From contig OZ244914.1 in assembly GCA_965221795.1 (NCBI GenBank), positions 3,130,030 through 3,194,029 on the forward strand: a DNA stretch of 64,000 bases. Reading direction: 5' to 3'. A model generated the notes under the pieces. That model was not told the DNA's origin and did no database searches. It was given only the letters and a program-made list of their open reading frames with translations. Of this stretch, positions 1-64,000 are shown one piece after another. Source of the DNA: Candidatus Poriferihabitaceae bacterium (GTDB lineage: Bacteria > Pseudomonadota > Gammaproteobacteria > Arenicellales > Poriferihabitantaceae). Numbering within the stretch: position 1 is the first letter of the stretch; each line of letters begins with the position of its first letter. A program made the position numbers and the translations under genes.

Positions 1-2
1 CG

Positions 3-938
3 ACCGATGGCCAGCGGTGAAACCGTTCCCGGGTGCGACGGGTGAAACGGTGCCAGCGGTATGAGGTGAAGTGGCACCAGAGCGACGCCCGCAAGGGGCC
101 GCAGGCGCGGCGGCGGGCGAACCGGGTTGCCCATGCCCGGCAGCGGCGCCGTATGAACCGTCCGGTCAAGAGTCTGCGGACCGACCTGGGCCGGGTGGTC
201 CGGGACCGGGAACGAAACACCGCGGGGAGACCCGATCGGGAGCCGGCGTTTGCGGACGAATGGGCGATGGCCCGGCGGGTACGGGCGCCGGAGCCGAAGG
301 GCCGGAACCCGCGGTACCGCCGGCAGCCCCCGGACGTCGAGTGCATTAGCAAGGGCCAGGCCCACCGGCGGTACGAATTCGGGGTCCAGGGGAGCATGGC
401 CACCCCCCACCGGAGCCACTTCCTCCTGGGCGGGATGGCGCGGGCGGGGAATCCTGATGACGGACCACCGCGGAAGCCCGCTCTGGATCCGGTGCGACGC
501 CGGACGGGGCGGTCGATGGATGAGGTATTCGTGGACCGCGGTGACCAGGGGCATGGCGAGGGTGAGACTTTCGGATCCCGGTCCGGGCCGCGGCGAGGCA
601 TCGTGACCCGACGGCGGAAGAAGTGCCGGCGGCGGCAGGCGATGGAGCCCGTGATCGGGCACCGGAAATCGGATGGTCCTCTGGGAAGGAACTGGCTCCC
701 GGGAAGGGAAGGCGACCGGAGGAATGTCCTGCGGTGCGGTGCCGGTCACCACCGGCGGCGGATCCGCCGTCCGCTGCGGTTTTTGGGTCGCTGGATTTTG
801 GGTCGCTGGATTGGGGGCCTTGGAGGCCGCATTTGCGACGTTTTGAGGGCCCGGGAGCGCCCGGGGGCGACGGGGCGATGGAAACTGCCGGCCTCCGAGT
901 TGGGCAGTGTCCCACCGTGGGCGCTTGCGGCCCCCTGA
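3..938 (+). mobile_element. IS5-family DDE transposase, C-terminal part (5' end cut by window edge), GC-rich, possibly decayed
   Basis: ORF 33..938 reads VECISKGQAHRRYEFGVQGSMAT ... GNPDDG ... VDRGDQGH ... RRQAMEPVIGHRKSDGPLGRNWLPGREGDRRNVLRCGAGHH. This matches the KGKAHKxYEFG / DRGYRGH / RRSAIEPxIGHLKxDHRMxRNxLKGxxGD blocks recalled for IS5-group transposases. Substitutions at conserved positions suggest decay. Confidence 0.6.
781..812. repeat. 16-bp direct tandem repeat (ttttgggtcgctggat x2) at the 3' end of the IS5-like ORF
   Basis: Read directly: ttttgggtcgctggat tttgggtcgctggatt. It encodes the duplicated GRWILGRWI. Confidence 0.8.
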
Positions 939-1140
939 AACAGGTTTTTTTCAGGGCCGACTACCTACAAGTGGACGCTCTCCCGCGTCGAACGGACCCG
1001 CCGGGCTGCACCTCGAACTGACCGCGGGCACGGACGTGAGCGCCGAGGACGGCGAGGGCAGAACGCCGCTTCAACTAGCGAGACGTGGAGACAATTTACA
1101 CATTGTGAGGATGCTTCGCGAGGCGGGCGCGGAAGAGTGA
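907..1140 (+). pseudogene. C-terminal fragment of an ankyrin-repeat protein, 5' part apparently replaced by the IS5-like element
   Basis: TAGTDVSAEDGEGRTPLQLARRGDNLHIVRMLREAGAEE fits the ANK consensus (GADVNAxDxxGxTPLxxAxxxGxxxIVxxLxxxGA). Only about 1.5 repeats precede the stop. Confidence 0.45.
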
Positions 1141-1247
1141 CGCTATAACGGGCGAAAAAAGCCTAAATCAAAGGGGTTCATAAAAGGATGTATAATCCCC
1201 TAAAATTCTAAGAAACCTATATGCATAAGGCTTTTTGGCCGATGGTT

Positions 1248-1324
1248 TGGCGCCCCAGAGAGGATTTGAACCTCCGACCTGCCGCTTAGGAGGCGGCTGC
1301 TCTATCCGACTGAGCTACCGGGGC
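1248..1324 (-). tRNA. tRNA-Arg (anticodon CCT)
   Basis: The reverse complement gives gccccggtagctcagtcggatagagcagccgcctCCTaagcggcaggtcggaggttcaaatcctctctggggcgcca. It has a cloverleaf with a 7-bp acceptor stem, a GTTCAAATC T-loop, the anticodon loop ctCCTaa and an encoded CCA. Confidence 0.93.
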
Positions 1325-1450
1325 ATGAAAACCAGAGGAGATTCTAACGGATTTTCCCCGTATGATAAGGCTTGGTAGTCGGCAAACGGTAGCCTTCTTC
1401 CCGGTCGCAGTGAAAGGGTGGGTCGAAACAGCGCTCAATATGCAATACCC

Positions 1451-2554
1451 ATGACGAATGAAGAGGTTCTGGTCGCACTGATTCGGGGAGACGGAATCGG
1501 TCCGGATGTGTGTGAGGCCATGGTGCAGGTGATGACAGCGGTTGGAGAAGCCTGTGGTCATCCTATGGTAACGTTCCGCGAAATTCGGGCAGGGGCAAAG
1601 TACTACCAGGAGACGGGAAAAGACATCGAACTCGGAGGAGAGCGAGCTGCAGGGGAGTGCGCGGCGATCTTTCTGGGTGCAATTGGCTTGCCTTCGATTC
1701 GATATACCGACGGAACGGAGATTTCCCCCCACCTGCGCTTGCGCAATCGGTATCAGTTGTATGCAGGCGTCAGGCCGGTGAAAGCCTACCCCAATGTCCC
1801 CCATCGGCTTGCGGATTCCCGGTCGTCGAAGATTGATCTGGTCATTCTGCGGGAGTCTACCGAAGGGTTGTTCTATTCGGCGGCGGTGCATGGCCGTAGC
1901 CGGATCAAAGGCGATGAAATGGTGGAAGACACCTTACGAATTACGCGGCAGACCACGGAAAAGTTGCACCGGTTTGGTTTCCGCCTGGCGGCTCGGCGCA
2001 AGCAGGAAGGCTCTCAAGGTCTCCTCACCTGTGTCGATAAAGCCAATGTGTTTGCTTCCATGGCCTTTTTTCGACGTATTTTCGATGAAGTAGCGGAGGA
2101 GTTCCCGGACGTGGAGCGAGGGTACCACTATGTCGATGCTCAGGCACTGGATCTGGTGCGCAGGCCATGGGCATTCGATGTGCTGGTCACCGAAAATATG
2201 TATGGAGACATTCTGTCGGACCTGGCTGGTGGATTGGTTGGTGGCATGGGCATGGCCCCCTGTGCGGAAATCGGTGATTCTATCGGCTTGTTCCAGCCGG
2301 CACATGGCAGTGCTCCCGATATCATGGAGCAAGATAGGGCCAATCCCATTGCCGCGATTTTGAGTGGTGCCATGATGCTGGACTATTTGGCGGAAGAACG
2401 ATCCTATTGGCACCTGTCGGAAGCGGCTGGCCTGATTCGTCTTGCGGTGCAGCGTGGGTTTGAGTGCCGTCGCCTGCGGCCTGTGGAATTTGGTGGGGAC
2501 ATGGGGACCCGAATGATGACTGCAGAAATCGGGTCCATTCTGAAGACACTGTAA
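1451..2554 (+). CDS. isocitrate/isopropylmalate dehydrogenase family protein (LeuB / tartrate-dehydrogenase-like)
   Basis: LIRGDGIGPDV near the N-terminus, LRESTEGLF, and the NMYGDILSDLAGGLVGGMGMAP signature of beta-decarboxylating dehydrogenases. Start taken at MTNEEVLVAL. Confidence 0.8.
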   Translation: MTNEEVLVALIRGDGIGPDVCEAMVQVMTAVGEACGHPMVTFREIRAGAKYYQETGKDIELGGERAAGECAAIFLGAIGLPSIRYTDGTEISPHLRLRNRYQLYAGVRPVKAYPNVPHRLADSRSSKIDLVILRESTEGLFYSAAVHGRSRIKGDEMVEDTLRITRQTTEKLHRFGFRLAARRKQEGSQGLLTCVDKANVFASMAFFRRIFDEVAEEFPDVERGYHYVDAQALDLVRRPWAFDVLVTENMYGDILSDLAGGLVGGMGMAPCAEIGDSIGLFQPAHGSAPDIMEQDRANPIAAILSGAMMLDYLAEERSYWHLSEAAGLIRLAVQRGFECRRLRPVEFGGDMGTRMMTAEIGSILKTL

Positions 2555-2724
2555 TTCCGGATTGAGGGTATTCTGGGGCCCGATACCAAACCCGTCGGAT
2601 CGTCGGATGGATTCGGAAAGCGACATACTGCTGACCAGGCAAGTCCGGGCACGAGGTGGCTTCGGCCACTGGAAACCGGATCGTGCAGTCCAGACTCCGC
2701 AGCGAATCAGAATATTCTGGATCG

Positions 2725-4299
2725 TCAGGTGTCGTTTTGTCGACGAAAGTAGTCGGTCAGAAACTCCTCAAAAGATAGAGTGTCGCTCGCCTCAATCGCC
2801 GCTTGCTGTTCCAGGGACCATGTAGCTTGTTGCTGATAATGTTGCATGGTGTCGGCAGTGATTTGCCAGTCCTTGAAATAGCGTTGATGGGCTTTCGCCT
2901 GGTGCATGGCAAACGAGAAAAAACTGTCGTACTCCTTTTCAATAGTGTCCACGGTTCTGGCGGATGGAGTCAGGGTCGGGTCTTCGACCCGGGCGCGTTG
3001 GACGGAAAGGGTATGTTGATAAGCGGTTCCGCCACAGACCCCGTCCAGCAAGGCGGACAGATTCATCATTTGGTCGAGTACCGTTATCGCGGCTTTTTGA
3101 AAGGGTACTTCGCCATCTTCGAACTGCAGGTGCAGGTCTGGTTTTCGCCCCTCCATAACCACACGCAGCCGATTTTCGGTCGCTTGCTGAAGCTCTGCTT
3201 CGTGAATGGGTTGATCGCTGCGGAACAGGCAATACAGCAGAAAGAGATCGAGAAATCGGATCGTTTCCGGGCTGATGCCGATCGGAGTGAACGGATCCAG
3301 GTCCAGGCTTCGGATTTCGACGTACTGGACTCCACGGTCTCGCAAGGCACCGGAAGGACTTTCCCCGGAGCGAGCGACTTGTTTGGGTCGGATCACAGAA
3401 TAGAATTCGTTTTCAATCTGCAGAAGATTCGGATTCAGTTGCTGATAGACTCCGTCCACAGTGACAGGAATCGCCTGATAGGGTGCCCAAGGCGTTTGGA
3501 TTGCCTTTCGTAATGTAGTCACATACTGTCCCAGACTGTTGTAATTGATGGCCAGTGTAGATTGGGCATCATTGCTGTAGCCCAGGTTGCTGAGCCGCAG
3601 AGAGGTGGCATGGGGCGCATAAAAACTGTGTTCCTTGAGTTTTGCCAGTTGGTGTGGTCGGCCTTGCAGAAAGGTTTGGCAGACCGCTGGTGAAGCCCCA
3701 AAGAGATAGCATATCAGCCATGCATTTCGCAGGAAATTACGGGTCAGGGCGAAATATCGTGTGGACCGTTCCCGAACCAGATGGGTGGGTTCATCTGTTT
3801 TCAGGTATCGTGTCCAGAATTCGTCCGGCAGGGAAAAGTTGTAGTGGATGCCCGCAATGGTCTGCATCAGTCGTCCATAGCGATGACCCAGTCCACGGCG
3901 ATAGGTTTCCTTCATCTGGGCGATATTGGAACTTCCATACTGGGCAATCGGGATGGCTTGCTCTCCGAGCACGATGCAAGGCATGCTGTTGACCCATAGC
4001 ATTTCATCGACTATGTTTTGGTACGTATAGCGATGAATATCCGTCAGCTCGCGCAGCAGGCCGTCGATGCTGGTATGGATCGGCGTGACGAATTCCAGAA
4101 GTGCTTCGGAGTAATCGGTGGTGATGGACGGGTGGGTCAGGGCAGAGCCCAATGTGTGGGGGTGGGGTTTCTGGGACAAGGTACCATCTGGATTGACTCG
4201 GAGACTTTCTTTCTCGATCCCGCGCTGGAGGGTTCGAAAACAGGATTCGAGGCCGCCATTCACGATAGCGTTCAAGGTTTGGTCAAGGTTGATGTTCAC
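2725..4299 (-). CDS. gshA: glutamate--cysteine ligase (type 1)
   Basis: LQRGIEKESLRVNPDGTLSQKPHPHTLGSALTHPSITTDYSEALLEFVTP and RRGLGHRYGRLMQTIAGIHYNFSLP align with E. coli GshA. The ORF is open up to 4473, but homology begins near VNINLDQTL, so a GTG at 4299 is the preferred start. Confidence 0.9.
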   Translation of the reverse strand: MNINLDQTLNAIVNGGLESCFRTLQRGIEKESLRVNPDGTLSQKPHPHTLGSALTHPSITTDYSEALLEFVTPIHTSIDGLLRELTDIHRYTYQNIVDEMLWVNSMPCIVLGEQAIPIAQYGSSNIAQMKETYRRGLGHRYGRLMQTIAGIHYNFSLPDEFWTRYLKTDEPTHLVRERSTRYFALTRNFLRNAWLICYLFGASPAVCQTFLQGRPHQLAKLKEHSFYAPHATSLRLSNLGYSNDAQSTLAINYNSLGQYVTTLRKAIQTPWAPYQAIPVTVDGVYQQLNPNLLQIENEFYSVIRPKQVARSGESPSGALRDRGVQYVEIRSLDLDPFTPIGISPETIRFLDLFLLYCLFRSDQPIHEAELQQATENRLRVVMEGRKPDLHLQFEDGEVPFQKAAITVLDQMMNLSALLDGVCGGTAYQHTLSVQRARVEDPTLTPSARTVDTIEKEYDSFFSFAMHQAKAHQRYFKDWQITADTMQHYQQQATWSLEQQAAIEASDTLSFEEFLTDYFRRQNDT

Positions 4300-4467
4300 A
4301 ACATTGCGCAGGCTGGGAGAAGAGGCGGAGATTGAACGTTTGGGCAGGAAATTGCAATATCTGCCGAGTAATAAATCCGGGTGTAGATGCTGTCCGATCA
4401 CAAGCGAAGCATTGCCAGTTCTATTGACCGGGAAAACATGATGCGGTTTGGGTAGGGTCTGCCAACA

Positions 4468-5439
4468 ATGCAAGCGGAATTCTCAGTAGCACCGATGATG
4501 GAAGTTACGGACCGTCATTGTCGTGCATTGTGGCGCCTTTTTTCCCGGCGCACTCGTCTGTATACGCAGATGGTAGTCACTGGCTCCATTGTTCATGGAG
4601 ATCGGGATCACTTCCTCGGTTTTGACGAAAGCGAGCATCCTGTTGCCATTCAACTCGGGGGAGCCGACCCGGAGGAATTGGCATACTGTGCGCAATTGGC
4701 GGAAGACCGGGGATATGATGAAGTGAACCTGAATGTTGGCTGCCCCAGCAATCGTGTGCGGAGAGGATTGTTCGGGGCTTGTCTGATGGCAAAGCCGGCA
4801 TTGGTGGCGAGTTGCGTCGAAACGATGAAAGCAGCCGTAACCATCCCCGTTACTGTCAAGACTCGGACCGGGATTGATAACCGGGATCGCTACGAAGACT
4901 TATCCGAATTTGTCCGAGTCAATGCGGAGTCGGGCTGCGAGCACTTCATCATTCATGCCCGGAAAGCCTGGCTTACGGGGCTAAACCCCAAAGAGAACCG
5001 AACGATCCCGCCACTCCAATATGATACGGTGTATCGATTGAAATCAGACTATCCGCATCTGCGGTTTACCCTGAATGGAGGAGTCAGGGACTTGGACCAG
5101 GCCGAGAGACATCTCGCCCGGGTCGATGGGGTGATGATGGGGCGACAGGTTTCCGTTGATCCTTGGCTATTGACTGAGGTGGATGAGAGACTGTTCGGGG
5201 AGAACTGGAGCGAACGGCCCATCTCCCGTTTTGAGATTCTGAATCGATATTTGCCCTATGTCGAACGGCAATTGTCCCAAGGAGTGTATCTGCGACATAT
5301 GAGTCGACATCTGTTGCCACTGTTTCATGGGCAGCCCGGGGCAAAATCATGGCGTCGCCATCTGTCCGAGTACGGCCCCCGAAAAGGTGCCGGCCTGGAA
5401 GTCATCGAGCAGGCGGTACAATATGTCAAAGGAGGATAA
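4468..5439 (+). CDS. dusA: tRNA-dihydrouridine(20/20a) synthase
   Basis: N-terminal VAPMMEVTDRHCR and NLNVGCPS motifs. Length of 323 aa is typical of DusA. Confidence 0.88.
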   Translation: MQAEFSVAPMMEVTDRHCRALWRLFSRRTRLYTQMVVTGSIVHGDRDHFLGFDESEHPVAIQLGGADPEELAYCAQLAEDRGYDEVNLNVGCPSNRVRRGLFGACLMAKPALVASCVETMKAAVTIPVTVKTRTGIDNRDRYEDLSEFVRVNAESGCEHFIIHARKAWLTGLNPKENRTIPPLQYDTVYRLKSDYPHLRFTLNGGVRDLDQAERHLARVDGVMMGRQVSVDPWLLTEVDERLFGENWSERPISRFEILNRYLPYVERQLSQGVYLRHMSRHLLPLFHGQPGAKSWRRHLSEYGPRKGAGLEVIEQAVQYVKGG

Positions 5440-5548
5440 GAATGGCACTGAGTCGGGGCATGGTTCCCATAACCGAACGAAAATCATGGGGTGGGTGGAT
5501 GGTCATATTTGGCAAATGGCCTCCCTTCCTTGCGCCTGATGGGATGTA

Positions 5549-6373
5549 ATGATGTGGCTCGAAGAGTTTTTGGTCGGGTGGCTGGATGTCTCGGAAATCA
5601 TTCGGCTGGAAGTGTTTTTCGGGATGTTTGCCCTGATCGCGTTCCTGGAGCGACTGATTCCGGCGAGACGTCATGGCTGGCAAGGAAGAGTGCTGGGGAA
5701 TACTGGCTTGCAATTGGTCAACGTTTCGGTACAAGTGGTCCTGCTGTCGGTCGCCCCGTTGACGCTCTCGGCCATTGCGCTACAGTCATTGTTCAGCCAG
5801 TTTGGCATGCTCCACCACTTGCAGATTGGCCTGTGGGAAAAAATATTCATTGCTTGGCTGGTGTTGGATCTGGCATCGTACGGATGGCATCGTGCCTGGC
5901 ACAGCATTCCTGTGCTCTGGCGGTTTCATCGGATTCATCATCTGGACCCATTCCTGGATGTGCTGACCACATTCCGGACCCATCCCGTAGAAATGGTGAT
6001 GACGCTGTTCTTCCGGGGAGGGATCGTCTATCTGTTGGGTGTCCCTCTGTTGGGTGTGATCCTGTATGAAATCATCATACTGGTTATGGCGTTATGGATT
6101 CATGGCAATCTCAGGGTCCATCCGACCCTGGACCGAATGCTGGCTTGGTTGGTGGTCACTCCCGGTGTGCATCGGATGCATCACCGCGCCCAGAAAACCG
6201 AGTGCGATTGCAATTTTGGGCTGATTCTGACGGTATGGGACCGTATGTTCGGGACATACCGCAGAGAAGACGCTTGCATACTCACTGGTCCCGGTCTGAT
6301 CGCTCCGGATATTCCCTTTGCGCGAACGCTGCCCGGGATGATATGGTTGCCATTTCGGATGTCTGACAAATGA
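5549..6373 (+). CDS. fatty acid hydroxylase / sterol desaturase family membrane protein
   Basis: Histidine boxes HRAWH, HRIHHLD and HRMHH in a polytopic hydrophobic protein. Confidence 0.75.
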   Translation: MMWLEEFLVGWLDVSEIIRLEVFFGMFALIAFLERLIPARRHGWQGRVLGNTGLQLVNVSVQVVLLSVAPLTLSAIALQSLFSQFGMLHHLQIGLWEKIFIAWLVLDLASYGWHRAWHSIPVLWRFHRIHHLDPFLDVLTTFRTHPVEMVMTLFFRGGIVYLLGVPLLGVILYEIIILVMALWIHGNLRVHPTLDRMLAWLVVTPGVHRMHHRAQKTECDCNFGLILTVWDRMFGTYRREDACILTGPGLIAPDIPFARTLPGMIWLPFRMSDK

Positions 6374-6381
6374 GGACTGTA

Positions 6382-6648
6382 ATGCCTATTGATCGAAAGT
6401 TATTGGAAATTCTCGTGTGCCCAGTGACCAAGCAACCGGTTTCGGTATTGGCGGAGGGTAAGCTCGACTCCCTGAATCGTGCGATTGAAGCTGGCCAGGT
6501 TCGCAATCATGGGGGAGACATGGTGGCCAGTTCCTTGCGTGAAGCGCTGATTACGAAAAACGGCAGTACGATTTACCCGGTTCAGGAAGGGATTCCGGTG
6601 ATGTTGGAGAACCAGAGTATCGATACGGTTCAATTGCCGGACTGGTAG
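6382..6648 (+). CDS. Trm112/YcaR-family small protein (extended form)
   Basis: MPIDRKLLEILVCPVTK ... YPVQEGIPVMLE are the Trm112p-like N- and C-terminal motifs. An insert of about 30 aa lies between them. Confidence 0.7.
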   Translation: MPIDRKLLEILVCPVTKQPVSVLAEGKLDSLNRAIEAGQVRNHGGDMVASSLREALITKNGSTIYPVQEGIPVMLENQSIDTVQLPDW

Positions 6649-6734
6649 GTTCGAACTTCCCTCTAAAGCCAAATCTTTTCCCATTCCGAAAGGAAGTAAG
6701 CCACGACAGTATCTGCTCGACAAGCACACTGCCA

Positions 6735-7060
6735 TCAAGAATAAATCATGTCCCTGTGGAACAGGTCGATGGCGTTCTCAATGATCATGCACCGCGCATA
6801 CCGATCGATCAGCCATACGGCTGGGACATGGTGCTGGTTGGTGATCAACAGAGTCAGTTGGCCATGACCCGGATCCTTCACCACCAACTGGCGAATCGGC
6901 TCTGGATAGCCGGCAATACGCACGGACTGCTCCAGGACTTTTGGTGTACAGTAGGCGCAGCCTCTGGAGAGCCCATGATGCCCTCTCTCTGGTGGTCAGC
7001 TACCGAAGTACCTCGCAACAAACGATCGGTAAATGGAAACCCAGTAAGGTTTCATCAAAA
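6735..7060 (-). pseudogene. C-terminal relic of a DDE transposase
   Basis: ORF 6735..6923 reads GYPEPIRQLVVKDPGHGQLTLLITNQHHVPAVWLIDRYARCMIIENAIDLFH, resembling the conserved xLLTNxxxxxAxxLIxRYAxRWxIENxI tail of a DDE transposase family. The upstream part is readable only through a stop or frameshift. Confidence 0.5.
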
Positions 7061-7221
7061 AAATCAAATCAATTAGTTATCGAAATCTAAGGACAGCTCC
7101 TTTGTTAACGCACATACGAGCAATAAGTTAATGACATTGGGGAGGAGCGGGGTGGTAGCCAGAAATCTTATCCAGCCCAGAAATCCCCGCATACTCTTGA
7201 GCGAGCGTGAAGCGCACGCTG

Positions 7222-7251
7222 TTGACATTCGTTACCACCGTAAACTACAAT
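7222..7251 (+). promoter_or_regulatory. near-consensus sigma70-type promoter of the amide-uptake operon
   Basis: TTGACA (7222-7227), an 18-nt spacer, then TACAAT (7246-7251), about 150 nt upstream of the ATG at 7401. Confidence 0.55.
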
Positions 7252-7284
7252 GCAATGCAGTGCAACGGTGCACCCGAAAATAGA

Positions 7285-7332
7285 AGCGATTTTGCTGAAC
7301 TGGTATTTTGTCAAATCGCTCGTATTGTTTTC
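7285..7332 (+). terminator. leader hairpin plus U-tract (candidate attenuator / antitermination target)
   Basis: agcgattt (7285-7292) pairs perfectly with aaatcgct (7313-7320) and is followed by cgtattgttttct. It lies between the predicted promoter and the first gene of an operon that ends with an ANTAR regulator. Confidence 0.45.
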
Positions 7333-7400
7333 TGCATGAGGTGTTACCGTTGACGGGTGTTCAGTTCAGCTCTTGTCATGAACACAGGGGAATATCTATC

Positions 7401-8615
7401 ATGAAAAAGCTGAACAAGCTACTGAGCACAGTAAGCCTGCTGGTTTCCATTTCATTCATAACTTCAACCGCTTTTGCCGGCACGAAGATTGGTGCGATCT
7501 TCGACCTCACTGGTGGGCTCAACATTTACGGTATTCAGCAGAATCAAGCTTTGGAGCTTGCGGTTGAGAAAATCAACGCTGATGGCGGATTGCTCGGAGA
7601 GTCGGTCGAAGTCGTCACCTATGACGCGCAATCTGAACTGAGTAAATATACACAGTTTGCAAACACTGCGATTTTGCGCGACAAGATAGACGCGTTGTTT
7701 GCTGGCCTAACCAGTTCCTCGCGAGAAGCTATTCGACCGATTATCCGGAAGGCTAAGATACCCTATTTCTACTCTTCGCTCTATGAGGGTGGGGCATGTG
7801 ACAAATATACGTTTGTTACCGGTTCCTCGGCGTCCCAGCAACTCTCCGTTTTGATCGAATGGGCAATCAAAAAATATGGCCCGAAGATCTATATTATGGC
7901 ACCAGACTATAATTTTGGAACGATCTCCGGTCACTGGGTTCATGAATATGCTCAACAAAATGGCGGTAAAGTTGTGGGTGAGGATTTTTTGGCCCTGACA
8001 GTTACCGACTACGCACCGACGATCCAGAAAATACAAGCATCGAAGCCTGACTTCGTTGTAGCGCTTCCAGTTGGAGCCAATCAAACCGGCTTTCTTGAGC
8101 AGTTTGCAGCCGCTGGCCTGAAAGACTCGATTGGCGTTGTTTCCACCAACTACGGCTCGGGTAATCAACAGGTTGTTGTATCGCCAGCCGCTGGTCAAGG
8201 CCTTATTGCTAATCAAGGCTATTTTCAGCATGTTGAAGGGGAAGCGAATGTTGCCTTCGTGCAAGCATGGCAAAAAAAGTACGGTAGTGACATTCCGATT
8301 GTTTCGGTTGCTGTTGATGTTTGGAATGCTGTCAATCTGTGGGCACTTGCTGTTAAACGGGCTGGCACTGCCGAGACCGATGCTGTCATTGCGGCGTTAG
8401 AAAGTGGCCTGAGCTTCGACGCTCCGAATGGTCACGTCAAGCTGGCACCTGCCTCGCACCATCTCGAACAAAACATCTATATCGTCGAAGGCGATAATAA
8501 TCATGGCTTCAACACTATTCAAACGTTTGAAGCTGTACCGGCGAGTTACGAGAATCAGGTATGCGACCTGATTGCCAACCCTGATCTCGCAGAGCACTTT
8601 ACTCCCGCAAACTAG
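7401..8615 (+). CDS. ABC transporter periplasmic substrate-binding protein, Leu/Ile/Val/urea/amide (type I PBP, FmdD/UrtA/AmiC-like) family
   Basis: Signal peptide MKKLNKLLSTVSLLVSISFITSTAFA, then GTKIGAIFDLTGGLNIYG, typical of LivK/UrtA-type binding proteins. RBS agggga sits 10 nt upstream. Confidence 0.8.
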   Translation: MKKLNKLLSTVSLLVSISFITSTAFAGTKIGAIFDLTGGLNIYGIQQNQALELAVEKINADGGLLGESVEVVTYDAQSELSKYTQFANTAILRDKIDALFAGLTSSSREAIRPIIRKAKIPYFYSSLYEGGACDKYTFVTGSSASQQLSVLIEWAIKKYGPKIYIMAPDYNFGTISGHWVHEYAQQNGGKVVGEDFLALTVTDYAPTIQKIQASKPDFVVALPVGANQTGFLEQFAAAGLKDSIGVVSTNYGSGNQQVVVSPAAGQGLIANQGYFQHVEGEANVAFVQAWQKKYGSDIPIVSVAVDVWNAVNLWALAVKRAGTAETDAVIAALESGLSFDAPNGHVKLAPASHHLEQNIYIVEGDNNHGFNTIQTFEAVPASYENQVCDLIANPDLAEHFTPAN

Positions 8616-8669
8616 TCCGAGAAACCCGCACACCTATAAATAGGTGTGCGCTTGTCGGGAGAAAAATGT

Positions 8670-9536
8670 ATGGAATTCGATTATCTGGCAACGGTTCTGC
8701 TGTCTTCACTTTCTAGTGCCTCAATATTATTGATTGCAACTATCGGCCTTGCTGTCGTCTTCGGGCTGATGGGGGTGATCAATCTCGCTCATGGCGAGTT
8801 CTTGATGATTGGAGCATATGCGGCACTAACCGCAACACAATTGGGCGTCCCCTATATTTTGGCAATTCCAATTGCGGTTCTCGTCACAATGACTATCGGA
8901 GCAATCGTCGAGGTTCTGGTCATCCGCAGGTTGTACGGTCGGATTTTCGATACGATGCTCGCCACCTGGGGCTTGAGCATCGCATTCTATCAGCTCGCGG
9001 TTTTCATCTTCGGTACCGTCACGCCTGGTATCGGGATGCCGGATAAAAGCATCAAAATTGGGAGTTACAGCCTGGCAGTCTATCCCTTGCTGATGATCGG
9101 TGTGGCAATCCTGATGAGTGTCTTTATCTATTTCCTGATGACTCGCACTGTCTATGGAAGAAAGGCGCGCGCGTCAATCCAGGAACCGGAGATGGCGGAA
9201 GCAATTGGTATTGAATCTTCACGCATTAATACTATGACATTCTCCATTGGATGCGGCCTTGCGGGTTTTGCAGGTGCCATTCTGCTTCCGATGACTCCCG
9301 CAACGCCATCAATGGGTTTTGCCTTTGTCATCAAGGCATTCCTGACCGTGGTGGTAGCTGGACCGGTGACAATCACTGGAAGCGCTTTGACTGCCATCGG
9401 CTTGGGCGGGGGTGCATCAATCACAGCGAGCTTCCTTACCTCTGTCGCAGGTGATGTCTTTTTCTTCGTCATCACAGCAATCTTCCTATGGCTATTTCCA
9501 CTCGGCATTTCAGCTAAGTGGCGAAAGAAAATATGA
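8670..9536 (+). CDS. ABC transporter permease (LivH/UrtB-like)
   Basis: Polytopic membrane protein with the GLMGVINLAHGEF motif of LivH-family permeases. Confidence 0.8.
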   Translation: MEFDYLATVLLSSLSSASILLIATIGLAVVFGLMGVINLAHGEFLMIGAYAALTATQLGVPYILAIPIAVLVTMTIGAIVEVLVIRRLYGRIFDTMLATWGLSIAFYQLAVFIFGTVTPGIGMPDKSIKIGSYSLAVYPLLMIGVAILMSVFIYFLMTRTVYGRKARASIQEPEMAEAIGIESSRINTMTFSIGCGLAGFAGAILLPMTPATPSMGFAFVIKAFLTVVVAGPVTITGSALTAIGLGGGASITASFLTSVAGDVFFFVITAIFLWLFPLGISAKWRKKI

Positions 9537-11365
9537 GCGGAGCACTCATGAAGCTTTCTCAAACGCTCTATCAATATTCTGGTCTCGTCTTGCCAGCGAT
9601 CACCATCATATTGGTGCTCACATTTTCTGGGTTGATTGATCCGTATCTATCTTACGTTGCCACATCCTGGGTTATCTTTGGACTTTTGGGACTTAGTCTC
9701 GACATCGTCTGGGGCCGCGGTGGTCTTTTGAGCCTCGGTCAGACCGCTTTTTTTGGCCTCGGCGGTTACTTTGGCAGTATTGCTGCCATCAATATGTCGA
9801 TTATGACAGGCAACACTCTAATCTGGAGCTTGCCCATCGGGGCCTTGTTTGGATGTCTGTTTGCACTCATGATTGGCTGGATTATCTTCTATGCTCGCAT
9901 GGGTCCACTGCAGAGCACTATTTTATCGTACACCTTTACGCTCTTGCTTTGGGCGATCATGCAGTCATTCAAAGCCGATGTAGGGACGGCTGTAATTGGT
10001 GGCGATAATGGTATGTCCAATATTCCCGGCATGGTGCTTGAATTTGGCGAGAAGGCAGAGGCACTGGATCCAACCGATGGGTTCATTGTCACGGTAATTA
10101 TTGCAGCCTTGATCTATTTCTTCACCCGTTGGCTCCACCAAAGCACCTTTGGGCATGTAATCGATTGTGTACGATTGGATAGCCAGAAAACCGAACTATT
10201 GGGCTATGATGTCCGTAAATATCAACTTTTGAATTTTGGCTATGCTGGCGCAGTTGCAGGTATCGCTGGTGCATTGTTCGGTGCTTGGGCCAACTATCTT
10301 AATCCGTCTATCTTTTCCGTTCAGGAAGCTCTACTGGTGCCGATTTATGTGCTCGTTGGCGGTGTCGGTACCTTAGCAGGTCCCTTTGTTGGGGCACTCA
10401 CAGTTGGCGGTCTGTCTTTCTATCTTGGCAGCGGGGTGGTTGGTGGTCAAACGACATTAATTCTCGGTCTTGTCCTCGTCGTCCTTGTAATGTTCTTAAG
10501 GAGCGGGATTCTGGGTACTATCGATGTGATCTGGAGCAAGACATTGCCGGATCCAAATGATGCGGCAAGAGACACGAGCAAGGTCAAGATCGACATTGAA
10601 GTTCTGGAGAGCATTCTCACTGACGTAGCGCAACAGACCGAAACTGCTAAAAGACTTGAAACACAGGCACTGGTCAAGCAATTTGGCGGTGTAATTCCGG
10701 TCGACAAAGTGTCTTTGACCTTTGAGCCCGGACAACCATTTTCTCTTATCGGGCCGAACGGAGCCGGCAAAAGTTCATTTCTAAAGACTTGCGTCGGGGT
10801 TTATCCACCCGATGCCGGACAGGTATTGATTGGTCAGCAAGACGTGACAAAAGTACCTATTTGCGACCGAGTGCACCTCGGTATGGGGGTTAAAAACCAG
10901 AAACCCCAAGTATTTGGTGACCTGCCTGTAATGCAGAACCTCTGGATCGCCGCCTATTCGCGAACCCAAGATCGATCAAAAGCAAGGGAAATCAGCGAAA
11001 AGATTTCGCATATGCTGGGTCTTGACCAGCAGGCACAGGCACAAGCATCTGCTCTATCCCATGGCAAACAACAATGGCTTGATATAGGGATGGTGCTTTG
11101 TCTAGCGCCGCGCGTTTTGTTTCTGGATGAACCAGCTGCTGGAATGACCAACGAAGAAACCCGCGAACTTTCGAAACTCTTACGCATTCTTGCCAAGCGT
11201 ACGACAGTGATCGTGATTGAGCACGATATGGAGTTCGTTCGTACTTTGGAAGGGCATGTCACAGTTCTTCATCAGGGTGAGGTATTCGCTGAAGGCAACA
11301 TCAGTATGCTTCGAGAAGATGATCGCATTCTCGACATTTATTTGGGGAGGCATGTCCATGTTTAG
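9533..11365 (+). CDS. fused ABC permease (LivM/UrtC-like) and ATP-binding (LivG/UrtD-like) protein
   Basis: The N-terminal ~340 aa are hydrophobic (GLLSLGQTAFFGLGGY). The C-terminal ~250 aa carry Walker A GPNGAGKSS, the signature LSHGKQQWL and Walker B LFLDEPAAGM. The start overlaps the preceding stop (ATGA). Confidence 0.85.
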   Translation: MSGALMKLSQTLYQYSGLVLPAITIILVLTFSGLIDPYLSYVATSWVIFGLLGLSLDIVWGRGGLLSLGQTAFFGLGGYFGSIAAINMSIMTGNTLIWSLPIGALFGCLFALMIGWIIFYARMGPLQSTILSYTFTLLLWAIMQSFKADVGTAVIGGDNGMSNIPGMVLEFGEKAEALDPTDGFIVTVIIAALIYFFTRWLHQSTFGHVIDCVRLDSQKTELLGYDVRKYQLLNFGYAGAVAGIAGALFGAWANYLNPSIFSVQEALLVPIYVLVGGVGTLAGPFVGALTVGGLSFYLGSGVVGGQTTLILGLVLVVLVMFLRSGILGTIDVIWSKTLPDPNDAARDTSKVKIDIEVLESILTDVAQQTETAKRLETQALVKQFGGVIPVDKVSLTFEPGQPFSLIGPNGAGKSSFLKTCVGVYPPDAGQVLIGQQDVTKVPICDRVHLGMGVKNQKPQVFGDLPVMQNLWIAAYSRTQDRSKAREISEKISHMLGLDQQAQAQASALSHGKQQWLDIGMVLCLAPRVLFLDEPAAGMTNEETRELSKLLRILAKRTTVIVIEHDMEFVRTLEGHVTVLHQGEVFAEGNISMLREDDRILDIYLGRHVHV

Positions 11366-12056
11366 GATCAAGAATGCCACTGGCGGTTATGGTAAAACAG
11401 TTATTATCCGAGATATATCGATTGAGGTAACAGGTGGTGAAATCGTCGCTTTGCTGGGTAGAAATGGCGTCGGAAAATCGACCTTGATCCGTTATGCCAC
11501 TGGACTCATTCCAGCGATGGAAGGTCAGGTCGAAATTGATGGTAAGCAGGCTCCAGCCAGTTCTGCAAAACGCGCCCGTCTGGGACTTGGCTATGTACCA
11601 CAGGGCCGGTTCGTGTTCCCACGCATGACGGTATCGGAAAACATTGCCGTTGCAGCGGAGTCAAATGGTCATAACGGCAAGCATGCTATCGAACAAGCCA
11701 TAGGTGACTTTCCTTTGTTAAAGCCGAAAATCAATGATCTTGCGGGCGGGTTATCGGGTGGTCAGCAGCAGGTTCTCTCTCTCGCACGCGCACTCGCAAT
11801 TGTGCCACGAATTCTGTTGCTCGATGAACCGACTGAAGGTGTCCAACCATCGATAATCGATGAGATTGCCGGCATTCTGAAGCGTATCAATCAGGAACGC
11901 GGCATTGCCATCTTGGTCGCTGAGCAGAATCTTGATTTCTGTCTGTCCCTCGCAGAGCGAGCTTACGTCATGGAAAAGGGGTCCATACGGTTGGAAACCA
12001 ATCGCGAAAACCTACTGGCGGACAAACCCCTTCAACAGCAATTGCTAGGAGTCTGA
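11358..12056 (+). CDS. ABC transporter ATP-binding protein (LivF/UrtE-like)
   Basis: Walker A GRNGVGKST, signature LSGGQQQ and Walker B LLLDEPTEG. The start overlaps the previous gene by 8 nt. Confidence 0.85.
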   Translation: MFRIKNATGGYGKTVIIRDISIEVTGGEIVALLGRNGVGKSTLIRYATGLIPAMEGQVEIDGKQAPASSAKRARLGLGYVPQGRFVFPRMTVSENIAVAAESNGHNGKHAIEQAIGDFPLLKPKINDLAGGLSGGQQQVLSLARALAIVPRILLLDEPTEGVQPSIIDEIAGILKRINQERGIAILVAEQNLDFCLSLAERAYVMEKGSIRLETNRENLLADKPLQQQLLGV

Positions 12057-12147
12057 CATGAATGAAATCACAGTGCGGACCATCAATCAGAAAAATAGAA
12101 TCAAAAAAACTCTGAAAAGCATCCGTAAGGGCTTAGCGCGTTACCCA

Positions 12148-12254
12148 GATGGAAAATCATCTGAACCTATTCACATCTTTATGCCGAAAGTGCTTGATGC
12201 AAAATCATCCGAGCCTATTCACATCTTTCTGCCGAAGGTTCTTGATGAAAAATC
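12148..12254 (+). repeat. 48-bp direct tandem repeat (2 full units plus an 11-nt third start) immediately 5' of and running into the amidase start codon
   Basis: Unit 1 (12148-12195) is gatggaaaatcatctgaacctattcacatctttatgccgaaagtgctt. Unit 2 (12196-12243) is gatgcaaaatcatccgagcctattcacatctttctgccgaaggttctt. A third gatgaaaaatc follows. Each unit carries an ATG in the amidase frame. Confidence 0.9.
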
Positions 12255-13609
12255 TTGAAAGACTTTCGGATCAGATTGCCGCCTTAACTAGAGGTGAGTG
12301 GACAGCTTGCTCCTTGGCTGAGGCCGCTTTGGACCTTGCTGAAGACAAGGCGGGCTTGAATGCCTTCGTTGCGCTTGATCGGTCAGTAGTTATGGATCAG
12401 GCCAAGGCATCGACACAACGCAGGCGGCAACGGGTGCCGCTTAGTCCAATTGATGGCATTCCAATTGCGGTCAAAGACAATTATCTGACCACGGATTATC
12501 CGACAACTGCCTGTTCAAAGGCATTGCCTTCGGAGCCATGTGGTGTTGATGCAACCATAGTTGCACGGCTACGTGACGCCGGAGCCGTTATTTTCGGTAA
12601 AACCAATATGCATGAGTGGGCCTATGGGGCGACGAACTCTACATCAACCATTGGCCCCACTTGCAATCCTCATAACGAAAACCATATTTCTGGCGGCAGC
12701 TCCGGTGGATCAGGTGTTGCGGTTGCCGCCAGAATAGTTTCAGTTGCTCTTGGAAGCGATACGGGTGGCTCCGTGCGCATCCCATCTTCTGCCTGCGGTA
12801 TTTATGGCTTCAAGCCAAGCTACGGCCGTGCGTCTCGACACGGTGTGTTGCCTCTCAGTTGGTCTTTGGATGCACCAGGTCCGATTGCCCAATCGCTTGA
12901 GGACATCACGCTCCTTCTTCCGTATTTCATTGGGCCTGATCCTCAGGATCCCACGACTGCCGCCGCATTACCAATGGGGGAATTACCTGAAGTAGTCGAT
13001 CCAAAATTAATAAATTTGGTTGGTGAAGGACTCGAACGCTCAGAAGAAGTCGGTGAAGCAATCAATAATGCTTTGGCAAAATTGGAAGGAAATGTGTTGA
13101 ACTACGAGATACATGATATCTCCAGTTTTTTTTCGGCTTGGGAGGTAATCCTCCACTGCGAAGCATCCGCATACCATGCCCAACAGTATTGCAAAAACCC
13201 TTACCTTTATACTGATGTAACCCGTACGCATCTTGAGGTCGGTATGCAAATCTCTGGCGTGGAGCTACTAAAGGCTCAATGCATCAGGGCCTCTTTCCTC
13301 TCCCTGCTGTTGATTGATTTGCCGGAATGGGATGTTCTCGTATTGCCAACACTCCCAGTGACGGCACCACGAATCGATCAAGACTGGCAAGAATTCGGTG
13401 GTCGCCGAGTTACCACGCAAGACAGCATGACATGGTTCTGTTGGCTCGGTAACCTTGCTGGACTTCCCTGCATAACGCTTCCGCTGGCGTATTCGCAAAC
13501 TGGCTTACCCATAGGCATAATGTTGATGGGAAAACCGGGAGAGGACGAACGGTTGTTGTCGATTGCACAGTGGTTTGAAAACAGAGTAAAAGAGAGCGGA
13601 TCGACATGA
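12245..13609 (+). CDS. amidase-signature (AS) family amidase (GatA-like fold)
   Basis: GGSSGGSGVAVAA and DTGGSVRIPS motifs plus the catalytic Lys context IAVKDN. The third in-frame ATG (12245) has the best SD (gaagg). The ORF is open from 12149. Confidence 0.85.
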   Translation: MKNLERLSDQIAALTRGEWTACSLAEAALDLAEDKAGLNAFVALDRSVVMDQAKASTQRRRQRVPLSPIDGIPIAVKDNYLTTDYPTTACSKALPSEPCGVDATIVARLRDAGAVIFGKTNMHEWAYGATNSTSTIGPTCNPHNENHISGGSSGGSGVAVAARIVSVALGSDTGGSVRIPSSACGIYGFKPSYGRASRHGVLPLSWSLDAPGPIAQSLEDITLLLPYFIGPDPQDPTTAAALPMGELPEVVDPKLINLVGEGLERSEEVGEAINNALAKLEGNVLNYEIHDISSFFSAWEVILHCEASAYHAQQYCKNPYLYTDVTRTHLEVGMQISGVELLKAQCIRASFLSLLLIDLPEWDVLVLPTLPVTAPRIDQDWQEFGGRRVTTQDSMTWFCWLGNLAGLPCITLPLAYSQTGLPIGIMLMGKPGEDERLLSIAQWFENRVKESGST

Positions 13610-14742
13610 GAGAAAATCCCCTAAAAATAGGCGTTCTTTTCTCTCGCACTGGACCAATGTCGGTCTCAGAAATTGCACATATTCAAGGTGTTCTCTTAGC
13701 TTGTGAAGAAATCAATTTTGATGGCGGTATATCAGGCCACAAACTGGATCCGATTCTGTTAAATCCAGAAGGTCATGACGCACGTTATTCTGAGCTTGCG
13801 GCCGAACTGCTGATCGAACATCGAGTGCTAGCCATATTCGGGTGTTGTCTTTCAAGCAGCCGGAAAGCAGTTCTACCAGTGGTGGAAAGATTTAACGGCA
13901 TTCTGTTCTACCCCTCTGTCTATGAAGGTTTTGAATACTCACCAAATGTCATCTACGGCGGTGCTGTTCCTAACCAGTCGGTTCTACCGCTTCTGGATTA
14001 CATTTTCACTCATCATGGAAAGAGAATTGCTCTCGTTGGTTCGGACACTCTCTATGCCCGTGAGGTGAACAGTATCATCAATGAATTTTTACAGGAGAGC
14101 GGCGGCCATGTGGAAGAGGAAACCTATTTCCCGTTTGGTACAGACGGAAATCGATTTACGTCATTGCTGAAACATCTTGGAGATACAGATATTGATGTAA
14201 TCGTATCTACAGTCGTCGGTAATGACAGTGTTACGCTCTACGATAGCTTCCTAGAAGCTGGGCTCTCCAGTAGTGAACTGCCGATAGCGTCGCTGACGAC
14301 GACGGAATCCGAGCTAGCAAAGATCCAGTTGGAAGCAAGGGCTGGACATTTGTCCGTTTCTGCGTATTTTGGAGGCTTGAGCGGCCCTGCTAATGACCGA
14401 TTTGTCAAGGCGTTTCAGGCAAAGTTCGGCAAGAAAGTTATACCGGGTGTATATAGTGAAGTGTGCTACACGCAGGTGAAAATGTTTGCAGATGCTTTGC
14501 GTCTTTGTAGAGAACCAGATACAGATGCCATACTGAAAGCTTTGTCAGGGCTTGTTTCCAAAACCCCAGGCGGTGATGTTTTCCTAGATACGGAAACCAA
14601 CCATCTCACATTGCAGCCCTATATCGGACGCACTAATCCTGATGGCAGTTTCAGCATCGTCTGGAGAGGGGCCAACGTCATCGCGCCAGATCCGTATTTA
14701 GTTGCTTACGATCGAACTGTGAATAACCGGATGATCGGATGA
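13606..14742 (+). CDS. amiC: AmiC-like cytoplasmic amide-binding sensor (type I PBP fold, no signal peptide)
   Basis: LKIGVLFSRTGPMSVSE ... YPSVYEGFEYSPNVIYGGAVPNQ resembles P. aeruginosa AmiC. There is no signal peptide, the start overlaps the amidase stop (ATGA), and an ANTAR regulator follows directly. Confidence 0.75.
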   Translation: MRENPLKIGVLFSRTGPMSVSEIAHIQGVLLACEEINFDGGISGHKLDPILLNPEGHDARYSELAAELLIEHRVLAIFGCCLSSSRKAVLPVVERFNGILFYPSVYEGFEYSPNVIYGGAVPNQSVLPLLDYIFTHHGKRIALVGSDTLYAREVNSIINEFLQESGGHVEEETYFPFGTDGNRFTSLLKHLGDTDIDVIVSTVVGNDSVTLYDSFLEAGLSSSELPIASLTTTESELAKIQLEARAGHLSVSAYFGGLSGPANDRFVKAFQAKFGKKVIPGVYSEVCYTQVKMFADALRLCREPDTDAILKALSGLVSKTPGGDVFLDTETNHLTLQPYIGRTNPDGSFSIVWRGANVIAPDPYLVAYDRTVNNRMIG

Positions 14743-15338
14743 ATGGACAACTTCAGATCGAAGATGAAAACTTACTGCGCCGCTTGAGGCGCATGCGGGT
14801 GTTTGTAATTCATCCAGATGATGCTGAACGGGAGATGTTCTTGACACACTTAAAACGGATTGGATGCCGGGTCGACAGCGTATGGCCAGCACCGGTCATT
14901 CTCCCTGACTACGTCGATGTTGTACTGTTTCTCGTCAACCGTATTCATGACAAGGGAGCGATCTCATGGATGGCATCCAGCGAAACTATTGCAAAAATCG
15001 CCATCATTAATTTTGAGACCCCACAAATCCTCGCTGAACTTGAGCGACTGAATGTTCACGGCGTGCTTTCAAAGCCGATCAGAAGTTTTGGCGTTCTTGC
15101 AGCCATGACCACTGCCATTAGTCTGGCTAGGCATGAAACTCGTCTTAGGCACCGCATCAATTCTCTCGACAAGACACTCAAAGCAAGGCGGACGATTGAA
15201 AAGGCCGTCGAAATTCTCGCTCAGAATCGTTCGATATCTGAGCAAGAAGCCTACAAGCGGATTCGCGAGAAATCAATGAACTCCAAGAAGAGCATAGCGA
15301 TCATTGCTGATGCGATCGTATCTTCGGAGGGAGTGTAG
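14739..15338 (+). CDS. amiR: AmiR-like ANTAR-domain transcription antiterminator
   Basis: N-terminal pseudo-receiver domain. C-terminal ANTAR motif RRTIEKAVEILAQNRSISEQEAYKRIREKSMNSKKSIAIIADAIV. Confidence 0.8.
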   Translation: MNGQLQIEDENLLRRLRRMRVFVIHPDDAEREMFLTHLKRIGCRVDSVWPAPVILPDYVDVVLFLVNRIHDKGAISWMASSETIAKIAIINFETPQILAELERLNVHGVLSKPIRSFGVLAAMTTAISLARHETRLRHRINSLDKTLKARRTIEKAVEILAQNRSISEQEAYKRIREKSMNSKKSIAIIADAIVSSEGV

Positions 15339-15487
15339 ATATATTGATTCGATACAATCTTCAATACTCTTCACCCTGAAGATTTCCCGAGTCGACAGGC
15401 ATTCTCATGTGCCCAGCCAGTCCTGTCCAGACTCATGCAACGAAAAGAGGGAGTGACGGCTCGCCTGTAGCACCATCAACCAATGAA

Positions 15488-16177
15488 TCATTTTTGATTT
15501 CGTCCATAACGTTCGCGACGTTGCTGCTTTTGGGTAATTCGATCTTTCTCTGCTAAGGAATGTTCAACACTTTCCAGCCACTTCACACACCAATTCATCA
15601 TTTCACTGTCAGAAATGCGCGAAACAACTTGACCGAATTCAAGGCAACATTGTTCAACAGGATCCAGAACACTCAAGGAACTGTCATTTGAGTTGTCAAA
15701 TATTTCCAACTGATCAAACAGATCAACGGTTCGACGCAAATTCGACAATGAATATTTATAGCGTTCAGGAATAATTTTTGGGTCAACATAGTGTCCTGTA
15801 TTCTCCTGAACGCGACGCACCACCCTTTCAATATTAATCTCGGGTGACTTGGTCCCTATATAGATGCCCTCGATTCGATATTCCGCCTGTTTTGCCTGGG
15901 CAACGCGCTCGCGACCTGGACGACCGGAATAGGTACTTTCGATTCCGTAGCTCACCCTGTCAAGCATTGCCTTGGCAACTTCGTTGTTAACAATTTCAGC
16001 AGTTCTTTTCCGAGCATCAATGCTGTTCCAATCACCGATTCCGCCTGCCACCGAATCCTGATCAAAGTAACGCTCAGGCAATATGTCGTAATTTGCCCTT
16101 TTCCATGCACTTTTTCCAGCGCCATTGCAACCCATCACGATAGTGAATACGGGGCGATTGTCAAGCTGATCAGCCAT
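15488..16177 (-). CDS. zeta-toxin-like P-loop kinase / COG4185-type ATPase
   Basis: Walker A VMGCNGAGKSAWKR, then FDQDS, ESTYSG and RVVRRVQENTGHYVDPKIIPERYKYSLSNL. This layout is typical of zeta/PezT-related kinases. Start chosen at MADQLD. Confidence 0.65.
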   Translation of the reverse strand: MADQLDNRPVFTIVMGCNGAGKSAWKRANYDILPERYFDQDSVAGGIGDWNSIDARKRTAEIVNNEVAKAMLDRVSYGIESTYSGRPGRERVAQAKQAEYRIEGIYIGTKSPEINIERVVRRVQENTGHYVDPKIIPERYKYSLSNLRRTVDLFDQLEIFDNSNDSSLSVLDPVEQCCLEFGQVVSRISDSEMMNWCVKWLESVEHSLAEKDRITQKQQRRERYGRNQK

Positions 16178-16372
16178 GAATCTTTGTAGTATCGACCAGG
16201 AATGCCTGCTTTGGATTATCACGGACCGTCATTTTGAAGAATTCAGGTCGGTATCTTTGATAGCGTCTTATTTTTCTCAATGCCAAACTTGAAAAAATAC
16301 AAGGCCACCTTGCATGCAAATTCATATTTCTGCTTCCGGGTTGGCGTTATATAACTCCCCTTTTTTTCTCCA

Positions 16373-18388
16373 TCACTGCAACCGTTTCTTCTTGGCCGGA
16401 TATTGGCTAACTGCCTGCGCAAGGTTTTTGTCAAACTCCCATGGATAGCTAATCACTACCGCATTGCGCAGGGATATAAAGTCGCGGGCATCAAGCAGGA
16501 CACCAAACCATGTCTTAGCGCAGTTTTGGTATTTTCGAACCAGACAAGTGTTGGAGAGATAGGTCTGCGCTTTTTCCGGTGGCATCCGGTTGACCTGAAG
16601 GGTCAGACCCGCATCGAATGCTGACATGGGAAAGCTCATGCCGTACATGTCTTGTGCATTCGGTTGACTCTGCCAGCCATCAATAATAGCGTCGATTTCC
16701 TCAATCATTTCCCCGCCGAATTTGAGCAACATTAATCCGGTTTCGATGGCAGCCGGACAGGGTTGCGCTTCCACCTGTGCAACGATTTTTCCGACAACAG
16801 TTTGAGGAAGATGTGTAAGGATGCCCTCCGGCGTGGCGGCTCCCGGCATTCCCGCACGGCGCGTCATCATCGCGATATTTAGCTCGTGTGTGTCTTGATC
16901 AAGGATGGCCAGCATATCCACATCATTGTCAATCCACAGATTTTCGCGTAAGTGTACGTTGAGTATGGCGAGTTCGTCTGTTGCGCAAATCTTTTCGTGG
17001 TAGTTCACACGACGGTTCACATAGCTCAGAAACCGTAACGGTGTTGCCAGCATCTCTGCGACTACGTCGATCAGGAACACATCCGTGACCAGCGGGGGTT
17101 GGATGCACTGCGTCCTTTCATAATGCAAAAACTGATATGCCTGGTAAGTCAGCGCAGGGTAAGAATCCGAAACAACACAGACAACATATACCTCCTTGCA
17201 CTCAATCCTGAGGGGGATCCGTTCACCACCCTCCAGTGCCAAAACACAATCCTCCGCGAACAAACTGCTTGCGCACTTGAAGCCTTGATCATTTGCGTTT
17301 TGAACCGCTTTCGAAAAATCTGCTTTTGCGTGCCGAAGATCACCTTTTCTAGCCTTGACTGTAAGGCGTTTGGACTTGGCCTGCACAATGATCGCCCGGT
17401 CGCCGTACAGAACCAGCACATCCACTTCGCCTACGATCTGCTTTCCAGATAATAGGTTAACGTTGGAAAAAACACTGTCTCGGCCGAACACGTCCGACAA
17501 TCGCCTCTTGCAGAACCTTTCCGCAAAACTTCCTCGGTGAACGCTATGCGCATCTCGGTAGTCTGGATCGTCGGTCATCCAATATGAAGGGGTCGTATAG
17601 ATCGCCTCCGCTAGCGTGTAGTTCTGAAACAAAAGATAGCGGCTGGCACCCATCATGATTAGTGGTGTGGCCGTCGCGGCGTTGAAATCACTGATGGTGG
17701 TGAATCCTGCATTTTTGCCGCGTAGTGCGAAGGCTTCAAGAACCGAAACGACAGTTTCGACGCTGAGCCCACTTTCGCCTACAACCTCACTGACACTGGT
17801 GACGAAGTGGGGCAGTAGATTTCGATCACTACGGGCGATGGTTGGGGGATTGGACAGTATCGAATCCAGTCGTCGAGCTCTCACGGCAACGATAGCCTTG
17901 GCCACCAGAATCGCGTCTTCAATAACAAACCCGCGTTTGCTTCTCAACCATTCATTATCCGCTGAATATCGCTCTACGGCGAAATCAAAGTATTGGGACT
18001 CATAGGCGGCCTCGGGGCCGTAAATAATCGGTTCGCGCAGAGCCTCCCCCAAGTTGGGTGGAACTGCGGAAAGGGACGGTCTGTGAGGTGCGGAAACAGC
18101 ATCATGCAACTCCTCCATGAGCGTTAATGTCTTTTTCACATACTTTCGAACCAACGCGGGCTTCGGCAAGTCGAGGTCCAAATCACCTTGGACCGCCAGT
18201 CCGACCAAGATGTCGACCTCCCTTCTCGTTAGCACGGCAGGCCCCTTGACCAGAAGTTCAGGAGTCAGTTTGTCATCGGCCAAGCCAACCACATTCCCCT
18301 CTACCCAACAGGCGGCGATCGCGTGAGCATAGCCCGGCGACTGGCAGAGACTTCGCAAGTTATTTAGTACTGCCGATTCTTTTCGCAT
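16373..18388 (-). CDS. 671-aa hypothetical protein with a central PD-(D/E)xK (Mrr/NERD-like) nuclease motif
   Basis: GEVDVLVLYGDRAIIVQAKSKRLT (about nt 17365-17435) fits the D...(D/E/Q)xK pattern as seen in Mrr_cat/NERD domains. AGGA RBS lies 8 nt before the ATG at 18388. No other domain was recognised by eye. Confidence 0.5.
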   Translation of the reverse strand: MRKESAVLNNLRSLCQSPGYAHAIAACWVEGNVVGLADDKLTPELLVKGPAVLTRREVDILVGLAVQGDLDLDLPKPALVRKYVKKTLTLMEELHDAVSAPHRPSLSAVPPNLGEALREPIIYGPEAAYESQYFDFAVERYSADNEWLRSKRGFVIEDAILVAKAIVAVRARRLDSILSNPPTIARSDRNLLPHFVTSVSEVVGESGLSVETVVSVLEAFALRGKNAGFTTISDFNAATATPLIMMGASRYLLFQNYTLAEAIYTTPSYWMTDDPDYRDAHSVHRGSFAERFCKRRLSDVFGRDSVFSNVNLLSGKQIVGEVDVLVLYGDRAIIVQAKSKRLTVKARKGDLRHAKADFSKAVQNANDQGFKCASSLFAEDCVLALEGGERIPLRIECKEVYVVCVVSDSYPALTYQAYQFLHYERTQCIQPPLVTDVFLIDVVAEMLATPLRFLSYVNRRVNYHEKICATDELAILNVHLRENLWIDNDVDMLAILDQDTHELNIAMMTRRAGMPGAATPEGILTHLPQTVVGKIVAQVEAQPCPAAIETGLMLLKFGGEMIEEIDAIIDGWQSQPNAQDMYGMSFPMSAFDAGLTLQVNRMPPEKAQTYLSNTCLVRKYQNCAKTWFGVLLDARDFISLRNAVVISYPWEFDKNLAQAVSQYPAKKKRLQ

Positions 18389-18635
18389 GATGTTTTCCTG
18401 CGATTTGCTGCAGTGCCACAGAATATGGGGGGTTGCTGAGAATCGTGTAAAAATACACACTACCGGCTTAGCCGAAAAGAAGACAATATGTAATAAAGCG
18501 TTCAAAATGCCTTAGCGTAGGAGACCCTACACTCGTCTGGAGTCTATCCGCCTTACAATAATTGGACTAGGGCAATCATGCAAAGCACTGCGGAAAGAAT
18601 ACCAAACACGACTGGAAGAAAAGTTTCAACGTTTG

Positions 18636-19010
18636 TCATCTCCCAATAACCATTCCATTGTTTTCTGGTTTTAAAATCTCCCACTCCCGTCTGAAAAAAG
18701 GAAAGGCTATCTCGTTTTCAAGTTCATCCAATGCCTTGAATTTGCCAGAGTTGAGTTGACGATAAGACCTGATAACAACCCACCACGAAGCAGAGATCAC
18801 GAATCCAAGTATTCCCACAGACAGGAAAACGAAGTTTAGAGGAGATTCTGCGACGCCAGATTCGATAAAGACGCCCGCGGCCAGGCCCAGCCCGGAAAGA
18901 ATGCCAATGTATAGCCGGTTTGCCGCTTCGCGCCGTTGGCTGACCCTGTCAGCAAGTTCCGCATGGAGTTTGTAGATTTCCAGCAATTCGGTTTTTGAAT
19001 GTTCTGTCAT
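18636..19010 (-). CDS. small two-TM membrane protein (SLATT-like candidate effector)
   Basis: 124 aa. N-terminal amphipathic helix (ELLEIYKLHAELADRVSQRREAANR), two hydrophobic spans (LYIGILSGLGLAAGVFI, FVFLSVGILGFVISASWWVVI), then YRQLNSGKFKALDELE. Its start codon overlaps the stop of the upstream TIR-like frame (ATGA). Confidence 0.6.
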   Translation of the reverse strand: MTEHSKTELLEIYKLHAELADRVSQRREAANRLYIGILSGLGLAAGVFIESGVAESPLNFVFLSVGILGFVISASWWVVIRSYRQLNSGKFKALDELENEIAFPFFRREWEILKPENNGMVIGR

Positions 19011-19420
19011 TTTGATAACTCCCGAATGGCAGTCACCACTGAGTTAACCTGCCATCTCACAATACAATCGGCGGAATTTTTGACCTTTTTCGAAGCTCTT
19101 TCGCTTCCCCAGTATTCAATAGCAATGATGGGTTTGGGAAATCGAAAACCGTTTTTTGCCAAATCAATTTCGATGTTGATCCATTTGCTTTATGAAACAT
19201 ACATCCCCGCCAGTATAAGAACAACTCCGCAGGGTGTCATCTTACCCTTGATCGCTTGTGCAAGTTCTCTGTCTGAATTGGCATGATGGATAGGATCATA
19301 TTTAGGAACCGAATGATTCTTGTAGCTAAAGTAAGTTCTGTCATCTAGCAGTTCAACAAGACCATCGTAGTGGTCTGAGTAACTCCACGAATGACTAATA
19401 AATAGATTGTGTGTTCTCAT
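19007..19420 (-). pseudogene. TIR-like (DUF1863/MTH538-type) protein interrupted by one in-frame TAA
   Basis: MRTHNLFISHSWSYSDHYDGLVELL ... GVVLILAGMYVS, then TAA at 19192-19190. The same frame continues SKWINIEIDLAKNGFRFPKPIIAIEYWGSERASKKVKNSADCIVRWQVNSVVTAIRELSK. Both halves match the TIR-like family layout, and the stop sits where a Tyr (YSKWI) is expected. Confidence 0.65.
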
Positions 19421-19988
19421 AACAATGATTCCTACTATCACCGATATGTCAGATATATCCCATCAAGGGTACATTATGTTGCGCAACATAAGATGCAACA
19501 TGGGATTTACGGATTGTATCCTACTCCCCCACGACGTATGAAACACTACTGGCAAGGGGTTGCCTCCGTTTTATGAAATGAGATGTAATAACGGTTGGAC
19601 CGCCCTCACCCCACAACCGGGCAAGGTTTGGTATCAGCCACCGCAACCAGATCTGAGAAGACAATGCGCTAAGGCTTGGGACGCGAATTCGGCATCCCGA
19701 TCCCGCTTCTGCCACTACGTGACACTTACCGTAGTAGAAAGCACTCGGCAATGCCGCGTTACCGCAGCGTGCAGAATACCATGCGCAGACGATGCGCCAT
19801 AGTGGTGCGGTGTTTGGGGCTACGATATGGCAAGCACAGCCTATCAAGGCAGCCCCGACGAGATACGCAGACTTCATAACTGCGATGGCATTCTACGACT
19901 AAACAGGTGCTGAGGCAATTTCGCTAGTGTGGGTCCTCACATAGCGAAAAAAGAGGATTACGATAGGAAAGTTGACAAATTGACAGAA

Positions 19989-20845
19989 CTAGGGCGTGTT
20001 AACGCTACGCAGTGTATCAATGACCAGCGCGAAGACGACGAATCCGAGATACATGACATCAAGCTTGTCGAAGCGCGAGAAGACTCGGCGAAAGCCCTTG
20101 AGTCGCCGCAACAGGCGCTCGACCTCGTGGCGCCGCCGGTACCGTTTCCGGTCGTATTCCCAGGGGGTGATGCGACGGCTTTTCGGCGGGACCACGGGCG
20201 TGAAGCCGAGGTCGGCAACCCGCCGGCGGGTTTCATCGTCTTCACAGGCCCGATCCATGACCAGTGCCGGTCGTGCGACGGCTTCTTCAGCCGCTGCCGG
20301 AGCTCCCGCCCCTCCGGGGCATCGTGGGCGTTGCCGGGAGAGCGCGCGAAGGCAACGGCCGTTCGGGCATCCGCGGCCACCAGATGAAGCTGGGTGTTCC
20401 ACCCGCCCCGGGACTTTCCGATGCCCTGGGCGCCGTTTTTTGTAGCACCCCCGTGCCCTCGGGATGCCCCTTGATGCGGGTGCTGTCCAGGCCCATGGCC
20501 TCCCCCCGGATCCGGATCATTCGCTGCCGCTGCCGATGCGCGAACACGCGGTCCAGAACCCCGTTCTTCGACCACCGGTTCCTGCGCGTGTCGATGGTGG
20601 GCCCGTTGCCGAAGGGCTCCGGCAGGCCGCGCCCCTTGCCGCCGTGCTCGGCCACGTAGAGAATGGCGTTGAGTACCGGCAGGTTCGAGAGGCTGACCTT
20701 GCCCCGCGGCCTCGGCCGCAGCGGGGCCATGCGCTCGTACGGTGCCCGGGTAAGTTCCATTGCCGGTTCCTCCGTACTGTTCCGGTTGACAATCACGGGC
20801 ACCGAGTATACCATGTCTGGAAGAGATTGTGTTAACACGCCCTAG
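19989..20845 (-). mobile_element. IS5-family, IS427-group insertion sequence (about 857 bp), GC-rich
   Basis: Terminal inverted repeats ctagGGCGTGTTAAC (19989-20003) and GTTAACACGCCctag (20831-20845). OrfA runs from ATG 20760 (LPVLNAILYVAEHGG...). An A6 run lies at 20436-20441 where the frame changes to ...KNGAQGIGKSRGGWNTQLH. The C-terminal part reads DRACEDDETRR...RRHEVERLLRRLKGFRRVFSRFDKLDVMYLGF. A second frame change near 20270-20330 is needed. Confidence 0.8.
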
Positions 20846-20894
20846 TCCACATATGTATGATGCTTCTAGATTCCATCCTTTGCGAGAAAGTACA

Positions 20895-21512
20895 ATGATG
20901 AAGCTTACCCTCCCTTTCATTAGATTCGCCGCGCTCGCGCTTGCCACGTCACTGGCGAGTACAGCCCAATCTGAATCGATCAGTTGTACCAATTTCAAGA
21001 GATGCGGAGGATGTAATATATCCGTACCGAGTTCTGTGTTAAGTGATAAAAGTGCGGAAATCAGTTTATCTTGGGTATTGCTGGGGAATTTGTTGAATTC
21101 TGGTTATATTGCAAGCAACATATGGCATAACTGGAGCTACTTCATCTCTGTTCCCATCGTCTTGCAGGTGACAAAAACTCATGAAGGAGTTTCCGAACTG
21201 GTCTTCATGGAGAAGATTAGAGATATCACCTTTGACCGCGGACTAGGTTCCCATACCAGCAAAATCAACGATTTGGAACCGAATACTAACTACACTGCAG
21301 TCGCTTATACCGGCATTAAAGAAAAAAGCAGCTCGGATCCGTTTGCCAGAATATGCTTTAGAACAAAACCGAATGCCGACTGCCCAGAACTGGAAGGCAA
21401 AAGATATAAGGTGGAATCGTCAGACGGCAGTAGCTATTTTATAGTCGGTGGTCAAAAAGAACGGGAGGATTGTCCAGGAACAGGGCTGAGCGGGTATTTC
21501 ACAGATAATTGA
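20895..21512 (+). CDS. secreted hypothetical protein with an FN3-like C-terminal segment
   Basis: Signal peptide MMKLTLPFIRFAALALATSLASTAQS. LEPNTNYTAVAYTG...FRTKP resembles a fibronectin-III strand pattern. Confidence 0.5.
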   Translation: MMKLTLPFIRFAALALATSLASTAQSESISCTNFKRCGGCNISVPSSVLSDKSAEISLSWVLLGNLLNSGYIASNIWHNWSYFISVPIVLQVTKTHEGVSELVFMEKIRDITFDRGLGSHTSKINDLEPNTNYTAVAYTGIKEKSSSDPFARICFRTKPNADCPELEGKRYKVESSDGSSYFIVGGQKEREDCPGTGLSGYFTDN

Positions 21513-22202
21513 TTCACTCCTGACTTCGACGGGGGTTTTTTTTGAAAAAGTATGTCTTTTCAGTCGCTTGACTTTTCCGCTAGTGGATGTTGCGAAACAT
21601 CTCTTGACATCCTTGCCACTGTCTGCCACTTTTCACCCCGCCCCTGTCATGGGGTACCAACCTATCAAGAACACTACCATCCAGGCCTAAACGGCCCGAA
21701 GCTGCATATTCGGACTGGAGGGCACTGAACCGAGTAATACACGGAAAGCGTAAACGTACTGCTTACGCTTATATTTTCTGAAAAGGGGTGATAAGAAAAA
21801 TATAAGGCATTTCAAGGGGCGTTTTCCCCGGGAGGTTGTGAGGTATTCCCCGTACGCCAAACGCGGACTCATGGGCCCTGCAGGAGACCGTTTTCTGGTC
21901 ACCAGCATGAAAAATCGCGCCGGGGATCTCCTGCATTTTGCCGATCTCGCCAGCTGATTCCGGTATTTAGGACCACTGAAATCCAGCATTTACAGGAATC
22001 ACTGTTCCCCAACTCAATTACTCAGAACCTCCTTAGGTCAGAAGCGAGTGATTCTCAGAAAAATACCATACACAAAACCGATGGATGACAAGCTGCAATA
22101 ATGCCTGCTTTGGCCTTGGGGAACATCCAGGTCTGCAAGTGATAGGGGTGAACGGCATCCTTGATTGCGATCATGCTACTTCGCACGGTAGAATCTTTCT
22201 TA

Positions 22203-24521
22203 TCAGAACAGCGCATGCCAGCCGACCAGTAGTGCCAGTCGGTGTGGTGCTTCCGCATCATGGCCGGCGTGATGGGTGGCGACTGTCCCGAGTCGGAACG
22301 TACCAAACGAGACAGGACGTTCCCAGCGTACCGACAGGTCAACCTGCCTTCCGGAAGGTGCCAGGTCCGCACGCAATTGTCGTCGCAGGACGATGCCGTC
22401 TCGGGTACGTCCCGTAGGAAAAGAGAGCATCGCATCGCCATCTTCCACCCGGAGTGGCTGGGTAAGGGAAACCCGCAGGGATCCGCTTTCTGCCATCGAC
22501 CGGGAGGCGTGGAGTGCGAAGGCACTAGTGGTAAGTGGGGCAAGAGCCGTGATGATGCCACCCTGTGCATCCGGCCTTACCAGGCCGATCTCAGGTCCTC
22601 CCTCCAGTTGCCAGCTACCTGCTTCCGTACTCAGGTCCAAGCCAATAAAAACCGAGTCCGCGGCCAACTTGCCGAATGCCCCTTCTCCAGTACTGGCGAG
22701 GATGCTGCTGCGTTCATTGAGCCAGCCTGCTCGCAAGCCAAAAGGGATATGGGATGGATGCCAGAGTATGGATGTCCCTGAGATGGGACGGGAGTCCTCT
22801 TGGAAGCCTTCGGTGGTAAAGGCAGTGGTGGAAATATTCCGGGATTGACGCGTCGTGAGTGCGATGGCGTCATATGGGAGAGCGGTATGACCATCTCCCG
22901 TTCTCGCCGGGGTTTTTCGCATGTTGAACTGAATCTCGCCCAAGACAACATTCCCGTTCCATTCGGCGAGTTTTTCTTGTCGATTGAGCGGCAATGGTGC
23001 CATGAAATCATGCAATTGCGTGTCCAGCAGTGGCAGACCTGGTGTGGTCACCATCCGACCCAGATCGTACCAGAATGGGGCCCCCAGGGTGTCAAAAGCC
23101 GCAATTTTCTGACGGGACAATACCGTAGCAGGCCCATCGCCGAATGCTGTACCGAGCTGGAGGCTGGAGCCCTGCAGTGGGATCCCGGCTTCGGTCATGT
23201 CGACGCCGGATATGATCGTCGGCTCACCATGGGGGGACAGGGCAGCATCCAGGTCCATCAACCCATTGCCGTAGATGGAGTGATCAGCATAACGTCCCGT
23301 GTTGTTGGCAGTCTCGAAGAGTCTGGTTACCAACTCCTCACTCGAGAGTTGATCACGGAAAAACTGTTTGAGCAGGGCCAGCCCCCCCGTAACCATTGGT
23401 GCCGAGAACGAGGTGCCGGAACTATTGACGAAGCCTCGTATTCCGATTTCATCTCCATATGACCCAAAATAAGCGACCTCTACACGATCTCCCGGAGCGG
23501 CGATACACCAGTCTGCTGCGATTCCGCAACGGTTGGAGAAATCAGTAATTTCTCCTTCCTGGTCCACTGCTACAGTAGCTACGGAATGGCCCCGGAGCTC
23601 TTCGATTCTGGCCATCATTCCTGCGAATATATTGGGGGAGGCGGCATCCATCTCACCGGCCGGACGGCCCATATCGTCGGTTTCACTGTCTCCGACACAA
23701 CTGCCAGTACCTGGTCGGCATAGTTGTCCGTGGGAGTTGCCTGCCGCCCACACGAGAATGGTCTTATCTTCTCGATCAGTCTGCGCTAGGGATCGGATGG
23801 TCTGGCCGATGGAGTCGCGAAGCGCCGCTTCATCGGAGTAGTGATTGATCGGGCCGATGTAGCCGAAACTCAGATTCAGCACATCCAGGTCATGGGAGAA
23901 AATCTCACGATATTCGGACGCATCCGACTGGTCAAACGAGGCCAGTTCGGAGAGAGTAATCGACGACACCGCAAAATCCGGGGCCGGCGAATCTCCGAGG
24001 GCAATCGCAAACATCCGCAATCGGGCGTGGGGAACGATTCCGGTAAACTGGTATGGGTATTCGGGATTCCGTCTGCCGGCAATCACACTGGCCACCGCTG
24101 TGCCATGCGAATACTCATCTCCTATTTCATCGATGGAGTCGGGGCGTAAGTGCTCTGTTACATCGCCTGCAGCTACTCCCTCAACAAATACCGGGTGTTC
24201 CAGATCAATGCCGGTATCCATTACTCCCACATTAACCCCTTGGCCAGGTTGTTCGGAGCTATCGACGATGCGCAAATGCCCCCAGGCTTCGGCAAGCTTG
24301 ATGGCTGGTGCCCATTGGTTCCCGAAGCTTGGTCGTATCTCCTCGGCGACATCCTGCACGGCCAAACGGTACGCTTCCGATTCCAGACAACCCTGAACTG
24401 TATCAATACAGGTCGGTTGGTTGCCACCACCGCCACCGCATCCCGACAGGAGAGTGAAAACAGCCAGAATGGACAGGCAGGTAGCACAAGGACGGTCACG
24501 GTAGGTCAACGGGGAATACAT
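22203..24521 (-). CDS. subtilisin-family (S8) serine protease autotransporter with a lipoprotein signal (NalP/SphB1-like)
   Basis: Lipobox LLSGC. Catalytic triad contexts VGVMDTGID (Asp), HGTAVASVIAG (His) and GTSFSAPMVTGGLALL (Ser). C-terminal ~280 aa with alternating beta-strand character, ending WHALF. Confidence 0.85.
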   Translation of the reverse strand: MYSPLTYRDRPCATCLSILAVFTLLSGCGGGGGNQPTCIDTVQGCLESEAYRLAVQDVAEEIRPSFGNQWAPAIKLAEAWGHLRIVDSSEQPGQGVNVGVMDTGIDLEHPVFVEGVAAGDVTEHLRPDSIDEIGDEYSHGTAVASVIAGRRNPEYPYQFTGIVPHARLRMFAIALGDSPAPDFAVSSITLSELASFDQSDASEYREIFSHDLDVLNLSFGYIGPINHYSDEAALRDSIGQTIRSLAQTDREDKTILVWAAGNSHGQLCRPGTGSCVGDSETDDMGRPAGEMDAASPNIFAGMMARIEELRGHSVATVAVDQEGEITDFSNRCGIAADWCIAAPGDRVEVAYFGSYGDEIGIRGFVNSSGTSFSAPMVTGGLALLKQFFRDQLSSEELVTRLFETANNTGRYADHSIYGNGLMDLDAALSPHGEPTIISGVDMTEAGIPLQGSSLQLGTAFGDGPATVLSRQKIAAFDTLGAPFWYDLGRMVTTPGLPLLDTQLHDFMAPLPLNRQEKLAEWNGNVVLGEIQFNMRKTPARTGDGHTALPYDAIALTTRQSRNISTTAFTTEGFQEDSRPISGTSILWHPSHIPFGLRAGWLNERSSILASTGEGAFGKLAADSVFIGLDLSTEAGSWQLEGGPEIGLVRPDAQGGIITALAPLTTSAFALHASRSMAESGSLRVSLTQPLRVEDGDAMLSFPTGRTRDGIVLRRQLRADLAPSGRQVDLSVRWERPVSFGTFRLGTVATHHAGHDAEAPHRLALLVGWHALF

Positions 24522-25149
24522 CAGAGAACAGGGACTGGTCGAGAAGCGTTTCGAAGTGCAGTTGATATCACCAGATGGGCATCTGATTGGGTTTCTGTAA
24601 AGCGCAAACTATAGCATAGGATGGGAGCGGCACATTCCATGCAAGTCGTCAGGCATGGCTCTCTCCTCTGGATGAGGTGGTGCATTCGATATGAGAGGCT
24701 GCAAGCTACGGTCAGGCCGACAGAGAGAATAAAAGGAGTCGAACCATATCCCCAGATGGCTCACCAATTCGGTGCTTGAAAGTGCTAAAAATGATTCGAA
24801 GTCACCCGAATGAATCAATACAATCAGTCGAATTTCGACTGCGCAGGAAAACCAGGCACAGATTAATCCAGAACATCGCGAATCTCGGCATATGCACTTG
24901 CTCCAGTGTAATTTTCTGGACTATGGAGCAAGGTCGGAGGCGATGAGGTGTCAAGTCATGAATGTTTGAGTCCGGTCTTGCTACATGCCGGCTATGCTTT
25001 CAGCAGGGCGAATGGAATCTTCTGAAATTCGAAGTATAGTACGGCCCACTTCCGGGGGCGGTGTGGACCCTGCGACTATCGCCTATATCCGACGATCTGT
25101 CCAGGTCCACCTGGGCAGGAGAGTACGCAATAGGGCTGTTAGGAGGCTA

Positions 25150-27417
25150 TCAATTACGTTTTCTGAGCCCCACCCCTCGCATCAGCTTCTGATGACGCTT
25201 GCTGGTGAGCCGATCCTGGGCATATTGGGCCAGTTTCAATTGGCATCCGATGTCATCCTCCGATTTGGGTTGGCGCTGTATATAACTGCCATCTGACTGC
25301 ATATCCCATGCGTTGCGTTGGTCGTCAAGCAGGGTATCGAGTACCAGGCGAAGTTCTTTTTTCAATGGTTTTTGGACGATATCGGTCACCACCTCCACCC
25401 GGCTTTGCAGGTTTCGGGTCATCAGGTCCGCTGAGCCAATCAGGTACTCTTCACGACCCCCATTACGGAAATAGAATATACGGCTGTGCTCCAGAAAACG
25501 CCCCACAATACTGATCACGCTGATATTTTCAGAAATACCGGGTAATCCGGGACGCAGCCGGCAAGTATCCCGAACAATGAGTTCAACGCGGACCCCGGCG
25601 CAGGACGCCTGATACAACGCCCGGACAATATCACGATCTTCCAGGGCGTTAGTTTTCATCTGAATCAGCCCGGGCTTATCTTCACGATGGATATTGATTT
25701 CACGATTGATTTTGGACAGAAGGGCTCGTTTCAAATGCTTGGGAGCGGGCAGGATACGGCGATAGTTGCGCTTGGGTGTATAGCCGGTAGTCAGGTAGTT
25801 GAAAAATTCGGTCACGTCATGTCCGATATCTTCCTCACAGGTAAGTACACCGATATCCGTATAAATACGTGCGGTCCCGCCATGATAGTTACCGGTGCCG
25901 ATATGGACATACCGGCGTAGCCCTGAGAAATCCTGTCGGACCACCAGAATCACCTTGCTGTGTGTTTTCAGACCGACCACGCCATAGGTTACATGAATGC
26001 CTGCCTGCTCCATCCGCTCCGACCATCGAATGTTGGCCGCCTCATCGAACTTTGCCTTCAACTCCACTACTACGGCGACCTGCTTGCCATTTTGGGCGGC
26101 GCTGATCAGTAGGTCTACAATTCGGGTTTCTTCATCGGTTCGATACAGGGTCATCTTGATGGCCCGGACTTTCGGGTCCCGGGAGGCCTCGTAAAGAAAC
26201 TTCACCACAGACTGGGCAAAGGATTCATAAGGGTGTTGCAGTAGCAAGGACTCAGCTTCCCGGATAGTATAGAAAATACTGCGTTGGCTGTCCTGCAGTC
26301 GATAGTGAATCGAAGGATGATGCGGGGGATTGTGCAGTTCCGGTATGCTAAAGGAAGCTAACTCGAACAGGTTTCGCTGTGCCATCAGAGTGGAGGTCTC
26401 GAAGACATCGGTATTGGCATCAAGTCCCAACTCTGCCGCAAGTAAGCCTTTTCGGACTTCATTCATCCCTTTACTGACCACCACCCGCACAATCGGAGCA
26501 ATTCGCCGGTCCCGCAACTCGGATTCAATCAATTCCAACAGATCATTGGCACCGGACTCGGCCCGTTCGCTCGCAGCATTCCGGGCCACAAAAAAGAAAT
26601 CGTGGGCGATGACTTTGATTTCCGGAAACAGGATATCCAGATTGTTGGCAATCACTTCTTCCAAAGGAACATAGTGGTGACGGTCCGAGATCTGGATAAA
26701 CCGCGGGACGCCGATACCGACCGGGACTTTGACCCGTGCCAGGCTCAGGTTCTTGCTGCTCTGATCCTTGGTGGCATTGCTCATGAGAGTCACCAGGATG
26801 TTCAGTGACAGATTCGAGATGAACGGAAACGGATGGGCCGGGTCCATCACCTGGGGCGTAATCAACGGAAAGATGTTGTGAAGATAATGGGTTCGCACCT
26901 GTTCGCGTTCTCCAGAGTCCAGATCCAAGTAAGAGCGAATTCGGATGTCATGGCTTGCCAGTGCATCCAGTAATTTGGGTAGGCTCTGATCGCGAATGGC
27001 TTCAATCTCCCGTACCAGCTCCCAGCATTTGGCCAACTGGTCCTGGGGGGTTCGGCCATCCACGGTCAGTTCGCTGACGCCAGCGGCAACCTGCAGTTTG
27101 AGGCCGCCGATTCGTTTCATGAAGAATTCGTCCAGATTGGAAGCAAAGATGGCAAAGAACTTGAGCCGTTCAAGCGGCGGAGTTCTTGGGTCGGTTCCTT
27201 CATGAAGCACTCGCCGGTTGAACTGGAGCCAGGTAAGTTCACGATTGAGATAGAGAGAAGGGTCTGCCAGATCAGTAGACACAGTACAACGTTCCGTCGA
27301 CCCCTCCTGCAGGAGAGGCTGGCAAGAGAAGTGGCCCTCGGACAAGGGTGGTGTCAATTGCGTTATGGTAGTCGACGTGTCGTCAAGTTGTATGTCGGGT
27401 TCACTGGGCAGGTTCAT
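25150..27417 (-). CDS. ppk: polyphosphate kinase 1
   Basis: YLNRELSWLxFNxRVL-type N-terminus (YLNRELTWLQFNRRVLHE). Two PLD-like HxK regions (KTHSKVILVVR; HSRIFYF). 755 aa. Confidence 0.92.
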   Translation of the reverse strand: MNLPSEPDIQLDDTSTTITQLTPPLSEGHFSCQPLLQEGSTERCTVSTDLADPSLYLNRELTWLQFNRRVLHEGTDPRTPPLERLKFFAIFASNLDEFFMKRIGGLKLQVAAGVSELTVDGRTPQDQLAKCWELVREIEAIRDQSLPKLLDALASHDIRIRSYLDLDSGEREQVRTHYLHNIFPLITPQVMDPAHPFPFISNLSLNILVTLMSNATKDQSSKNLSLARVKVPVGIGVPRFIQISDRHHYVPLEEVIANNLDILFPEIKVIAHDFFFVARNAASERAESGANDLLELIESELRDRRIAPIVRVVVSKGMNEVRKGLLAAELGLDANTDVFETSTLMAQRNLFELASFSIPELHNPPHHPSIHYRLQDSQRSIFYTIREAESLLLQHPYESFAQSVVKFLYEASRDPKVRAIKMTLYRTDEETRIVDLLISAAQNGKQVAVVVELKAKFDEAANIRWSERMEQAGIHVTYGVVGLKTHSKVILVVRQDFSGLRRYVHIGTGNYHGGTARIYTDIGVLTCEEDIGHDVTEFFNYLTTGYTPKRNYRRILPAPKHLKRALLSKINREINIHREDKPGLIQMKTNALEDRDIVRALYQASCAGVRVELIVRDTCRLRPGLPGISENISVISIVGRFLEHSRIFYFRNGGREEYLIGSADLMTRNLQSRVEVVTDIVQKPLKKELRLVLDTLLDDQRNAWDMQSDGSYIQRQPKSEDDIGCQLKLAQYAQDRLTSKRHQKLMRGVGLRKRN

Positions 27418-27647
27418 TGTTTGGAGTTCTGGTCCGATCCGGATGGGTTGTCAATCAATACACCGTATCATAATGATATGACAGAATTGTGTTGGATCAC
27501 AATGTCAGAACAGAAGTAGTTTAGGTATTGAAATCAACTTGATATTCAGCGATATTAACCATGTTTCAAATTCAGGGGCTCTCGCGTCAGCGATGAATGA
27601 CAATTCCGGGTCGAGTTACGGCCTGAACCGACTCCATTTTTCATGGC

Positions 27648-29192
27648 ATGCAGCAGATACTGTCACAACTTGGCCAGTACTGGACTACCGTGATCGAATT
27701 CTTCCTGTTCGATCCGGCCTTGTTGGCAGAGCCAGACATGATTGTTCGGCTCTGTATACAGCTGTTTCTGCTCGCGGGCTCCGCATTTTTCTCCAGTTCT
27801 GAAACCGCGCTCTTTTCCCTGTCCCGACTGGACCTGCAGCAACTCCGAAGAGAAAGAAATCCCCGGGCTGAAACCATCCATGCCTTGTTGGATCAGCCGC
27901 GCCGGCTGATTATCTCCATCCTCTCCGGTAACGAACTGGTCAATATCGCGGCGTCGGTCAATATGGCCGGGATCCTGGTGACGCTGTATGGTGGGCAGGA
28001 TGCCGGATGGATCAACCTCCTGGTCATGGTCCCGCTGTTGTTGCTGGTAGGTGAGGTTACGCCCAAGACGATCGCAGTATCCAATCCGGTGCGGTACAGT
28101 GCCCGTATTGTGGCAGTCCCCATGCAGTTATGGGTGCAGCTGATGGCTCCGGTTATCTGGTTGATTCGGGCCGTGGCCGACCGTGTAACCACTTGGGTGG
28201 TCGGCGAAGCCAAGACAGCCGACAACATCCTGCAGGTCGATGAATTTTTGACGCTGGTGGAACAGGTCTCCAAGGAGGGGGTGCTGGATGCCACGGAACG
28301 GGCACTGATCTATAATCTGTTGGATGCTGGCGAGACCGAAATCGTGGAAGTGATGGCCCCCCGGACCCAAATGGCATTCATTAATTATGACATGCCCTTT
28401 ACCGAAGTCGTCGAAAAATTCATTGCCTATCGACATCCCCGAGTTCCGGTCTTCAAGACGCATCGGGATAATCTGGTGGGATTCCTGCATGCGGAGGATA
28501 TTTTGCGCCTGGTGCTGGATGACGCAAATCTGGATCGGATGTCAATCGAAGATGTGATGCATCCTCCGGTTGTGGTGCCGTTGACCAAGAAAGTGGATGA
28601 GATGTTTGATTTTTTTCAGCAGCATAAGGTCCGGGCCGCCGCCTGCTTGAATGAATTTGGCGGAGTCGACGGGTTCATCACCATGCGGGGGGTCCTGAGT
28701 TATATTTTCGGTGATATCAGTGGCGGAACGCCGGCAACCGCACGGTTATATACGGAAAAGGATATCAACGTGTATGATGTTCCCGGCGAGATGCGGCTGA
28801 CGGATTTCGATGACCTGACTAATTTTGGCATCTGGGATCCGCGGATGACCACGATTGGCGGGGTCGCATTCCGTCATTTGGATTGCTTGCCTAAAAAGGG
28901 CGACCGGGTGGCCTTTGATGATATCCAGATCGAGGTGTTGGAAATGGATGAGCACCGGATTGCCCGAGTTCGGGTTGCTCAAGGTATGGACCTGGATGAT
29001 TTGACTGACGAAAAGGAGGTCCATGTAACCGACCAGGATGATCTCAAGGACAAGACTCTCAATCGCCCGGATGCGGAAGCCGTGGAAGAGGGAGTGGATG
29101 AGGGGGTAGAGGTCGCCAATGAAGAGGATGTGGACCTTTTTGAGGATGACAGCGACGAACCGCGGGAGAGGAAGACGGGGACCGTATCATGA
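27648..29192 (+). CDS. CNNM/DUF21-CBS-CorC_HlyC family transporter (CorB/TlyC-like) with an acidic C-terminal tail
   Basis: FFSSSETALFSLS (DUF21), a CBS pair region, a CorC/HlyC C-terminal domain, then a D/E-rich tail of about 70 aa. Confidence 0.8.
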   Translation: MQQILSQLGQYWTTVIEFFLFDPALLAEPDMIVRLCIQLFLLAGSAFFSSSETALFSLSRLDLQQLRRERNPRAETIHALLDQPRRLIISILSGNELVNIAASVNMAGILVTLYGGQDAGWINLLVMVPLLLLVGEVTPKTIAVSNPVRYSARIVAVPMQLWVQLMAPVIWLIRAVADRVTTWVVGEAKTADNILQVDEFLTLVEQVSKEGVLDATERALIYNLLDAGETEIVEVMAPRTQMAFINYDMPFTEVVEKFIAYRHPRVPVFKTHRDNLVGFLHAEDILRLVLDDANLDRMSIEDVMHPPVVVPLTKKVDEMFDFFQQHKVRAAACLNEFGGVDGFITMRGVLSYIFGDISGGTPATARLYTEKDINVYDVPGEMRLTDFDDLTNFGIWDPRMTTIGGVAFRHLDCLPKKGDRVAFDDIQIEVLEMDEHRIARVRVAQGMDLDDLTDEKEVHVTDQDDLKDKTLNRPDAEAVEEGVDEGVEVANEEDVDLFEDDSDEPRERKTGTVS

Positions 29193-30451
29193 TCATGTTC
29201 CTGCTGATTTTGCTGGTGGTGTTTCTGTTGCTGCTTAAGGGGTTTTTCTCGGGTTCGGAGATTGCCTTGGTCAATTGCGACAAGGTCAAACTGAGTGCCC
29301 GAGCCAATCAGGGAAACAAGGGAGCCCGAAAAGTACTGCAGCTCTTCAAGTCGCCGGAAAATATGCTGGGTACTACGCTGGTGGGTACCAATATTGCAAC
29401 CGTTGCGCTGACGACCCTGGTGACCGTGCTGTTTATCGATCTGTTTGGGGAGGGCGGTGAGCTTTGGGCATTGGTAATTTTCACCCCCCTGTTGTTGATT
29501 TTGGGTGAAATTGTTCCCAAAAGTATCTATCAGCAAAAATCGGATTTGATCGCACCAGTTGCCATTTATCCGCTCAGGGTATTTTCCATTCTGTTTTACC
29601 CCGTCATTTTTGTCTTTTCCCGTATCGCTCGCCTGTTGGCAAGAATGTTTGGTGGTGGCAAGGTGGAACAGAATGTTTTCATGACCCGGGAGCAGATTCG
29701 CTCCGTGGTGGAAATGACCGAGATGACCTCGGAGTTGGATGCTTTCGACCGTAGTCGTATCAAACGGGTCATACGCTTTGGGGAAACCACGGTGGGAGAG
29801 GCCATGATCCCGATCAGTGAGGTAACGGCCATCGAAAAGAACCGGAATATCCTCCGTGCGGTGGCTTCGGTACGACGCTACGGATTCAACCGCCTGCCGG
29901 TTTATGATGTCAACATCAGCAACATCATCGGGATTGTCACGTTGACCACTTGGGATCTTATGGACAAGTCTCTGTTGGGGAAGCAACTCTCTGCACTGAT
30001 CCAACCGGCATACTATGTACTCCCTTTCCAGACCATTGACCAACTATTACCGGTTCTCCGGAAACGGAATGACCACATGGCGGTGGTGGTGGATGAATTT
30101 GGTTCCGCAATCGGCATCATCACTATGGAGGATATTGTCGAGGAAGTGGTCGGCGACATTGATGTGGGCTATGATTTTGAGGAATATATGCCCCGGCGGC
30201 GGCATGTGTTCGAAAAGCTGGGGGATGGTGCCTATCTGCTGGATTCGCGGATGTCCGTTTCCGATGTCAATGACATCCTGGAGGTGAGCCTGAATACCAA
30301 AACCAGCCATACGATCGGTGGACTCGTGATGGCACAACTCGGTCGTATTCCGGTGCAGGGGGAACAGATTGTGGAGCAGGGGTATCGTTTTGTAGTGGAA
30401 ACCACCACAGACCGTGCTGTGCAGAAGCTGCGTGTAGAACCGGCGGCCTAG
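29189..30451 (+). CDS. CNNM/DUF21-CBS-CorC_HlyC family transporter (paralog)
   Basis: FFSGSEIALVNCD, CBS region and CorC_HlyC tail (FVVETTTDRAVQKLRV). ATGA overlap with the preceding gene. Confidence 0.8.
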   Translation: MIMFLLILLVVFLLLLKGFFSGSEIALVNCDKVKLSARANQGNKGARKVLQLFKSPENMLGTTLVGTNIATVALTTLVTVLFIDLFGEGGELWALVIFTPLLLILGEIVPKSIYQQKSDLIAPVAIYPLRVFSILFYPVIFVFSRIARLLARMFGGGKVEQNVFMTREQIRSVVEMTEMTSELDAFDRSRIKRVIRFGETTVGEAMIPISEVTAIEKNRNILRAVASVRRYGFNRLPVYDVNISNIIGIVTLTTWDLMDKSLLGKQLSALIQPAYYVLPFQTIDQLLPVLRKRNDHMAVVVDEFGSAIGIITMEDIVEEVVGDIDVGYDFEEYMPRRRHVFEKLGDGAYLLDSRMSVSDVNDILEVSLNTKTSHTIGGLVMAQLGRIPVQGEQIVEQGYRFVVETTTDRAVQKLRVEPAA

Positions 30452-30461
30452 AGACCGGGCT

Positions 30462-31094
30462 GTGCTGGAGCAGGAACTCAAATTTACGGTAGTAGATCGT
30501 GCGCTATTGGATGCGATACTGACTTCTGCGTTCATACAGTGTCTGATCGTTGGAGATTGCTGTCCGACGGCTGAGTGCTTTTCCGGCGCTTATCTGGATA
30601 CCCCGGAACGGGCATTGGAGCATCGGCGTTGTTCTCTACGGGTTCGACAGGAAGGGGCTGGGCTTCGTGCGGCCCTCAAGTTACCTGGCCGCATTGTGGA
30701 CGGGCTTTCTACCCGGGAAGAATATGAAGTCGATGTCCACCAATGGCCTGAGACGGTGTCCGCACTGCCGGATGGAGACTTTCGGTCACGATTGGCCCGG
30801 CTCATTCCGGTGGACCGCCCACTGGTTCCAAGAGTACGGGTGGATATGAAGCGACGCAGGACCCTGCTGCAACGAGGCGATAGTATTCTGGAATTGGTGT
30901 TAGATGATGGGACTATCCATTGCTGTGATGCATCCGTTGGCCTCTGTGAAATCGAACTGGAGCTCAAGCAGGGCGACCTACAGGACCTGCTGGACGTGGG
31001 AAAACAGATCGAACATCAATATCCATTGACACGCTCCCGGCTCAGCAAACATGAAATCGGTCTCAAGCTATGTGAGCCAACTCATGGAACTTGA
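30462..31094 (+). CDS. CYTH-domain protein (inorganic triphosphatase-like)
   Basis: N-terminal EQELKF (ExExK), then LRVRQ and CEIELELK motifs. GTG start. Confidence 0.75.
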   Translation: MLEQELKFTVVDRALLDAILTSAFIQCLIVGDCCPTAECFSGAYLDTPERALEHRRCSLRVRQEGAGLRAALKLPGRIVDGLSTREEYEVDVHQWPETVSALPDGDFRSRLARLIPVDRPLVPRVRVDMKRRRTLLQRGDSILELVLDDGTIHCCDASVGLCEIELELKQGDLQDLLDVGKQIEHQYPLTRSRLSKHEIGLKLCEPTHGT

Positions 31095-31635
31095 TTTGTC
31101 GACAGGACATATTCCTGGTGCGGTCTGGCAACCTTCCCCCAATCAGGACGCACGGCCGGCCGATGCGGCCATTGACACACTGGTCATCCACAGTATCAGT
31201 CTTCCTCCCAATCAGTTTGGTGGTGGGCATATTGTCGAGTTATTCACCAACTGCCTGCGTCCGGATGCTGATCCATATTTTGCCGAAGTCAGTCATCTGC
31301 GGGTCTCTGCCCATTTTCTGATTGATCGAAAGGGGATGCTGAGCCAGTTTGTCCCGGTTCACCAGCGGGCATGGCATGCCGGTGAGTCCTGGTTTCGGGG
31401 ACGAGACGGTGTGAATGACTTTTCGATTGGGATTGAGCTGGAGGGAGGAGAAACCCAGCCCTACTTGCCATGCCAGTATGACACTCTTGTGGACCTGACA
31501 TGTGCACTGCGGGCCGCGTTCCCGGCGATTACACGGGATCGGATCACCGGGCACAGTGATATCGCTCCGGGGCGAAAAACCGATCCGGGCACACACTTCG
31601 ACTGGGATGAATACCTGGGTCGGTTGGTCGATTAA
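31084..31635 (+). CDS. ampD: 1,6-anhydro-N-acetylmuramyl-L-alanine amidase
   Basis: LVIHSISLPP...VSAHFLIDRKGMLSQFVPVHQRAWHAGESWFRGRDGVNDFSIGIELEG...ITGHSDIAPGRKTDPG matches AmpD (amidase_2). Confidence 0.9.
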   Translation: MELDLSTGHIPGAVWQPSPNQDARPADAAIDTLVIHSISLPPNQFGGGHIVELFTNCLRPDADPYFAEVSHLRVSAHFLIDRKGMLSQFVPVHQRAWHAGESWFRGRDGVNDFSIGIELEGGETQPYLPCQYDTLVDLTCALRAAFPAITRDRITGHSDIAPGRKTDPGTHFDWDEYLGRLVD

Positions 31636-32054
31636 ATTCCGGGAATATGGCAGGAGTCTGCAAAAGCGATACTGGACGGGTGCGCGATGTGAATACGGTA
31701 GTTTCGGATTGAACGCTACCATCTCGTCCCATCCCAGGATATTCGCAGTCCCGGCAGGGGCAAGAAGGGGACAGTAGGTGGAGTGGGTTATCAAGAAATG
31801 TTTGGGATAATGGTATTACAAACCGGCTTTCTGGTAACAACCCTATGCCAATGGCGATTTCGAAGACCGTCCGATGGATCGGTTGTTCATTTCTTACTGG
31901 CGGACACAGTGTCGTATAGTACGCAGCAGAGGCGTCTCGGATGTTGAGGAAAATCGGCTGCATTCGATATGGGAAAGGATGATGATTCTGGCCGATCGGA
32001 TCTTGACTAATTACAGTGGCTGTTTTCTAATCGCTCCTCAGAAATTTGACTCTT

Positions 32055-32127
32055 GGCCAGGTAGCTCAGTCGGTAGAGCAGGGGACTGAAAATCCCCGTG
32101 TCGGCAGTTCGATTCTGTCCCTGGCCA
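32055..32127 (+). tRNA. tRNA-Phe (anticodon GAA), CCA not fully encoded
   Basis: ggccaggtagctcagtcggtagagcaggggactGAAaatccccgtgtcggcagttcgattctgtccctggcca has a canonical cloverleaf. It is followed by cct. Confidence 0.93.
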
Positions 32128-32214
32128 CCTCCAACCTCCCCTTGGATAGTAGAAAATCGGGTTATGTTCAGGCCAGGTTGGCCGCATTTGCCTTGCATCG
32201 TGCAACAGTCCAGT

Positions 32215-32236
32215 GGGACCGCAGGTCCGTTTTTTA
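32215..32236 (+). terminator. short hairpin plus T6, possible intrinsic terminator downstream of tRNA-Phe
   Basis: ggacc-gca-ggtcc followed by gtttttt. Confidence 0.4.
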
Positions 32237-32333
32237 ATCCCATGGGGGCAGCCGGCCATGTCGTCATTCCTTGGTCAGCTTGATTGTGGGTGCCAAATGG
32301 TCCTTTTCATTCTTCTGCTGATGGAGCCTTGAT

Positions 32334-34175
32334 ATGACGGTGACCGGAAATATGTCCCGGCAAGCATTGCGATATCAGGTCGATGAGAAGCCTTCCGCCG
32401 CGCTGTCATTGGGTCTGGGTGTCCAACTGGCCATTCTGATTCTCGGTGGCATTGTCCTGACGCCCGCGATCATTGTTCGGGCGGCAGATGGGCCCGAGGA
32501 TTACCTCTCATGGGCTGTATTTGCTGCGGTGGCGATCAGTGGACTGACGACAGTATTACAAGCCATTCGGGTTGGGCGCATCGGATCCGGTTATGTGCTG
32601 GCCATGGGGACGTCGGGAAGCTTTATTGCCATCAGTGTAGCGGCACTCTCCAAAGGCGGACCAGGGATGCTGGCTACATTGGTAGCAGTTTCTGCCCTGT
32701 TCCAGTTCATACTCTCGGCCCGGCTTTCGTTGTTGCGCAGGATACTCACACCTACGGTCGCCGGAACGGTGATCATGCTGATCCCAGTCACCGTCATGCC
32801 CATTATTTTCGATATGCTGGAGGAGAATCCTGTGGTTGCGGGCGCGGCAGCTCCGATCAGTGCTTCGGTGACCTTGCTGATCATTATGGGCATTACGCTC
32901 TTCTCGACCGGCATATTGCGTTTGTGGGCACCGGTTATCGGGGTTGTGATAGGGTCTGCAATTGCCGGCTTCTATGGGATGTTCGATATTGCCCGGGTGG
33001 TGGAAGCCCCATGGCTAGGGCTGCCGCATGGAACCTGGCCGGGGCTGGAATTCAGTTTTAGTCCCGTGTTCTGGACACTGCTTCCGGGCTTCATCTTTGT
33101 GACTCTGGTAGGAGCAGTGGAGACCGTAGGAGATTCGGTCGCGATTCAACGTGCCTCATGGCGCAAGCCCCGTTCCATTGACTATCGGACGGTACAAGGT
33201 GCAGTGACTGCAGATGGCATAGGAAACCTGTTGTCAGGACTTGCCGCGACCGTCCCGAACACAACGTATTCCACCAGTGTAGCAATTACCGAACTCACCG
33301 GAGTGGCGTCCCGTCAAATTGGCGTCATGTTGGGGGGCATTGTGATGCTTATTGCCTTCTTCCCCAAGCTTATTGCATTGGTGGTTGCGATTCCCGGACC
33401 GGTTGCGGCGGCTTACCTCACCGCACTCCTGGCGATGCTGTTTGTGTTGGGAATGAAAATCGTGGTCCAGGATGGTTTGATTTATCGCAAGGCATTGATT
33501 GTCGGGATATCCTTCTGGCTTGGTGTCGGGTTCCAGAATGGATTGATTTTCGCGGATCATCTGCCGGATTTTGCCCGACACCTGCTCGAAAACGGGATGA
33601 CCGCAGGCGGCATTGTGGCGATGGTGCTGACCTTGGCGATGGAAGCCCATGCGCCTCACCGAAAACGCCTGCAAGCCCCATTTGATGTATCCGCATTGCC
33701 CAAAATCAGTCAGTTTCTTGCCGAGTTTGCCTCCAGTAATGATTTTAGCAAAGAAGTCGCCTACCGTTTGGATGCGGTCGCCGAAGAAACCATGTTGGCT
33801 TTACTGGCCCAGTCCGGAAAGTCGGAAACCTTGGCGGTGAGTGAAGTGCGCCGCTCCATGCTTGGCCTGAGACCAGCGGCAGCATATGATTCGGAAGAAC
33901 GCGCCATGGAAACCCTTCAGCGCCAGAATTTGTTGCTGACTGCACATCGGGAAGCGAGCACGGCCGTGCTGGAGTTCATCGCCGGGCCGGGAGAGGAAAA
34001 CCTGCAAGATCGCATTACATTGCTTGGAGAGCGGGCTGAAGAATCCTATCCGGAACGTGAGATATCCCTTCGATTATTGCGGCATCTTGCTTCATCTGTT
34101 CATCACCAGCAGTATTTTGATACGGATATCGTGACGGTGATTGTGGATTGCCAGGCGAGCAGTAGTGCCGTTTGA
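32334..34175 (+). CDS. NCS2 (xanthine/uracil permease) family transporter with a C-terminal cytoplasmic extension of about 150 aa
   Basis: About 450 aa of polytopic NCS2-like sequence (GSGYVLAMGTSGSF, TTYSTSVAITELTGV), followed by a soluble, helix-rich tail. Confidence 0.75.
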   Translation: MTVTGNMSRQALRYQVDEKPSAALSLGLGVQLAILILGGIVLTPAIIVRAADGPEDYLSWAVFAAVAISGLTTVLQAIRVGRIGSGYVLAMGTSGSFIAISVAALSKGGPGMLATLVAVSALFQFILSARLSLLRRILTPTVAGTVIMLIPVTVMPIIFDMLEENPVVAGAAAPISASVTLLIIMGITLFSTGILRLWAPVIGVVIGSAIAGFYGMFDIARVVEAPWLGLPHGTWPGLEFSFSPVFWTLLPGFIFVTLVGAVETVGDSVAIQRASWRKPRSIDYRTVQGAVTADGIGNLLSGLAATVPNTTYSTSVAITELTGVASRQIGVMLGGIVMLIAFFPKLIALVVAIPGPVAAAYLTALLAMLFVLGMKIVVQDGLIYRKALIVGISFWLGVGFQNGLIFADHLPDFARHLLENGMTAGGIVAMVLTLAMEAHAPHRKRLQAPFDVSALPKISQFLAEFASSNDFSKEVAYRLDAVAEETMLALLAQSGKSETLAVSEVRRSMLGLRPAAAYDSEERAMETLQRQNLLLTAHREASTAVLEFIAGPGEENLQDRITLLGERAEESYPEREISLRLLRHLASSVHHQQYFDTDIVTVIVDCQASSSAV

Positions 34176-34481
34176 ATAGGGTATGAGCGGGTACGCCATT
34201 TCGATTCATAGAGGGTTTCGGCCGAACCTGCTCCATCATGCCCCATCACCCGGCCCCTTTTTTCCGTACGAATAGGGGGCAGTGGCAGGCATATTCAAAA
34301 GTCCCTGATTTGCCGATTTTAGTGCGGTGCGGGCGAGGCGTCGGGGTGTGTTGAAGGAGGGTCGGGTGCTGGCGGACCGTCATGGGCGTACCGACGGGCG
34401 GCCGGGAGCGGACTCAGGCCGCACCGGACGCAATGCGCCGGACGGAGCGCAAGGGGACCGACGTTCGATGCCGGGTGGCGG

Positions 34482-34760
34482 CCTCTCCACCATAGAGGAT
34501 ATATTTATACCTTGCGCCAACATCATCACAGGTTTTGCTGTAGTGTTTCCCGAGTTTGGGCGCAATGCCACACCTGATCTCTATAGCCCAAATTTCAGAC
34601 GATGGCATTTTGATCACCAAATCAATTTCTGCACCCGCCACTGTTCGGTAAAAATAGGTTTCTGAATGGCTGGGCAGGACAGAATGAATATTTTCAATGA
34701 CAAACCCTTCCCAGCTTTTACCCAGCACAGGATTGGACAGAAGCGAGTCATACCCATTGA
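34482..34760 (-). pseudogene. C-terminal fragment of a DUF4143-type AAA ATPase gene
   Basis: NPVLGKSWEGFVIENI...YFYRTVAGAEIDLVIKMPSSEIWAIEIRCG matches the DUF4143 tail (GxLFENxV...YFWRTxxGxEVDFV...IEVK). It is fused in frame to unrelated GC-rich sequence on both sides. Confidence 0.55.
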
Positions 34761-35090
34761 TCCCCCGGCTGGCCGTGCTGCCGCCAGCGTGACGGGTCGA
34801 CGAACGTCTCCGCCAGCAACACCGGATACCCGTGCGCCTTCCGGAAGTCCGCGGACCGCCGCTGCAGGCTCCGCCCAGCGCCCGCGAGGCCAGGTTCGGC
34901 ACCCGGCCGGCCGTACCGCAAAGCGCACGTGGTTCGCCACCAGGTGCAGCCGCGCAAACGGTCGCTCCCGAGTCCACCCGATCCAGGTCGCGCACCCCCA
35001 CCTTGAATGCACCGGCCTCCCACCTCACTAGCGCCAGCCACTGCCCGTCACGCACCTCCACCTCGCCCAGCCAGTTCCCCATCTCTCCGC
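34760..35090 (-). pseudogene. GC-rich DUF4338-like fragment (IS-associated), multiply frameshifted
   Basis: GQWLALVRWEAGAFKVGVRD in one frame and HGYPVLLAETFVDPSR in another. The same kind of sequence recurs at 55.3-55.6 kb. Confidence 0.45.
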
Positions 35091-35148
35091 CACCATCTGG
35101 CTTCTACCGACTTTGTAACACATCTTTTGAATCGTCAGCGATATCTCT

Positions 35149-35940
35149 CCTTCATCTCAAATGTTCTTCGTCTGGACTTTTGAATAGCCCTGACCAGCGG
35201 GCGGGTCGTCGACCCCCGCAGTGCGCTGATCCAGTCCAGGCTCGCCGCCTTCACCTCCTCGCGGATTCTCGCCTCGGCCAGCATCCCGCGATCCCCCACC
35301 AGCACCACCTTCAACCGCCCGAAGCGAGCTCGCAGCTTCTCGATCGGTGGCCCCATGGTCGCCGGGTTGGCGGGGTTGCCAGCAAACACCTCTACCGCCA
35401 TTGGGCAGCCCCCGGCATCGCACCGCAACCCGAACTCGATCGGCAGCTTGGCCCCGCTTGCCGTCCCGGGAGTAACCGTGCCGGGCCAGCAGGCAGTGAC
35501 GTCCTTCCCGGTACCCCGAAGTCCGGTCGTACCGCACCGGCTGTCAGATGCCGCCGGGCCAGCGCCCGCTCCAGCCCCTCTTGACGAGACCGCAACCAGT
35601 CCATGGCCGCGTGCCGGCGACCGTCGCGGCGCAAGGAGCCGGTCTAGGCGCAGTTGGCGGCGCGTACCGAGGACCGCGGCGACGTGCCCATGGGGGGCGG
35701 GAGCGGGCGATGTCAAAGACCTCTTCCCGCCCGACCAGGGGGGCTTCCTTGAGCACCCGGCGCAGGGCCTTGACCTTGGCCGGCGGCCAGTGGGAGAGAT
35801 TGGCGAAGGTGCGTTTCCGGACCTTGCGGCCCTCGTGCTAGTCTTCGCACAGGAGAATAGCGAGTGGGGAATTCCGGTTCGGGACTGTATCGATATACAG
35901 GGGAGCATATAAAAATGCCAGGACGTATTATCCCCCAACG
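35149..35940 (-). pseudogene. IS1634-family transposase fragment (middle part), frameshifted
   Basis: GYSRDGKRGQ in one frame. GCPMAVEVFAGNPANPATMGPPIEKLRARFGRLKVVLVGDRGMLAEARIREEVKAASLDWISALR in another. This is the typical IS1634 DDE-region sequence. Confidence 0.6.
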
Positions 35941-35972
35941 AATCAAGCAGTTGAATCGAAAACTAGCAAGAA

Positions 35973-36600
35973 ATGGGGGGCTTCAGGCTAATAGAGCACT
36001 TGGCACGGGGATTCACTGCGAACACGGAAAGACTGGAAGAGCGCGGCTTGCGCAGGGCACATGAAACACTTGACCGGCGTTCCCGGATTCTTCAGAATTC
36101 GAAACTGGTAGACGATTCCGGGCAAACCGTATTGGATATCATCACTGGATATGCCGCCACATGGCACTTGCTCAGAAGCTATGACGAAGACCAGTGGGAG
36201 TATCCAGCCAGAAGAGGGAACCCTCGCAACCAGGCATTGAATGACTGCCGGACACTCGACGTAATTGCAAGATTCAGGCAGGACCTTGAAGGGTGAGGGA
36301 TGCTCGCTCTTCGGCAATGGCCGGGGAGATGCTCTGGAAGCCATTCTCGGCAATATTGAACCAACCATGTTTGGCGAACCGCTTTACCCAACCCGGAAAC
36401 AAAAGCGGCGCATCTTCTCTATTCCCTAATCAAGGATCATCCGTTCACTGATGGCAACAAGCGCATCGGTTCACGCCTGTTTCTTGTGGCCCTGGAACCG
36501 GAGAGAGTGACGCATCATATCAACCCGCCAGCACTGACCGCTCTCACCCTGTTGATTGCTGCAAGTATGCCGTCCGGGAGGACTTGGTCATTCGTCTCGT
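35973..36600 (+). pseudogene. Fic/DOC-family (RhuM-like, R-M-locus-associated) gene with at least 2 frameshifts
   Basis: Fic motif HPFTDGNKRIG at 36438-36470. The upstream blocks LFGNGRGDALEAILGNIEPTMFGEPLYPTRKQK and AAHLLYSLIKDHPF lie in different frames. There is a stop at 36294-36296. Confidence 0.6.
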
Positions 36601-36629
36601 TGCAAATCTGCTGGATCCGCCAGCATGAA

Positions 36630-36900
36630 GCTATCAACGAATCTGATGTTGCGAATGCTGCGCTTGAGTTGCTGGGTGAATTCGGCTTTACCATCGCACA
36701 CGGATCAAGCATTGACCCTGACAGCGCATCCGAGGAACGAACCTGCTATGACGAGGCCTTGCTGACAGGACGATTGCGCAGGGCATTCCCCCGACTCAAC
36801 CCGCACCTCTCGGAAGACATTTGGGAAGAGGTATTACGCCAATTGTTGCAGACAGACGCGCCTTCTCTGGTCAACGAGAATCGTCGGCTTCATCGTTATT
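36630..36900 (+). pseudogene. hsdR: N-terminal fragment (about 90 aa) of a type I restriction enzyme R subunit
   Basis: NESDVANAALELLGEFGF...ERTCYDEALLTGRLRRAFPRLNPHLSEDIWEEVLRQLL...SLVNENRRLHR matches the conserved HsdR N-terminus. Homology ends near 36897. Confidence 0.6.
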
Positions 36901-37085
36901 CCAGTTCCATCAGTGCAAAGGACGCAAAAGGTGGGGGCGATACAGAGGTTGATTGACCCTGCCGATCCCTATTGTGGGGAGGGCTAGCTGGTGTCAAGCA
37001 ATGATGTGCAAGCCCCAATATTGTCCGGGACGTTGTTGATCGTCAGCCTGCCCTCTTTGAGAATCTCTGACACGCTAGTCGTTCA

Positions 37086-37109
37086 GCTGCCTTCAAGCTT
37101 GAAGGCAGC
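37086..37109. repeat. 24-bp perfect palindrome (gctgccttcaagcttgaaggcagc)
   Basis: Read directly. It is centred on AAGCTT, about 125 bp downstream of the stop of the 37233..38115 gene. Confidence 0.85.
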
Positions 37110-37232
37110 CAGGAACTAACCGGCATGAAGCCTGCATTCAAAACCGGCGGTGTCTCGCCTGGAATGCCCAGGGACGGGGCCCGGTCTGAAAATTGCAGAA
37201 AGAGGCAACCCTTGAATGCGTGACGCAAGTCA

Positions 37233-38115
37233 CTAGCGCACATCGACCGTGACGTCGCAATATTCGGCATAACTACGACCTCCTCTTTGCCGCCAGGCCT
37301 CACTGGGCCAGCGCTCCGGGCCGCAATTGTAGGCGTGCCGAAAGGTGGCCCCATAGCCAACTAAATGTACAACCTCGGGGTTTTGAATCAGGTTGCGGCC
37401 TGCGCCATCCTTGAATGATCTACATGAATCGCCGCCCCTAATGCAAACATTGCCCCAGATCCGCACCCGGAAGATGCCGTTGCTCGGGGTCTTGGCGATC
37501 GGGGTGGGAGTGGAGCCGGCGGTGTACGTGCCAGGGGTGCCAGGGGTGCCAGGGGTGTACGTGCTGGGAATATCCCCAGCCTGCTGCTGCGGGGTGTTCC
37601 CATCGTACTCGCCAGTCAGGGGCGTCGTATCTCCCGTGCATGCCGGGTACCCGCGATTAGCGGTGAAAGTTCTTCCCATGAAAGTAACTCTCCGCGAGCA
37701 TTTTCTGGCCTTCCAGGTAGGGCAGGCGATGGCGATGGGCCCGCCGCGGGAATAGGTGCCGGTGGCATTGTGGAACTCGACCGGTTGCCCCGAGCCCGGA
37801 CTGTGGGCGCACTTAAAGCCAGAGCCCACGCCGAAGGTCGTCGTCGAGCCCGCAGGAGCGGGCAGGACCTCGATCTGCAGGTCCCGGACCAAGCCGTGCC
37901 AGATCCGGTTTTGAACGGTGGGGGCGGGCCCGGTCAGGTGGCTTGTCAGACTGCTGACGTGAACGGGGGCGGGCTGCAGAACCCGTGAATTTCGGTCCGA
38001 GTTCGGGATAAGGCTCTCATACTGTGCCGATGCGGGCAGGGCAAGGGCCGTGCTCAGCAGGATGGCGGCGAAAGCCCTGAGAAAGAGAGGGGGGGGGGGG
38101 GGTAAAGCGTATCAT
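37233..38115 (-). CDS. GC-rich secreted Cys-rich hypothetical protein, currently out of frame at a poly-C(14) tract just after the start codon
   Basis: ATG at 38115 (MIRFT), then C14. A signal peptide, LFLRAFAAILLSTALALPASA-QYE, continues into ORF 37233..37892 in the frame that C13 or C16 would restore. That frame has no ATG/GTG/TTG upstream of the signal peptide. Confidence 0.6.
37531..37557. repeat. 9-bp tandem repeat x3 (ccaggggtg) inside the secreted-protein gene
   Basis: Read directly. On the coding strand it encodes PGTPGTPGT. It is flanked by the duplicated gtacgtg. Confidence 0.85.
38089..38102. repeat. homopolymeric G14 (C14 on the coding strand)
   Basis: Counted directly: G at 38089-38102. 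Confidence 0.95.
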
Positions 38116-38334
38116 GATGGATCCTCCAGGCTGCGTGACTGTCTTTACTTCTACTACTTTTCTGTCTGAGTAGAAGGGGCCTTAAAAAAACTACCCAGCA
38201 TTATATCAGCTTTCATGTCCCCTTTTCCAGTGTGAAGTGCAACACCCCTTAAGCCGCTAGCTGGTGAGGTGAAAAGCTTGCGGTGGGCCAGAGGATGGTC
38301 AACCATCTCGGTTGATCACCAACGGAGGATTGCC

Positions 38335-39303
38335 ATGCCCGTAGGCTACCATCACCTGACCCCTGCCGAACGATGCCAGATTCACGCCCTTTTGCATCGG
38401 GGGTGGTCGAAACGGGAGATCGCCCGCGATCTCGGACGGGATCCCGCGACGATCTCGCGGGAGACCTCGCGCAACCGTGGCCAGCGCGGCTACCGGCACC
38501 AACCGGCCGACCTCCAGGCCACGGCCCGCCGTCAGGAAGTGTCGGCGGTGCCCCGGAAGATGACACCGGAGCGCTGGGCGGCCGCGGAAGAACGGTTGCA
38601 GGAAGGATGGAGCCCGGAACCGATCGCTGGCTGGGTTCGGCTGCCGGGGGAAGGGATGGCGGGCCAGGAGTGGATCTACCCGTAGGTGCGGGCCGACCGG
38701 CAGGCGGGAGGAATCCGGTACCGGTGCCTGCGCCGTCGGGGCCAGAAGCCGAACGGGCGCGGCGGCCGCCATGCCGGACGCGGTCACATTCCCGATCGGG
38801 TCGGCCTTGCGGAGCGCCCGGCAGTGGTCGAGGAGAAGGGCCGGATCGGAGACTGGGAGCGGGATACGATCATTGGCGCGAGACACCGGGAGGCGCTGGT
38901 ATCGGCGGTGGACCGGGGCTCGAAGTTCCTCTTCCTGGAGTGGGTGGAGGGCCAGACGGCCACCGCCGTGACCGCGGCGCTCACCCGGCGTCTGGGTCCG
39001 GTCCGGGACCGGGTTCACACCTGCACGGCGGACCACGACAAGGAGTTCGCGAGGCATCGGGAGATCGCGGAGAAGCTCGATGCGGGCTTTTACTTCGCCA
39101 CCCCCTACCATTCCTGGGAACGGGGCCGGAACGAGCACACCAACGGCCTGGTGCGCCAGTACTTCCCGAAAGGGACGGACTTCCGCCAGGTGACTCCTGC
39201 GCCGGTGCGGGCAGTGGAGGACCGGCTCCACCGTCGGCCTCGGAAGGTCTTGGGATACCGCACTCCGGCGGAGGTCTTTGCCCGTGGGCCGGCTCCCCCC
39301 TGA
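38335..39303 (+). mobile_element. IS30-family transposase gene with one in-frame TAG
   Basis: HTH region LTPAERCQIHALLHRGWSKREIARDLGRDPATISRE. DDE region GDWERDTI...TADHDKEF...PYHSWERGRNEHTNGLVRQYFPKG. ORFs 38269..38685 and 38686..39303 are in the same frame, separated by TAG at 38683-38685 (WIYP*VRADRQAGG). Confidence 0.8.
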
Positions 39304-39660
39304 CGCGGTCCGCGGTCGCCCCTCGACCCCGGCACTCCGGGCCCTCTGGTGATCCACCGGAGCGGCTTCGCTCGGCCTCCCGGTCCTGGGTGCGCCCTTG
39401 CCTTGGCCGATGGCTTCGATCAGGATCGACAGCAGTCGAGATGGCTGCCATCCGGGACCGAAAAGAAGCGCTCGCAGCGCGATTTTTTGGGTCGCCGCCG
39501 CGATCCCTCCCTTCGGGCTACGCCCTCATTCCGGGATCGCGGCACGGTTGCACTTCGGACTGGTCCCGGGGCCTTCATCTCGGATATTCTCCGTCTGGAC
39601 TTTTGAATAGCCCTGGGGGCAGTGGGGCAGGGACTACGGCCTGGGGTGATCTCTCCCAAA
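39300..39660 (-). pseudogene. second IS1634-family transposase fragment, decayed
   Basis: Nt 39572-39615 are about 90 percent identical to 35149-35192. The continuation shows weak IS1634-like strings (PG....CNR, AAATQK) across frames. Confidence 0.4.
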
Positions 39661-39970
39661 CATGGTATCGGCGCATGATCTCATGGCTGGACAACCGATG
39701 CGCCGACAGATCTGCATCGAGCATTCGGGTACACGCGATATACAGAGAGACGACTCCTACTGTTGGTATTTTCTTCTGGCAAATTTGATGGGCTCATCGC
39801 AGCTTGACCTGGTGGTCAGTCAGTTCCAGTAGGGAAGTGGGGTTTGTGCATGTGCGATACACATAATGGTTGCGTGACATCCTATTGGGCGACAATGCGG
39901 TTGGTCGGTTCCAATTGTGCGAAAGTTTTGTCGGTCTTCCTGCAGTCGAGTCAGTGATTCTCATGCCGGA

Positions 39971-40855
39971 TTACTGCAGGAGACGCCTTTCACGCCAAAA
40001 GATGAGCAAGCCACCTCCGACGATGAGGAATACGCCCGGAAGAAGGCGGTCGAATGGGGCTTCACCGAATACCAGCCAACCAATGAGGAAGGAAAAGGGA
40101 ATGCCAAAGTATTCAAACGGAGACAGGTTGCTTGGTAAGGTAAGGCGATAGGCGGTAATCAGCGAGAAAACGGCGATACTTCCGACGAACCCCATCAGCA
40201 GCATCCACATCCAATCCCCGAAACTGGAAATGGGTATATAGGAATCGGTAAGCAGCATCAGCAGGAAGGTGAAAATCAGTGTATAGAAGTTGGTATGCAG
40301 GTTGATTACGGAAGTGGGAGTATGATCATCAAACAAACGGACCAGTACACTCGACAGGGCATAACCAAAAGCTGCACAGATGGGCAACAGGGAAACCGGC
40401 TGAAACACGTCGCTCTGGGGTTGCGTCACGAGAATGATGCCGATAAACCCAATGAGAACCGCCAGCCATCGTACCGCCCCGACCCGATGATGCAAAATCG
40501 GTACGGATAGTGCGGTGATGAAAAGAGGCCCCGCATATGCCAGTGTGGAAGCGGTAGCAAACTCCATCTGGGTCAGGGAAAGATAGAAACAATATTGTGC
40601 TCCGGCAACGGAAGCTCCTCGCATGATCGCCAGCGGCCATTGACGTAATCGAATACTGGTCCTGACATGGAAGCGACGCTGGGTCAGGTGCACCAGCAGA
40701 AAAGATGGAATGAGTCCAAAAATATTGCGGAACGTCGCAATTTGGGGAATCGAGTAGGAATCGCCCAGGAACTTGATGATTGCACCTTGAATATCGAACA
40801 GGAGAATGGCCAGCAGAATGATCCCGATGGCACGCAGGAAGCCGGAATCACGCAT
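39971..40855 (-). CDS. DMT-superfamily (EamA-like) transporter
   Basis: About 10 hydrophobic spans in two EamA-like halves. Start taken at MRDSGFLRA, 2 nt after the upstream gene's stop. Confidence 0.7.
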   Translation of the reverse strand: MRDSGFLRAIGIILLAILLFDIQGAIIKFLGDSYSIPQIATFRNIFGLIPSFLLVHLTQRRFHVRTSIRLRQWPLAIMRGASVAGAQYCFYLSLTQMEFATASTLAYAGPLFITALSVPILHHRVGAVRWLAVLIGFIGIILVTQPQSDVFQPVSLLPICAAFGYALSSVLVRLFDDHTPTSVINLHTNFYTLIFTFLLMLLTDSYIPISSFGDWMWMLLMGFVGSIAVFSLITAYRLTLPSNLSPFEYFGIPFSFLIGWLVFGEAPFDRLLPGVFLIVGGGLLIFWRERRLLQ

Positions 40856-40857
40856 GG

Positions 40858-41697
40858 TCAGGTAAACCGGTCCAGCACTTCCCGGATGGCGGGTATCCAA
40901 CCCGGACCGAACAGGTTCAAATGGTTCAATAGGTGGTAGAGGTTATAGATCGGGGCCCTGTCATCAAACCCGTCGGCCAGAGGGCGAGTTTCCATATAAG
41001 CGGAATAGAATCGTGGATCCATGGGGCCAAACAAGCGAGTCATGGACAGGTCGGTTTCTCCCCAACCGTAATGGGTGGCCGGATCTACCAAGGCCGGTCC
41101 GGTGGTCGTGAACAGTACATTGCCACCCCACAAATCCCCATGCACCAGGGAAGGCGGCTGTTCAGGAATCCAGCGAGGCAGATTGGCAGCCAGGGTCTCT
41201 AGGCGTGCATAGTCGGACACATCCAGCAAGTGGGCCTGAAGAGCCCGTTCCCCCTGGTCCAGCAGTCTGGAATGGGCAAAAAAGCCATACCCGTCCGAAT
41301 GACGGGTATTTGCCTGCGGCGTCAGTCCGATAAAATTGTCCCGGGAATGACCGAAATCAGGTGCGCTACAAGCATGGAGTTTGGCAAGCTGTCGGCCAAG
41401 ACGTTCGACATCCGCAACTTGTTCGGATGCCGGCTGCAACCACTCCATCAGAATGAATGAAGGGTCATGGTGAATCACATTCGGGACCCGTACGGTCTTG
41501 CTGGCTGCCAGTTGCTGGATGCCATCCCGTTCGGCATGGAAAAAATCGGGTGGTGCATGCACGAGCCTCTTGAAGCACCAGTGGCACGTTCCATGACGGA
41601 TTCGAAATACCTGACAGGTATGGCCTCCGGCAATCGGTGTGATCCGGTCAATGGGATGGCCCAGTATCTCGCCGATGATTTGTGCGATTTCATCCAT
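40858..41697 (-). CDS. fructosamine kinase family protein
   Basis: PSLVHGDLWGGNVLF and GWGETDLSMTRLFG motifs, about 280 aa. Confidence 0.8.
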   Translation of the reverse strand: MDEIAQIIGEILGHPIDRITPIAGGHTCQVFRIRHGTCHWCFKRLVHAPPDFFHAERDGIQQLAASKTVRVPNVIHHDPSFILMEWLQPASEQVADVERLGRQLAKLHACSAPDFGHSRDNFIGLTPQANTRHSDGYGFFAHSRLLDQGERALQAHLLDVSDYARLETLAANLPRWIPEQPPSLVHGDLWGGNVLFTTTGPALVDPATHYGWGETDLSMTRLFGPMDPRFYSAYMETRPLADGFDDRAPIYNLYHLLNHLNLFGPGWIPAIREVLDRFT

Positions 41698-42046
41698 CGA
41701 TTTTCCGGATGGCAAAATTGGCAGCCTGATAACCCGCATAATCTACCGTGAAATGCAGCCGGAAAATAGCCCGGTCTATCGATATGGCCCGACCGGTGAC
41801 CGACCAAAGAGAGTGGTATGGTGCGAAACCAATCTCTGGAAGGGTACCGGTCCTTTTGCCGTGGCATGTTCGGCCATGAGTGCGGGTACCGCAGCGAAGC
41901 CATTTTGGGCCCGGGGACTGTGGGATTTTCGGAAAACGCAGCCATATACACCCGGTTACGTTGTGGCATAATACGCCGCTTGCTCGAAAGTGATCAGATA
42001 AAGAGCCGATTTCTCAAACATCAACCTGTATTTTCAGGGAAAAATC

Positions 42047-42433
42047 GTGAACCTATTAATTCAAGATGCATGGGCTCAGTCCGCGGGGGGTGGTTCTGGC
42101 GGCCTGCTTGGGCTGTTACCCCTCGTCCTCATGTTCGTGATCTTCTATTTTCTTCTGATTCGACCCCAGCAGAAAAAATCCAAGGATCATCGGGCGATGG
42201 TAGAAGACCTCTCGAAAGGGGACGAGGTCGTGACTGTAGGGGGTGTGCTCGGACAGATTACCGATCTGGATGAAAATTTCATCATGTTGGAGGTGGCGGA
42301 TGGATTGCAGCTTCGGGTGCAACGATTTTCGGTTGCACAGATGATGCCCAAAGGGACTTTCAAGTCAAACAAGAAAACCAAAGCCGCCAAACCTGCCAAG
42401 TCCAACAAGACCAGCGATGTCGAATCATCCTGA
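42047..42433 (+). CDS. yajC: preprotein translocase subunit YajC (with a Lys-rich C-terminal extension)
   Basis: LLPLVLMFVIFYFLLIRPQQKKSKDHRAMVEDLSKGDEVVTVGGVLGQI. GTG start. Confidence 0.9.
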   Translation: MNLLIQDAWAQSAGGGSGGLLGLLPLVLMFVIFYFLLIRPQQKKSKDHRAMVEDLSKGDEVVTVGGVLGQITDLDENFIMLEVADGLQLRVQRFSVAQMMPKGTFKSNKKTKAAKPAKSNKTSDVESS

Positions 42434-42559
42434 GGCTTCGGGACGCCGCATCGCGACCCATTGGACTTGGTCGGTTACTCTGGTAGGACTCTTTTCTTTT
42501 CTCGATGGACCTTTTCGTAGCCCGGGCCGGTTAAACCAAAGGGTAATTTTGGAATTTCC

Positions 42560-44443
42560 ATGATAAACCAAACCGCTTGGTGGAGATATGTCCTGGTAGT
42601 GCTGGTCTTGCTATTGGGAGGCTACTATGCCTCGCCCAATCTGTTCGGCAATGACCCCGGTATGACCATTCGGGGGGTGCGTGGACTGTCCCTCGACCCA
42701 GGAGCTCTCGAAAGGGTGCAGGAAGTCCTGAACTCTGTGGCGATTCAACCATTGTCGGTCGTACAGGATGATCGTGGAATCCGGATCCGGTTCGAAACCA
42801 GTGAACAGCAACTGGTGGCGCGAGATGTCATGGCCCGCCGTCTTGGCGATCAGTACAGCACCGCCCTGACGCTGGTTTCCGGAGCGCCGGATTGGCTACT
42901 GAACTCGGGCGCGTATCCAATGTACCTTGGGCTGGACCTTCGGGGGGGAGTCCATTTTCTGCTGCAAGTCGATATGGAGACGGCAGTCGAAAACGCTCGG
43001 CAGCGATATGAAAGTGATGTCCGCCTGGTGCTTCGCGAGGACAAGTTGCGCTATCGCGGGGTGCGCGTGACGGCAGATGGTTCTGTCGAAGTCACCATGC
43101 GAAATCCCGGAGACCGTGCGCCAGCGATGGCAGTGGTCGAGAGGGAGTTGCCTGAGTTGGATCTGGAAGCGGATGAAGAGCGTCCCGATGTATTCCGTGC
43201 CACACTCGGCGAGACGCAGGTGGAGGAAATATACCGCTTTTCCCTGGAACAGAACATGACGGCGTTGCGGAATCGGATTGATCAATTGGGTGTGGCTGAG
43301 CCCGTTGTGCAACAACAGGGCGACAACCGAATCGTGATCCAGTTACCCGGTGTCCAGGATACGGAACGGGCTAAGCGTATTCTGGGCCGTGCCGCGACCC
43401 TGGAAATGCGCATGGTGGATGAACAGAATACGGTAGAAGCCGAACAGAGCGGGCAGTCACCTGCTGGCGCCCGGTTGTACAAGTTTCGTGACGGGCGCCG
43501 GATTTTACTGAAGCGGAGCATCATCTATTCTGGCGATAATATTGTCGATGCGGCGGCCAGCATTGATACCCAATCCGGCTCCCCCATCGTCAGCATTACC
43601 CTGGACGCCGAGGGAGCCCGGAAAAACAGCCGGATTACCGGTGACAACATTGGCAACCGTATGGCCGTGGTATATGTTGAAAATATCTCCGAAACAGAGC
43701 GGGATGTGGATGGCAATCTGGTATTGGACGAAAATGGACAACCGAAACGTATCAGTCGCAAGCTGGAAGAGGTCATCACCGCACCGGTGATTCGCGATCA
43801 GCTCGGCAAACGCTTTCAGATTGAAGGGATTGACAGTGTCGATGAAGCACGGGACCTGGCACTGATGCTTCGTTCCGGTTCTCTGGCGGCACCGGTAGAA
43901 ATTATTGAAGAGCGTACGGTCGGGCCTAGTCTGGGAAGAGCCAATATTAACCAGGGATTTCGGTCGGTAGTGGTAGGGCTGGCAGTAGTACTGGTCTTCA
44001 TGCTGGTCTATTACCGTCTCTTCGGCGTGGCTGCGAACATCGCCCTGACCACGAACCTGATCCTGATTGTAGCTGTCCTTTCGTTCTTTCAGGCCACGCT
44101 GACATTGCCCGGAGTGGCGGGAATCGTACTGACGGTGGGCATGGCGGTGGATGCCAACGTATTGATCTTTGAACGGATCCGTGAAGAGATCCGGAATGGC
44201 AATTCCCCTCAAGCGAGCATTCACCTCGGTTATGACAAGGCGCTGTCCACGATTCTGGATGCCAATGTTACCACCCTGATCGCGGCACTGGTCCTGTTCA
44301 ATTTCGGGACTGGTCCGATCAAGGGATTTGCGGTCACGTTGAGCATCGGCATCCTGACCTCCATGTTCACGGCCATCCTGCTGACCCGGGTGCTGGTGAA
44401 TTGGTATTACGGCGGCAAGAATGTCAAGGAGCTGATGATCTAG
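42560..44443 (+). CDS. secD: protein translocase subunit SecD
   Basis: LGLDLRGGVHFLLQVD and the C-terminal six-TM domain GFAVTLSIGILTSMFTAI. 627 aa. Confidence 0.93.
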   Translation: MINQTAWWRYVLVVLVLLLGGYYASPNLFGNDPGMTIRGVRGLSLDPGALERVQEVLNSVAIQPLSVVQDDRGIRIRFETSEQQLVARDVMARRLGDQYSTALTLVSGAPDWLLNSGAYPMYLGLDLRGGVHFLLQVDMETAVENARQRYESDVRLVLREDKLRYRGVRVTADGSVEVTMRNPGDRAPAMAVVERELPELDLEADEERPDVFRATLGETQVEEIYRFSLEQNMTALRNRIDQLGVAEPVVQQQGDNRIVIQLPGVQDTERAKRILGRAATLEMRMVDEQNTVEAEQSGQSPAGARLYKFRDGRRILLKRSIIYSGDNIVDAAASIDTQSGSPIVSITLDAEGARKNSRITGDNIGNRMAVVYVENISETERDVDGNLVLDENGQPKRISRKLEEVITAPVIRDQLGKRFQIEGIDSVDEARDLALMLRSGSLAAPVEIIEERTVGPSLGRANINQGFRSVVVGLAVVLVFMLVYYRLFGVAANIALTTNLILIVAVLSFFQATLTLPGVAGIVLTVGMAVDANVLIFERIREEIRNGNSPQASIHLGYDKALSTILDANVTTLIAALVLFNFGTGPIKGFAVTLSIGILTSMFTAILLTRVLVNWYYGGKNVKELMI

Positions 44444-44465
44444 TGACGATGCCTGGATCCCGATC

Positions 44466-45482
44466 ATGAAATTTCAACTCGTCAAAAAAACCAATATCAA
44501 CTTTCTGGGCCAGCGTCGGTTGGCGTTGGTGTGTTCCATAGTGGCGATTGTGATCAGTATTGGGGCCATCGCGATCAGGGGATTGAATTTTGGAATCGAC
44601 TTCACTGGCGGCACTTTGGTAGAGGTAGGCTATAACGATGCGGTGGAAATCCAGAACGTCCGTTCTGCCCTGGCGAGCGGGGGATTCGACGATGCGGTGG
44701 TGCAGCACTTTGGTACCTCAAGGGATGTCTTGATCCGCCTGCCGGTGACAGTCGAACGGGAACAGTTCAAAGCAGCGGAACTGAGTACTGCGGTGATGCA
44801 GTCCTTACGCAAGCCGACCGGGGAGTCGCTGGTGGAGCAGGCAGGTGCCGGGAGTCAACTCTGCAGTGTCAGCGGCGTGGAGCAGGAATGTGTCGTGCAG
44901 ATGCGCCGGGTAGAATTTGTCGGTCCCCAGGTTGGCGATGAACTGAAAGAAAAAGGCGGACTGGCGATGCTCTATGCGTTGGTGGGCATCCTGATTTATG
45001 TCACCTTCCGGTTTGAGTGGCGGTTTGCCCTGGGGTCGGTGGTGGCGCTGGTCCATGATGTATTGATTACCACCGGGGTCTTTGCCCTGTTCCAGTTTGA
45101 CTTCTCCCTGGCGGTACTGGCTGCCATACTGGCCGTGATTGGCTATTCGCTGAATGATACCATTGTTGTGTTTGACCGCGTCCGGGAAAACTTCCGCAAG
45201 TTGCGAAAGTCCGAGCCAGTGTCGGTCATCAACCAGTCGGTCAACGAAACCCTTCCGCGTACTTTGTTGACTTCACTGACCACCTTGTTTGTGGTCCTGT
45301 CCCTATTGTTTTTGGGTGGTGAGGTTATTCATGGGTTTGCGGTGGCCTTGTTCGTCGGAGTGTTGGTGGGGACCTATTCTTCCATCTTTGTCGCGAGCCC
45401 TACGGTTCTGGCACTGGGTATCACTCGGGAAGATCTGATGCCGGTAGTCAAGGAGGGAGCAGAGGCGGATTCCGGTACGTGA
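44466..45482 (+). CDS. secF: protein translocase subunit SecF
   Basis: LNFGIDFTGGT, YSLNDTIVVFDRVRE. Confidence 0.93.
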   Translation: MKFQLVKKTNINFLGQRRLALVCSIVAIVISIGAIAIRGLNFGIDFTGGTLVEVGYNDAVEIQNVRSALASGGFDDAVVQHFGTSRDVLIRLPVTVEREQFKAAELSTAVMQSLRKPTGESLVEQAGAGSQLCSVSGVEQECVVQMRRVEFVGPQVGDELKEKGGLAMLYALVGILIYVTFRFEWRFALGSVVALVHDVLITTGVFALFQFDFSLAVLAAILAVIGYSLNDTIVVFDRVRENFRKLRKSEPVSVINQSVNETLPRTLLTSLTTLFVVLSLLFLGGEVIHGFAVALFVGVLVGTYSSIFVASPTVLALGITREDLMPVVKEGAEADSGT

Positions 45483-45500
45483 TGTCCTGGACACCCAGCC

Positions 45501-46010
45501 ATGCGTTGTCCCTACTGTTCCACTGAAGATACCCGGGTTGTCGACTCCCGTCTGGCAGACCATGGGGATACGGTTCGCCGACGCCGGGAATGTCAGGCTT
45601 GCAATGAGCGATTTACTACTCAGGAGCAGGTCGTATTGCAGTTGCCCAGGGTGATCAAAGCAGATGGACGTCGGGAACGGTTTGAGGAGGACAAGCTGCG
45701 TCGAGGCATCACGCGTGCGCTGGAGAAGCGTCCGCTTGGCAACGAAGCCATTACCGCACTCATCAATCGATTGACGAGACGGCTGACCCGAAGTGGGGAG
45801 CGTGAAATCCCGTCCCAGCAGATTGGGCATCAAGTCATGGAAGAACTGAAAGAGCTGGATGAAGTGGCTTATGTGCGTTTCGCATCCGTGTACCGGAATT
45901 TCCAGGATTTGGAAGCATTTAGCGATGAAGTGGAGCGTCTGCGTGAAGACTTGATTGAAAGCAGCCAAAACAAGTTCCAGCTCTCCCTCTTTGCCGGCAC
46001 CCGAGACTGA
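45501..46010 (+). CDS. nrdR: transcriptional repressor NrdR
   Basis: MRCPYCSTEDTRVVDSR...RRRECQACNERFTT zinc ribbon plus an ATP-cone. Confidence 0.93.
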   Translation: MRCPYCSTEDTRVVDSRLADHGDTVRRRRECQACNERFTTQEQVVLQLPRVIKADGRRERFEEDKLRRGITRALEKRPLGNEAITALINRLTRRLTRSGEREIPSQQIGHQVMEELKELDEVAYVRFASVYRNFQDLEAFSDEVERLREDLIESSQNKFQLSLFAGTRD

Positions 46011-46024
46011 CCGGAAACCAAGCC

Positions 46025-47212
46025 ATGGCGGCCTTTCCCGGTATCCATGAATGGGCGCAGACGATGATTTCTCCTTTGTCCCCACAACCAGGAATTTCAT
46101 CCTTCAGTGAAGATCAGGCTGGAGAGGATCATCAGTTTATGGGACGGGCCTTGAGGTTAGCCCAAAACGGGTGTTTTACCTCTCACCCCAATCCCCGAGT
46201 GGGCTGTGTGATCACAAAGGATGGGATGGTGGTCGGGGAAGGGTGGCATCAGTTTGCGGGAGAGGCTCATGCTGAAGTCCATGCCCTCCGGCAGGCAGGA
46301 AAGCGTGCCCAAGGAGGGACATTGTATGTCAACCTGGAGCCTTGCAGTATTCATGGACGTACCCCCCCTTGCACGGATGCAATTATTCAATCCGGGATCC
46401 GTCGGGTCGTTTGCGCCATGGCTGATCCCAATCCCCGTGTGAACGGAACGGGCATTTCCGCCTTGCGGCAGGCGGGAATTCTGGTGCAGACGGGTCCGAA
46501 CCATCAACAGGCACTCCGGCTCAATCGGGGATTTGTCCGCAGAATGACGCAGGGGATTCCCTGGGTGACCTTGAAGGTCGCCGCCAGCCTTGATGGCATG
46601 TCGGCGATGAAGAATGGGGAAAGCCAATGGATCACTAGCCAGGATGCCCGCCGTGACGCCCATCGCCTGCGCGCTTCCAGTGCAGCGATTATTACCGGCA
46701 TTGGTACGGTGCTCCGGGACAATCCGAGGATGACCGCACGAATTGAGGGGCTCAAACGCCACCCCTTGCGCGTGATCATGGACAGTCGACTGAGTACCCC
46801 ACTGGATGCGGCCATTTTGTCAGGGCCGGGAAGGGTGCTGATCCTGACTGCTCCGGGGATGATGCAGGATGCCAGCTCCTATCCGCATGAAAACGTTGAG
46901 GTGCATGCTTGCCCGATGCAGGGCGATAGCATGGACCTTCAAGAAGCCCTACGGGAGTTGGGAAGGCGTGAGATCAATGAAGTGATGCTGGAAGCCGGGC
47001 CCCGATTGGGCGGTGCCATGTTAGCGCAGGGATTGGTCGATGAACTGGTGATTTACATGGCGCCAGACTTGTTGGGATGCCATGCGAAAAGTATGTTCCA
47101 GATTCCCGGTCTCGAAAGCCTGACGAGTCGATTGCGCCTCACCTTTCAGGATATTCGCCGAATTGGCCGCGATGTCCGCCTGATTCTTGCGGTGGGGCCA
47201 GAAAACACCTGA
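46025..47212 (+). CDS. ribD: bifunctional diaminohydroxyphosphoribosylaminopyrimidine deaminase / 5-amino-6-(5-phosphoribosylamino)uracil reductase
   Basis: HAEVHAL...PCSIHGRTPPC deaminase motif. Reductase half: WVTLKVAASLDG. The start may be internal. Confidence 0.9.
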   Translation: MAAFPGIHEWAQTMISPLSPQPGISSFSEDQAGEDHQFMGRALRLAQNGCFTSHPNPRVGCVITKDGMVVGEGWHQFAGEAHAEVHALRQAGKRAQGGTLYVNLEPCSIHGRTPPCTDAIIQSGIRRVVCAMADPNPRVNGTGISALRQAGILVQTGPNHQQALRLNRGFVRRMTQGIPWVTLKVAASLDGMSAMKNGESQWITSQDARRDAHRLRASSAAIITGIGTVLRDNPRMTARIEGLKRHPLRVIMDSRLSTPLDAAILSGPGRVLILTAPGMMQDASSYPHENVEVHACPMQGDSMDLQEALRELGRREINEVMLEAGPRLGGAMLAQGLVDELVIYMAPDLLGCHAKSMFQIPGLESLTSRLRLTFQDIRRIGRDVRLILAVGPENT

Positions 47213-47217
47213 GGCTC

Positions 47218-47838
47218 ATGTTTACCGGGATCATTGAGGCTCAGGGCCACATTACCTGCGTCCAATCCATAGCGGAGGGGCGGCAACTGTGGGTGCATTT
47301 GGGTACAATGGAAACTGGTCTTATTCATCCCGGGGATAGTATTGCGGTCAACGGCGTTTGTCTGACTGTAACTGAAATTCGTGATGGGATCGGATGCTTC
47401 GATATTTCCGATGAAACGCTGAGCAAGTGCCTGGTGGGAAGCTGGAAAGTCAATGATCCCGTCAACCTGGAAACGGCCCTGACCCTGTCGAAGCCTCTGG
47501 GAGGACATTTGATTTCTGGCCATGTGGATGGTACCGGCTTGGTCGAGACCGTGCTTGTGGGAGCGCATTCGACTTGGATGAGAATTCGGGTGCCGGAGAC
47601 ACTGGGACGGTACTTGGCGATCAAGGGTTCGGTCGCCGTGGATGGAATCAGCCTGACCACTAACCGGGTTTATGACGAGCAAGAAGAGACAGTTTTTGAA
47701 CTGACGCTGGTGCCGCATACAATGTCCATAACAAATCTGGGACAACGGGTATCTGGCGACCGGGTTCATATCGAAGTAGACCTGCTGGCGCGTTACCTGG
47801 AACGTTTGTTGCAATCTCAGAAGGACAGTACCGATTGA
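47218..47838 (+). CDS. ribE: riboflavin synthase
   Basis: MFTGIIEAQGHI...GDSIAVNGVCLTV...GSVAVDGISLTT (duplicated lumazine-binding repeats). Confidence 0.92.
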   Translation: MFTGIIEAQGHITCVQSIAEGRQLWVHLGTMETGLIHPGDSIAVNGVCLTVTEIRDGIGCFDISDETLSKCLVGSWKVNDPVNLETALTLSKPLGGHLISGHVDGTGLVETVLVGAHSTWMRIRVPETLGRYLAIKGSVAVDGISLTTNRVYDEQEETVFELTLVPHTMSITNLGQRVSGDRVHIEVDLLARYLERLLQSQKDSTD

Positions 47839-47841
47839 GCG

Positions 47842-49011
47842 ATGACGGCACTGATGATCCATCCGATTGAAGAAGTTCTGGCGGATTTCCGTCAGGGAAA
47901 AATGGTGGTCCTTGTGGATGAAGAGGATCGGGAAAATGAAGGAGACCTGTTGATGGCAGCGGAGTGCGTGACTGCGGATCATATCAACTTCATGGCCTCC
48001 CATGCCCGGGGGTTGATCTGCCTGACGTTAACCGAAGAGCGTTGTCGACAATTGGACCTGGCCTTGATGGTGAGTCGGAACAATGCTCGTTTTTCGACCA
48101 ATTTCACTGTTTCCATTGAAGCTGCCGAGGGCGTCACTACCGGGATTTCCGCTCAGGACCGGGCGATCACAGTGCGTGCGGCAGTCAAACGCAATGCCCG
48201 TCCCGAGGATTTGGTGACACCGGGTCATATCTTTCCGGTCAAGGCGCAACCGGGAGGAGTGCTGACACGGGCAGGACATACGGAAGCCGGTGTGGATCTG
48301 GCACGCTTGAGCGGCTTTGAGCCGGCCAGCGTGATCTGTGAAATCCTGCGAAAGGATGGCACCATGGCCCGGTTGCCGGATTTGTTGGAGTTTGCCAGGG
48401 AACACGGTCTCAAGGTAGGAACCATCGCCGATTTGATCAAGTTTCGGCTTCGTTATGACCCCACCTTGTCACGCGTTCGTTCCGAATCCCTGGAACTGGA
48501 ACAGGGGCCATTTGAGGCATTGGTGTATCATGACATGGCTGAAGGCGGTACTCATCTGGCATTAATCCATGGCCCGGTCGACCCGAAGCAGCCTGTGCCG
48601 GTACGGATCCAGGTGCACCGCGGATTGCTGGATACGGTGCTGGAAGCCAGCATGCCGCCTCGGTCCTGGGGCGTCCGCTCGGTGTTAGAGGCGATCGTGG
48701 ACCATGGCTCTGGCGTGCTGATCCTGTTAGCGTACTCTGAAGGAGTCGATGAGTTAGCCTCCCGAATCCGCATGCGAACCCCGCGAAGCCCCGAAAGCCG
48801 CCGCCCTCTGGAGGAGACCCACCGACATGTTCCCGAAGACCTCCGAATGATCGGTGCCGGCAGCCAGATTCTTGCCGATCTGGGACTGCACCGGGTACTT
48901 TCCTTGGGAAGGGAATGGCGCACATTCGGGTTGTCCGGTTTTGATCTGGAAGTTGTAGAATATCTACCGGATCGCCCAGCCCTTGATTCCTGGAAATCGT
49001 CCCATGCATGA
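47842..49011 (+). CDS. ribBA: bifunctional 3,4-dihydroxy-2-butanone-4-phosphate synthase / GTP cyclohydrolase II-like protein
   Basis: DEEDRENEGDL, HTEAGVDLARL (DHBP synthase). C-terminal RibA-like half. Confidence 0.9.
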   Translation: MTALMIHPIEEVLADFRQGKMVVLVDEEDRENEGDLLMAAECVTADHINFMASHARGLICLTLTEERCRQLDLALMVSRNNARFSTNFTVSIEAAEGVTTGISAQDRAITVRAAVKRNARPEDLVTPGHIFPVKAQPGGVLTRAGHTEAGVDLARLSGFEPASVICEILRKDGTMARLPDLLEFAREHGLKVGTIADLIKFRLRYDPTLSRVRSESLELEQGPFEALVYHDMAEGGTHLALIHGPVDPKQPVPVRIQVHRGLLDTVLEASMPPRSWGVRSVLEAIVDHGSGVLILLAYSEGVDELASRIRMRTPRSPESRRPLEETHRHVPEDLRMIGAGSQILADLGLHRVLSLGREWRTFGLSGFDLEVVEYLPDRPALDSWKSSHA

Positions 49012-49471
49012 AATAAACGGAGATTTTGTCACCGGTACCGGTCAGTATGCGATCGTGGCAAGCCGATTCAATGCCTTTGTCACCGAGCGTCTGGTCGCAG
49101 GCGCCCGCGATGCCTGGCTGCGGCATGGGGTCGCCGAAGAGGATATCGCACTGATTTGGGTGCCGGGGGCGTTCGAAATGCCTTATGCCGTACGGCGGGT
49201 TGTGGACCTTGGTCGCTATGATGCGGTGGTGGCACTGGGTGCGGTGATCCGGGGGGCAACACCTCATTTTGAGTATGTGGCGGGGGAATGTTGCGCTGGC
49301 ATTGCCCGGATTAACGCCGAAGCAAAAGTGCCGGTGATCCTGGGGGTGCTGACCACGGAGACCATTGAGCAAGCGGTAGAAAGAGCCGGAGCCAAGGCAG
49401 GAAACAAGGGCACGGAAGCAGCGTTGGCGGCCATGGAAATGGTCAGCCTGACTCGCAAGTTGCGTGCTTGA
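49004..49471 (+). CDS. ribH: 6,7-dimethyl-8-ribityllumazine synthase
   Basis: IVASRFNAFVTERLVAGA...VPGAFEMPYA...GAVIRGATPHFEYV. Confidence 0.92.
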   Translation: MHEINGDFVTGTGQYAIVASRFNAFVTERLVAGARDAWLRHGVAEEDIALIWVPGAFEMPYAVRRVVDLGRYDAVVALGAVIRGATPHFEYVAGECCAGIARINAEAKVPVILGVLTTETIEQAVERAGAKAGNKGTEAALAAMEMVSLTRKLRA

Positions 49472-49893
49472 GGTTTATCCTCGTGGCCAAGATCGGACGC
49501 CATCTGGCGCGAAGATGTGTCGTGCAGGCACTGTATCAATGGCAGATCACTGGGCAGGATGCAGCCCAGATCCTGCCGAGCTTCATTGACCATGATGGCC
49601 TTGCCGGTAAGTACCGGGAGTATTTTCTGATGCTGGTCGCAGAAATCACCCGATGCTGCAAAGAGATCGATCATGTGATAGCCCCCCATCTGGACCGCTC
49701 GCTGGACCGCGTGGATCCGGTGGAAGAAGCGATCTTGCGCTTGGGTACCTACGAATTGTGTTTTGACAAAACCATCCCCACCCGTGTAGTGATTGACGAA
49801 GCCATCGAGTTGGCGAAAACCTTTGGTTCCGAACATGGATACCGATACGTCAATGGGGTTCTGGATAAGGTTGCCAAGGGTGTCCGCCAATAA
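49468..49893 (+). CDS. nusB: transcription antitermination factor NusB
   Basis: ARRCVVQALYQWQITG...AILRLGTYEL. TTG at 49468 or GTG at 49483 as start. Confidence 0.88.
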   Translation: MRFILVAKIGRHLARRCVVQALYQWQITGQDAAQILPSFIDHDGLAGKYREYFLMLVAEITRCCKEIDHVIAPHLDRSLDRVDPVEEAILRLGTYELCFDKTIPTRVVIDEAIELAKTFGSEHGYRYVNGVLDKVAKGVRQ

Positions 49894-50392
49894 ACCGGCG
49901 ACTCGAACTGACCTGTTCTCCGGCGTGGTTCCGTTTCTGGGAATGGGATTCGGCAGCGGGTTGTTGCCGAAAGCCCCGGGAACGTTTGGGACGGTAGTAG
50001 CGGTCCCCTTGGCCGCGTGGGCCGCTCTGGCCGGGCCAGAAATTTACGGACTCCTGACGGTAGGCGTTGTGATTTTGGGAGTGCCGATTTGTGGGGAGAC
50101 GGCCCGGCGGTTAGGTACTCCCGATCATCAGGCGATTGTCTGGGATGAAATGGCCGGGTTCATGGTGACCATGTGGTTTGTGCCGATGACCTGGGAGCAT
50201 GTGTTGGTGGGTTTTGTCCTGTTTCGGCTATTTGATATCCTGAAGCCTTGGCCTATACGTTGGATTGACCAACATCTCCAGGGAGGCTTTGGTATCATGA
50301 TGGATGACGTGCTGGCTGGATTGTTGGCTGCGTTATGCCTCTATCTGATGACTATCGCCATTGGCCTTGATCTTTTTTCCCGTGCCCTTTGA
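49880..50392 (+). CDS. pgpA: phosphatidylglycerophosphatase A
   Basis: GFGSGLLPKAPGTFGTVVAVPL...DHQAIVWDEMAGF...FRLFDILKPWPI. GTG start overlapping the nusB end. Confidence 0.88.
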   Translation: MSANKPATRTDLFSGVVPFLGMGFGSGLLPKAPGTFGTVVAVPLAAWAALAGPEIYGLLTVGVVILGVPICGETARRLGTPDHQAIVWDEMAGFMVTMWFVPMTWEHVLVGFVLFRLFDILKPWPIRWIDQHLQGGFGIMMDDVLAGLLAALCLYLMTIAIGLDLFSRAL

Positions 50393-50412
50393 AACCAACC
50401 GAGTTTTGTATC

Positions 50413-51405
50413 ATGACTTCTTTCCGCGCCTATCGCATCGACCAGACCGAAGATAAGAAAATCATTGCGGGTTATCGGGATATGACCGTAGAGGAACTGA
50501 CGTCTGGGGAGGTGGTCATTCGGGTCCAATGGTCTGGCGTTAACTTCAAGGACGTCCTCGCGGCAACGGGAAAAGGCAAAATACTCAGGCGCTATCCCCT
50601 GAACGGAGGGATTGATCTTGCTGGGATTGTGGAACATTCCGCAGATGATCGTTTCCACGCAGGGGATGAGGTTCTGGTAGCTGGTTGCGGCTTGTCAGAA
50701 ACTGCTGATGGGGGATATGCGGAAGTCGCCAGAGTCTGTGCCAACTGCGTGGTGCCCGTACCAAAGGGTCTCTCCATGAAGGATTGCATGGCACTGGGCA
50801 CCGCTGGCTTCACGGCAGCAATGGCGGTCATGCGCATGGAGCAGAATGGTCAAACGCCGGACCACGGAGTCGTGGTGGTGACGGGGGCCACTGGTGGAGT
50901 CGGCAGCATCGCGATCGACCTGTTGGCATCCCGCGGCTATCCGGTGGCGGCTTTTACCGGAAAAAAAGAGCAATATACATACCTTCGTGCATTGGGGGCC
51001 ATGGAGTTCATTGACCGGCATCACGAAGAAATGGGACAACGCCCACTGGAAAGTGCTCGATGGGGTGGGGCGGTAGACAACGCAGGGGGGCAAACCTTGG
51101 CTTGGTTGACCCGTACCGTCAAACCCTGGGGCAATATTGCCAGCATTGGCTTAGTAGATGATATTCGGCTCGACACCACCGTCATGCCGTTTATCCTGCG
51201 GGGCGTGTCCCTGCTTGGCATTAACTCGATTGAGATGCCCAGTTCGGTTCGAAACGAACTCTGGGAACGGTTGGGTGGTGACATGAAACCCCGTCATCTC
51301 GACCGGATCGTGACCCGGGAAGTAGGGTTTGATGAATTGCCGCAAATTTTTGCCAGTTACCTGGAAGGTCGCAATGTGGGCCGCACACTGGTTCGATTCA
51401 ATTGA
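50413..51405 (+). CDS. YhdH/YhfP (AcuI-like) family MDR oxidoreductase
   Basis: SGVNFKDVLAATGKGKILRRYPLNGGIDLAG...VTGATGGVGSIAI. No zinc ligand motifs. Confidence 0.8.
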   Translation: MTSFRAYRIDQTEDKKIIAGYRDMTVEELTSGEVVIRVQWSGVNFKDVLAATGKGKILRRYPLNGGIDLAGIVEHSADDRFHAGDEVLVAGCGLSETADGGYAEVARVCANCVVPVPKGLSMKDCMALGTAGFTAAMAVMRMEQNGQTPDHGVVVVTGATGGVGSIAIDLLASRGYPVAAFTGKKEQYTYLRALGAMEFIDRHHEEMGQRPLESARWGGAVDNAGGQTLAWLTRTVKPWGNIASIGLVDDIRLDTTVMPFILRGVSLLGINSIEMPSSVRNELWERLGGDMKPRHLDRIVTREVGFDELPQIFASYLEGRNVGRTLVRFN

Positions 51406-51436
51406 GTGATGCGGAAGGCGTCGGTATTCCGTCGTA

Positions 51437-52876
51437 TCATCCGCGTCGCCAATGATGGAATTTCTCCAGCAAGGCCAGCACCCATGAGGGTGCATGGGCT
51501 TTTTTCCAGTTACCGGCTACAAGTTTGTTTGCTTCCATCCAGGTAGGGTAGGCATGGATAGTACCCAGTAGCGCATTTAGTCCGATATTCTGTTTCATGG
51601 CAAGGACAAATTCGGCAATCATGTCTCCGGCATGGCTGCCAACAATCGTGACACCGAGAATCCGGTCTTTACCAGGAACCGTGAGTACCTTGACAAAGCC
51701 CTCGGCATGGCCTTCTGCCAAGGCCCGGTCGAGGTGGGCTAAATCATATTGGGTCACTTCGTAGGGGATGTTTTTTTCCATGGCATCCTGCTCATTGAGG
51801 CCCACTCGCGCCACTTCTGGATCGGTGTAGGTGGACCAGGGAATGACCCGATAGTCCACCCGGAATTTCCAGAATGGTCGAAACAGGGCATTGACGGTGG
51901 CATACCAGGCCTGATGGGAAGCAACATGGGTAAATTGGTAGGGCCCTACTACATCGCCACAAGCATAGATACACGGATATCCGGCCTGCAGGTATTCATT
52001 GGTTTCGATGGTCTTGCGTTCGGTCAGGGGGATGGAGACCGCATCAAAACCTGCCCCCAAAGACCGAGGTGCCCGTCCCACCGCCACGAGAATTCGATCG
52101 AAAGGGATCGGGAGAGTTTCCCCGTCGCACTCACAGTGGATCACCGGTTCTGTGCCATCCATGGTGATACCGGTCGCCTTGTGACCCGTGAGCAGGCGAA
52201 TCCCCTCGGACCGGAAACGTTCTGCCACGAACGTTGAGACCTCATGATCTTCTCGGATCAGGATCTGCGGCAACATCTCGACAACGGTCACTGCGCTGCC
52301 TAGGCGGGCAAAGCATTGGGCCAGTTCACATCCAATGGGGCCACCACCCAGGACCACCAGTTTTTCGGGGAGTTGTTCCAATTCCCAGAGGTTGTCGGAA
52401 GTCAGGTAATCGACTTGGTCCAGGCCGGGTATCGGTGGGACGAATGGTTCTGCGCCCGTGGCGAGGATAATGTTTCGCGTGCGGATCAGACGACCGTCCA
52501 CCTCGACTTCTGTAGGGGAGCGCACGACCGCTTCTCCCTCGATCACTTCGACCCCAAGACGGGTATACCGCTCCACTGAGTCATGGGGCTCGATCGCCGA
52601 AATGACTGATCGCACACGGGCCATGATGTCTGCAAAGTCAAAATCGGCATGGGCCGTATGAATCCCCCATTGATCCGCATGACGGATGTGGTGCAGCAGT
52701 TTGGTGGAAGCGATCAGTGACTTCGAAGGCACGCAGCCGGTGTTCAGGCAGTCACCTCCCATCCGCGACTTTTCGATCAAAATGACTTTGGCCCGAATCG
52801 CCGAAGCAATATAGGCGCTGACCAGACCGGCACTACCCGCACCGATTACGACCAGGTTGGCATCAAATTTACTCAT
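51437..52876 (-). CDS. FAD-dependent pyridine nucleotide-disulfide oxidoreductase (mercuric-reductase / dihydrolipoamide-dehydrogenase-like)
   Basis: VVIGAGSAG, redox-active GGDCLNTGCVPSK, a second GGGPIGCE fold, and a C-terminal dimerisation domain. Confidence 0.85.
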   Translation of the reverse strand: MSKFDANLVVIGAGSAGLVSAYIASAIRAKVILIEKSRMGGDCLNTGCVPSKSLIASTKLLHHIRHADQWGIHTAHADFDFADIMARVRSVISAIEPHDSVERYTRLGVEVIEGEAVVRSPTEVEVDGRLIRTRNIILATGAEPFVPPIPGLDQVDYLTSDNLWELEQLPEKLVVLGGGPIGCELAQCFARLGSAVTVVEMLPQILIREDHEVSTFVAERFRSEGIRLLTGHKATGITMDGTEPVIHCECDGETLPIPFDRILVAVGRAPRSLGAGFDAVSIPLTERKTIETNEYLQAGYPCIYACGDVVGPYQFTHVASHQAWYATVNALFRPFWKFRVDYRVIPWSTYTDPEVARVGLNEQDAMEKNIPYEVTQYDLAHLDRALAEGHAEGFVKVLTVPGKDRILGVTIVGSHAGDMIAEFVLAMKQNIGLNALLGTIHAYPTWMEANKLVAGNWKKAHAPSWVLALLEKFHHWRRG

Positions 52877-53579
52877 CGGAATGCCCCGGAGTGACGGATA
52901 TACTGTTCGCGCTTCGGATCCGTTTTAACAGGAATTTGGCCACATAAGGGAAGAGGGCCAGCAGCAGAAAAGAGACAATCATCGTCGGTGACAACAGTCC
53001 TTGCAGGGATTGCAGTTGCCCCAGTTGGGCTCCGGCATTGACAAAGACCATACTGCCGGGAGCCATGCCAATGAACGACGCGATCGCAAAAGTGGAGACG
53101 CGGATCGGGGTCAGGCCCATCAACAGGTTAATGACAAAGAAGGGAAAGACCGGAACCAGTCGCATGGAAAAAAGATACAATGCCCCTTCCTTGCGGAAAT
53201 TTTCCTGGATGGCACTCAAGCGCTCTCCCATTCGGTTTTCGACCAGGTCGCGAAACAGATAGCGAGCCAACAGGAACGCAATGGTAGCACCGATGGTGGC
53301 GGCAATGAGCGCCGACAGGGTGCCCAGGGCAAACCCAAAGATCGCTCCCCCCAACAGGGTCAACACCAGTGCCCCGGGCAACATGGATGCGGTGACTCCG
53401 ATATAAATGGCAATAAAAGCCAGCACTGAACCGAACGGGTACAACTCGTGATAGCCCCGAATGGTGTCCAACTGGGACTGGATGTATTCCAGGGTGAGGA
53501 AATGTTTTGGACCAAACAGGAAAAAACCGCCGATGATGGCGACGATTACGGCCAGTAGCAGGAGTTTGGTTCTGGACAT
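52869..53579 (-). CDS. TVP38/TMEM64 (DedA-related) family membrane protein
   Basis: Polytopic. LPGALVLTLLGGAIFG and RLVPVFPFFVINLLMGLT motifs. Overlaps the downstream oxidoreductase by 8 nt. Confidence 0.8.
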   Translation of the reverse strand: MSRTKLLLLAVIVAIIGGFFLFGPKHFLTLEYIQSQLDTIRGYHELYPFGSVLAFIAIYIGVTASMLPGALVLTLLGGAIFGFALGTLSALIAATIGATIAFLLARYLFRDLVENRMGERLSAIQENFRKEGALYLFSMRLVPVFPFFVINLLMGLTPIRVSTFAIASFIGMAPGSMVFVNAGAQLGQLQSLQGLLSPTMIVSFLLLALFPYVAKFLLKRIRSANSISVTPGHSDE

Positions 53580-53739
53580 GGAATCAGGAGTATGAGGGTG
53601 TCATGAAGGTTCGAGAACGACCCCTTGCCACCACAATTTTGACCCCACTCGGGTACTGGGGTATTCGGCGGTTCCTTCCGTGACCGGGGCATTGATATGG
53701 TGTGCTGGTTCAGAAGCAGACACTCACGACTGTCCGACG

Positions 53740-54987
53740 TTATGACATCTTTGCGATCAGTGCATCTGCAAAGCCACTGGTCGACACTTCATGGGCTCCG
53801 GTCATCAGTCGGGCAAAGTCATAGGTCACGGTCTTTTCGGCCAGCACCTTGACGAAGGCCTTATGAACCAGGTCGGCGGCTTCCTGCCAACCCATATGCT
53901 CGAACATCATCACTCCGGAAAACATCAGCGAGGAAGGGTTGACCTTATCTTGATTGGCATATTTTGGTGCGGTGCCATGGGTGGCTTCGAACACTGCAAC
54001 CTCATCTGAGATATTGGCTCCGGGAGCAATCCCGATGCCTCCCACTTCGGCAGCCACCGCATCAGACAGATAGTCTCCATTGAGGTTCATGGTGGCCAGT
54101 ACATCAAATTCAGCAGGCCGTGTCTGCAGCAACTGGAATGTAATGTCGGCAATTCGATCCTTGAGGATGATTTTCCCGGCAGGAGCGATCCCATTATGTT
54201 CTTCCCAGAGTTCTTCCTCGGTTACGATGTGATCATGAAATTCTTCCTTGGCGAGCGCATATCCCCAGTTTCGGAAACCGCCTTCGGTAAATTTCATGAT
54301 GTTGCCCTTGTGCACCAGAGTCACACTGGCACGCTGGTGGTCAATGGCATACTGGATGGCCTTGCGAATGAGTCGCCGTGAGCCGAATGGGCTGATCGGT
54401 TTGATGCCCAAAGCCGCCCCTTCGAAAAATTCGGCTCCCATTTCATCGCGCAGGAACCGTGCCAGCTTTTCATTTTCCGGCGTGCCGCTGGCGTACTCAA
54501 TGCCACAGTAGACATCTTCAGTGTTTTCGCGAAAAATCACCACGTCGACCTCTTCCGGATGACGCAGGGGGGAAGGTACGCCCGGATAGTATCGCAAGGG
54601 GCGAATGCAGGCGAAAAGATCCATCTCCTGTCGCAGCGACACATTCAGGGATCGGAAGCCGCCGCCGACAGGAGTTGTCAAAGGACCCTTGATCGCGACT
54701 TTCAGTTCGCGGATGGCATCCAGGGTTTCCGCAGGAAAATAGTCACTGCCATAGAGCCCGGCGGCCTTTTCCCCAAGATATAGTTCACACCAGGAAACCC
54801 GTCGCTTGCTACCATAGGCTTTTTCGACTGCTGCATCCCAGACCCGTAACGAGGCGGCGGTGATATCGGGTCCAATCCCATCTCCCTCGACAAAGCCAAG
54901 AATGGGATGATCCGGTATAACAAGCTTGCCATCGACAATCGAAATCTTGGTGCCAGACTCCGGTAACTTAATATGCTGATAGGTCAT
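53740..54987 (-). CDS. icd: NADP-dependent isocitrate dehydrogenase
   Basis: [43 protein letters not shown] aligns with the E. coli Icd N-terminus. [25 protein letters not shown] signature. Confidence 0.93.
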
Positions 54988-55299
54988 TTGATGTATTGAG
55001 ATAGTTGGTCGGGACAGGATTCGGGTCCGTGATCCGTGGAAGCAATCCACTCTACAGGCAGAGAGGCGTATTCCCTCCCAACGCACATTTCCTATCACAA
55101 TGCCCAACTGGTTCATTGTAGCAGATTGCATGCCGGTTGTTGGCAGCTTACATATCAAATCAAGCTACCATTCTGCTCCGGTGACGAAGACTCTGACGGC
55201 ATATTCGAGACGACCATCAACACCCAACAGTTCTGCTACCTCATTGCCAACGACCACATCCGGGCAAGGCTCCGCAAAAGTCGCACTTCGCGGATCATA

Positions 55300-56240
55300 G
55301 TTGACTTGAGGGGGCAACCCTTTTTCCTTCGATGTTTTTTTCGGTTCGGGGGCGTCTGATCCGCGACACGCGGGAACAGAGGCGCTGGGACCGGTTGATA
55401 GCAGCGCATCATGATCTCTCATTCCGGCGCTTCTACCGTCGTGCGATTCGTCATGTGGCGGTCTGCGACGAGCGGTGGCTGGCGCTGGTCGGCGAGCGCA
55501 TTCCGGGTGGGCGTCCGGGACCGCTGGATCGGCTGGACATCGGGGCAGCGGGAACTGGTCCGCGGGCTCCGATGGCGCAGGACGACCAGACCATCCGGGC
55601 GCGGCAGCATGACCGGAGCCCATTCATCCTGGTCTCGGCTTTCGAGCACAGTACCTGCATCGCTCTGGGATCGGCCGAAGTCGCGAACGGCACCCACGAG
55701 ATCACGGCCGTGCGGGCCCTGCTGCAGGAACTGGACCTGCGGGATCGGATCATCACCCTGGCTACCCTGCATACCCAAGGGGAGACGGCTTGCCCGCGGG
55801 CCTAGAAGTGCGGGGCGGACTATGGGATGACCGCGGTCAAGGAGAACCAGGAAACCCTGCGGGAAGACCTCCGGGCGATCGACTGGGAGGCGTCGGCAAC
55901 CGTCCACCAGACCCTCGACAAGGGGCATGGGCGGGTCGAGTCCCGGCGCTGCACCGTGGTCGACGCCAGTGGCCCGCAGTGGGACGGGGTCTGCAATACC
56001 TCGCTGGCGGCAGAGCGGGCCGATGCCGGGACCTCAATGCTTGGTCCACCACCACGGGAGCATCGAGACGAGGCTGCACTACGTCCAGGACTTCACCGAT
56101 GGCGAAGACCGGTGCCGGGTCTCGATCGGACACACCACCCGCAACCTCTCCGCGATCACCAACCTGGCGACCGCCATCATCCGGCATCAAGGAACATTTC
56201 GCTTTATACGGAGAGTACCCATTAAAATCGGAATGTCCGT
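55300..56240 (+). pseudogene. GC-rich composite relic: DUF4338-like N-terminal piece joined to an ISAs1-family DDE transposase piece, with stops and frameshifts
   Basis: WLALVG / AFRVGVRDRWIGWTSGQRE (DUF4338-like). THEITAVRALLQELDLRDRIITLATLHTQGETA ... GADYGMTAVKENQETLREDL (ISAs1 NEITAIPxLLxxLDLxGxxVTxDAMGxQ ... GADYxLxVKxNQ). In-frame TAG near 55803. Confidence 0.55.
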
Positions 56241-56551
56241 CTAGCGACTATCCGACGGTTGGGGTTGTTCTACCCAGTTTTCGCGATGATGGCGGACCCG
56301 CAACACGAACACGGTCTCGTCATCGTCCAGTGGCGTGTAGACAATCAGGTGCCGTTGTGTCGGGACGATGCGGACCGGAGGGTGATCTCGTATCGCAACC
56401 GGACCATGCGGGGATGGTCGGACAAGAGACGCAAGCTCTTGTCCAGCTCGCGCTTGTAGCGTTCCGCCCGGGCCAACCCATAATGCTTGATGCCATAACG
56501 GAAGATATCGAGTAGATCGTTCTCGGCTGCACGAGAAAACTCAATCGCCAC
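56241..56551 (-). pseudogene. parE: ParE/RelE-family toxin gene with a frameshift
   Basis: GTG at 56551: VAIEFSRAAENDLLDIFRYGIKHYGLARAERYKRELDKSLRLLSDHPRM... The conserved C-terminus PPVRIVPTQRHLIVYTPLDDDETVFVLRVRHHRENW is in a different frame (shift near 56390). Confidence 0.6.
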
Positions 56552-56786
56552 GTAACGCTGGTCGCGATGCCGTTTTCCAGATCTCGTCCAGACTCTGCCG
56601 ACCGACACCGCTGGCGAAGGCTTCGTCAACCCGCTTCTGCATGGTCTCGATCTTCCTGGCCCGGGCCTGATCATGACGGATCAGGTCGCGCACATACTCA
56701 TCGGTGTTGTCATAACGCCCGGTTTCGGTCTGCCCCTCAACCCAGTCCTTCAGTGCACTGGGCAGGGAAATGCTCAGGGTTGCCAT
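56541..56786 (-). CDS. parD: ParD-type (ribbon-helix-helix) antitoxin
   Basis: MATLSISLPSALKDWVEGQTETGRYDNTDEYVRDLIRHDQARA matches the ParD1/3/4-type antitoxin N-terminus. It overlaps the toxin start by 11 nt. Confidence 0.75.
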   Translation of the reverse strand: MATLSISLPSALKDWVEGQTETGRYDNTDEYVRDLIRHDQARARKIETMQKRVDEAFASGVGRQSLDEIWKTASRPALRGD

Positions 56787-57329
56787 GTCCAATAAAATCT
56801 CTGAAACTGCGTTGGTAGCACCGTAGACTCCGCTAAAGGGTCGGGGACGAACCTCGCTGCCCCCACAGTTTGTACAAGAGTTCGAAAGAGAGCGGGATGC
56901 ACTGGCTCGGACTCTACCCAAAAAAATAAAAGGGTTCTCGCCTGGTTTCCGTGATTTCGACTCGATGGTCCGCGATCACACTCGCTGTGCCGGAGGTTGT
57001 TGCCAGCGGGGCCGGTCTCCCCCTATCCACTCCCCTGAATGGTCTCGAACTGACAGCATGACTGTCCACGATCGGCGTGGATCCGTGAGGAAGATCATTC
57101 CTTTGCAGCGTAGGTGCTGCCGCCTATATGCCCCAATTATGCCGCTTTTTTGGTGCTTGTTTGGCTTATATCGCTAGCGTCCTTCCCAACCTCGCAGATT
57201 TTCCAATTGAATCCGCCAAAAAGGATAAGTCGGATCAAATAACGATACTGGAGATTTCGCGCCAGCGGAGATAGTGTGCAATCACGCGGTCGGGATCCGA
57301 ATACCTAGCCCAAGTTTAACAACCGTCAA

Positions 57330-58284
57330 GCTGCGGGAGGTGAATTTCCGGTTCGGATCGGGCGGCCGCACGGGAAGCCGCTCTGTCCGCGGGTCGGGTA
57401 GTTCATGGGCGCGCAGGAATCCCGGTTCTCCGGCCCCTTGGATTCCGATGTCGAGGCCGAGGCGCAGCGCCTTGCCCGGATCCTGCTGGGACGGCAGGGC
57501 GAGTCGGAGTGCTGCCAGCGCTTCGAGGCAGGACTGGCTCACATCAACGCCCAGTTGGCGAAGCCCCGGGCCGCCCGCAAGCTCGCGGTCATCGAACGCC
57601 TACAGAAGACCAATGCCCGCGTCGTCCGCCACTTCCGGGGCGAAGTCGAGGTCGATCCGGACGGTGCCCGGGCCACCAGCGTCTGCTAGCACTACGAGCC
57701 GGTCGAGGGCAGCCTGGCCACGCATCACGGCGGGTACTGCCTGCGCAGCAACATCCCCGACTGGGACGCCGAGCGGAAGGTGGTGGACCGACCTGACCTG
57801 GACCGAGGTCAAGGCGGTTTTCCGCTGCCTCCAGTCGGCGTGGGGACTGCGCCCCGCCTGCCACCAGCAAGTCGAGCGCCACTGGTTCCTCTCAGTGCTG
57901 GCCTACCAGGCGGTCTGCGTGCTGCGCACCAGGCTCAAGGCCGGTGGCTGCCATGATCGCTGGCAGACCGTTCGCGATACGCTGGGCACCCTGATTCGCA
58001 CCACTACCTCCGAATGCGACGACCGGCGCACCCTGCACCAGCGCAAGACCGCCGCTCCAGACACCGACATGGCCGCGCTCTACGATGCCATGAGCATCTC
58101 GACCCCGGCAGCATCAGGAACCGCGTGTGGTTGCCGATCAGGTGGAGCCGACGGCACGGCACAGAGCGGTGCCAGCCCAGTCAGCGGTCACGCGGGCGGC
58201 ATTGGAACGCCCCCGACTGCCAGTCCAACAGCGTCAGCCAATGACCCCGCCAAACTGATGATGGGACAAAATTCTCTGTCATGA
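57330..58284 (+). pseudogene. IS1634-family transposase fragment (C-terminal third), frameshifted
   Basis: GGYCLRSNIPDWDAE in one frame. WTEVKAVFRCLQSAWGLRPACHQQVERHWFLSVLAYQAV in another (IS1634 DGxYxLRTN / VExAFRxLKSxLxLRPIxH pattern). Confidence 0.55.
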
Positions 58285-58434
58285 CCAGCATAATAGACTA
58301 TTGCGGCTAAAAAAGCCAACCCCATCACACGCAGTCGACCATTCAACCGTTCCTGGCTAGCGTGAAATAGTCCTGCGGTGACGATATGAGCGTCTGTTAT
58401 TATGTCAATCTTTGGGATATAGTGATGACATCGG

Positions 58435-60585
58435 ATGCGTAGATGCCCCAAACAAGTGACCGTACAGAACCATCGGGAAGATTGGCATCAGATTGCCTCA
58501 CGGGAACTCCAAGGCGGTGATCCCGCGCAGCTCGATTGGCTTACCCCGGAAGGTATTCAGGTAAAACCGGTCTATACCGCTGCGGACCTGGAAGGTCTGG
58601 AAACCCTGAACAATCTGCCCGGATTGCCACCCTATACCCGAGGTCCACGGGCCACCATGTATGCTGGCAGGCCTTGGACGATTCGCCAATACGCCGGATT
58701 TTCTACAGCGGAGGAATCGAATGCCTTCTATCGCAAGAATCTGGCTGCTGGCCAGGCGGGGCTGTCGGTTGCATTTGATCTGGCAACCCATCGGGGGTAC
58801 GATTCAGATCACCCGCGCGTCAAAGGAGATGTCGGCAAGGCCGGCGTTGCGATTGATTCTGTAGAGGACATGAAGGTTCTGTTCGACCAGATCCCTCTGG
58901 ATCGAATATCGGTTTCGATGACCATGAACGGTGCGGTCTTGCCCGTGATGGCCATGTACATTGTGGCAGCTGAAGAGCAGGGAGTTGCTCCCAAGGATCT
59001 GACTGGTACTTTGCAGAACGATATCCTGAAGGAATTTATGGTACGGAACACCTACATCTATCCGCCGCAACCATCCATGCGGATTGTTTCCGATATCATT
59101 GCCTTTGCGGCTGCGGAAATGCCCCGGTTCAACCCGATTTCGATCTCAGGCTATCACATGCAGGAGGCAGGTGCGACTTGTGTTCAGGAACTGGCCTATA
59201 CCTTGGCCGATGGGCTCGAATATGTTCAGTCGGCTATTGATGCGGGTCTGTCGATTGATCAGTTTGCTCCACGGCTGTCTTTCTTTTTTGGAATCGGGAT
59301 GAATTTTTTCATGGAAGTGGCCAAGCTGCGGGCGGCCCGTACACTATGGGCCGAATTGATCCAGTCCCGTTTTACCCCCCAAGATCAGCGTTCTCTCATG
59401 CTGAGAACGCACTGCCAGACCTCTGGGGTCAGCCTGACCAGCCTGGATCCCTATAACAACGTGGTCCGCACTACCATTGAAGCCATGGCCGCAATCCTCG
59501 GAGGGACTCAATCGCTGCACACCAATGCATTTGACGAGGCGATGGCGCTGCCTACCGAAAATTCCGCCCGCATTGCCCGCAATACCCAGTTGATTTTGCA
59601 ACACGAAGCGGAATTGACCCGGGTTGTCGACCCGATGGCTGGTTCCTACTATCTGGAAAGTCTGACCGCCAGTCTGGTTGCAGAAGCTCGCAAGCTGATC
59701 CATGAGGTGGATGAACTGGGCGGGATGACCCGTGCGGTGGAAGCCGGGCTGCCCAAACTCCGGATTGAAGAGGCAGCGGCAAGGCGCCAGGCACGCATTG
59801 ACCGGGGAGTGGAAGTCATTGTCGGCGTGAATCGTTTTGTGCGCGATGAGGAAGAAAATGTAGAGATTCTGGTGGTGGACAATCATGCAGTATTGAACAA
59901 TCAGGTGGCACGACTGGAAGCGGTACGTACCCATCGGGACGAAGATGCTTGCCAGCATGCCTTGTCTGGCCTGGCGCAGGCTATCGAAAACGGCAATCTG
60001 CTATCGGCTGCCGTGGAAGCAGCGCGGGCTCGTGCTACAGTTGGTGAAATTTCTACTATGCTGGAGAAGAAATATGGCCGTCATCGGGCCGAAATCCGGT
60101 CAGTGACTGGCGTATACAGTTCCCTGTTTGAGGGAGATGAGGAGTTTGCATGTCTCAAGGCTCGTATCGAACGCTTTGCAGAGCGAGAAGGCCGTCGTCC
60201 TCGAATGCTGGTGGTGAAATTGGGACAAGATGGTCATGATCGGGGAGCCAAGGTGATTGCCACATCGTTTGCCGATATGGGGTTTGATGTGGATCTCGGC
60301 CCGCTGTTCCAGACCCCCGAAGAAGCAGCCCGCCAGGCGATCGAGAACGATGTGCACCTGATTGGAGTCTCCTCCCAAGCAGCGGGCCATCGGACCTTGG
60401 TGCCCGCGGTATTGCAAGCCTTGAAAGAGCAGGGGGCGGACGAAATCCGGGTGATCTGCGGTGGTGTGATTCCAGCGGCGGACTATGATATGTTGATGCA
60501 AGCCGGAGTGGTGGCCATATTCGGGCCAGGAACCCATATTCCGGGTGCCGCCGGAAAAATTATCGATATACTGGAAGCGTCCTGA
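58435..60585 (+). CDS. scpA: methylmalonyl-CoA mutase (single-chain, Sbm/ScpA-type)
   Basis: [64 protein letters not shown] aligns with E. coli Sbm. C-terminal B12-binding DGHDRGAKV. Possible GTG start at 58456. Confidence 0.92.
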
Positions 60586-60635
60586 ATTCTGGCTGGTTCC
60601 GGTAGCCCAATAGGACTGTTCAATACCGTTTGTCG

Positions 60636-62168
60636 ATGCAAGAAATCATTCACCAACTGGAACAGAAACGCGCCGAGGCAAAGCTGGGGGGAGGGCAAGA
60701 CCGGATCCGGGCGCAACATGACCGGGGGAAGCTGACGGCTCGGGAACGCCTGGACATATTACTGGATGAAGGTAGCTTTGAGGAATGGGATATCTTCGTG
60801 GAGCATCGTTGTACGGACTTTGGGATGCAGGACAAAACGATCCCGGGCGATGGGGTGGTGATCGGTTATGGCACCATCAACGGCCGGCTGGTCTTTGTCT
60901 ACAGCCAGGATTTCACTGTGTTTGGGGGCTCGCTGTCCGAAGCCCATGCGGAAAAAATTTGCAAGGTGATGGATCAGGCGATGAAGGTCGGTGCGCCAAT
61001 CGTGGGGATTTCCGATTCGGGAGGAGCCAGGATTCAGGAAGGAGTGGCGTCGCTCGGGGGCTATGCGGAGGTGTTCCAGCGTAATGTCCTCTCGTCAGGA
61101 GTGGTTCCGCAAGTATCTCTCATTATGGGTCCTTGTGCCGGCGGTGCTGTCTATTCTCCGGCCATGACCGATTTCATATTGATGGTGGAAGACAGTTCCT
61201 ACATGTTTGTGACCGGGCCGGACGTGGTGAAGACCGTCACCCATGAAAATGTGACAGCGGAGGATCTAGGTGGAGCAATGACCCATACTTCCCGTTCCGG
61301 GGTGGCCGACCTGGCCGTTGAAAATGATGTCGATGCGCTGCTGATGACCCGGGACCTGATGGGGTTTCTTCCCTCTCACAACCGGGAAAAACCGCCCAGA
61401 CGCCTTCCCCAGGACCCGCCGGATCGGATGGTGCATTCCCTTGATACCCTGGTTCCCGACCACCCGAACCAGCCTTATGAGATGAAAGAACTGATCATCA
61501 AAATAGTGGACGAAGGGGATTTCTTCGAACTGAAGCCGGAGTATGCCAAAAACATCATCACTGGATTTGCCCGTATGAATGGCTGCCCGGTAGGGATTGT
61601 GGCTAACCAACCCATGGTATTGGCCGGTTGTCTGGATATCAATGCGTCGGTCAAGGCCGGTCGGTTTGTCCGTTTCTGCGATGCGTTCAACATCCCGATC
61701 ATTACTCTGGTCGATGTGCCCGGATTCTTGCCCGGTACCGCACAGGAATACGGGGGCATTATCCGCCATGGTGCCAAGCTGCTGTATGCCTATGCAGAGT
61801 GCACGGTTCCGAAAATTACCGTGATTACCCGCAAGGCCTATGGCGGTGCCTATGATGTGATGGCCTCCAAGCATTTGCGCGGGGATGTCAACTTGGCTTG
61901 GCCCAGCGCCGAAATTGCGGTGATGGGTCCCAAGGGAGCAGTAGAAATCATCTTCCGTGAAGAAGCCGGGGATCCAGAAAAATTGGCCCGGCGCACAGAG
62001 CAGTACCGGTTGAAATTTGCCAATCCTTTTGTGGCAGGCCATCGTGGCTACATTGATGACGTGATTTTTCCCCGTGATACCCGCAAGAGGGTTTGCCGAT
62101 CTCTGGCCATGCTGGACGGTAAGGATCTTCGGAACCCGTGGAAGAAACACGGCAATATTCCCCTTTGA
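60636..62168 (+). CDS. pccB: propionyl-CoA carboxylase beta subunit / methylmalonyl-CoA carboxyltransferase
   Basis: Carboxyltransferase motifs [32 protein letters not shown], and [15 protein letters not shown]...RKAYGGAY. Confidence 0.9.
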
Positions 62169-62181
62169 TCCGGCACCGGAA

Positions 62182-64000
62182 ATGTTCAAGAAAATCCTGA
62201 TCGCGAATCGGGGAGAGATTGCCTGTCGGGTGATTCGGACTGCGCACAGGATGGGCATTGCTACGGTTGCCGTCTACTCGGATGCAGACCGCCATGCACG
62301 TCATGTGGAGGAAGCGGGAGAAGCCGTACACATCGGCGCTGCACCTGCGACGGAAAGCTATCTGGCTGCGGAACGGATTGTCCAGGCCTGTCGCGATACT
62401 GGTGCCGAGGCCGTCCATCCCGGCTATGGCTTCCTGTCCGAAAATGCCGGATTCGTGACCATGGTCGAAGCCGCAGACGTGGTCTTCATCGGTCCCGGTG
62501 TGCATGCGATCCAGTCCATGGGGGACAAAATTACCTCCAAGCGGATTGCGGAACAGGCTGGTGTCCATACCATCCCGGGTCATAATGAGGTGATCCAAAG
62601 TGCCGATGAAGCGGCCAGCATCGCCGCAGACATCGGTTATCCGGTCATGCTTAAAGCCAGTGCCGGAGGTGGGGGCAAAGGCATGCGGGTCGCGCAAGAT
62701 GAAGCGGAATGCCGGGATGGGTTCGAACGTGCCACCAGTGAGGCGATCTCGAGTTTCGGGGATGGCCGGATCTTCATCGAGAAATTCATTGCGGAACCCC
62801 GGCATATCGAAATTCAGCTGATTGCCGATGCTCATGGGAATGTCGTGACCCTGAATGAGCGGGAATGTTCGATCCAGCGCCGTCATCAGAAAGTGGTGGA
62901 AGAAGCCCCTTCCCCCTATATTGATCCGGATACCCGTCACGCCATGAGTGAACAGGCGAAGGCGCTGGCTCGGGCGGTACAGTACCGCTCCGCAGGTACG
63001 GTGGAATTGGTTGTAGATGCCCAGCGGAATTTCTATTTCCTGGAAATGAATACCCGCTTGCAGGTGGAACATCCAGTGAGTGAACTGATCACCGGATATG
63101 ACCTGGTAGAGCTGATGATTCGAGTGGCAGCCGGGGAATCGTTACCCATTGCCCAGACGGATGTGACGATCAACGGCTGGTCCATTGAGTCCAGGATCTA
63201 TGCCGAAAATCCTTTCCGCGATTTCCTGCCATCCACAGGCCGACTGGTACAGTATCGGCCGCCGGAGGAAAACCAGCATGTGCGGGTCGACACGGGGGTC
63301 CGAGAAGGATCGGAGATTTCCATGTTCTATGATCCCATGATCGCAAAATTGATTACCTGGGCACCGACTCGGGCAGGGGCGGTTGATCGCATGCAGGAGG
63401 CACTGGATCGCTATTACATCCGTGGCGTGGAAACCAATCTCCCTTTTGTCCGGGCCATCATGGGTCACTCTCGCTTTCGGCAGGGCCACCTGACGACCCA
63501 TTTCATTGCGGAGGAATATCCGGATGGATTCCGGGCGGAATGCGTGAATATCGACCCGGAAATCCCCGCGGCGGTGATGGCTTCGGTGCATTTCCGCCTG
63601 ATGCGGCGTGCTATGATTGTGCCTTCGTCCGTGTCGGGCACCGCACATCATCCCGGCCATGGTTGGGTTGTTTTCATTCGGGAGAAGGCATACCGGATGC
63701 AGGTATCCAGGGAGCAAGGAACCTGGCGTATGGAGACTGGTGATCGTACGTTTCAATTGGAAGATGACTGGCGGTTGATGGACCCGATCTATACCGGAAC
63801 GCTGAATGGTGAGCCGATCAGTATGCAAATCGAGCGTTCCGGAAAATCCATGGTATATGATGTGGTTTATGCTGGATTGCCAATGAAAGTACGGATTCTC
63901 AGCGAGTCCAGTGCCACCCATTTTGCCAAGATGCCGTCCAAGAGCCCCCTGGATCTGTCGGGATATCTGCTCTCGCCGATGCCAGGGCTGTTGATATCGG
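62182..64000 (+). CDS. pccA: acetyl/propionyl-CoA carboxylase alpha subunit (biotin carboxylase + BCCP), 3' end beyond the window
   Basis: Own translation from the ATG at 62182: MFKKILIANRGEIACRVIRTAHRMGIATVAVYSDADRHARHV... It is open to the window end, so it is absent from the ORF track. The track lists only antisense shadow ORFs here. Confidence 0.88.
   Translation, partial: MFKKILIANRGEIACRVIRTAHRMGIATVAVYSDADRHARHVEEAGEAVHIGAAPATESYLAAERIVQACRDTGAEAVHPGYGFLSENAGFVTMVEAADVVFIGPGVHAIQSMGDKITSKRIAEQAGVHTIPGHNEVIQSADEAASIAADIGYPVMLKASAGGGGKGMRVAQDEAECRDGFERATSEAISSFGDGRIFIEKFIAEPRHIEIQLIADAHGNVVTLNERECSIQRRHQKVVEEAPSPYIDPDTRHAMSEQAKALARAVQYRSAGTVELVVDAQRNFYFLEMNTRLQVEHPVSELITGYDLVELMIRVAAGESLPIAQTDVTINGWSIESRIYAENPFRDFLPSTGRLVQYRPPEENQHVRVDTGVREGSEISMFYDPMIAKLITWAPTRAGAVDRMQEALDRYYIRGVETNLPFVRAIMGHSRFRQGHLTTHFIAEEYPDGFRAECVNIDPEIPAAVMASVHFRLMRRAMIVPSSVSGTAHHPGHGWVVFIREKAYRMQVSREQGTWRMETGDRTFQLEDDWRLMDPIYTGTLNGEPISMQIERSGKSMVYDVVYAGLPMKVRILSESSATHFAKMPSKSPLDLSGYLLSPMPGLLIS

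Follow-up and report, generated by a model that had tools for sequence, protein, structure and literature searches.

Nuclease-related domains (NERD, PF08378) act as effectors in PglW and DndF (PMC12839542, PMC10853773). A described stand-alone example is ZwsA (Zowangsin), an RNA endonuclease protecting Pseudomonas aeruginosa from RNA phages (bioRxiv 10.64898/2026.04.06.716636); it is a single multidomain protein of about 700 residues with the architecture VHS-DUF647-NERD-S4, and its NERD domain lies near the C terminus (E535, D567, E580 and K582, with an ExK motif III). The SEC-C zinc motif, known from the C-terminal tail of SecA and from YchJ and YecA, can also occur in a validated defence protein, as in the lactococcal Rugutis (PMC13064643), where it sits at the N terminus on a novel, unrelated fold and no NERD domain is reported.

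Here, we describe a 671-residue protein with a central NERD domain, encoded in a 64,000-nucleotide stretch of contig OZ244914.1 from a Candidatus Poriferihabitaceae bacterium (the window, for short). We read it, with a probability of roughly 0.55, as a self-contained, horizontally mobile NERD nuclease from a large uncharacterised family, acting as single-gene immunity or as an effector in conflicts between mobile elements. As in ZwsA, a NERD effector is carried by one multidomain protein of about 700 residues, with a nearly identical spacing of the active-site residues (E-33-D-13-Q-x-K, compared with E-32-D-13-E-x-K in ZwsA), but the domain is central, motif III is QxK, and neither the window protein nor 20 family members gave Pfam matches to VHS, DUF647 or S4, with ZwsA itself compared by its description only. 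Literature searches on NERD together with SEC-C, on SEC-C protein names and on 8xMP returned nothing relevant on the family.

The gene is an uninterrupted reading frame on the minus strand (Table 1), preceded by the good ribosome-binding site that an earlier, sequence-only reading had reported. A longer frame of 710 codons starting at TTG 18505 was discarded because alignments to homologues begin at the methionine of ATG 18388, and the plus-strand reading of 16373-18388 contains stops throughout. The gene is flanked by a promoter-like and a terminator-like site; sigma-70-like sites are no more numerous in the region than expected by chance, and it is the position of the promoter candidate alone that is suggestive.

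Table 1. Features of the NERD gene and its surroundings, in window coordinates.
Feature	Position	Strand	Details and basis
NERD / SEC-C metal-binding domain-containing protein gene	16373..18388	-	Complete, 671 codons plus stop at 16373-16375; ORF and translation; full-length homologues at 38-74% identity
Shine-Dalgarno core AGGA	18396..18399	-	7 nt before ATG 18388; read from sequence
Sigma-70-like promoter candidate TTTACA-18-CATATT	18422..18451	-	Consensus scan; upstream of NERD gene
Terminator-like hairpin followed by T-run	16297..16315	-	About 60 nt past stop codon; consensus scan; position only, not above chance
N-terminal all-helical region, residues 1-185	17834..18388	-	AF2 secondary structure; invariant columns
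Residues 186-255, short helices and beta-hairpin	17624..17833	-	AF2 pattern H199-206, H210-219, E243-247, E250-252
Predicted NERD-type PD-(D/E)xK nuclease core, residues 256-436	17081..17623	-	Pfam NERD at residues 285-358; NERD in 20/20 members; AF2 alpha-beta-beta-beta-alpha-beta order; Foldseek
Motif GEVDVLVLYGDRAIIVQAKSKRL, residues 320-342	17363..17431	-	Translation; holds D323, Q336, K338
Partner acidic residue E290	17519..17521	-	Translation
D323	17420..17422	-	Translation
Q336	17381..17383	-	Translation
K338	17375..17377	-	Translation
C-terminal region, residues 437-671	16376..17080	-	Helical part, then beta-beta-alpha-beta-beta unit and basic tail YPAKKKRLQ; separate model, pLDDT 91.8
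Segment absent from sister genome, 2,032 bp	16466..18497	.	blastn of window against L091

The nuclease motif recognised in the sequence-only reading, GEVDVLVLYGDRAIIVQAKSKRL, is real and falls in a NERD-type fold by Pfam, by the predicted order of secondary structure and by Foldseek; its position had been given as about nt 17365-17435, and about 329 residues follow it instead of the roughly 290 counted then. By itself, the window protein matches the Pfam NERD profile below the gathering cutoff (17.2 bits, E = 0.0076, against 22.1 bits), while the same profile matches each of the 20 full-length family members scanned (best E = 6e-7), and precomputed PF08378 hits exist for many homologues. In the AF2 model of the whole protein (pLDDT 89.1, pTM 0.90), E290 is predicted on helix alpha1 (residues 278-301), D323 on strand beta2 (317-328) and Q336-x-K338 on strand beta3 (331-338), followed by a helix (351-375) and a further strand (399-406), so that the core arrangement of the PD-(D/E)xK superfamily, alpha-beta-beta-beta-alpha-beta, is present in the model. 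E290, D323, Q336 and K338, together with S339 and K340, are invariant in 109 of 109 aligned homologues, and for the first four, which are the putative catalytic residues, the alignment indicates an invariance far in excess of chance. The domain is probably catalytically intact, with the tetrad E290/D323/Q336-x-K338. Motif III is an invariant QxK in place of ExK; as the third catalytic position holds Q instead of E or D, activity could be altered.

When PDB and BFVD were searched with the full model in Foldseek, domain-level PD-(D/E)xK matches and no global match were returned, the best being Can2, Cas4 SSO0001, R.BspD6I, Cdn1 and ACE1, the top ones all PD-(D/E)xK enzymes. The nuclease fold is shared with the CARF-nuclease effectors Can2/Card1 of type III CRISPR systems at a probability of 0.99 (E = 2.6e-3), a match confined to the domain (TM 0.17 over the query, 10% identity), and 3 of the 20 members have weak Card1_endonuc matches in Pfam. 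A sensor domain and a PD-(D/E)xK effector in one chain would be common to both as a general design, but the window protein lacks a CARF or other Rossmann-like ligand sensor and does not lie in a CRISPR context. Because the putative catalytic residues proved invariant, none of the outcomes that the sequence-only reading had named as fatal to it (a housekeeping family, no nuclease fold, unconserved residues) was encountered.

Around this core lie some 490 further residues without counterpart in the NERD fusions to topoisomerases, helicases and kinases or in PglW and DndF. The N-terminal region carries a conserved block, LREPIxYGxExAYxxQY...Y..D..W (E119, Y123, Q132, Y141, D144 and W147), and sequence searches gave residues 1-185 no match in Pfam, NCBIfam or PDB. 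Residues 186-255 possibly form a winged-helix-like element in the model, for which the sole profile support is one weak TrmB match among the 20 members scanned (E = 0.12). The model of residues 437-671 found weak Foldseek matches only, again to PD-(D/E)xK folds at a TM of about 0.2, a hint at most of a second, degenerate nuclease fold; when internal duplication was sought with hhalign, the NERD core had no similarity to the C- or N-terminal regions (probability below 1%). Neither flanking region matches a known domain, and judging by the alignments the helical and alpha/beta regions are family-specific and conserved along the whole family. This conservation is rather uniform and not hypervariable, unlike that of many invader-sensing domains, which would speak against a sensor role for the flanks.

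An Mrr-like type IV (modification-dependent) restriction enzyme would be an alternative way to read this arrangement, with a DNA-binding reader of modified foreign DNA, perhaps the possible winged-helix-like element or the C-terminal domain, joined to a D-QxK nuclease that would then cut this DNA and need no methyltransferase partner. Bujnicki and Rychlewski are said to have described a Q-x-K variant of motif III for Mrr in 2001, and the invariant Q336 fits a D-(Q/E)xK pattern of that kind. Mrr-type genes are likewise solitary, with a nucleic-acid-binding module that may adjoin the nuclease; here, no cognate methylase is conserved nearby, a helix/beta-hairpin element directly precedes the nuclease, and the genomic contexts resemble those of restriction-type genes. 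We nevertheless consider this alternative unlikely, given that neither the window protein nor 20 relatives match Mrr_cat (PF04471) or Mrr_N at E ≤ 1, with NERD the only nuclease family matched, that no modified-base reader (SRA, YTH/EVE or similar) appears by sequence or by Foldseek in the whole or C-terminal model, and that the winged-helix assignment comes from the one TrmB match; the protein is also much larger than Mrr-type enzymes.

Most relatives of the window protein carry one domain more. A canonical SEC-C zinc motif, CxC...C(C/H), ends 83 of 109 family members and matches the SecA and YchJ structures; it was also all that PDB sequence searches found, in the relatives, whether run with the single sequence or with the 109-sequence profile. 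The window protein and its clade have a basic tail (...YPAKKKRLQ) in its place, and the window copy lacks the motif that defines SEC-C proteins (PF02810, terminal CxC-x(n)-C(C/H)). That the protein has no other recognisable domain, as first claimed, holds for the window copy, but not for these relatives. No NCBIfam or PHROG model matches the window protein.

The SEC-C motif of SecA binds SecB and the ribosome, and Can2/Card1, the best structural match, cuts single-stranded RNA as well as DNA. An RNA-targeting nuclease like ZwsA could be built on these properties, the SEC-C tail of most members holding the protein at the ribosome or at a SecB-like partner while it cleaves phage or cellular RNA. 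The E-32/33-D-13-(E/Q)-x-K spacing agrees with such a role, as the family shares it with the NERD domain of ZwsA, which acts as an RNA endonuclease within a stand-alone defence protein (bioRxiv 10.64898/2026.04.06.716636). It is set against the different architecture of ZwsA (catalytic residues at 535-582), the lack of S4 or any other RNA-binding domain in Pfam scans of the window protein and 20 members, and the window clade itself, which has lost SEC-C and keeps everything else, so that the tail is not essential; we regard an RNA-targeting role as rather unlikely. A bolder proposal, which we hold to be improbable, makes the family a novel form of immunity by one protein. A NERD nuclease would be restrained by two undescribed domains and, in most members, docked by the SEC-C tail to the ribosome or to SecB and the translocation machinery, there to monitor RNA that is nascent or being translated, or phage factors associated with the ribosome, and to cut RNA once infection occurs. 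In that case, the window clade would be a tail-less derivative with a basic tail.

Whereas the sequence-only reading called the protein an orphan, this is wrong because homologues are numerous: we found at least 413 full-length homologues, 1,019 clusters at 50% identity (E < 1e-30) and copies in at least 439 of 185,579 GTDB species genomes, the latter a lower bound. Family members are typically 700-725 residues long, usually go under the RefSeq name 'SEC-C metal-binding / NERD domain-containing protein', and are spread patchily over Proteobacteria, Acidobacteria, Cyanobacteria, Chloroflexi, Planctomycetes, Bacteroidota and Chlorobi. The family is found on 35 plasmids, 22 of them conjugative, in none of 50,697 phages and in 7 of 2.9 million viral contigs.

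A sister genome (L091) is 99.4% identical to the window across the flanks but has lost the NERD gene except for its last 30 codons, along with the promoter region, including the promoter candidate. The junction has a 2-bp GC microhomology, the 30-codon remnant is retained, and both neighbours, the 8xMP gene and the zeta-like gene, are still in place. The gene was cleanly and recently deleted from a near-identical genome and is dispensable.

These observations weigh against the idea of a housekeeping nuclease for DNA repair or recombination, to which many PD-(D/E)xK enzymes belong and for which purifying selection over the whole protein length across phyla could be cited. A gene confined to a small minority of species genomes, deleted in a sister at that flank identity, carried on plasmids and genomic islands and disrupted in two family copies (L006 and L074) makes a very poor fit, and we rate the idea as highly unlikely.

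In the window, the gene lies, as the sequence-only reading had it, between a TIR/2-TM pair, which we see as an 8xMP/TIR-like pair upstream, and a Zeta_toxin-like kinase downstream, all on the minus strand and separated by gaps of about 250 and 150 nt. Such close, co-directional genes could be parts of one multi-gene system, and the same reading had offered the protein as a possible partner of its neighbours. To look for conserved partners, we clustered 1,376 neighbour ORFs from 84 loci by all-against-all blastp. The most frequent cluster, a serine recombinase, reaches only 7 of the 84 loci, neither zeta kinases nor 8xMP/TIR genes recur among them or beside the closest relatives, and the latter, when compared directly, have no neighbours in common. 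With the sister genome keeping the 8xMP and zeta-like genes after losing the NERD gene, an in-frame stop in the TIR-like gene, and promoter-like and terminator-like signals of the NERD gene's own, a joint system is largely refuted and has only the slimmest of chances. The NERD protein is stand-alone and does not work with the neighbouring genes.

What does recur around the family is of another kind: integrases, large serine and other recombinases, Mutator transposases, TrwC relaxases, HsdM, Fic, restriction-modification and TIR genes, with AbiEi, PDC-S45 and MADS also among the neighbours. Close relatives adjoin MmeI restriction-modification, UvrD and HD genes, or TIR, ThsB, Nmad2 and MazG_C, or methyltransferase, HATPase and SNF2 helicase genes, and one copy is cargo of a Tn7-like element together with AAA_21/DUF4435, Mrr_cat and PoNi. 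Some loci (L003 and L005) and many of the neighbours are housekeeping genes. For 138 neighbour proteins scanned with PADLOC and Pfam, the results can be read only qualitatively because the output lists families instead of individual proteins, without a background control, and the association with defence islands is qualitative to the same extent. Patchy spread, deletion polymorphism, and mobile and defence neighbours (the neighbour part qualitative) mark the gene as an accessory, defence-island gene.

The same neighbourhoods could mean that the gene benefits its carrier, the mobile element, and not the host, either as a nuclease that excludes or competes with rival plasmids or ICEs or as an addiction-type toxin. 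Its frequent company of integrases, large serine recombinases, transposases and TrwC relaxases would suit such a function, as would the conjugative share of the plasmid copies and the Tn7-like cargo. We find it doubtful all the same, since no antitoxin-like or immunity-like small neighbour is conserved and the window locus is chromosomal, without intact mobility genes and with nothing but an IS fragment 1.5 kb from the NERD gene; this reading also overlaps heavily with a defence function, and computation can hardly tell the two apart.

A self-contained NERD nuclease of this kind would most likely act as a one-gene defence against phages or foreign DNA. The NERD protein would be a metal-dependent endonuclease, its flanking domains would recognise a nucleic acid or protein of the invader and then permit cleavage, and cleavage would destroy the invader directly or abort infection; the SEC-C zinc tail of most relatives, perhaps for tethering or regulation, has been replaced in the window clade by the short basic tail. 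Of the standalone defence system first proposed, the standalone part is borne out by the lack of a conserved partner, and the defence role is plausible from context. A search of the 5,027 defence-protein HMMs in PADLOC-DB v2.0.0, a check that the sequence-only reading had called for, gave no match at E ≤ 0.1, which leaves the family as a plausible new single-gene defence candidate absent from PADLOC v2.

For annotation, the consequence is that the NERD gene is neither an orphan nor one unit with the neighbouring TIR/8xMP or zeta-kinase genes. If the family proves defensive, it would contribute a single-gene nuclease module that is widespread, has two domains without assignment and bears an unusual zinc tail of the SecA type, and would stand beside ZwsA among the few stand-alone NERD effectors known. 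It comprises about 1,000 clusters at 50% identity in many phyla, occurs on conjugative plasmids and lies outside PADLOC v2. The family is directly testable in culturable hosts, which include Pseudomonas putida, Agrobacterium tumefaciens (pAt), Achromobacter, Comamonas and Vibrio.

The 671-aa protein belongs to the PD-(D/E)xK superfamily, with NERD as its assignment at the family level. Taken alone it matches only Pfam NERD, at a sub-threshold 17.2 bits over residues 285-358 (cutoff 22.1), and NERD is matched by all 20 relatives scanned (best E value 6e-7). In an alignment of 109 sequences, the invariant positions are E290, D323, Q336, K338, S339 and K340, plus roughly 45 others scattered along the entire length; conservation varies rather little from end to end and peaks in the NERD core. 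The AlphaFold2 model from this alignment is confident (pLDDT 89.1, pTM 0.90) and places E290 on a long helix and D323 and Q336-x-K338 on successive strands; a helix and a fourth strand come next, and the arrangement as modelled is the canonical PD-(D/E)xK core. Foldseek searches of the PDB with the full model returned exclusively PD-(D/E)xK enzymes, led by Can2 (probability 0.99, E value 2.6e-3) and including Cas4 SSO0001, the R.BspD6I small subunit, Cdn1, ACE1 and AF1548, all domain-level matches with TM scores of at most 0.17; BFVD gave the same picture. The nuclease assignment of the sequence-only reading therefore stands, in line with the NERD matches, the invariant residues and the model, and our checks found no housekeeping family, non-nuclease fold or unconserved catalytic residues. 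The NERD active site is thus intact and invariant within a confidently modelled fold, and activity is predicted.

That reading had also proposed the motif, which is present as claimed, and the ORF, whose 671 codons are uninterrupted on the minus strand only, the plus-strand translation being ruled out by stops throughout. A longer ORF from TTG 18505 is mechanically possible and is disfavoured because homologues begin at the methionine of the ATG. The promoter-like and terminator-like sites that bracket the gene are suggestive only through their position.

Features of the gene, its protein and the surrounding locus (window positions unless residues are stated)
Feature	Position	Strand	Details
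Zeta_toxin-like P-loop kinase	15488-16222	minus	downstream of gene; PF06414, E 5e-6
Terminator-like hairpin	16315-16297	minus	downstream bracket of gene
671-codon ORF	16373-18388	minus	uninterrupted reading frame
Motif GEVDVLVLYGDRAIIVQAKSKRL	residues 320-342, nt 17363-17431	minus	from translation
Start codon ATG	18388	minus	AGGA at 18396-18399 ahead of ATG
Promoter-like site	18451-18422	minus	upstream bracket of gene
Two-TM 8xMP protein	18636-19010	minus	upstream of gene; PF24838, E 4e-28; weak SLATT_1 match
ThsB-type TIR-like gene	19007-19420	minus	beyond 8xMP; PF08937, E 2e-11 with stop masked
DUF4096 IS4/IS5 transposase N-terminal fragment	20287-20838	minus	E 7e-12
N-terminal region	residues 1-185		helical; strongly conserved acidic/aromatic block E119, Y123, Q132, Y141, D144, W147
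Middle region	residues 186-255		helix/beta-hairpin pattern
C-terminal region	residues 437-671		helices, then beta-beta-alpha-beta-beta unit

In the third motif QxK is invariant; this form has been described for Mrr, whereas ZwsA and typical NERD proteins carry ExK. The protein is not a member of Mrr_cat, and an Mrr-like type IV restriction enzyme appears unlikely. In PglW and DndF, NERD domains are considered to be DNases (PMC12839542, PMC10853773), and the stand-alone NERD defence protein ZwsA cleaves RNA-phage RNA (bioRxiv 10.64898/2026.04.06.716636); a ZwsA-like RNase, possibly ribosome-tethered, is improbable here, the architecture of ZwsA not being that of our protein.

The regions flanking the core are family-specific. 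The middle region could be winged-helix-like, going only by one TrmB match (E value 0.12). A separate model of the C-terminal region (pLDDT 91.8) gave weak nuclease-fold matches only (Cas4 at E 3e-3, then RecE, lambda exonuclease, Rai1, CidB and Kpn2I, all at a TM score of about 0.2), and hhalign detected no sequence similarity between the domains of the protein, so that a second, degenerate nuclease-like fold stays a hint. A SecA/YchJ-type SEC-C zinc motif closes 83 of 109 relatives and is missing from a few lineages and from the clade of the window copy, in which a conserved basic tail, YPAKKKRL(R/Q), takes its place at the end.

Far from the orphan it was taken for, the protein has at least 413 homologues among 5.8 billion proteins; among the matches listed, these are mostly full-length, about 24 clusters forming a close clade at 56-74% identity and the rest lying at 37-43%. 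Searching 1.84 billion 50%-identity representatives exhaustively with a profile yielded 1,019 clusters at E < 1e-30, nearly all of 700-725 aa and matching end to end. At least 439 GTDB species-representative genomes carry a copy, in hosts including Alpha-, Beta- and Gammaproteobacteria, Desulfobacterota, Acidobacteriota, Cyanobacteria, Chloroflexota, Planctomycetota, Bacteroidota, Chlorobi and Nitrospirae. Sources that name these proteins call them 'SEC-C metal-binding domain-containing protein' or 'NERD/nuclease-related domain-containing protein', and a literature search turned up no publication about the family. Among GTDB representatives the nearest copy, in a Terriglobia MAG (CBDCKF010000002.1, match 10001-12012), is 71% identical over its full length, likewise lacks SEC-C and adjoins Mu-type (rve/Mu-transpos_C_2) and Mutator transposase genes; this identity and setting suggest that the tail-less clade was recently transferred horizontally. 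Pseudogenisation also occurs within the family, as copies are apparently disrupted in a Ca. Azotimanducaceae chromosome (no single ORF callable; database protein P0027, 463 aa) and a Chloroflexia chromosome (two ORFs, 9986-11032 and 11195-12034).

We called ORFs in 85 homologue loci, each taken with at most 10 kb on either side, and clustered 1,376 proteins. No conserved partner emerged, every neighbour family occurring in at most 7 of 84 loci. Recurrent neighbours were large serine recombinases (7 loci), ABC/AAA_21-type ATPases (6, mostly several kb away), tyrosine integrases (5 and 4), HsdM and Fic/DOC (4 each), and Mutator transposases and TrwC relaxases (3 each). Scanned with PADLOC, 138 neighbours from 20 loci included AbiEi (3), PDC-S45 (2) and MADS components (2), as well as ordinary metabolic genes. 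The settings of the closest relatives are clearly defence-rich, with genes for methyltransferase, HATPase_c_3 and SNF2 helicase; TIR_2, ThsB_TIR, Nmad2, MazG_C and HMUDK_hel; UvrD, HD, H-NS, NOV_C and MmeI restriction-modification; integrase and type I restriction-modification; or transposases, YfbU and TrwC, and comparison found no neighbour common to them, or to them and the window. In locus L001, a YfbU-domain protein (6951-7685, plus strand) lies directly upstream of the family gene (homologue P0004), with transposases and a TrwC relaxase; a YfbU domain is also reported in Kamadhenu, a lactococcal defence protein (PMC13064643).

A Tn7-like element carries one copy as cargo, beside AAA_21/DUF4435, Mrr_cat, PoNi and AAA_13 genes. 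Family members also occur on 35 PLSDB plasmids, Agrobacterium pAt among them, of which 22 are conjugative. In about 19 conjugative pAt plasmids that are nearly identical (for example Agrobacterium tumefaciens NZ_CP042276.1, 19753-35792), a pair of PLD-like and 1,142-aa AAA proteins and a His-Xaa-Ser (HxsABC) radical-SAM cluster flank the gene, mis-annotated as 'prepilin peptidase' in some GenBank records. No copy occurs in 50,697 phage genomes, and of 2.9 million IMG/VR contigs only 7 have one. A function for the mobile element's own benefit, such as exclusion or addiction, is an unlikely alternative. The gene is autonomous, and its genomics are accessory, mobile and defence-adjacent.

The strongest single result for a stand-alone, dispensable gene is a deletion in a sister genome, reached from a protein that clusters with the window's polyphosphate kinase (L091, a 1.68-Mb ERZ25070844 contig). 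Gene order is the same (ppk, S8 peptidase, 8xMP, zeta-like, amiR, amiC, amidase), and the two sides are 99.4% and 98.2% identical (window 10716-29000), yet 16466-18497 is missing. The junction is clean and lies at a microhomology of 2 bp (GC), and a remnant made up of the gene's final 30 codons persists, NAVAISYPWEFDKSLVQAVSQY..., so the gene was ancestral at the site and lost in the sister; it is therefore dispensable. The TIR/2-TM pair and zeta-like kinase are same-strand neighbours as first described, but the suggested partnership with them is essentially refuted, since 8xMP and the kinase persist without the gene and no neighbour is conserved across the 84 loci. A housekeeping repair nuclease is likewise very improbable.

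The kinase has a Walker A motif (GCNGAGKS), starts at GTG 16222 or an internal ATG, and has no recognisable epsilon/antitoxin gene beside it. The TIR-like gene is interrupted at codon 77 by an in-frame TAA (...GMYVS*SKWINIEIDLA...), and its TGA overlaps the 8xMP ATG (ATGA); the two look like a decayed TIR and membrane-effector (Thoeris-like) pair. Identity to the sister drops to 91% and 84% across this segment, which differs by further indels. Besides the deleted gene, the sister lacks 19088-19318, part of the TIR gene, and 19577-21711, especially 19958-20998, where GC is 60-66%, compared with about 46-50% in the surroundings; this stretch contains the DUF4096 transposase fragment and looks like a foreign IS remnant inserted in the island. 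The locus is thus fast-changing, a hypervariable island bounded by amiR on one side and the S8 peptidase/ppk genes on the other.

We favour, at slightly better than even odds (about 0.55), a metal-dependent endonuclease that would act alone as an effector of immunity or mobile-element conflict, its N- and C-terminal domains recognising an invader-derived signal that would gate cleavage. The protein belongs to no PADLOC v2 system; as a stand-alone nuclease defence candidate it is of a known kind, and the nuclease-in-an-island pattern is familiar. New are the central QxK NERD core, two conserved domains without assignment and, in most members, the SecA-type zinc tail. The protein, one of a large family, is a good and testable defence candidate.

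Follow-up and report, generated by a model that had tools for sequence, protein, structure and literature searches.

The locus considered here raises two questions: whether a short TIR-like gene and the small membrane-protein gene that follows it represent a new kind of defence module, and whether this copy of it still works. Both genes lie in a 64,000-nucleotide stretch of the Candidatus Poriferihabitaceae bacterium contig OZ244914.1 (the window). We consider the locus to be, very probably, a Thoeris-like module in decay, with two genes that encode a ThsB-type TIR protein and a three-TM effector of ~150 aa from the Pfam family PF24838. It would thus be a doubly inactivated copy of an already catalogued predicted Thoeris variant instead of the new minimal TIR/two-TM system that the initial annotation had proposed.

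The TIR gene occupies positions 19007..19420 of the minus strand, on which all features of the pair are encoded. It is a thsB-like pseudogene, which extends over 137 codons if read through an in-frame TAA at codon 77 (19190..19192), found by translation and DNA alignment. Three intact homologous loci (L001-L003) have TAT at this codon, and the residue missing from the window is the Tyr of the Y-x-S-Y-S-K-W motif of the homologs. Direct reading of the sequence places a GAA codon at 19169..19171, i.e., Glu84 of W-I-N-I-E-I, a position which we take, from what is established for TIR NADases, to be that of the conserved catalytic glutamate; because it lies seven codons downstream of the TAA, Glu84 is not translated. 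The segments FISHSWSYSDHY, SKWINIEIDLAK and IVRWQVNSVVTAIRE are all in the read-through frame, and the protein can be recognised as a ThsB-type TIR in the read-through translation only: it matches PF08937 (ThsB_TIR) in Pfam with 45.1 bits (cutoff 21.2, E=1.4e-11), as well as nine ThsB-type models of PADLOC, the best of which is PDLC00418 (E=2.3e-11). These matches bear out the earlier claim of a TIR-like ORF. The closest experimentally characterised TIR is the ThsB of the E. coli 328 type IV Thoeris, with 58% identity to the repaired window TIR over 132 aa, and identity to the type VII ThsB of Pseudohongiella is 42%.

The TGA of the TIR gene and the ATG of the effector gene overlap in an ATGA at 19007..19010, so the coupling of the two ORFs that the initial annotation described is present in the sequence. 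As encoded, the effector gene (18636..19010) specifies 124 aa, comprising a cytoplasmic N-terminal helix, TM1, TM2 and a cytoplasmic segment, and ends before TM3. Three-frame translation and alignment point to a T_TTA_AAA site (18669..18675) with four A residues (18669-18672) where the frame implies five; because the A-run is one base short, TM3 is out of frame, and the C-terminal remnant that includes it, TRKQWNGYWEMTNVETFLPVVFGILSAVLCMIALVQLL, is encoded in the -1 frame at 18553..18669. The 124-aa protein belongs to PF24838, or '8xMP' (octameric membrane protein family), which it matches with 98.4 bits (cutoff 30, E=3.9e-28) over model positions 1-103 of 136. The model is spanned in full only when one base is restored (123.5 bits, positions 1-135 of 136), and the restored protein aligns to its homologs free of gaps and with every invariant residue kept. 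The PF24838 homologs of the effector (n=1111) have three TM helices and are, nearly all of them, ~150 aa long; the long helices of the AF2 monomer (pLDDT 78.5) agree with an arrangement of three TM spans and cytoplasmic helices. The most conserved motif of the family is RSYRQLNSGKF, and since a third TM helix follows it in full-length homologs, the 'YRQL..GKF' noticed earlier is a juxtamembrane cytoplasmic motif and no tail. The N-terminal helix, the two spans and this motif were thus described correctly, but the protein was wrongly taken to be complete. In the same way, the proposal to repair the TIR stop to Tyr recognised one lesion but missed the effector frameshift, so the change of a single codon would not suffice.

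The initial annotation had likened the membrane protein to SLATT proteins, and this assignment was tried and rejected, with sub-threshold matches only in Pfam, NCBIfam, PADLOC and in hhalign against ThsH; the effector belongs to the separate family PF24838. The window effector has no SLATT match in Pfam (PF18181, PF18184 and related models), and SLATT_5 is matched by two of 107 diverse 8xMP members (E=0.027). The NCBIfam model SLATT_1 (NF033634) remains below its threshold of 41 bits, scoring 14 bits in 16 of 42 8xMP members, and the PADLOC model RTasSLATT weakly matches six of 42 (best E=0.0011). PADLOC has no model for 8xMP, and RTasSLATT was its sole match. When 8xMP was aligned by hhalign to a ThsH SLATT profile (Providencia ThsH and its homologs), the probability was 0.4% and E was 0.15-0.17. 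The DUF2270 family (PF10028) was not among the best 25 Pfam families listed per lenient-E scan of the 42 and the 107 8xMP members. No PDB sequence matched the effector, be it queried as a single protein or as a profile, and Foldseek with the AF2 monomer retrieved generic helical bundles only, all with E > 2. No relevant paper was found on '8xMP' or PF24838, and the octameric or ring assembly of these proteins is putative, being suggested by the Pfam family name.

The pairing of the two genes is conserved well beyond the window. Of 80 loci from species-representative genomes, 57 have a TIR homolog that runs up to the effector start, and both genes look intact in 36 of them; at the junction of homologous loci the TIR match reaches the effector start or stops 3 nt short of it, and the arrangement with overlapping stop and start codons recurs over many phyla. 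In the alignment, the intact loci L001-L003 carry full-frame TIR and effector genes at both lesion sites, and intact pairs of 137 aa and 152 aa are found in related Arenicellales MAGs (L003, 7591-8459, and locus L006 of OZ243980.1, 4591-5450). With a 14-sequence alignment as query, loci of a divergent subclade were retrieved from JGI metagenomes, and their upstream ORFs match ThsB_TIR in 33 of 56 cases and TIR_2 in 21 of 56; the association with TIR holds over distant 8xMP subclades. What is found is therefore a dedicated effector in the same operon as the TIR gene, with a pairing kept over genomes, as is characteristic of Thoeris, and the earlier description of a TIR and small membrane protein operon of defence or signalling type, together with the expected co-occurrence of homologs, holds good. 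About one quarter of close 8xMP genes are without an adjacent TIR gene, which counts against the Thoeris-like reading, and some 8xMP genes adjoin those of large TIR-NB-ARC-WD40 proteins. Horizontal transfer appears to have carried the clade nearest to the window into sponge-type symbionts of at least 12 phyla; no relatives were found in viral contigs, and a phage origin is thus unsupported.

A pair of this kind already has a place in a recent survey of Thoeris systems. Yirmiya et al. list TIR + '3TM' as a putative Thoeris configuration (Fig. 1C and Table S1 of bioRxiv 10.64898/2025.12.03.692087), with ~100 rows of Table S1 labelled 3TM, and they call the labels of the table noisy. The TIR of one homologous locus (L088), which adjoins a PF24838 gene, matches the '3TM' entry ga0242689_13051122 with 100% identity along 128 aa, and it is through this one identical TIR entry that the '3TM' label is tied to 8xMP. 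The repaired window TIR is 70% identical to the '3TM'-associated TIR ga0242696_10887324 of Table S1, and identities to the five '3TM' TIRs compared range over 58-70%. A TIR of the defence-enriched ThsB clusters (e.g., 2734565194) thus stands in the window beside a small three-TM protein, and a label of the 2025 survey becomes connected with a defined Pfam family of ~2,900 clusters (2941 at 50% identity). The window locus resembles the '3TM' class in the kind of TIR, the two-gene operon and the small three-TM partner; it differs in that both of its genes are disrupted, whereas the class itself is a predicted one and its label may span more than one effector family. The TIR+8xMP configuration is absent from the tested set (Table S2 of bioRxiv 10.64898/2025.12.03.692087), and no paper of 2025-26 that we found validates a TIR+3TM system. 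With TIR+SLATT validated as type VII Thoeris and TIR+'3TM' listed in the survey as putative, the novelty that had been assigned to a TIR/two-TM pair is outdated.

The survey also supplies the context in which the TIR protein should be viewed: its TIR clusters were chosen for enrichment beside known defence genes, sibling TIRs of the same cluster have been validated in types IV, VII and VIII, and caspase, SLATT, CMP-hydrolase and DUF2270 effectors are interchangeable partners of this cluster (bioRxiv 10.64898/2025.12.03.692087). Among the characterised types, type VII (ThsB and the SLATT protein ThsH, with canonical cADPR as the signal) is similar in the order of a ThsB-type TIR followed by a membrane effector in adjacent or overlapping genes, in the membership of the Pseudohongiella ThsB in the same TIR cluster as the window TIR, and in the basic residues that flank the TM hairpin in both ThsH and 8xMP. 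ThsH, however, is ~290 aa long and matches SLATT_1, SLATT_3 and DUF4231, while the effector family of the window is ~150 aa long and belongs to PF24838. In type IV, the effector working with the E. coli 328 ThsB and N7-cADPR is a soluble caspase-like protease and no membrane protein is involved. Type V (ThsB and ThsF, DUF2270/PF10028, with 3'cADPR) also relies on a small three-TM effector, which is thought to be ring-shaped and gated by the TIR product; ThsF has three TM helices, an AF3-predicted ring and basic pockets between protomers (bioRxiv 10.64898/2025.12.03.692087), and Table S1 labels one identical TIR domain both as '3TM' and as 'DUF2270'. PF10028 and PF24838 are nevertheless separate Pfam families, and it is by family, not by direct comparison, that ThsF is set apart here. 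A likeness by description extends to MisC, the effector of type II Metis, with three TM helices, an AF3-predicted octameric ring and binding of m6dAMP (bioRxiv 10.1101/2025.11.05.686725): a small three-TM predicted ring with a cytoplasmic nucleotide pocket echoes the 'octameric' name of PF24838. The partner of MisC, however, is a HAD phosphatase (MisB) and not a TIR protein, and MisC is described by its authors as lacking an annotated domain.

The intact relatives of the window pair may be envisaged to work like Thoeris of types II, V and VII, with production of a signal, gating by this ligand, formation of a pore and abortive infection. The TIR protein would sense the phage and convert NAD+ into a signal derived from ADP-ribose. 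This signal would bind to the Arg/Lys-rich cytoplasmic helices of the effector, namely YKLHAELADRVSQRR..ANR before TM1 and RSYRQLNSGKF...FFRREWE after TM2, and a ring of effector subunits in the inner membrane would then breach or depolarise the membrane, thereby aborting the infection. A signal of the cADPR type is the best guess because base-cyclised cADPR isomers are the products of the nearest TIRs characterised so far, N7-cADPR in the case of E. coli 328 type IV ThsB and canonical cADPR in the case of Pseudohongiella type VII ThsB (bioRxiv 10.64898/2025.12.03.692087). More speculatively, and rather against the odds, the intact relatives may be a genuine unnamed Thoeris type, in which an 8xMP ring of SLATT-independent origin acts as a nucleotide-gated pore and responds to N7-cADPR or to a new TIR product. 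To our knowledge, N7-cADPR has so far been met with only as the activator of a protease.

The roles of the two proteins could also be reversed, with the membrane protein or some other factor sensing the phage or regulating the response and the TIR protein depleting NAD+, so that no diffusible signal is made. The TIRs associated with CBASS, Pycsar and pAgo are NAD+-depleting effectors of just this kind. Yirmiya et al. attach the same caveat to the unverified types of their survey, where the TIR might act by depleting NAD+ and not by making a signal (bioRxiv 10.64898/2025.12.03.692087), and the TIR-NB-ARC-WD40 proteins found beside some 8xMP genes look like self-contained sensors. We nevertheless find reversed roles improbable: the TIR in question is a bare 137-aa domain of ThsB type, with the above identity to a ThsB that makes a signalling nucleotide, the exchange of effectors within its cluster is a hallmark of a signal producer, and the most conserved residues of the effector are cytoplasmic Arg and Lys, as expected for a nucleotide pocket.

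Whatever the division of labour in intact relatives, the window module, with its TIR cut by TAA before the catalytic Glu and its effector deprived of TM3 by a 1-nt deletion, is most likely non-functional, as judged from its reading frames; an intact translatable TIR and an intact effector are both missing. An independently assembled contig of the same species (L004), with flanks 98.3-99.5% identical to the window, shares the 1-nt gap of the effector in the alignment; its TIR gene has a separate deletion of ~230 bp, and the invariant Pro of TM3 is missing from its effector. The effector alleles of the two contigs differ by 9%, and the comparison of the window remnant with L004 gives an omega of 0.35, i.e., fewer non-synonymous changes than neutral decay predicts, which counts against decay. 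It is worth asking if the module still works, the lesions being assembly errors or a -1 ribosomal slip at T_TTA_AAA (18669-18675) restoring the full-length effector in register. The site fits the canonical X_XXY_YYZ, the -1 frame that encodes TM3 runs unbroken to the usual stop codon and keeps the family-invariant residues in the window, and the same lesion is present in two such divergent alleles. This is, however, highly unlikely. The heptamer is present in intact homologs too, just as the coding sequence of the conserved I-L-K, and other truncated members of the family break at many different positions. The downstream fold has z = +0.88, with 166 of 200 shuffles equal or better, and covariation is negligible, so that a programmed frameshift was rejected for want of a stable structure and because truncation sites vary over the family. 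Finally, the TIR gene is destroyed separately in each strain, a substitution to TAA is atypical as a long-read error, and the Pro of TM3 is lost from L004. The reading as a decaying copy makes the intact homologs, e.g., those of the Arenicellales MAG OZ243980.1, the right material for questions about the signal and the pore, for which window genes repaired at one codon would fail.

The surroundings of the pair had been described as a defence island, and the genes named in that description are confirmed in part. The gene of a zeta-toxin-like P-loop kinase (15488..16222, minus strand; PF06414, 26.5 bits, cutoff 22.3) is present and also adjoins the locus in L004, and pieces of an IS5-family transposase are likewise confirmed. 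The supposed nuclease-like orphan, however, is a 710-aa ORF (16373..18505, minus strand) with a weak NERD-like match that stays below threshold (PF08378, 17.1 bits, cutoff 22.1), and PADLOC found nothing among the three neighbours scanned, which include the 710-aa ORF; a defence-island context was rejected on these grounds. That the pair is a toxin-antitoxin-like or membrane-stress module sharing domains with Thoeris, and no defence system at all, would agree with the lack of a PADLOC model for 8xMP, the function of which in defence is only predicted, with window neighbours that are not known defence genes and with the many 8xMP genes that stand without TIR, but we give it very little credence in view of the enrichment by which the TIR clusters were picked, the validated sibling TIRs, the BrnT toxin, PDDEXK/AAA and phospholipase-like genes that adjoin homologous loci elsewhere, and the frequent decay and patchy distribution that fit an accessory defence gene. 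Two blocks of the window, 16466-18497 in the region of the 710-aa ORF and 19577-21711 in that of the IS5-family insertion, are absent from L004. The AT-rich patch once assigned to the pair is a weak feature, as a GC content of 0.46-0.51 stretches over ~7-20 kb of the window and thus far beyond the two genes, while the IS5-family pieces (19958..20840, minus strand; PF13340 DUF4096, E=7.3e-12) stand out in the GC profile as a GC-rich (63%) insertion.

The gene pair in the window is a genuine member, though an inactivated one, of a predicted and not yet validated configuration of Thoeris, the TIR-signalling anti-phage system. Its TIR-like frame of 137 codons runs on the minus strand from the ATG at 19420 to the TGA at 19007-19009 and is broken by an in-frame TAA at codon 77 (19190-19192, minus strand), leaving a fragment that stops seven codons short of the conserved TIR glutamate at codon 84 (19169-19171, minus strand). 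The TIR stop codon overlaps the start of a 124-aa ORF (18636-19010, minus strand) in an ATGA on the same strand. The interrupted TIR ORF, the overlap and the 124-aa ORF were described accurately in the initial annotation, with which both the frames and the Pfam and PADLOC matches agree, and its TIR-like assignment was borne out: the read-through product matches Pfam PF08937 (ThsB_TIR) with 45.1 bits (cutoff 21.2) and, in PADLOC, several ThsB models (best E-value 2.3e-11).

The 124-aa protein belongs to Pfam PF24838, the "Octameric membrane protein family (8xMP)" (98.4 bits, cutoff 30), and matches none of the PADLOC models. A search of ~5.8 billion proteins returned 1111 homologs, nearly all of them 145-160 aa long, and among the matches listed every one was PF24838. 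The homologs span only ~92% of the query and then run on as ...RYWxLTxVETxLPxxF and a third hydrophobic helix. In the window this C-terminus persists as a remnant, TRKQWNGYWEMTNVETFLPVVFGILSAVLCMIALVQLL, in the -1 frame (18553-18669, minus strand), and, when aligned with intact homologs, the window shows that 1 nt has been lost from the A-run of GAGATTTTAAAA-CC (18669-18675, minus strand). Putting one base back yields a 151-aa protein that aligns without gaps, keeps all invariant residues of a 42-sequence alignment and matches PF24838 with 123.5 bits over model positions 1-135 of 136. Modelled by AF2 from that alignment (pLDDT 78.5), the protein contains helices 3-50, 57-101, 105-114, 120-125 and 127-151, which correspond to a cytoplasmic N-terminal helix continuing into TM1, TM2 continuing into a cytoplasmic helix, and TM3. 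The segment RSYRQLNSGKF, taken earlier for the tail of the protein, is a juxtamembrane segment after TM2, with TM3 following in the -1 frame. In the conserved cytoplasmic, basic face of the effector, residues R26, R27, N31, Y83 and K90 are near-invariant, while only the close 42-sequence clade keeps R81 and R32 invariant. The second gene of the pair is also broken and encodes an effector without TM3; since the TIR is in addition cut before Glu84, the window module should be inactive.

The pairing itself is conserved, and the neighbourhood of homologs upholds the initial annotation's view of the two genes as a unit. Among 80 species-representative genomes carrying close relatives of the window effector, 57 have a homolog of the window TIR that stops exactly where the effector begins or 3 nt short of it. 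By a coverage and stop-codon criterion, both genes are intact in 36 of the 80 loci, the adjacent TIR is disrupted in 15 and it is undetected in 22, some of which still show remnants of a TIR or have another TIR protein. The effector looks intact far more often than its TIR partner (70 of 80), and loss of the putative sensor with retention of the putative pore gene seems to be the usual decay route in this set. Scanned in full with HMMER, 1.84 billion representatives gave 2941 clusters at E<=1e-3, and all 107 clusters sampled matched PF24838. The TIR also adjoins the effector in a distant subclade from JGI metagenomes marked by a YKLYVEMADR motif, where 33 of 56 upstream ORFs match ThsB_TIR and 21 match TIR_2; these ORFs comprise at least three sequence types of TIR, with a few giant TIR-NB-ARC-WD40 proteins among them. 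A divergent 8xMP subclade thus sometimes has, as in JGI metagenome loci L114, L115, L141 and others, an upstream partner of 650-780 aa or more that joins TIR to NB-ARC and/or WD40 repeats, in place of a bare ThsB. A search of viral contigs found no relatives.

The closest 8xMP relatives (47-88% amino acid identity) come almost entirely from MAGs and, by title or taxon name, include Ca. Poribacteria, Ca. Poriferihabitaceae, Arenicellales, Paracoccaceae, Latescibacterota, Bryobacterales, Vicinamibacterales, Rhodothermales, Synechococcus "SB" bins, Dehalococcoidia and Nitrospirales, reaching 12 phyla or more. The pattern resembles horizontal spread inside a single habitat, probably sponges; the CAR, COS and SB bins are ones we take to be of sponge origin.

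The configuration is not a new kind of system, since it was already predicted in a scan of defence islands for TIR operons; that scan led to 29 putative Thoeris types, with types V-XI validated in the same work (Yirmiya et al., bioRxiv 10.64898/2025.12.03.692087, December 2025). Table S1 of that survey lists ~100 TIRs with a partner labelled "3TM", a class absent from the tested systems of its Table S2. The window TIR is 70% identical to one of five "3TM" TIRs compared and 58-67% identical to the other four. On a JGI scaffold (Ga0131710_100245) a TIR lies directly upstream of a PF24838 gene and matches the "3TM" entry ga0242689_13051122 at 100% identity across 128 aa; this single identical entry places at least some of the "3TM" class in the 8xMP family. 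The survey authors themselves call their labels noisy. In Table S1 one TIR domain sequence is entered twice, as "3TM" (ga0334889_100102710) and as "DUF2270 - Type V" (2566029509), which reflects either one TIR with two effectors or overlapping labels. The 8xMP family stays a reasonable experimental target via its intact homologs.

Among characterized systems, the window TIR is 58% identical to the published type IV ThsB of E. coli 328, whose product that survey gives as N7-cADPR, 42% identical to the type VII ThsB of Pseudohongiella, and 34% identical to type VIII ThsBs; type VII pairs ThsB with the SLATT effector ThsH and signals through canonical cADPR (bioRxiv 10.64898/2025.12.03.692087). 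The resemblance of the TIR to makers of N7-cADPR and cADPR points towards a base-cyclised cADPR as the signal. On the model of types II, V and VII as that survey describes them, infection would induce the TIR to make an ADPR-derived nucleotide, which would bind the effector at its conserved basic surface in the cytoplasm, and the effector ring may then disrupt the membrane. It is possible that the roles are reversed and the TIR is an NADase effector, a possibility raised for untested types in the same survey, but this squares poorly with a bare ThsB domain whose partners are freely exchanged.

The likeness to TIR-SLATT pairings proposed in the initial annotation did not hold for the partner, which is PF24838. 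The comparison was made with a 294-aa ThsH-type effector of Providencia stuartii (SLATT_1, SLATT_3, DUF4231), reached through homologs of the Pseudohongiella ThsB and aligned as 27 sequences. Using hhalign, 8xMP profiles (Neff 2.1, or 107 diverse members with Neff 5.2) gave a probability of 0.4% and E of 0.15-0.17, with RR-TM1-TM2-YRQLNSGKF weakly aligned over KRRA-TM-TM-HNELNSAY of ThsH. The sole SLATT_1 match of the 124-aa protein, to the NCBIfam model, is sub-threshold (E=0.034, 14 bits, cutoff 41), leaving SLATT membership unsupported; sub-threshold matches do recur from two independent SLATT models, and a very remote kinship is conceivable. In the Providencia locus (L090:1523-4313, from JAGSRX010000030.1) two tandem ThsB + SLATT pairs, type VII-like, lie side by side, flanked by phage integrase and BrxA genes on one side and by PIN_12 and TnsA-like genes on the other.

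Both window lesions are genuine, and the locus is in decay. A same-species contig, L004 (ENA ERZ25070844), shares 99.45% identity with the window over 7.9 kb of one flank and 98.26% over 7.7 kb of the other. The 1-nt effector loss is common to both, and the L004 TIR carries its own ~230 bp deletion and a 1-nt insertion; the TIR of a further contig, L001, has yet another 1-nt deletion. Intact pairs (137-200 aa + 152 aa) are present in three homologous loci, L002, L003 and L006 (Arenicellales MAG OZ243980.1), at 86% DNA identity to the window. Two blocks are present in the window and absent from L004, namely 16466-18497, with a 710-aa ORF that gives a sub-threshold NERD match, and 19577-21711, a GC-rich insertion (63%) that contains pieces of IS5-family transposase (19958-20840) and a 227-aa ORF without a family match (20829-21512); the pair therefore occupies a strain-variable spot between the zeta-like kinase gene and the S8 peptidase gene. 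The TIR/8xMP remnant is only 84-91% identical within the species (18498-19576 versus L004:7685-8508), 4-10 times more divergent than its flanks, and the effector shows dS 0.17 and omega 0.35 versus dS 0-0.04 for flanking genes. We suspect that recombination, or an exchange of alleles within a variable island, lies behind this divergence, which coexists with the A-run lesion common to both alleles. Formally, T_TTA_AAA is a -1 slippery heptamer at which a slip would restore the effector in register, but intact homologs have the heptamer too, since the conserved I-L-K is encoded there, no structure lies downstream of it (z = +0.88) and other truncated 8xMP members are broken at many different positions, so that allele exchange with ordinary decay is the simpler reading.

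Elsewhere in the 64 kb, Rfam and ARAGORN gave no matches beyond tRNA-Arg(CCT) at 1248-1324 (minus strand) and tRNA-Phe(GAA) at 32055-32129 (plus strand), and the first kilobase of the window is unusually GC-rich (70%).

Follow-up and report, generated by a model that had tools for sequence, protein, structure and literature searches.

The window analysed here is a stretch of 64,000 nucleotides (64 kb), in which a gene on the minus strand carries an uninterrupted run of 14 cytosines shortly after its start codon (Table 1). Read along the minus strand, the order of elements is GGAGGA, tccatc, ATG ATA CGC TTT A, C14 and TCTCTTTCTCAGGGCTTTCGCC. The run begins in the fifth codon, past the start codon and ahead of the hydrophobic core of a signal peptide. 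As assembled, the ATG frame is translated as MIRFTPPPPSLSQGFRRHPAEHGPCPARIGTV and ends after 32 codons at a TGA (38019–38017). The long open reading frame (ORF) lies one base downstream (+1) of the ATG frame, is closed upstream by a TGA (38114–38112) and stays open for 293 codons up to the TAG at 37235–37233, with the translation PPPPPLFLRAFAAILLSTALALPASA/QYE and an N-terminal reading of PPPPP-LFLRAFAAILLSTALALPASA-QYE. The first ATG, GTG or TTG of this frame is the TTG at 37892 (codon 75), deep inside the protein, and none is located ahead of the signal peptide. Removal of one C (C13) or addition of two (C16) joins the ATG to the ORF, as checked by hand.

These readings agree with the first-pass annotation of this DNA, which had placed the G14 run behind ATG ATA CGC TTT A, exactly as found on re-reading of the minus strand. 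It had ended the ATG frame after about 30 codons and predicted that C13 or C16 would restore a frame into the signal peptide of a protein of about 290 aa reaching the ORF at 37233..37892. It had also noted the closing TGA and the lack of a start before the signal peptide, both of which hold. It further described the gene as "currently OFF"; the out-of-frame state stands as a property of the assembled sequence alone, and "currently" reaches beyond it.

Table 1. Features of the tract gene and its upstream region in the window (L032 and L033, copies of the locus in other strains)
Feature	Position	Strand	Remarks
Mature protein coding region, about 263 aa, TAG stop (37233–37235) included	37233..38024	(-)	Translation and family alignment
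In-frame 9-bp tandem repeat GTGCCAGGG (plus-strand letters), 3.3 copies	37528..37557	(-)	Codes the P-G-T repeats of the linker
Rest of signal peptide LFLRAFAAILLSTALALPASA, hydrophobic core, A-S-A cleavage motif followed by Q	38025..38087	(-)	ORF frame only; read from sequence
Poly-C tract C14 (G14 in plus-strand letters)	38089..38102	(-)	Proposed slippage switch
ATG start codon	38113..38115	(-)	As assembled, out of frame with the long ORF
Shine-Dalgarno GGAGGA, 6 nt 5' of the ATG	38122..38127	(-)	Read directly; kept in L032 and L033
Sigma-70-type promoter-like site, TGGAAA-18 nt-TATAAT, TG before the -10 (extended -10)	38200..38229	(-)	Consensus match
IS30-family transposase relic, split into an HTH_38 ORF and a weak rve ORF	38269..39303	(+)	Abuts the promoter region, divergent

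The promoter-like site matches the consensus at 10 of 12 positions, and a single such site is found where 0.3 are expected in shuffled sequence. The extended -10 element, TGnTA(T/C)AAT, is also present in L032 and L033, and the start region ATGATACGCTTTA is identical across L032, L033 and a third copy of the locus, L034. The module GGAGGATCC...ATG is common to several paralogs and to one unrelated tract-bearing gene. In a scan with Rfam, the 5' leader gave no RNA element, and two tRNAs were the sole matches in the window.

The mature protein contains eight invariant cysteines. Its central block is conserved, and it also has a Pro/Thr/Gly linker and a domain of about 89 aa at the C-terminus. 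The window ORF can be aligned over its full length with 23 homologs and retains 49 of 49 invariant columns, the eight cysteines included. The family alignment displays the signal-peptidase motif ALPAxAQ, in which P27, A30 and Q31 are invariant, and the product is predicted to be exported by the Sec pathway and to be rich in disulfide bonds. In L032 and L033, the 9-bp repeat that codes for the linker is one unit shorter, and it appears to constitute a second, frame-preserving length polymorphism of the gene.

Searches with the repaired 293-aa product returned no match in Pfam (E up to 1), in NCBIfam or in a sequence-profile search of the PDB. The first-pass annotation had proposed a structure prediction of the repaired protein, and the AlphaFold2 model is mostly beta, with a pLDDT of 67.6 for the full model and a confident 89.4 for the C-terminal 89 residues modelled alone. 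Foldseek against the PDB revealed no relative, with best E values of 1.9 (whole model) and 1.7 (C-terminal domain). A word-indexed search of 5.8 billion clusters yielded 40 relatives, none of them named and none with Pfam domains, and a full HMM search of 1.84 billion representatives identified 49 family members. By these comparisons the protein belongs to a tiny orphan family, in line with the earlier impression of a protein with many cysteines and a PGT repeat but of no recognised family. A confidently modelled C-terminal domain without a match among solved structures is a candidate for structural work.

No homopolymer in the 64 kb other than the G14 run exceeds 8 bases, and among runs of G or C the second longest has 7. 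From first-order Markov statistics of the window, one would expect about 0.003 G/C runs of at least 14 (analytic estimate). For runs of at least 8, about 4.5 are expected and one, the G14 itself, is seen. Among dinucleotide shuffles, two of 100 reached the observed count of five G10 matches. A run of this length arising from base composition alone is unlikely, yet not impossible, and the decisive evidence on the tract is its conservation in homologs rather than composition.

Three syntenic copies of the locus (L032, L033 and L034) were found on three contigs from two ENA analyses, L034 being obtained via the SecD sequence of the window. All share the order SecD, YajC, fructosamine kinase, EamA, IS30 relic and tract gene, and the two longer contigs reach the xanthine/uracil permease. 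The tract has 14 C in the window, 15 in L034, 21 in L032 and 23 in L033. L034 is 99.64% identical to the window over 8,981 nt, and 29 of the 32 differences fall in the IS30 relic. The remaining ones are G15 in place of G14, a single-base indel just past the relic ORFs and one SNP. The C21 tract of L032 is in frame and its product is P0001, MIRFTPPPPPPLFLRAF, while the C23 tract of L033 is in the third frame. The full-length copies (window, L032 and L033) between them cover all three frames, and in each of them the ORF is open for 278–281 codons past the anchor. The start of P0002, the gene call for L033, is read as an artefact, as it uses an upstream ATG overlapping the -10 box.

Between the window and L033, the flanking genes are 97–100% identical and the tract gene 80–95%. 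Pairwise dN/dS values (Nei-Gojobori) for this pair are 0.13 for EamA, 0.19 for the fructosamine kinase, 0.23 for the permease and 0.12 for the amidase. For the tract gene, the value is 1.2 in the comparisons of the window with both L033 and L032, and a ratio so near to 1 in the window's own comparisons would equally arise from relaxed constraint. Between L032 and L033 it reaches 4.0, from 39.5 non-synonymous and 3.5 synonymous differences (binomial P about 0.002–0.007 against neutrality). The synonymous divergence of the tract gene (0.095–0.105) lies inside the range of the flanks (0.024–0.133), and its excess divergence is thus due to amino-acid replacements. These are concentrated at the N-terminus of the mature protein, near the linker and in two loops of the C-terminal part, with long blocks of the core being identical. 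Such a substitution pattern is indicative of an exposed, functional protein rather than of decay. The fast segments suggest that the mature protein may be exposed to a selecting partner, for example host cells, phage or competitors.

The first-pass annotation had also called for a search for homologs with or without tracts. Among species-representative genomes we identified 31 family loci, often in several copies per genome and all in complete or near-complete MAGs. These are labelled as Arenicellales, Ca. Poriferihabitans, Ca. Azotimanducus, Pseudohongiella, Pseudomonadales, Paracoccaceae, Aestuariivita and Alphaproteobacteria, with Poriferihabitans belonging to Arenicellales and Azotimanducus to Pseudomonadales. 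The host bacteria are marine and apparently sponge-associated, as judged from the name Poriferihabitans and from papers that name Arenicellales alongside sponge symbionts. No relative was found in JGI metagenomes with the exact leader pattern and a protein-pattern scan, so that all relatives come from ENA/NCBI assemblies.

In 16 of the 31 loci, a run of 9 to 27 C is located at the equivalent spot, within a few codons of the start and in every case before the signal peptide's hydrophobic core, with lengths and frames that differ between loci. Five of these tracts are in frame (L002 C13, L004 C13, L008 C10, L009 C27 and L017 C14), close to the one-third expected if length is free. The other 11 are out of frame (L001, L003, L005, L006 with C25, L012, L013 with C18, L014, L019, L020, L022 and L027). 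The ORF after the tract is at least 259 codons long in 14 of the 16. L020 and L027 alone are further disrupted, and given these disruptions some family copies are probably decaying. The leader MTRLTRTL-polyP-LIEACAALL occurs with C14 and C11 in two further contigs and with C12 in L022, all three out of frame, and in P0020 the MTRLTRTL leader is in frame. Full-length and N-truncated gene calls occur together in clusters at 90% identity or more (for example P0093 versus P0028 and P0092). The relatives found by the profile search only, P0042 and P0058, likewise begin with M...PPPP. In L010, the run is interrupted (CCCTCCCCCGG) and fixed in frame. Outside the tracts, 43% of the proline codons of family genes are CCC and 44% are CCG, whereas inside the tracts all are CCC, which argues that the run is kept at the DNA level and not as a proline motif.

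In L029, a run of 19 C (3718–3736) is found at the extreme 3' end of a family gene, just past the conserved CDVTVD motif, and may be the cause of an aberrant C-terminal extension in the database protein P0038. Identities to the window protein reach up to 60–73% across loci labelled Gammaproteobacteria (Arenicellales, Pseudomonadales) and Alphaproteobacteria (Paracoccaceae), and the flanks of the family loci range in GC content from 48% to 68%. This spread across classes is due to horizontal transfer between bacteria living together, or else the labels are unreliable. A reading of the tracts as "hyper-mutable tandem repeats" of the Acetobacter type was dropped when the homologs proved to be marine MAGs.

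The locus displays several properties of a contingency locus. Its C14 run exceeds the length from which G/C homopolymers are hypermutable (about 8 or more), and in the window the tract length sets the frame of the ORF, with no alternative start. The length varies between close strains with conserved flanks (C14, C15, C21 and C23), and the gene is otherwise intact and maintained by selection. We consider it quite probable that the tract gene is a translational phase-variation locus in which poly-C slippage switches an exported Cys-rich protein. The first-pass annotation had listed it as a phase-variable candidate, a reading that has gained support from the syntenic lengths, the 16 tracts in the family and the intact ORFs. 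We infer, for mechanism and rate alike, that slipped-strand mispairing at replication would change the tract length. In the window allele, the ATG would meet the 293-codon frame only at lengths of 13 plus a multiple of 3. The C14 tract, as assembled, would yield a 32-residue dead-end peptide (OFF), and deletion of a single C would turn the gene ON. The gene would belong to a small multi-copy family of marine host-associated bacteria in which most copies bear a similar tract, each in its own state, and each lineage could toggle individual variants at random.

Slippage could alternatively act at the RNA or ribosome level rather than through heritable switching of the DNA, with RNA polymerase slipping on the C run or tRNA-Pro shifting by +1 on CCC-C. 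The tract would then be a dimmer that allows product from any length, an explanation we regard as unlikely. CCC-C sequences are +1 shift-prone sites and ribosomes stall at consecutive prolines, and the ORF frame in the window is +1 of the ATG, exactly the shift required. Endosymbiont genes with frameshifting poly(A) tracts, rescued by transcriptional slippage, provide a model for such a dimmer, and the many family genes that are out of frame yet intact would fit continued low-level expression. However, length differences are seen directly in the DNA between near-identical and sister copies, and the C23 allele of L033 would require a shift of +2 or -1, so that one ribosomal mechanism cannot serve all alleles. 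RNA or ribosome slippage is in any case compatible with phase variation of the DNA, where it would only make the OFF state leaky. Less probable still is an assembly artefact, in which the true tract is in frame (C13 or C16), expression is constitutive and the run just codes for prolines. Syntenic copies differ by 7 and 9 bases, far more than a miscount would give, and 11 of the 16 independent tracts in representative genomes are out of frame, easily read ones of 9–10 bases included. CCC is also the sole codon of the runs, although the other proline codons of these genes are CCG just as often. Long homopolymers are nevertheless the chief site of indel errors in long-read consensus sequences. 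The contig names (ctgN_72x_l) seem to resemble those of long-read metagenome assemblies, where counts off by one are possible, and the C15 copy, L034, lies on a contig labelled 2x. An assembly miscount, which according to the first-pass annotation would overturn its reading, thus fails as a general explanation in view of the four syntenic lengths and the out-of-frame majority in the family, and could apply to the window allele itself.

The gene could also be a pseudogene, with an ordinary inactivating frameshift and in the course of being lost from a decaying IS-rich island. Invariant family residues are all present, 293 codons are free of any other stop or frameshift, and the frameshift falls exactly in the tract that is conserved across the family. 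Conservation also extends to the start codon, ribosome-binding site and extended -10. We regard this as the least probable of the explanations considered and a very improbable one. The several gene fragments and the split IS30 transposase in the island would fit such a loss, as would the dN/dS of about 1.2 for the window copy and the further disruption of L020 and L027. Against this, the value of 4.0 between L032 and L033 exceeds neutrality, and the substitutions are clustered and leave the conserved blocks untouched. The proportion of 5 in 16 in frame also fits genes that were silenced recently and are frozen out of frame. A dead relic with further disruptions in the homolog alignment had been named at the outset as the other outcome that would overturn the phase-variable reading. 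It is rejected by the invariant columns, the open ORFs of the syntenic copies and the clustering of changes.

The switch mechanism is of a known contingency-locus kind; what is new is the protein family, its host bacteria and the retention of the tract throughout the family. In gonococcal pilC, a homo-G tract in the signal-peptide region undergoes frameshifts that lead to RecA-independent on/off switching (PMC5354566). Like the window gene, pilC1 and pilC2 of Neisseria gonorrhoeae and N. meningitidis carry a G/C homopolymer in the part coding for the signal peptide, encode an exported protein and belong to genomes with more than a single copy. The PilC protein, a large adhesin of the pilus tip, is unrelated to the orphan Cys-rich protein of about 260 aa encoded in the window. 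Its host is a human pathogen in which switching is demonstrated, whereas the window derives from an uncultured marine bacterium for which switching is proposed from sequence.

The opa genes of Neisseria are multi-copy, each with a CTCTT repeat in its leader region and its own frame state, and their hypervariable segments are under diversifying selection. Several copies per genome, mixed states, clustered changes and a dN/dS above 1 are found likewise in the tract family. The opa repeat is a pentamer and its products are outer-membrane beta-barrels, whereas the tract family has a homopolymer, and we found no sequence or fold similarity between Opa proteins and the window protein. Campylobacter jejuni and Helicobacter possess many poly-G/C tracts of about 8–14 bases in the 5' parts of ORFs, which vary between and within strains. 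The additional tracts beside family genes in L004, L007 and L022 are reminiscent of this situation. In Campylobacter and Helicobacter, the tracts are mostly located in genes for glycan or flagellar modification and restriction-modification, whereas those of the window family head orphan secreted proteins. The poly(A) tracts of insect endosymbionts leave ORFs out of frame but intact in AT-rich, reduced genomes and are usually deemed mutational load. In contrast, the C tract of the window family keeps its position throughout the gene family, and the genomes have 48–68% GC.

Homopolymer phase variation is a textbook feature of human mucosal pathogens, and in the literature we found no report of it in symbionts of sponges or other marine invertebrates. 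If switching does occur, these uncultured bacteria would change single secreted proteins from one cell to the next, which bears on the persistence of symbionts in a filter-feeding, bacteria-eating and phage-rich host. The tract genes also carry a warning for annotation, as gene callers split, truncate or mis-start them. P0002 and P0016 were called from false upstream starts and many other family proteins from internal starts, and the family is largely hidden in annotation as a result.

Further tracts are observed in genes neighbouring the family. In the L004 contig, from a Ca. Poriferihabitans MAG, the gene just upstream of the family gene (1998–2743) has its own C12 (2019–2030) after the ATG at 1998, and its assembled sequence is out of frame. 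The encoded protein resembles the window protein in the signal peptide and the first mature residues (15 of 29 identical) and is unrelated in the rest, a likeness that suggests a shared leader module. G/C tracts of 10–13 bases are also located beside family genes at L022 240–249 (minus strand), L022 6561–6573 and L007 3841–3851. The tract at L022 240 lies behind GGAGGATCCcgccATGAGACGTTTG, almost the ribosome-binding site and start of the window gene, and enters a different signal-peptide ORF. The one in L007 precedes an ORF with a signal-peptide-like segment, and the one at L022 6561 is situated about 39 nt upstream of an ORF for a Cys-containing secreted protein, on the opposite strand. A G12 run in L004 (5562–5573) closes an HsdR_N-like ORF (4974–5576). 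It was considered as part of a phase-variable restriction gene and discarded, as no long ORF is present beyond the tract, and it is probably a relic.

We tentatively propose, as a possibility we hold at somewhat less than even, that the tract is one instance of a modular leader switch. Such a module, consisting of ribosome-binding site, start, a few codons, poly-C and signal peptide, would head several unrelated secreted families in sponge-associated bacteria labelled as Gamma- and Alphaproteobacteria. If so, mutualistic or commensal marine symbionts would run sets of randomly switching, fast-evolving secreted proteins like the phase-variable sets of mucosal pathogens, possibly as a defence against phage or phagocytosis by the host. 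Recombination or horizontal transfer may have spread the leader.

The tract gene is located in a GC-richer island (window 34200–39900) that is flanked by the xanthine/uracil permease and EamA genes and lies some 2 kb downstream of a tRNA-Phe (32055–32129). The island contains a DUF4143 fragment, a DDE_Tnp_1 fragment and an N-terminal fragment of a type I restriction HsdR. The "GC-rich, IS-laden patch" beside restriction relics noted in the first-pass annotation was thus recovered as a GC-richer patch with transposase fragments and the HsdR fragment. The arrangement of the IS30 relic is also found in L032, L033 and L034, and the relic is context, outside the switch. Its identity to L033 is 76–92%, against 97–100% for the housekeeping flanks, and the segment 36060–36773 of the window is missing from L032 and L033. 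In L036 (1–700), the neighbours of a family gene are transposases and DruA, a gene of Druantia defence. Taken with the HsdR relics, this context suggests that the family tends toward variable or defence islands. Elsewhere in the window, a 48-bp tandem repeat (12148–12254) is present in 2.2 copies with 88% matches.
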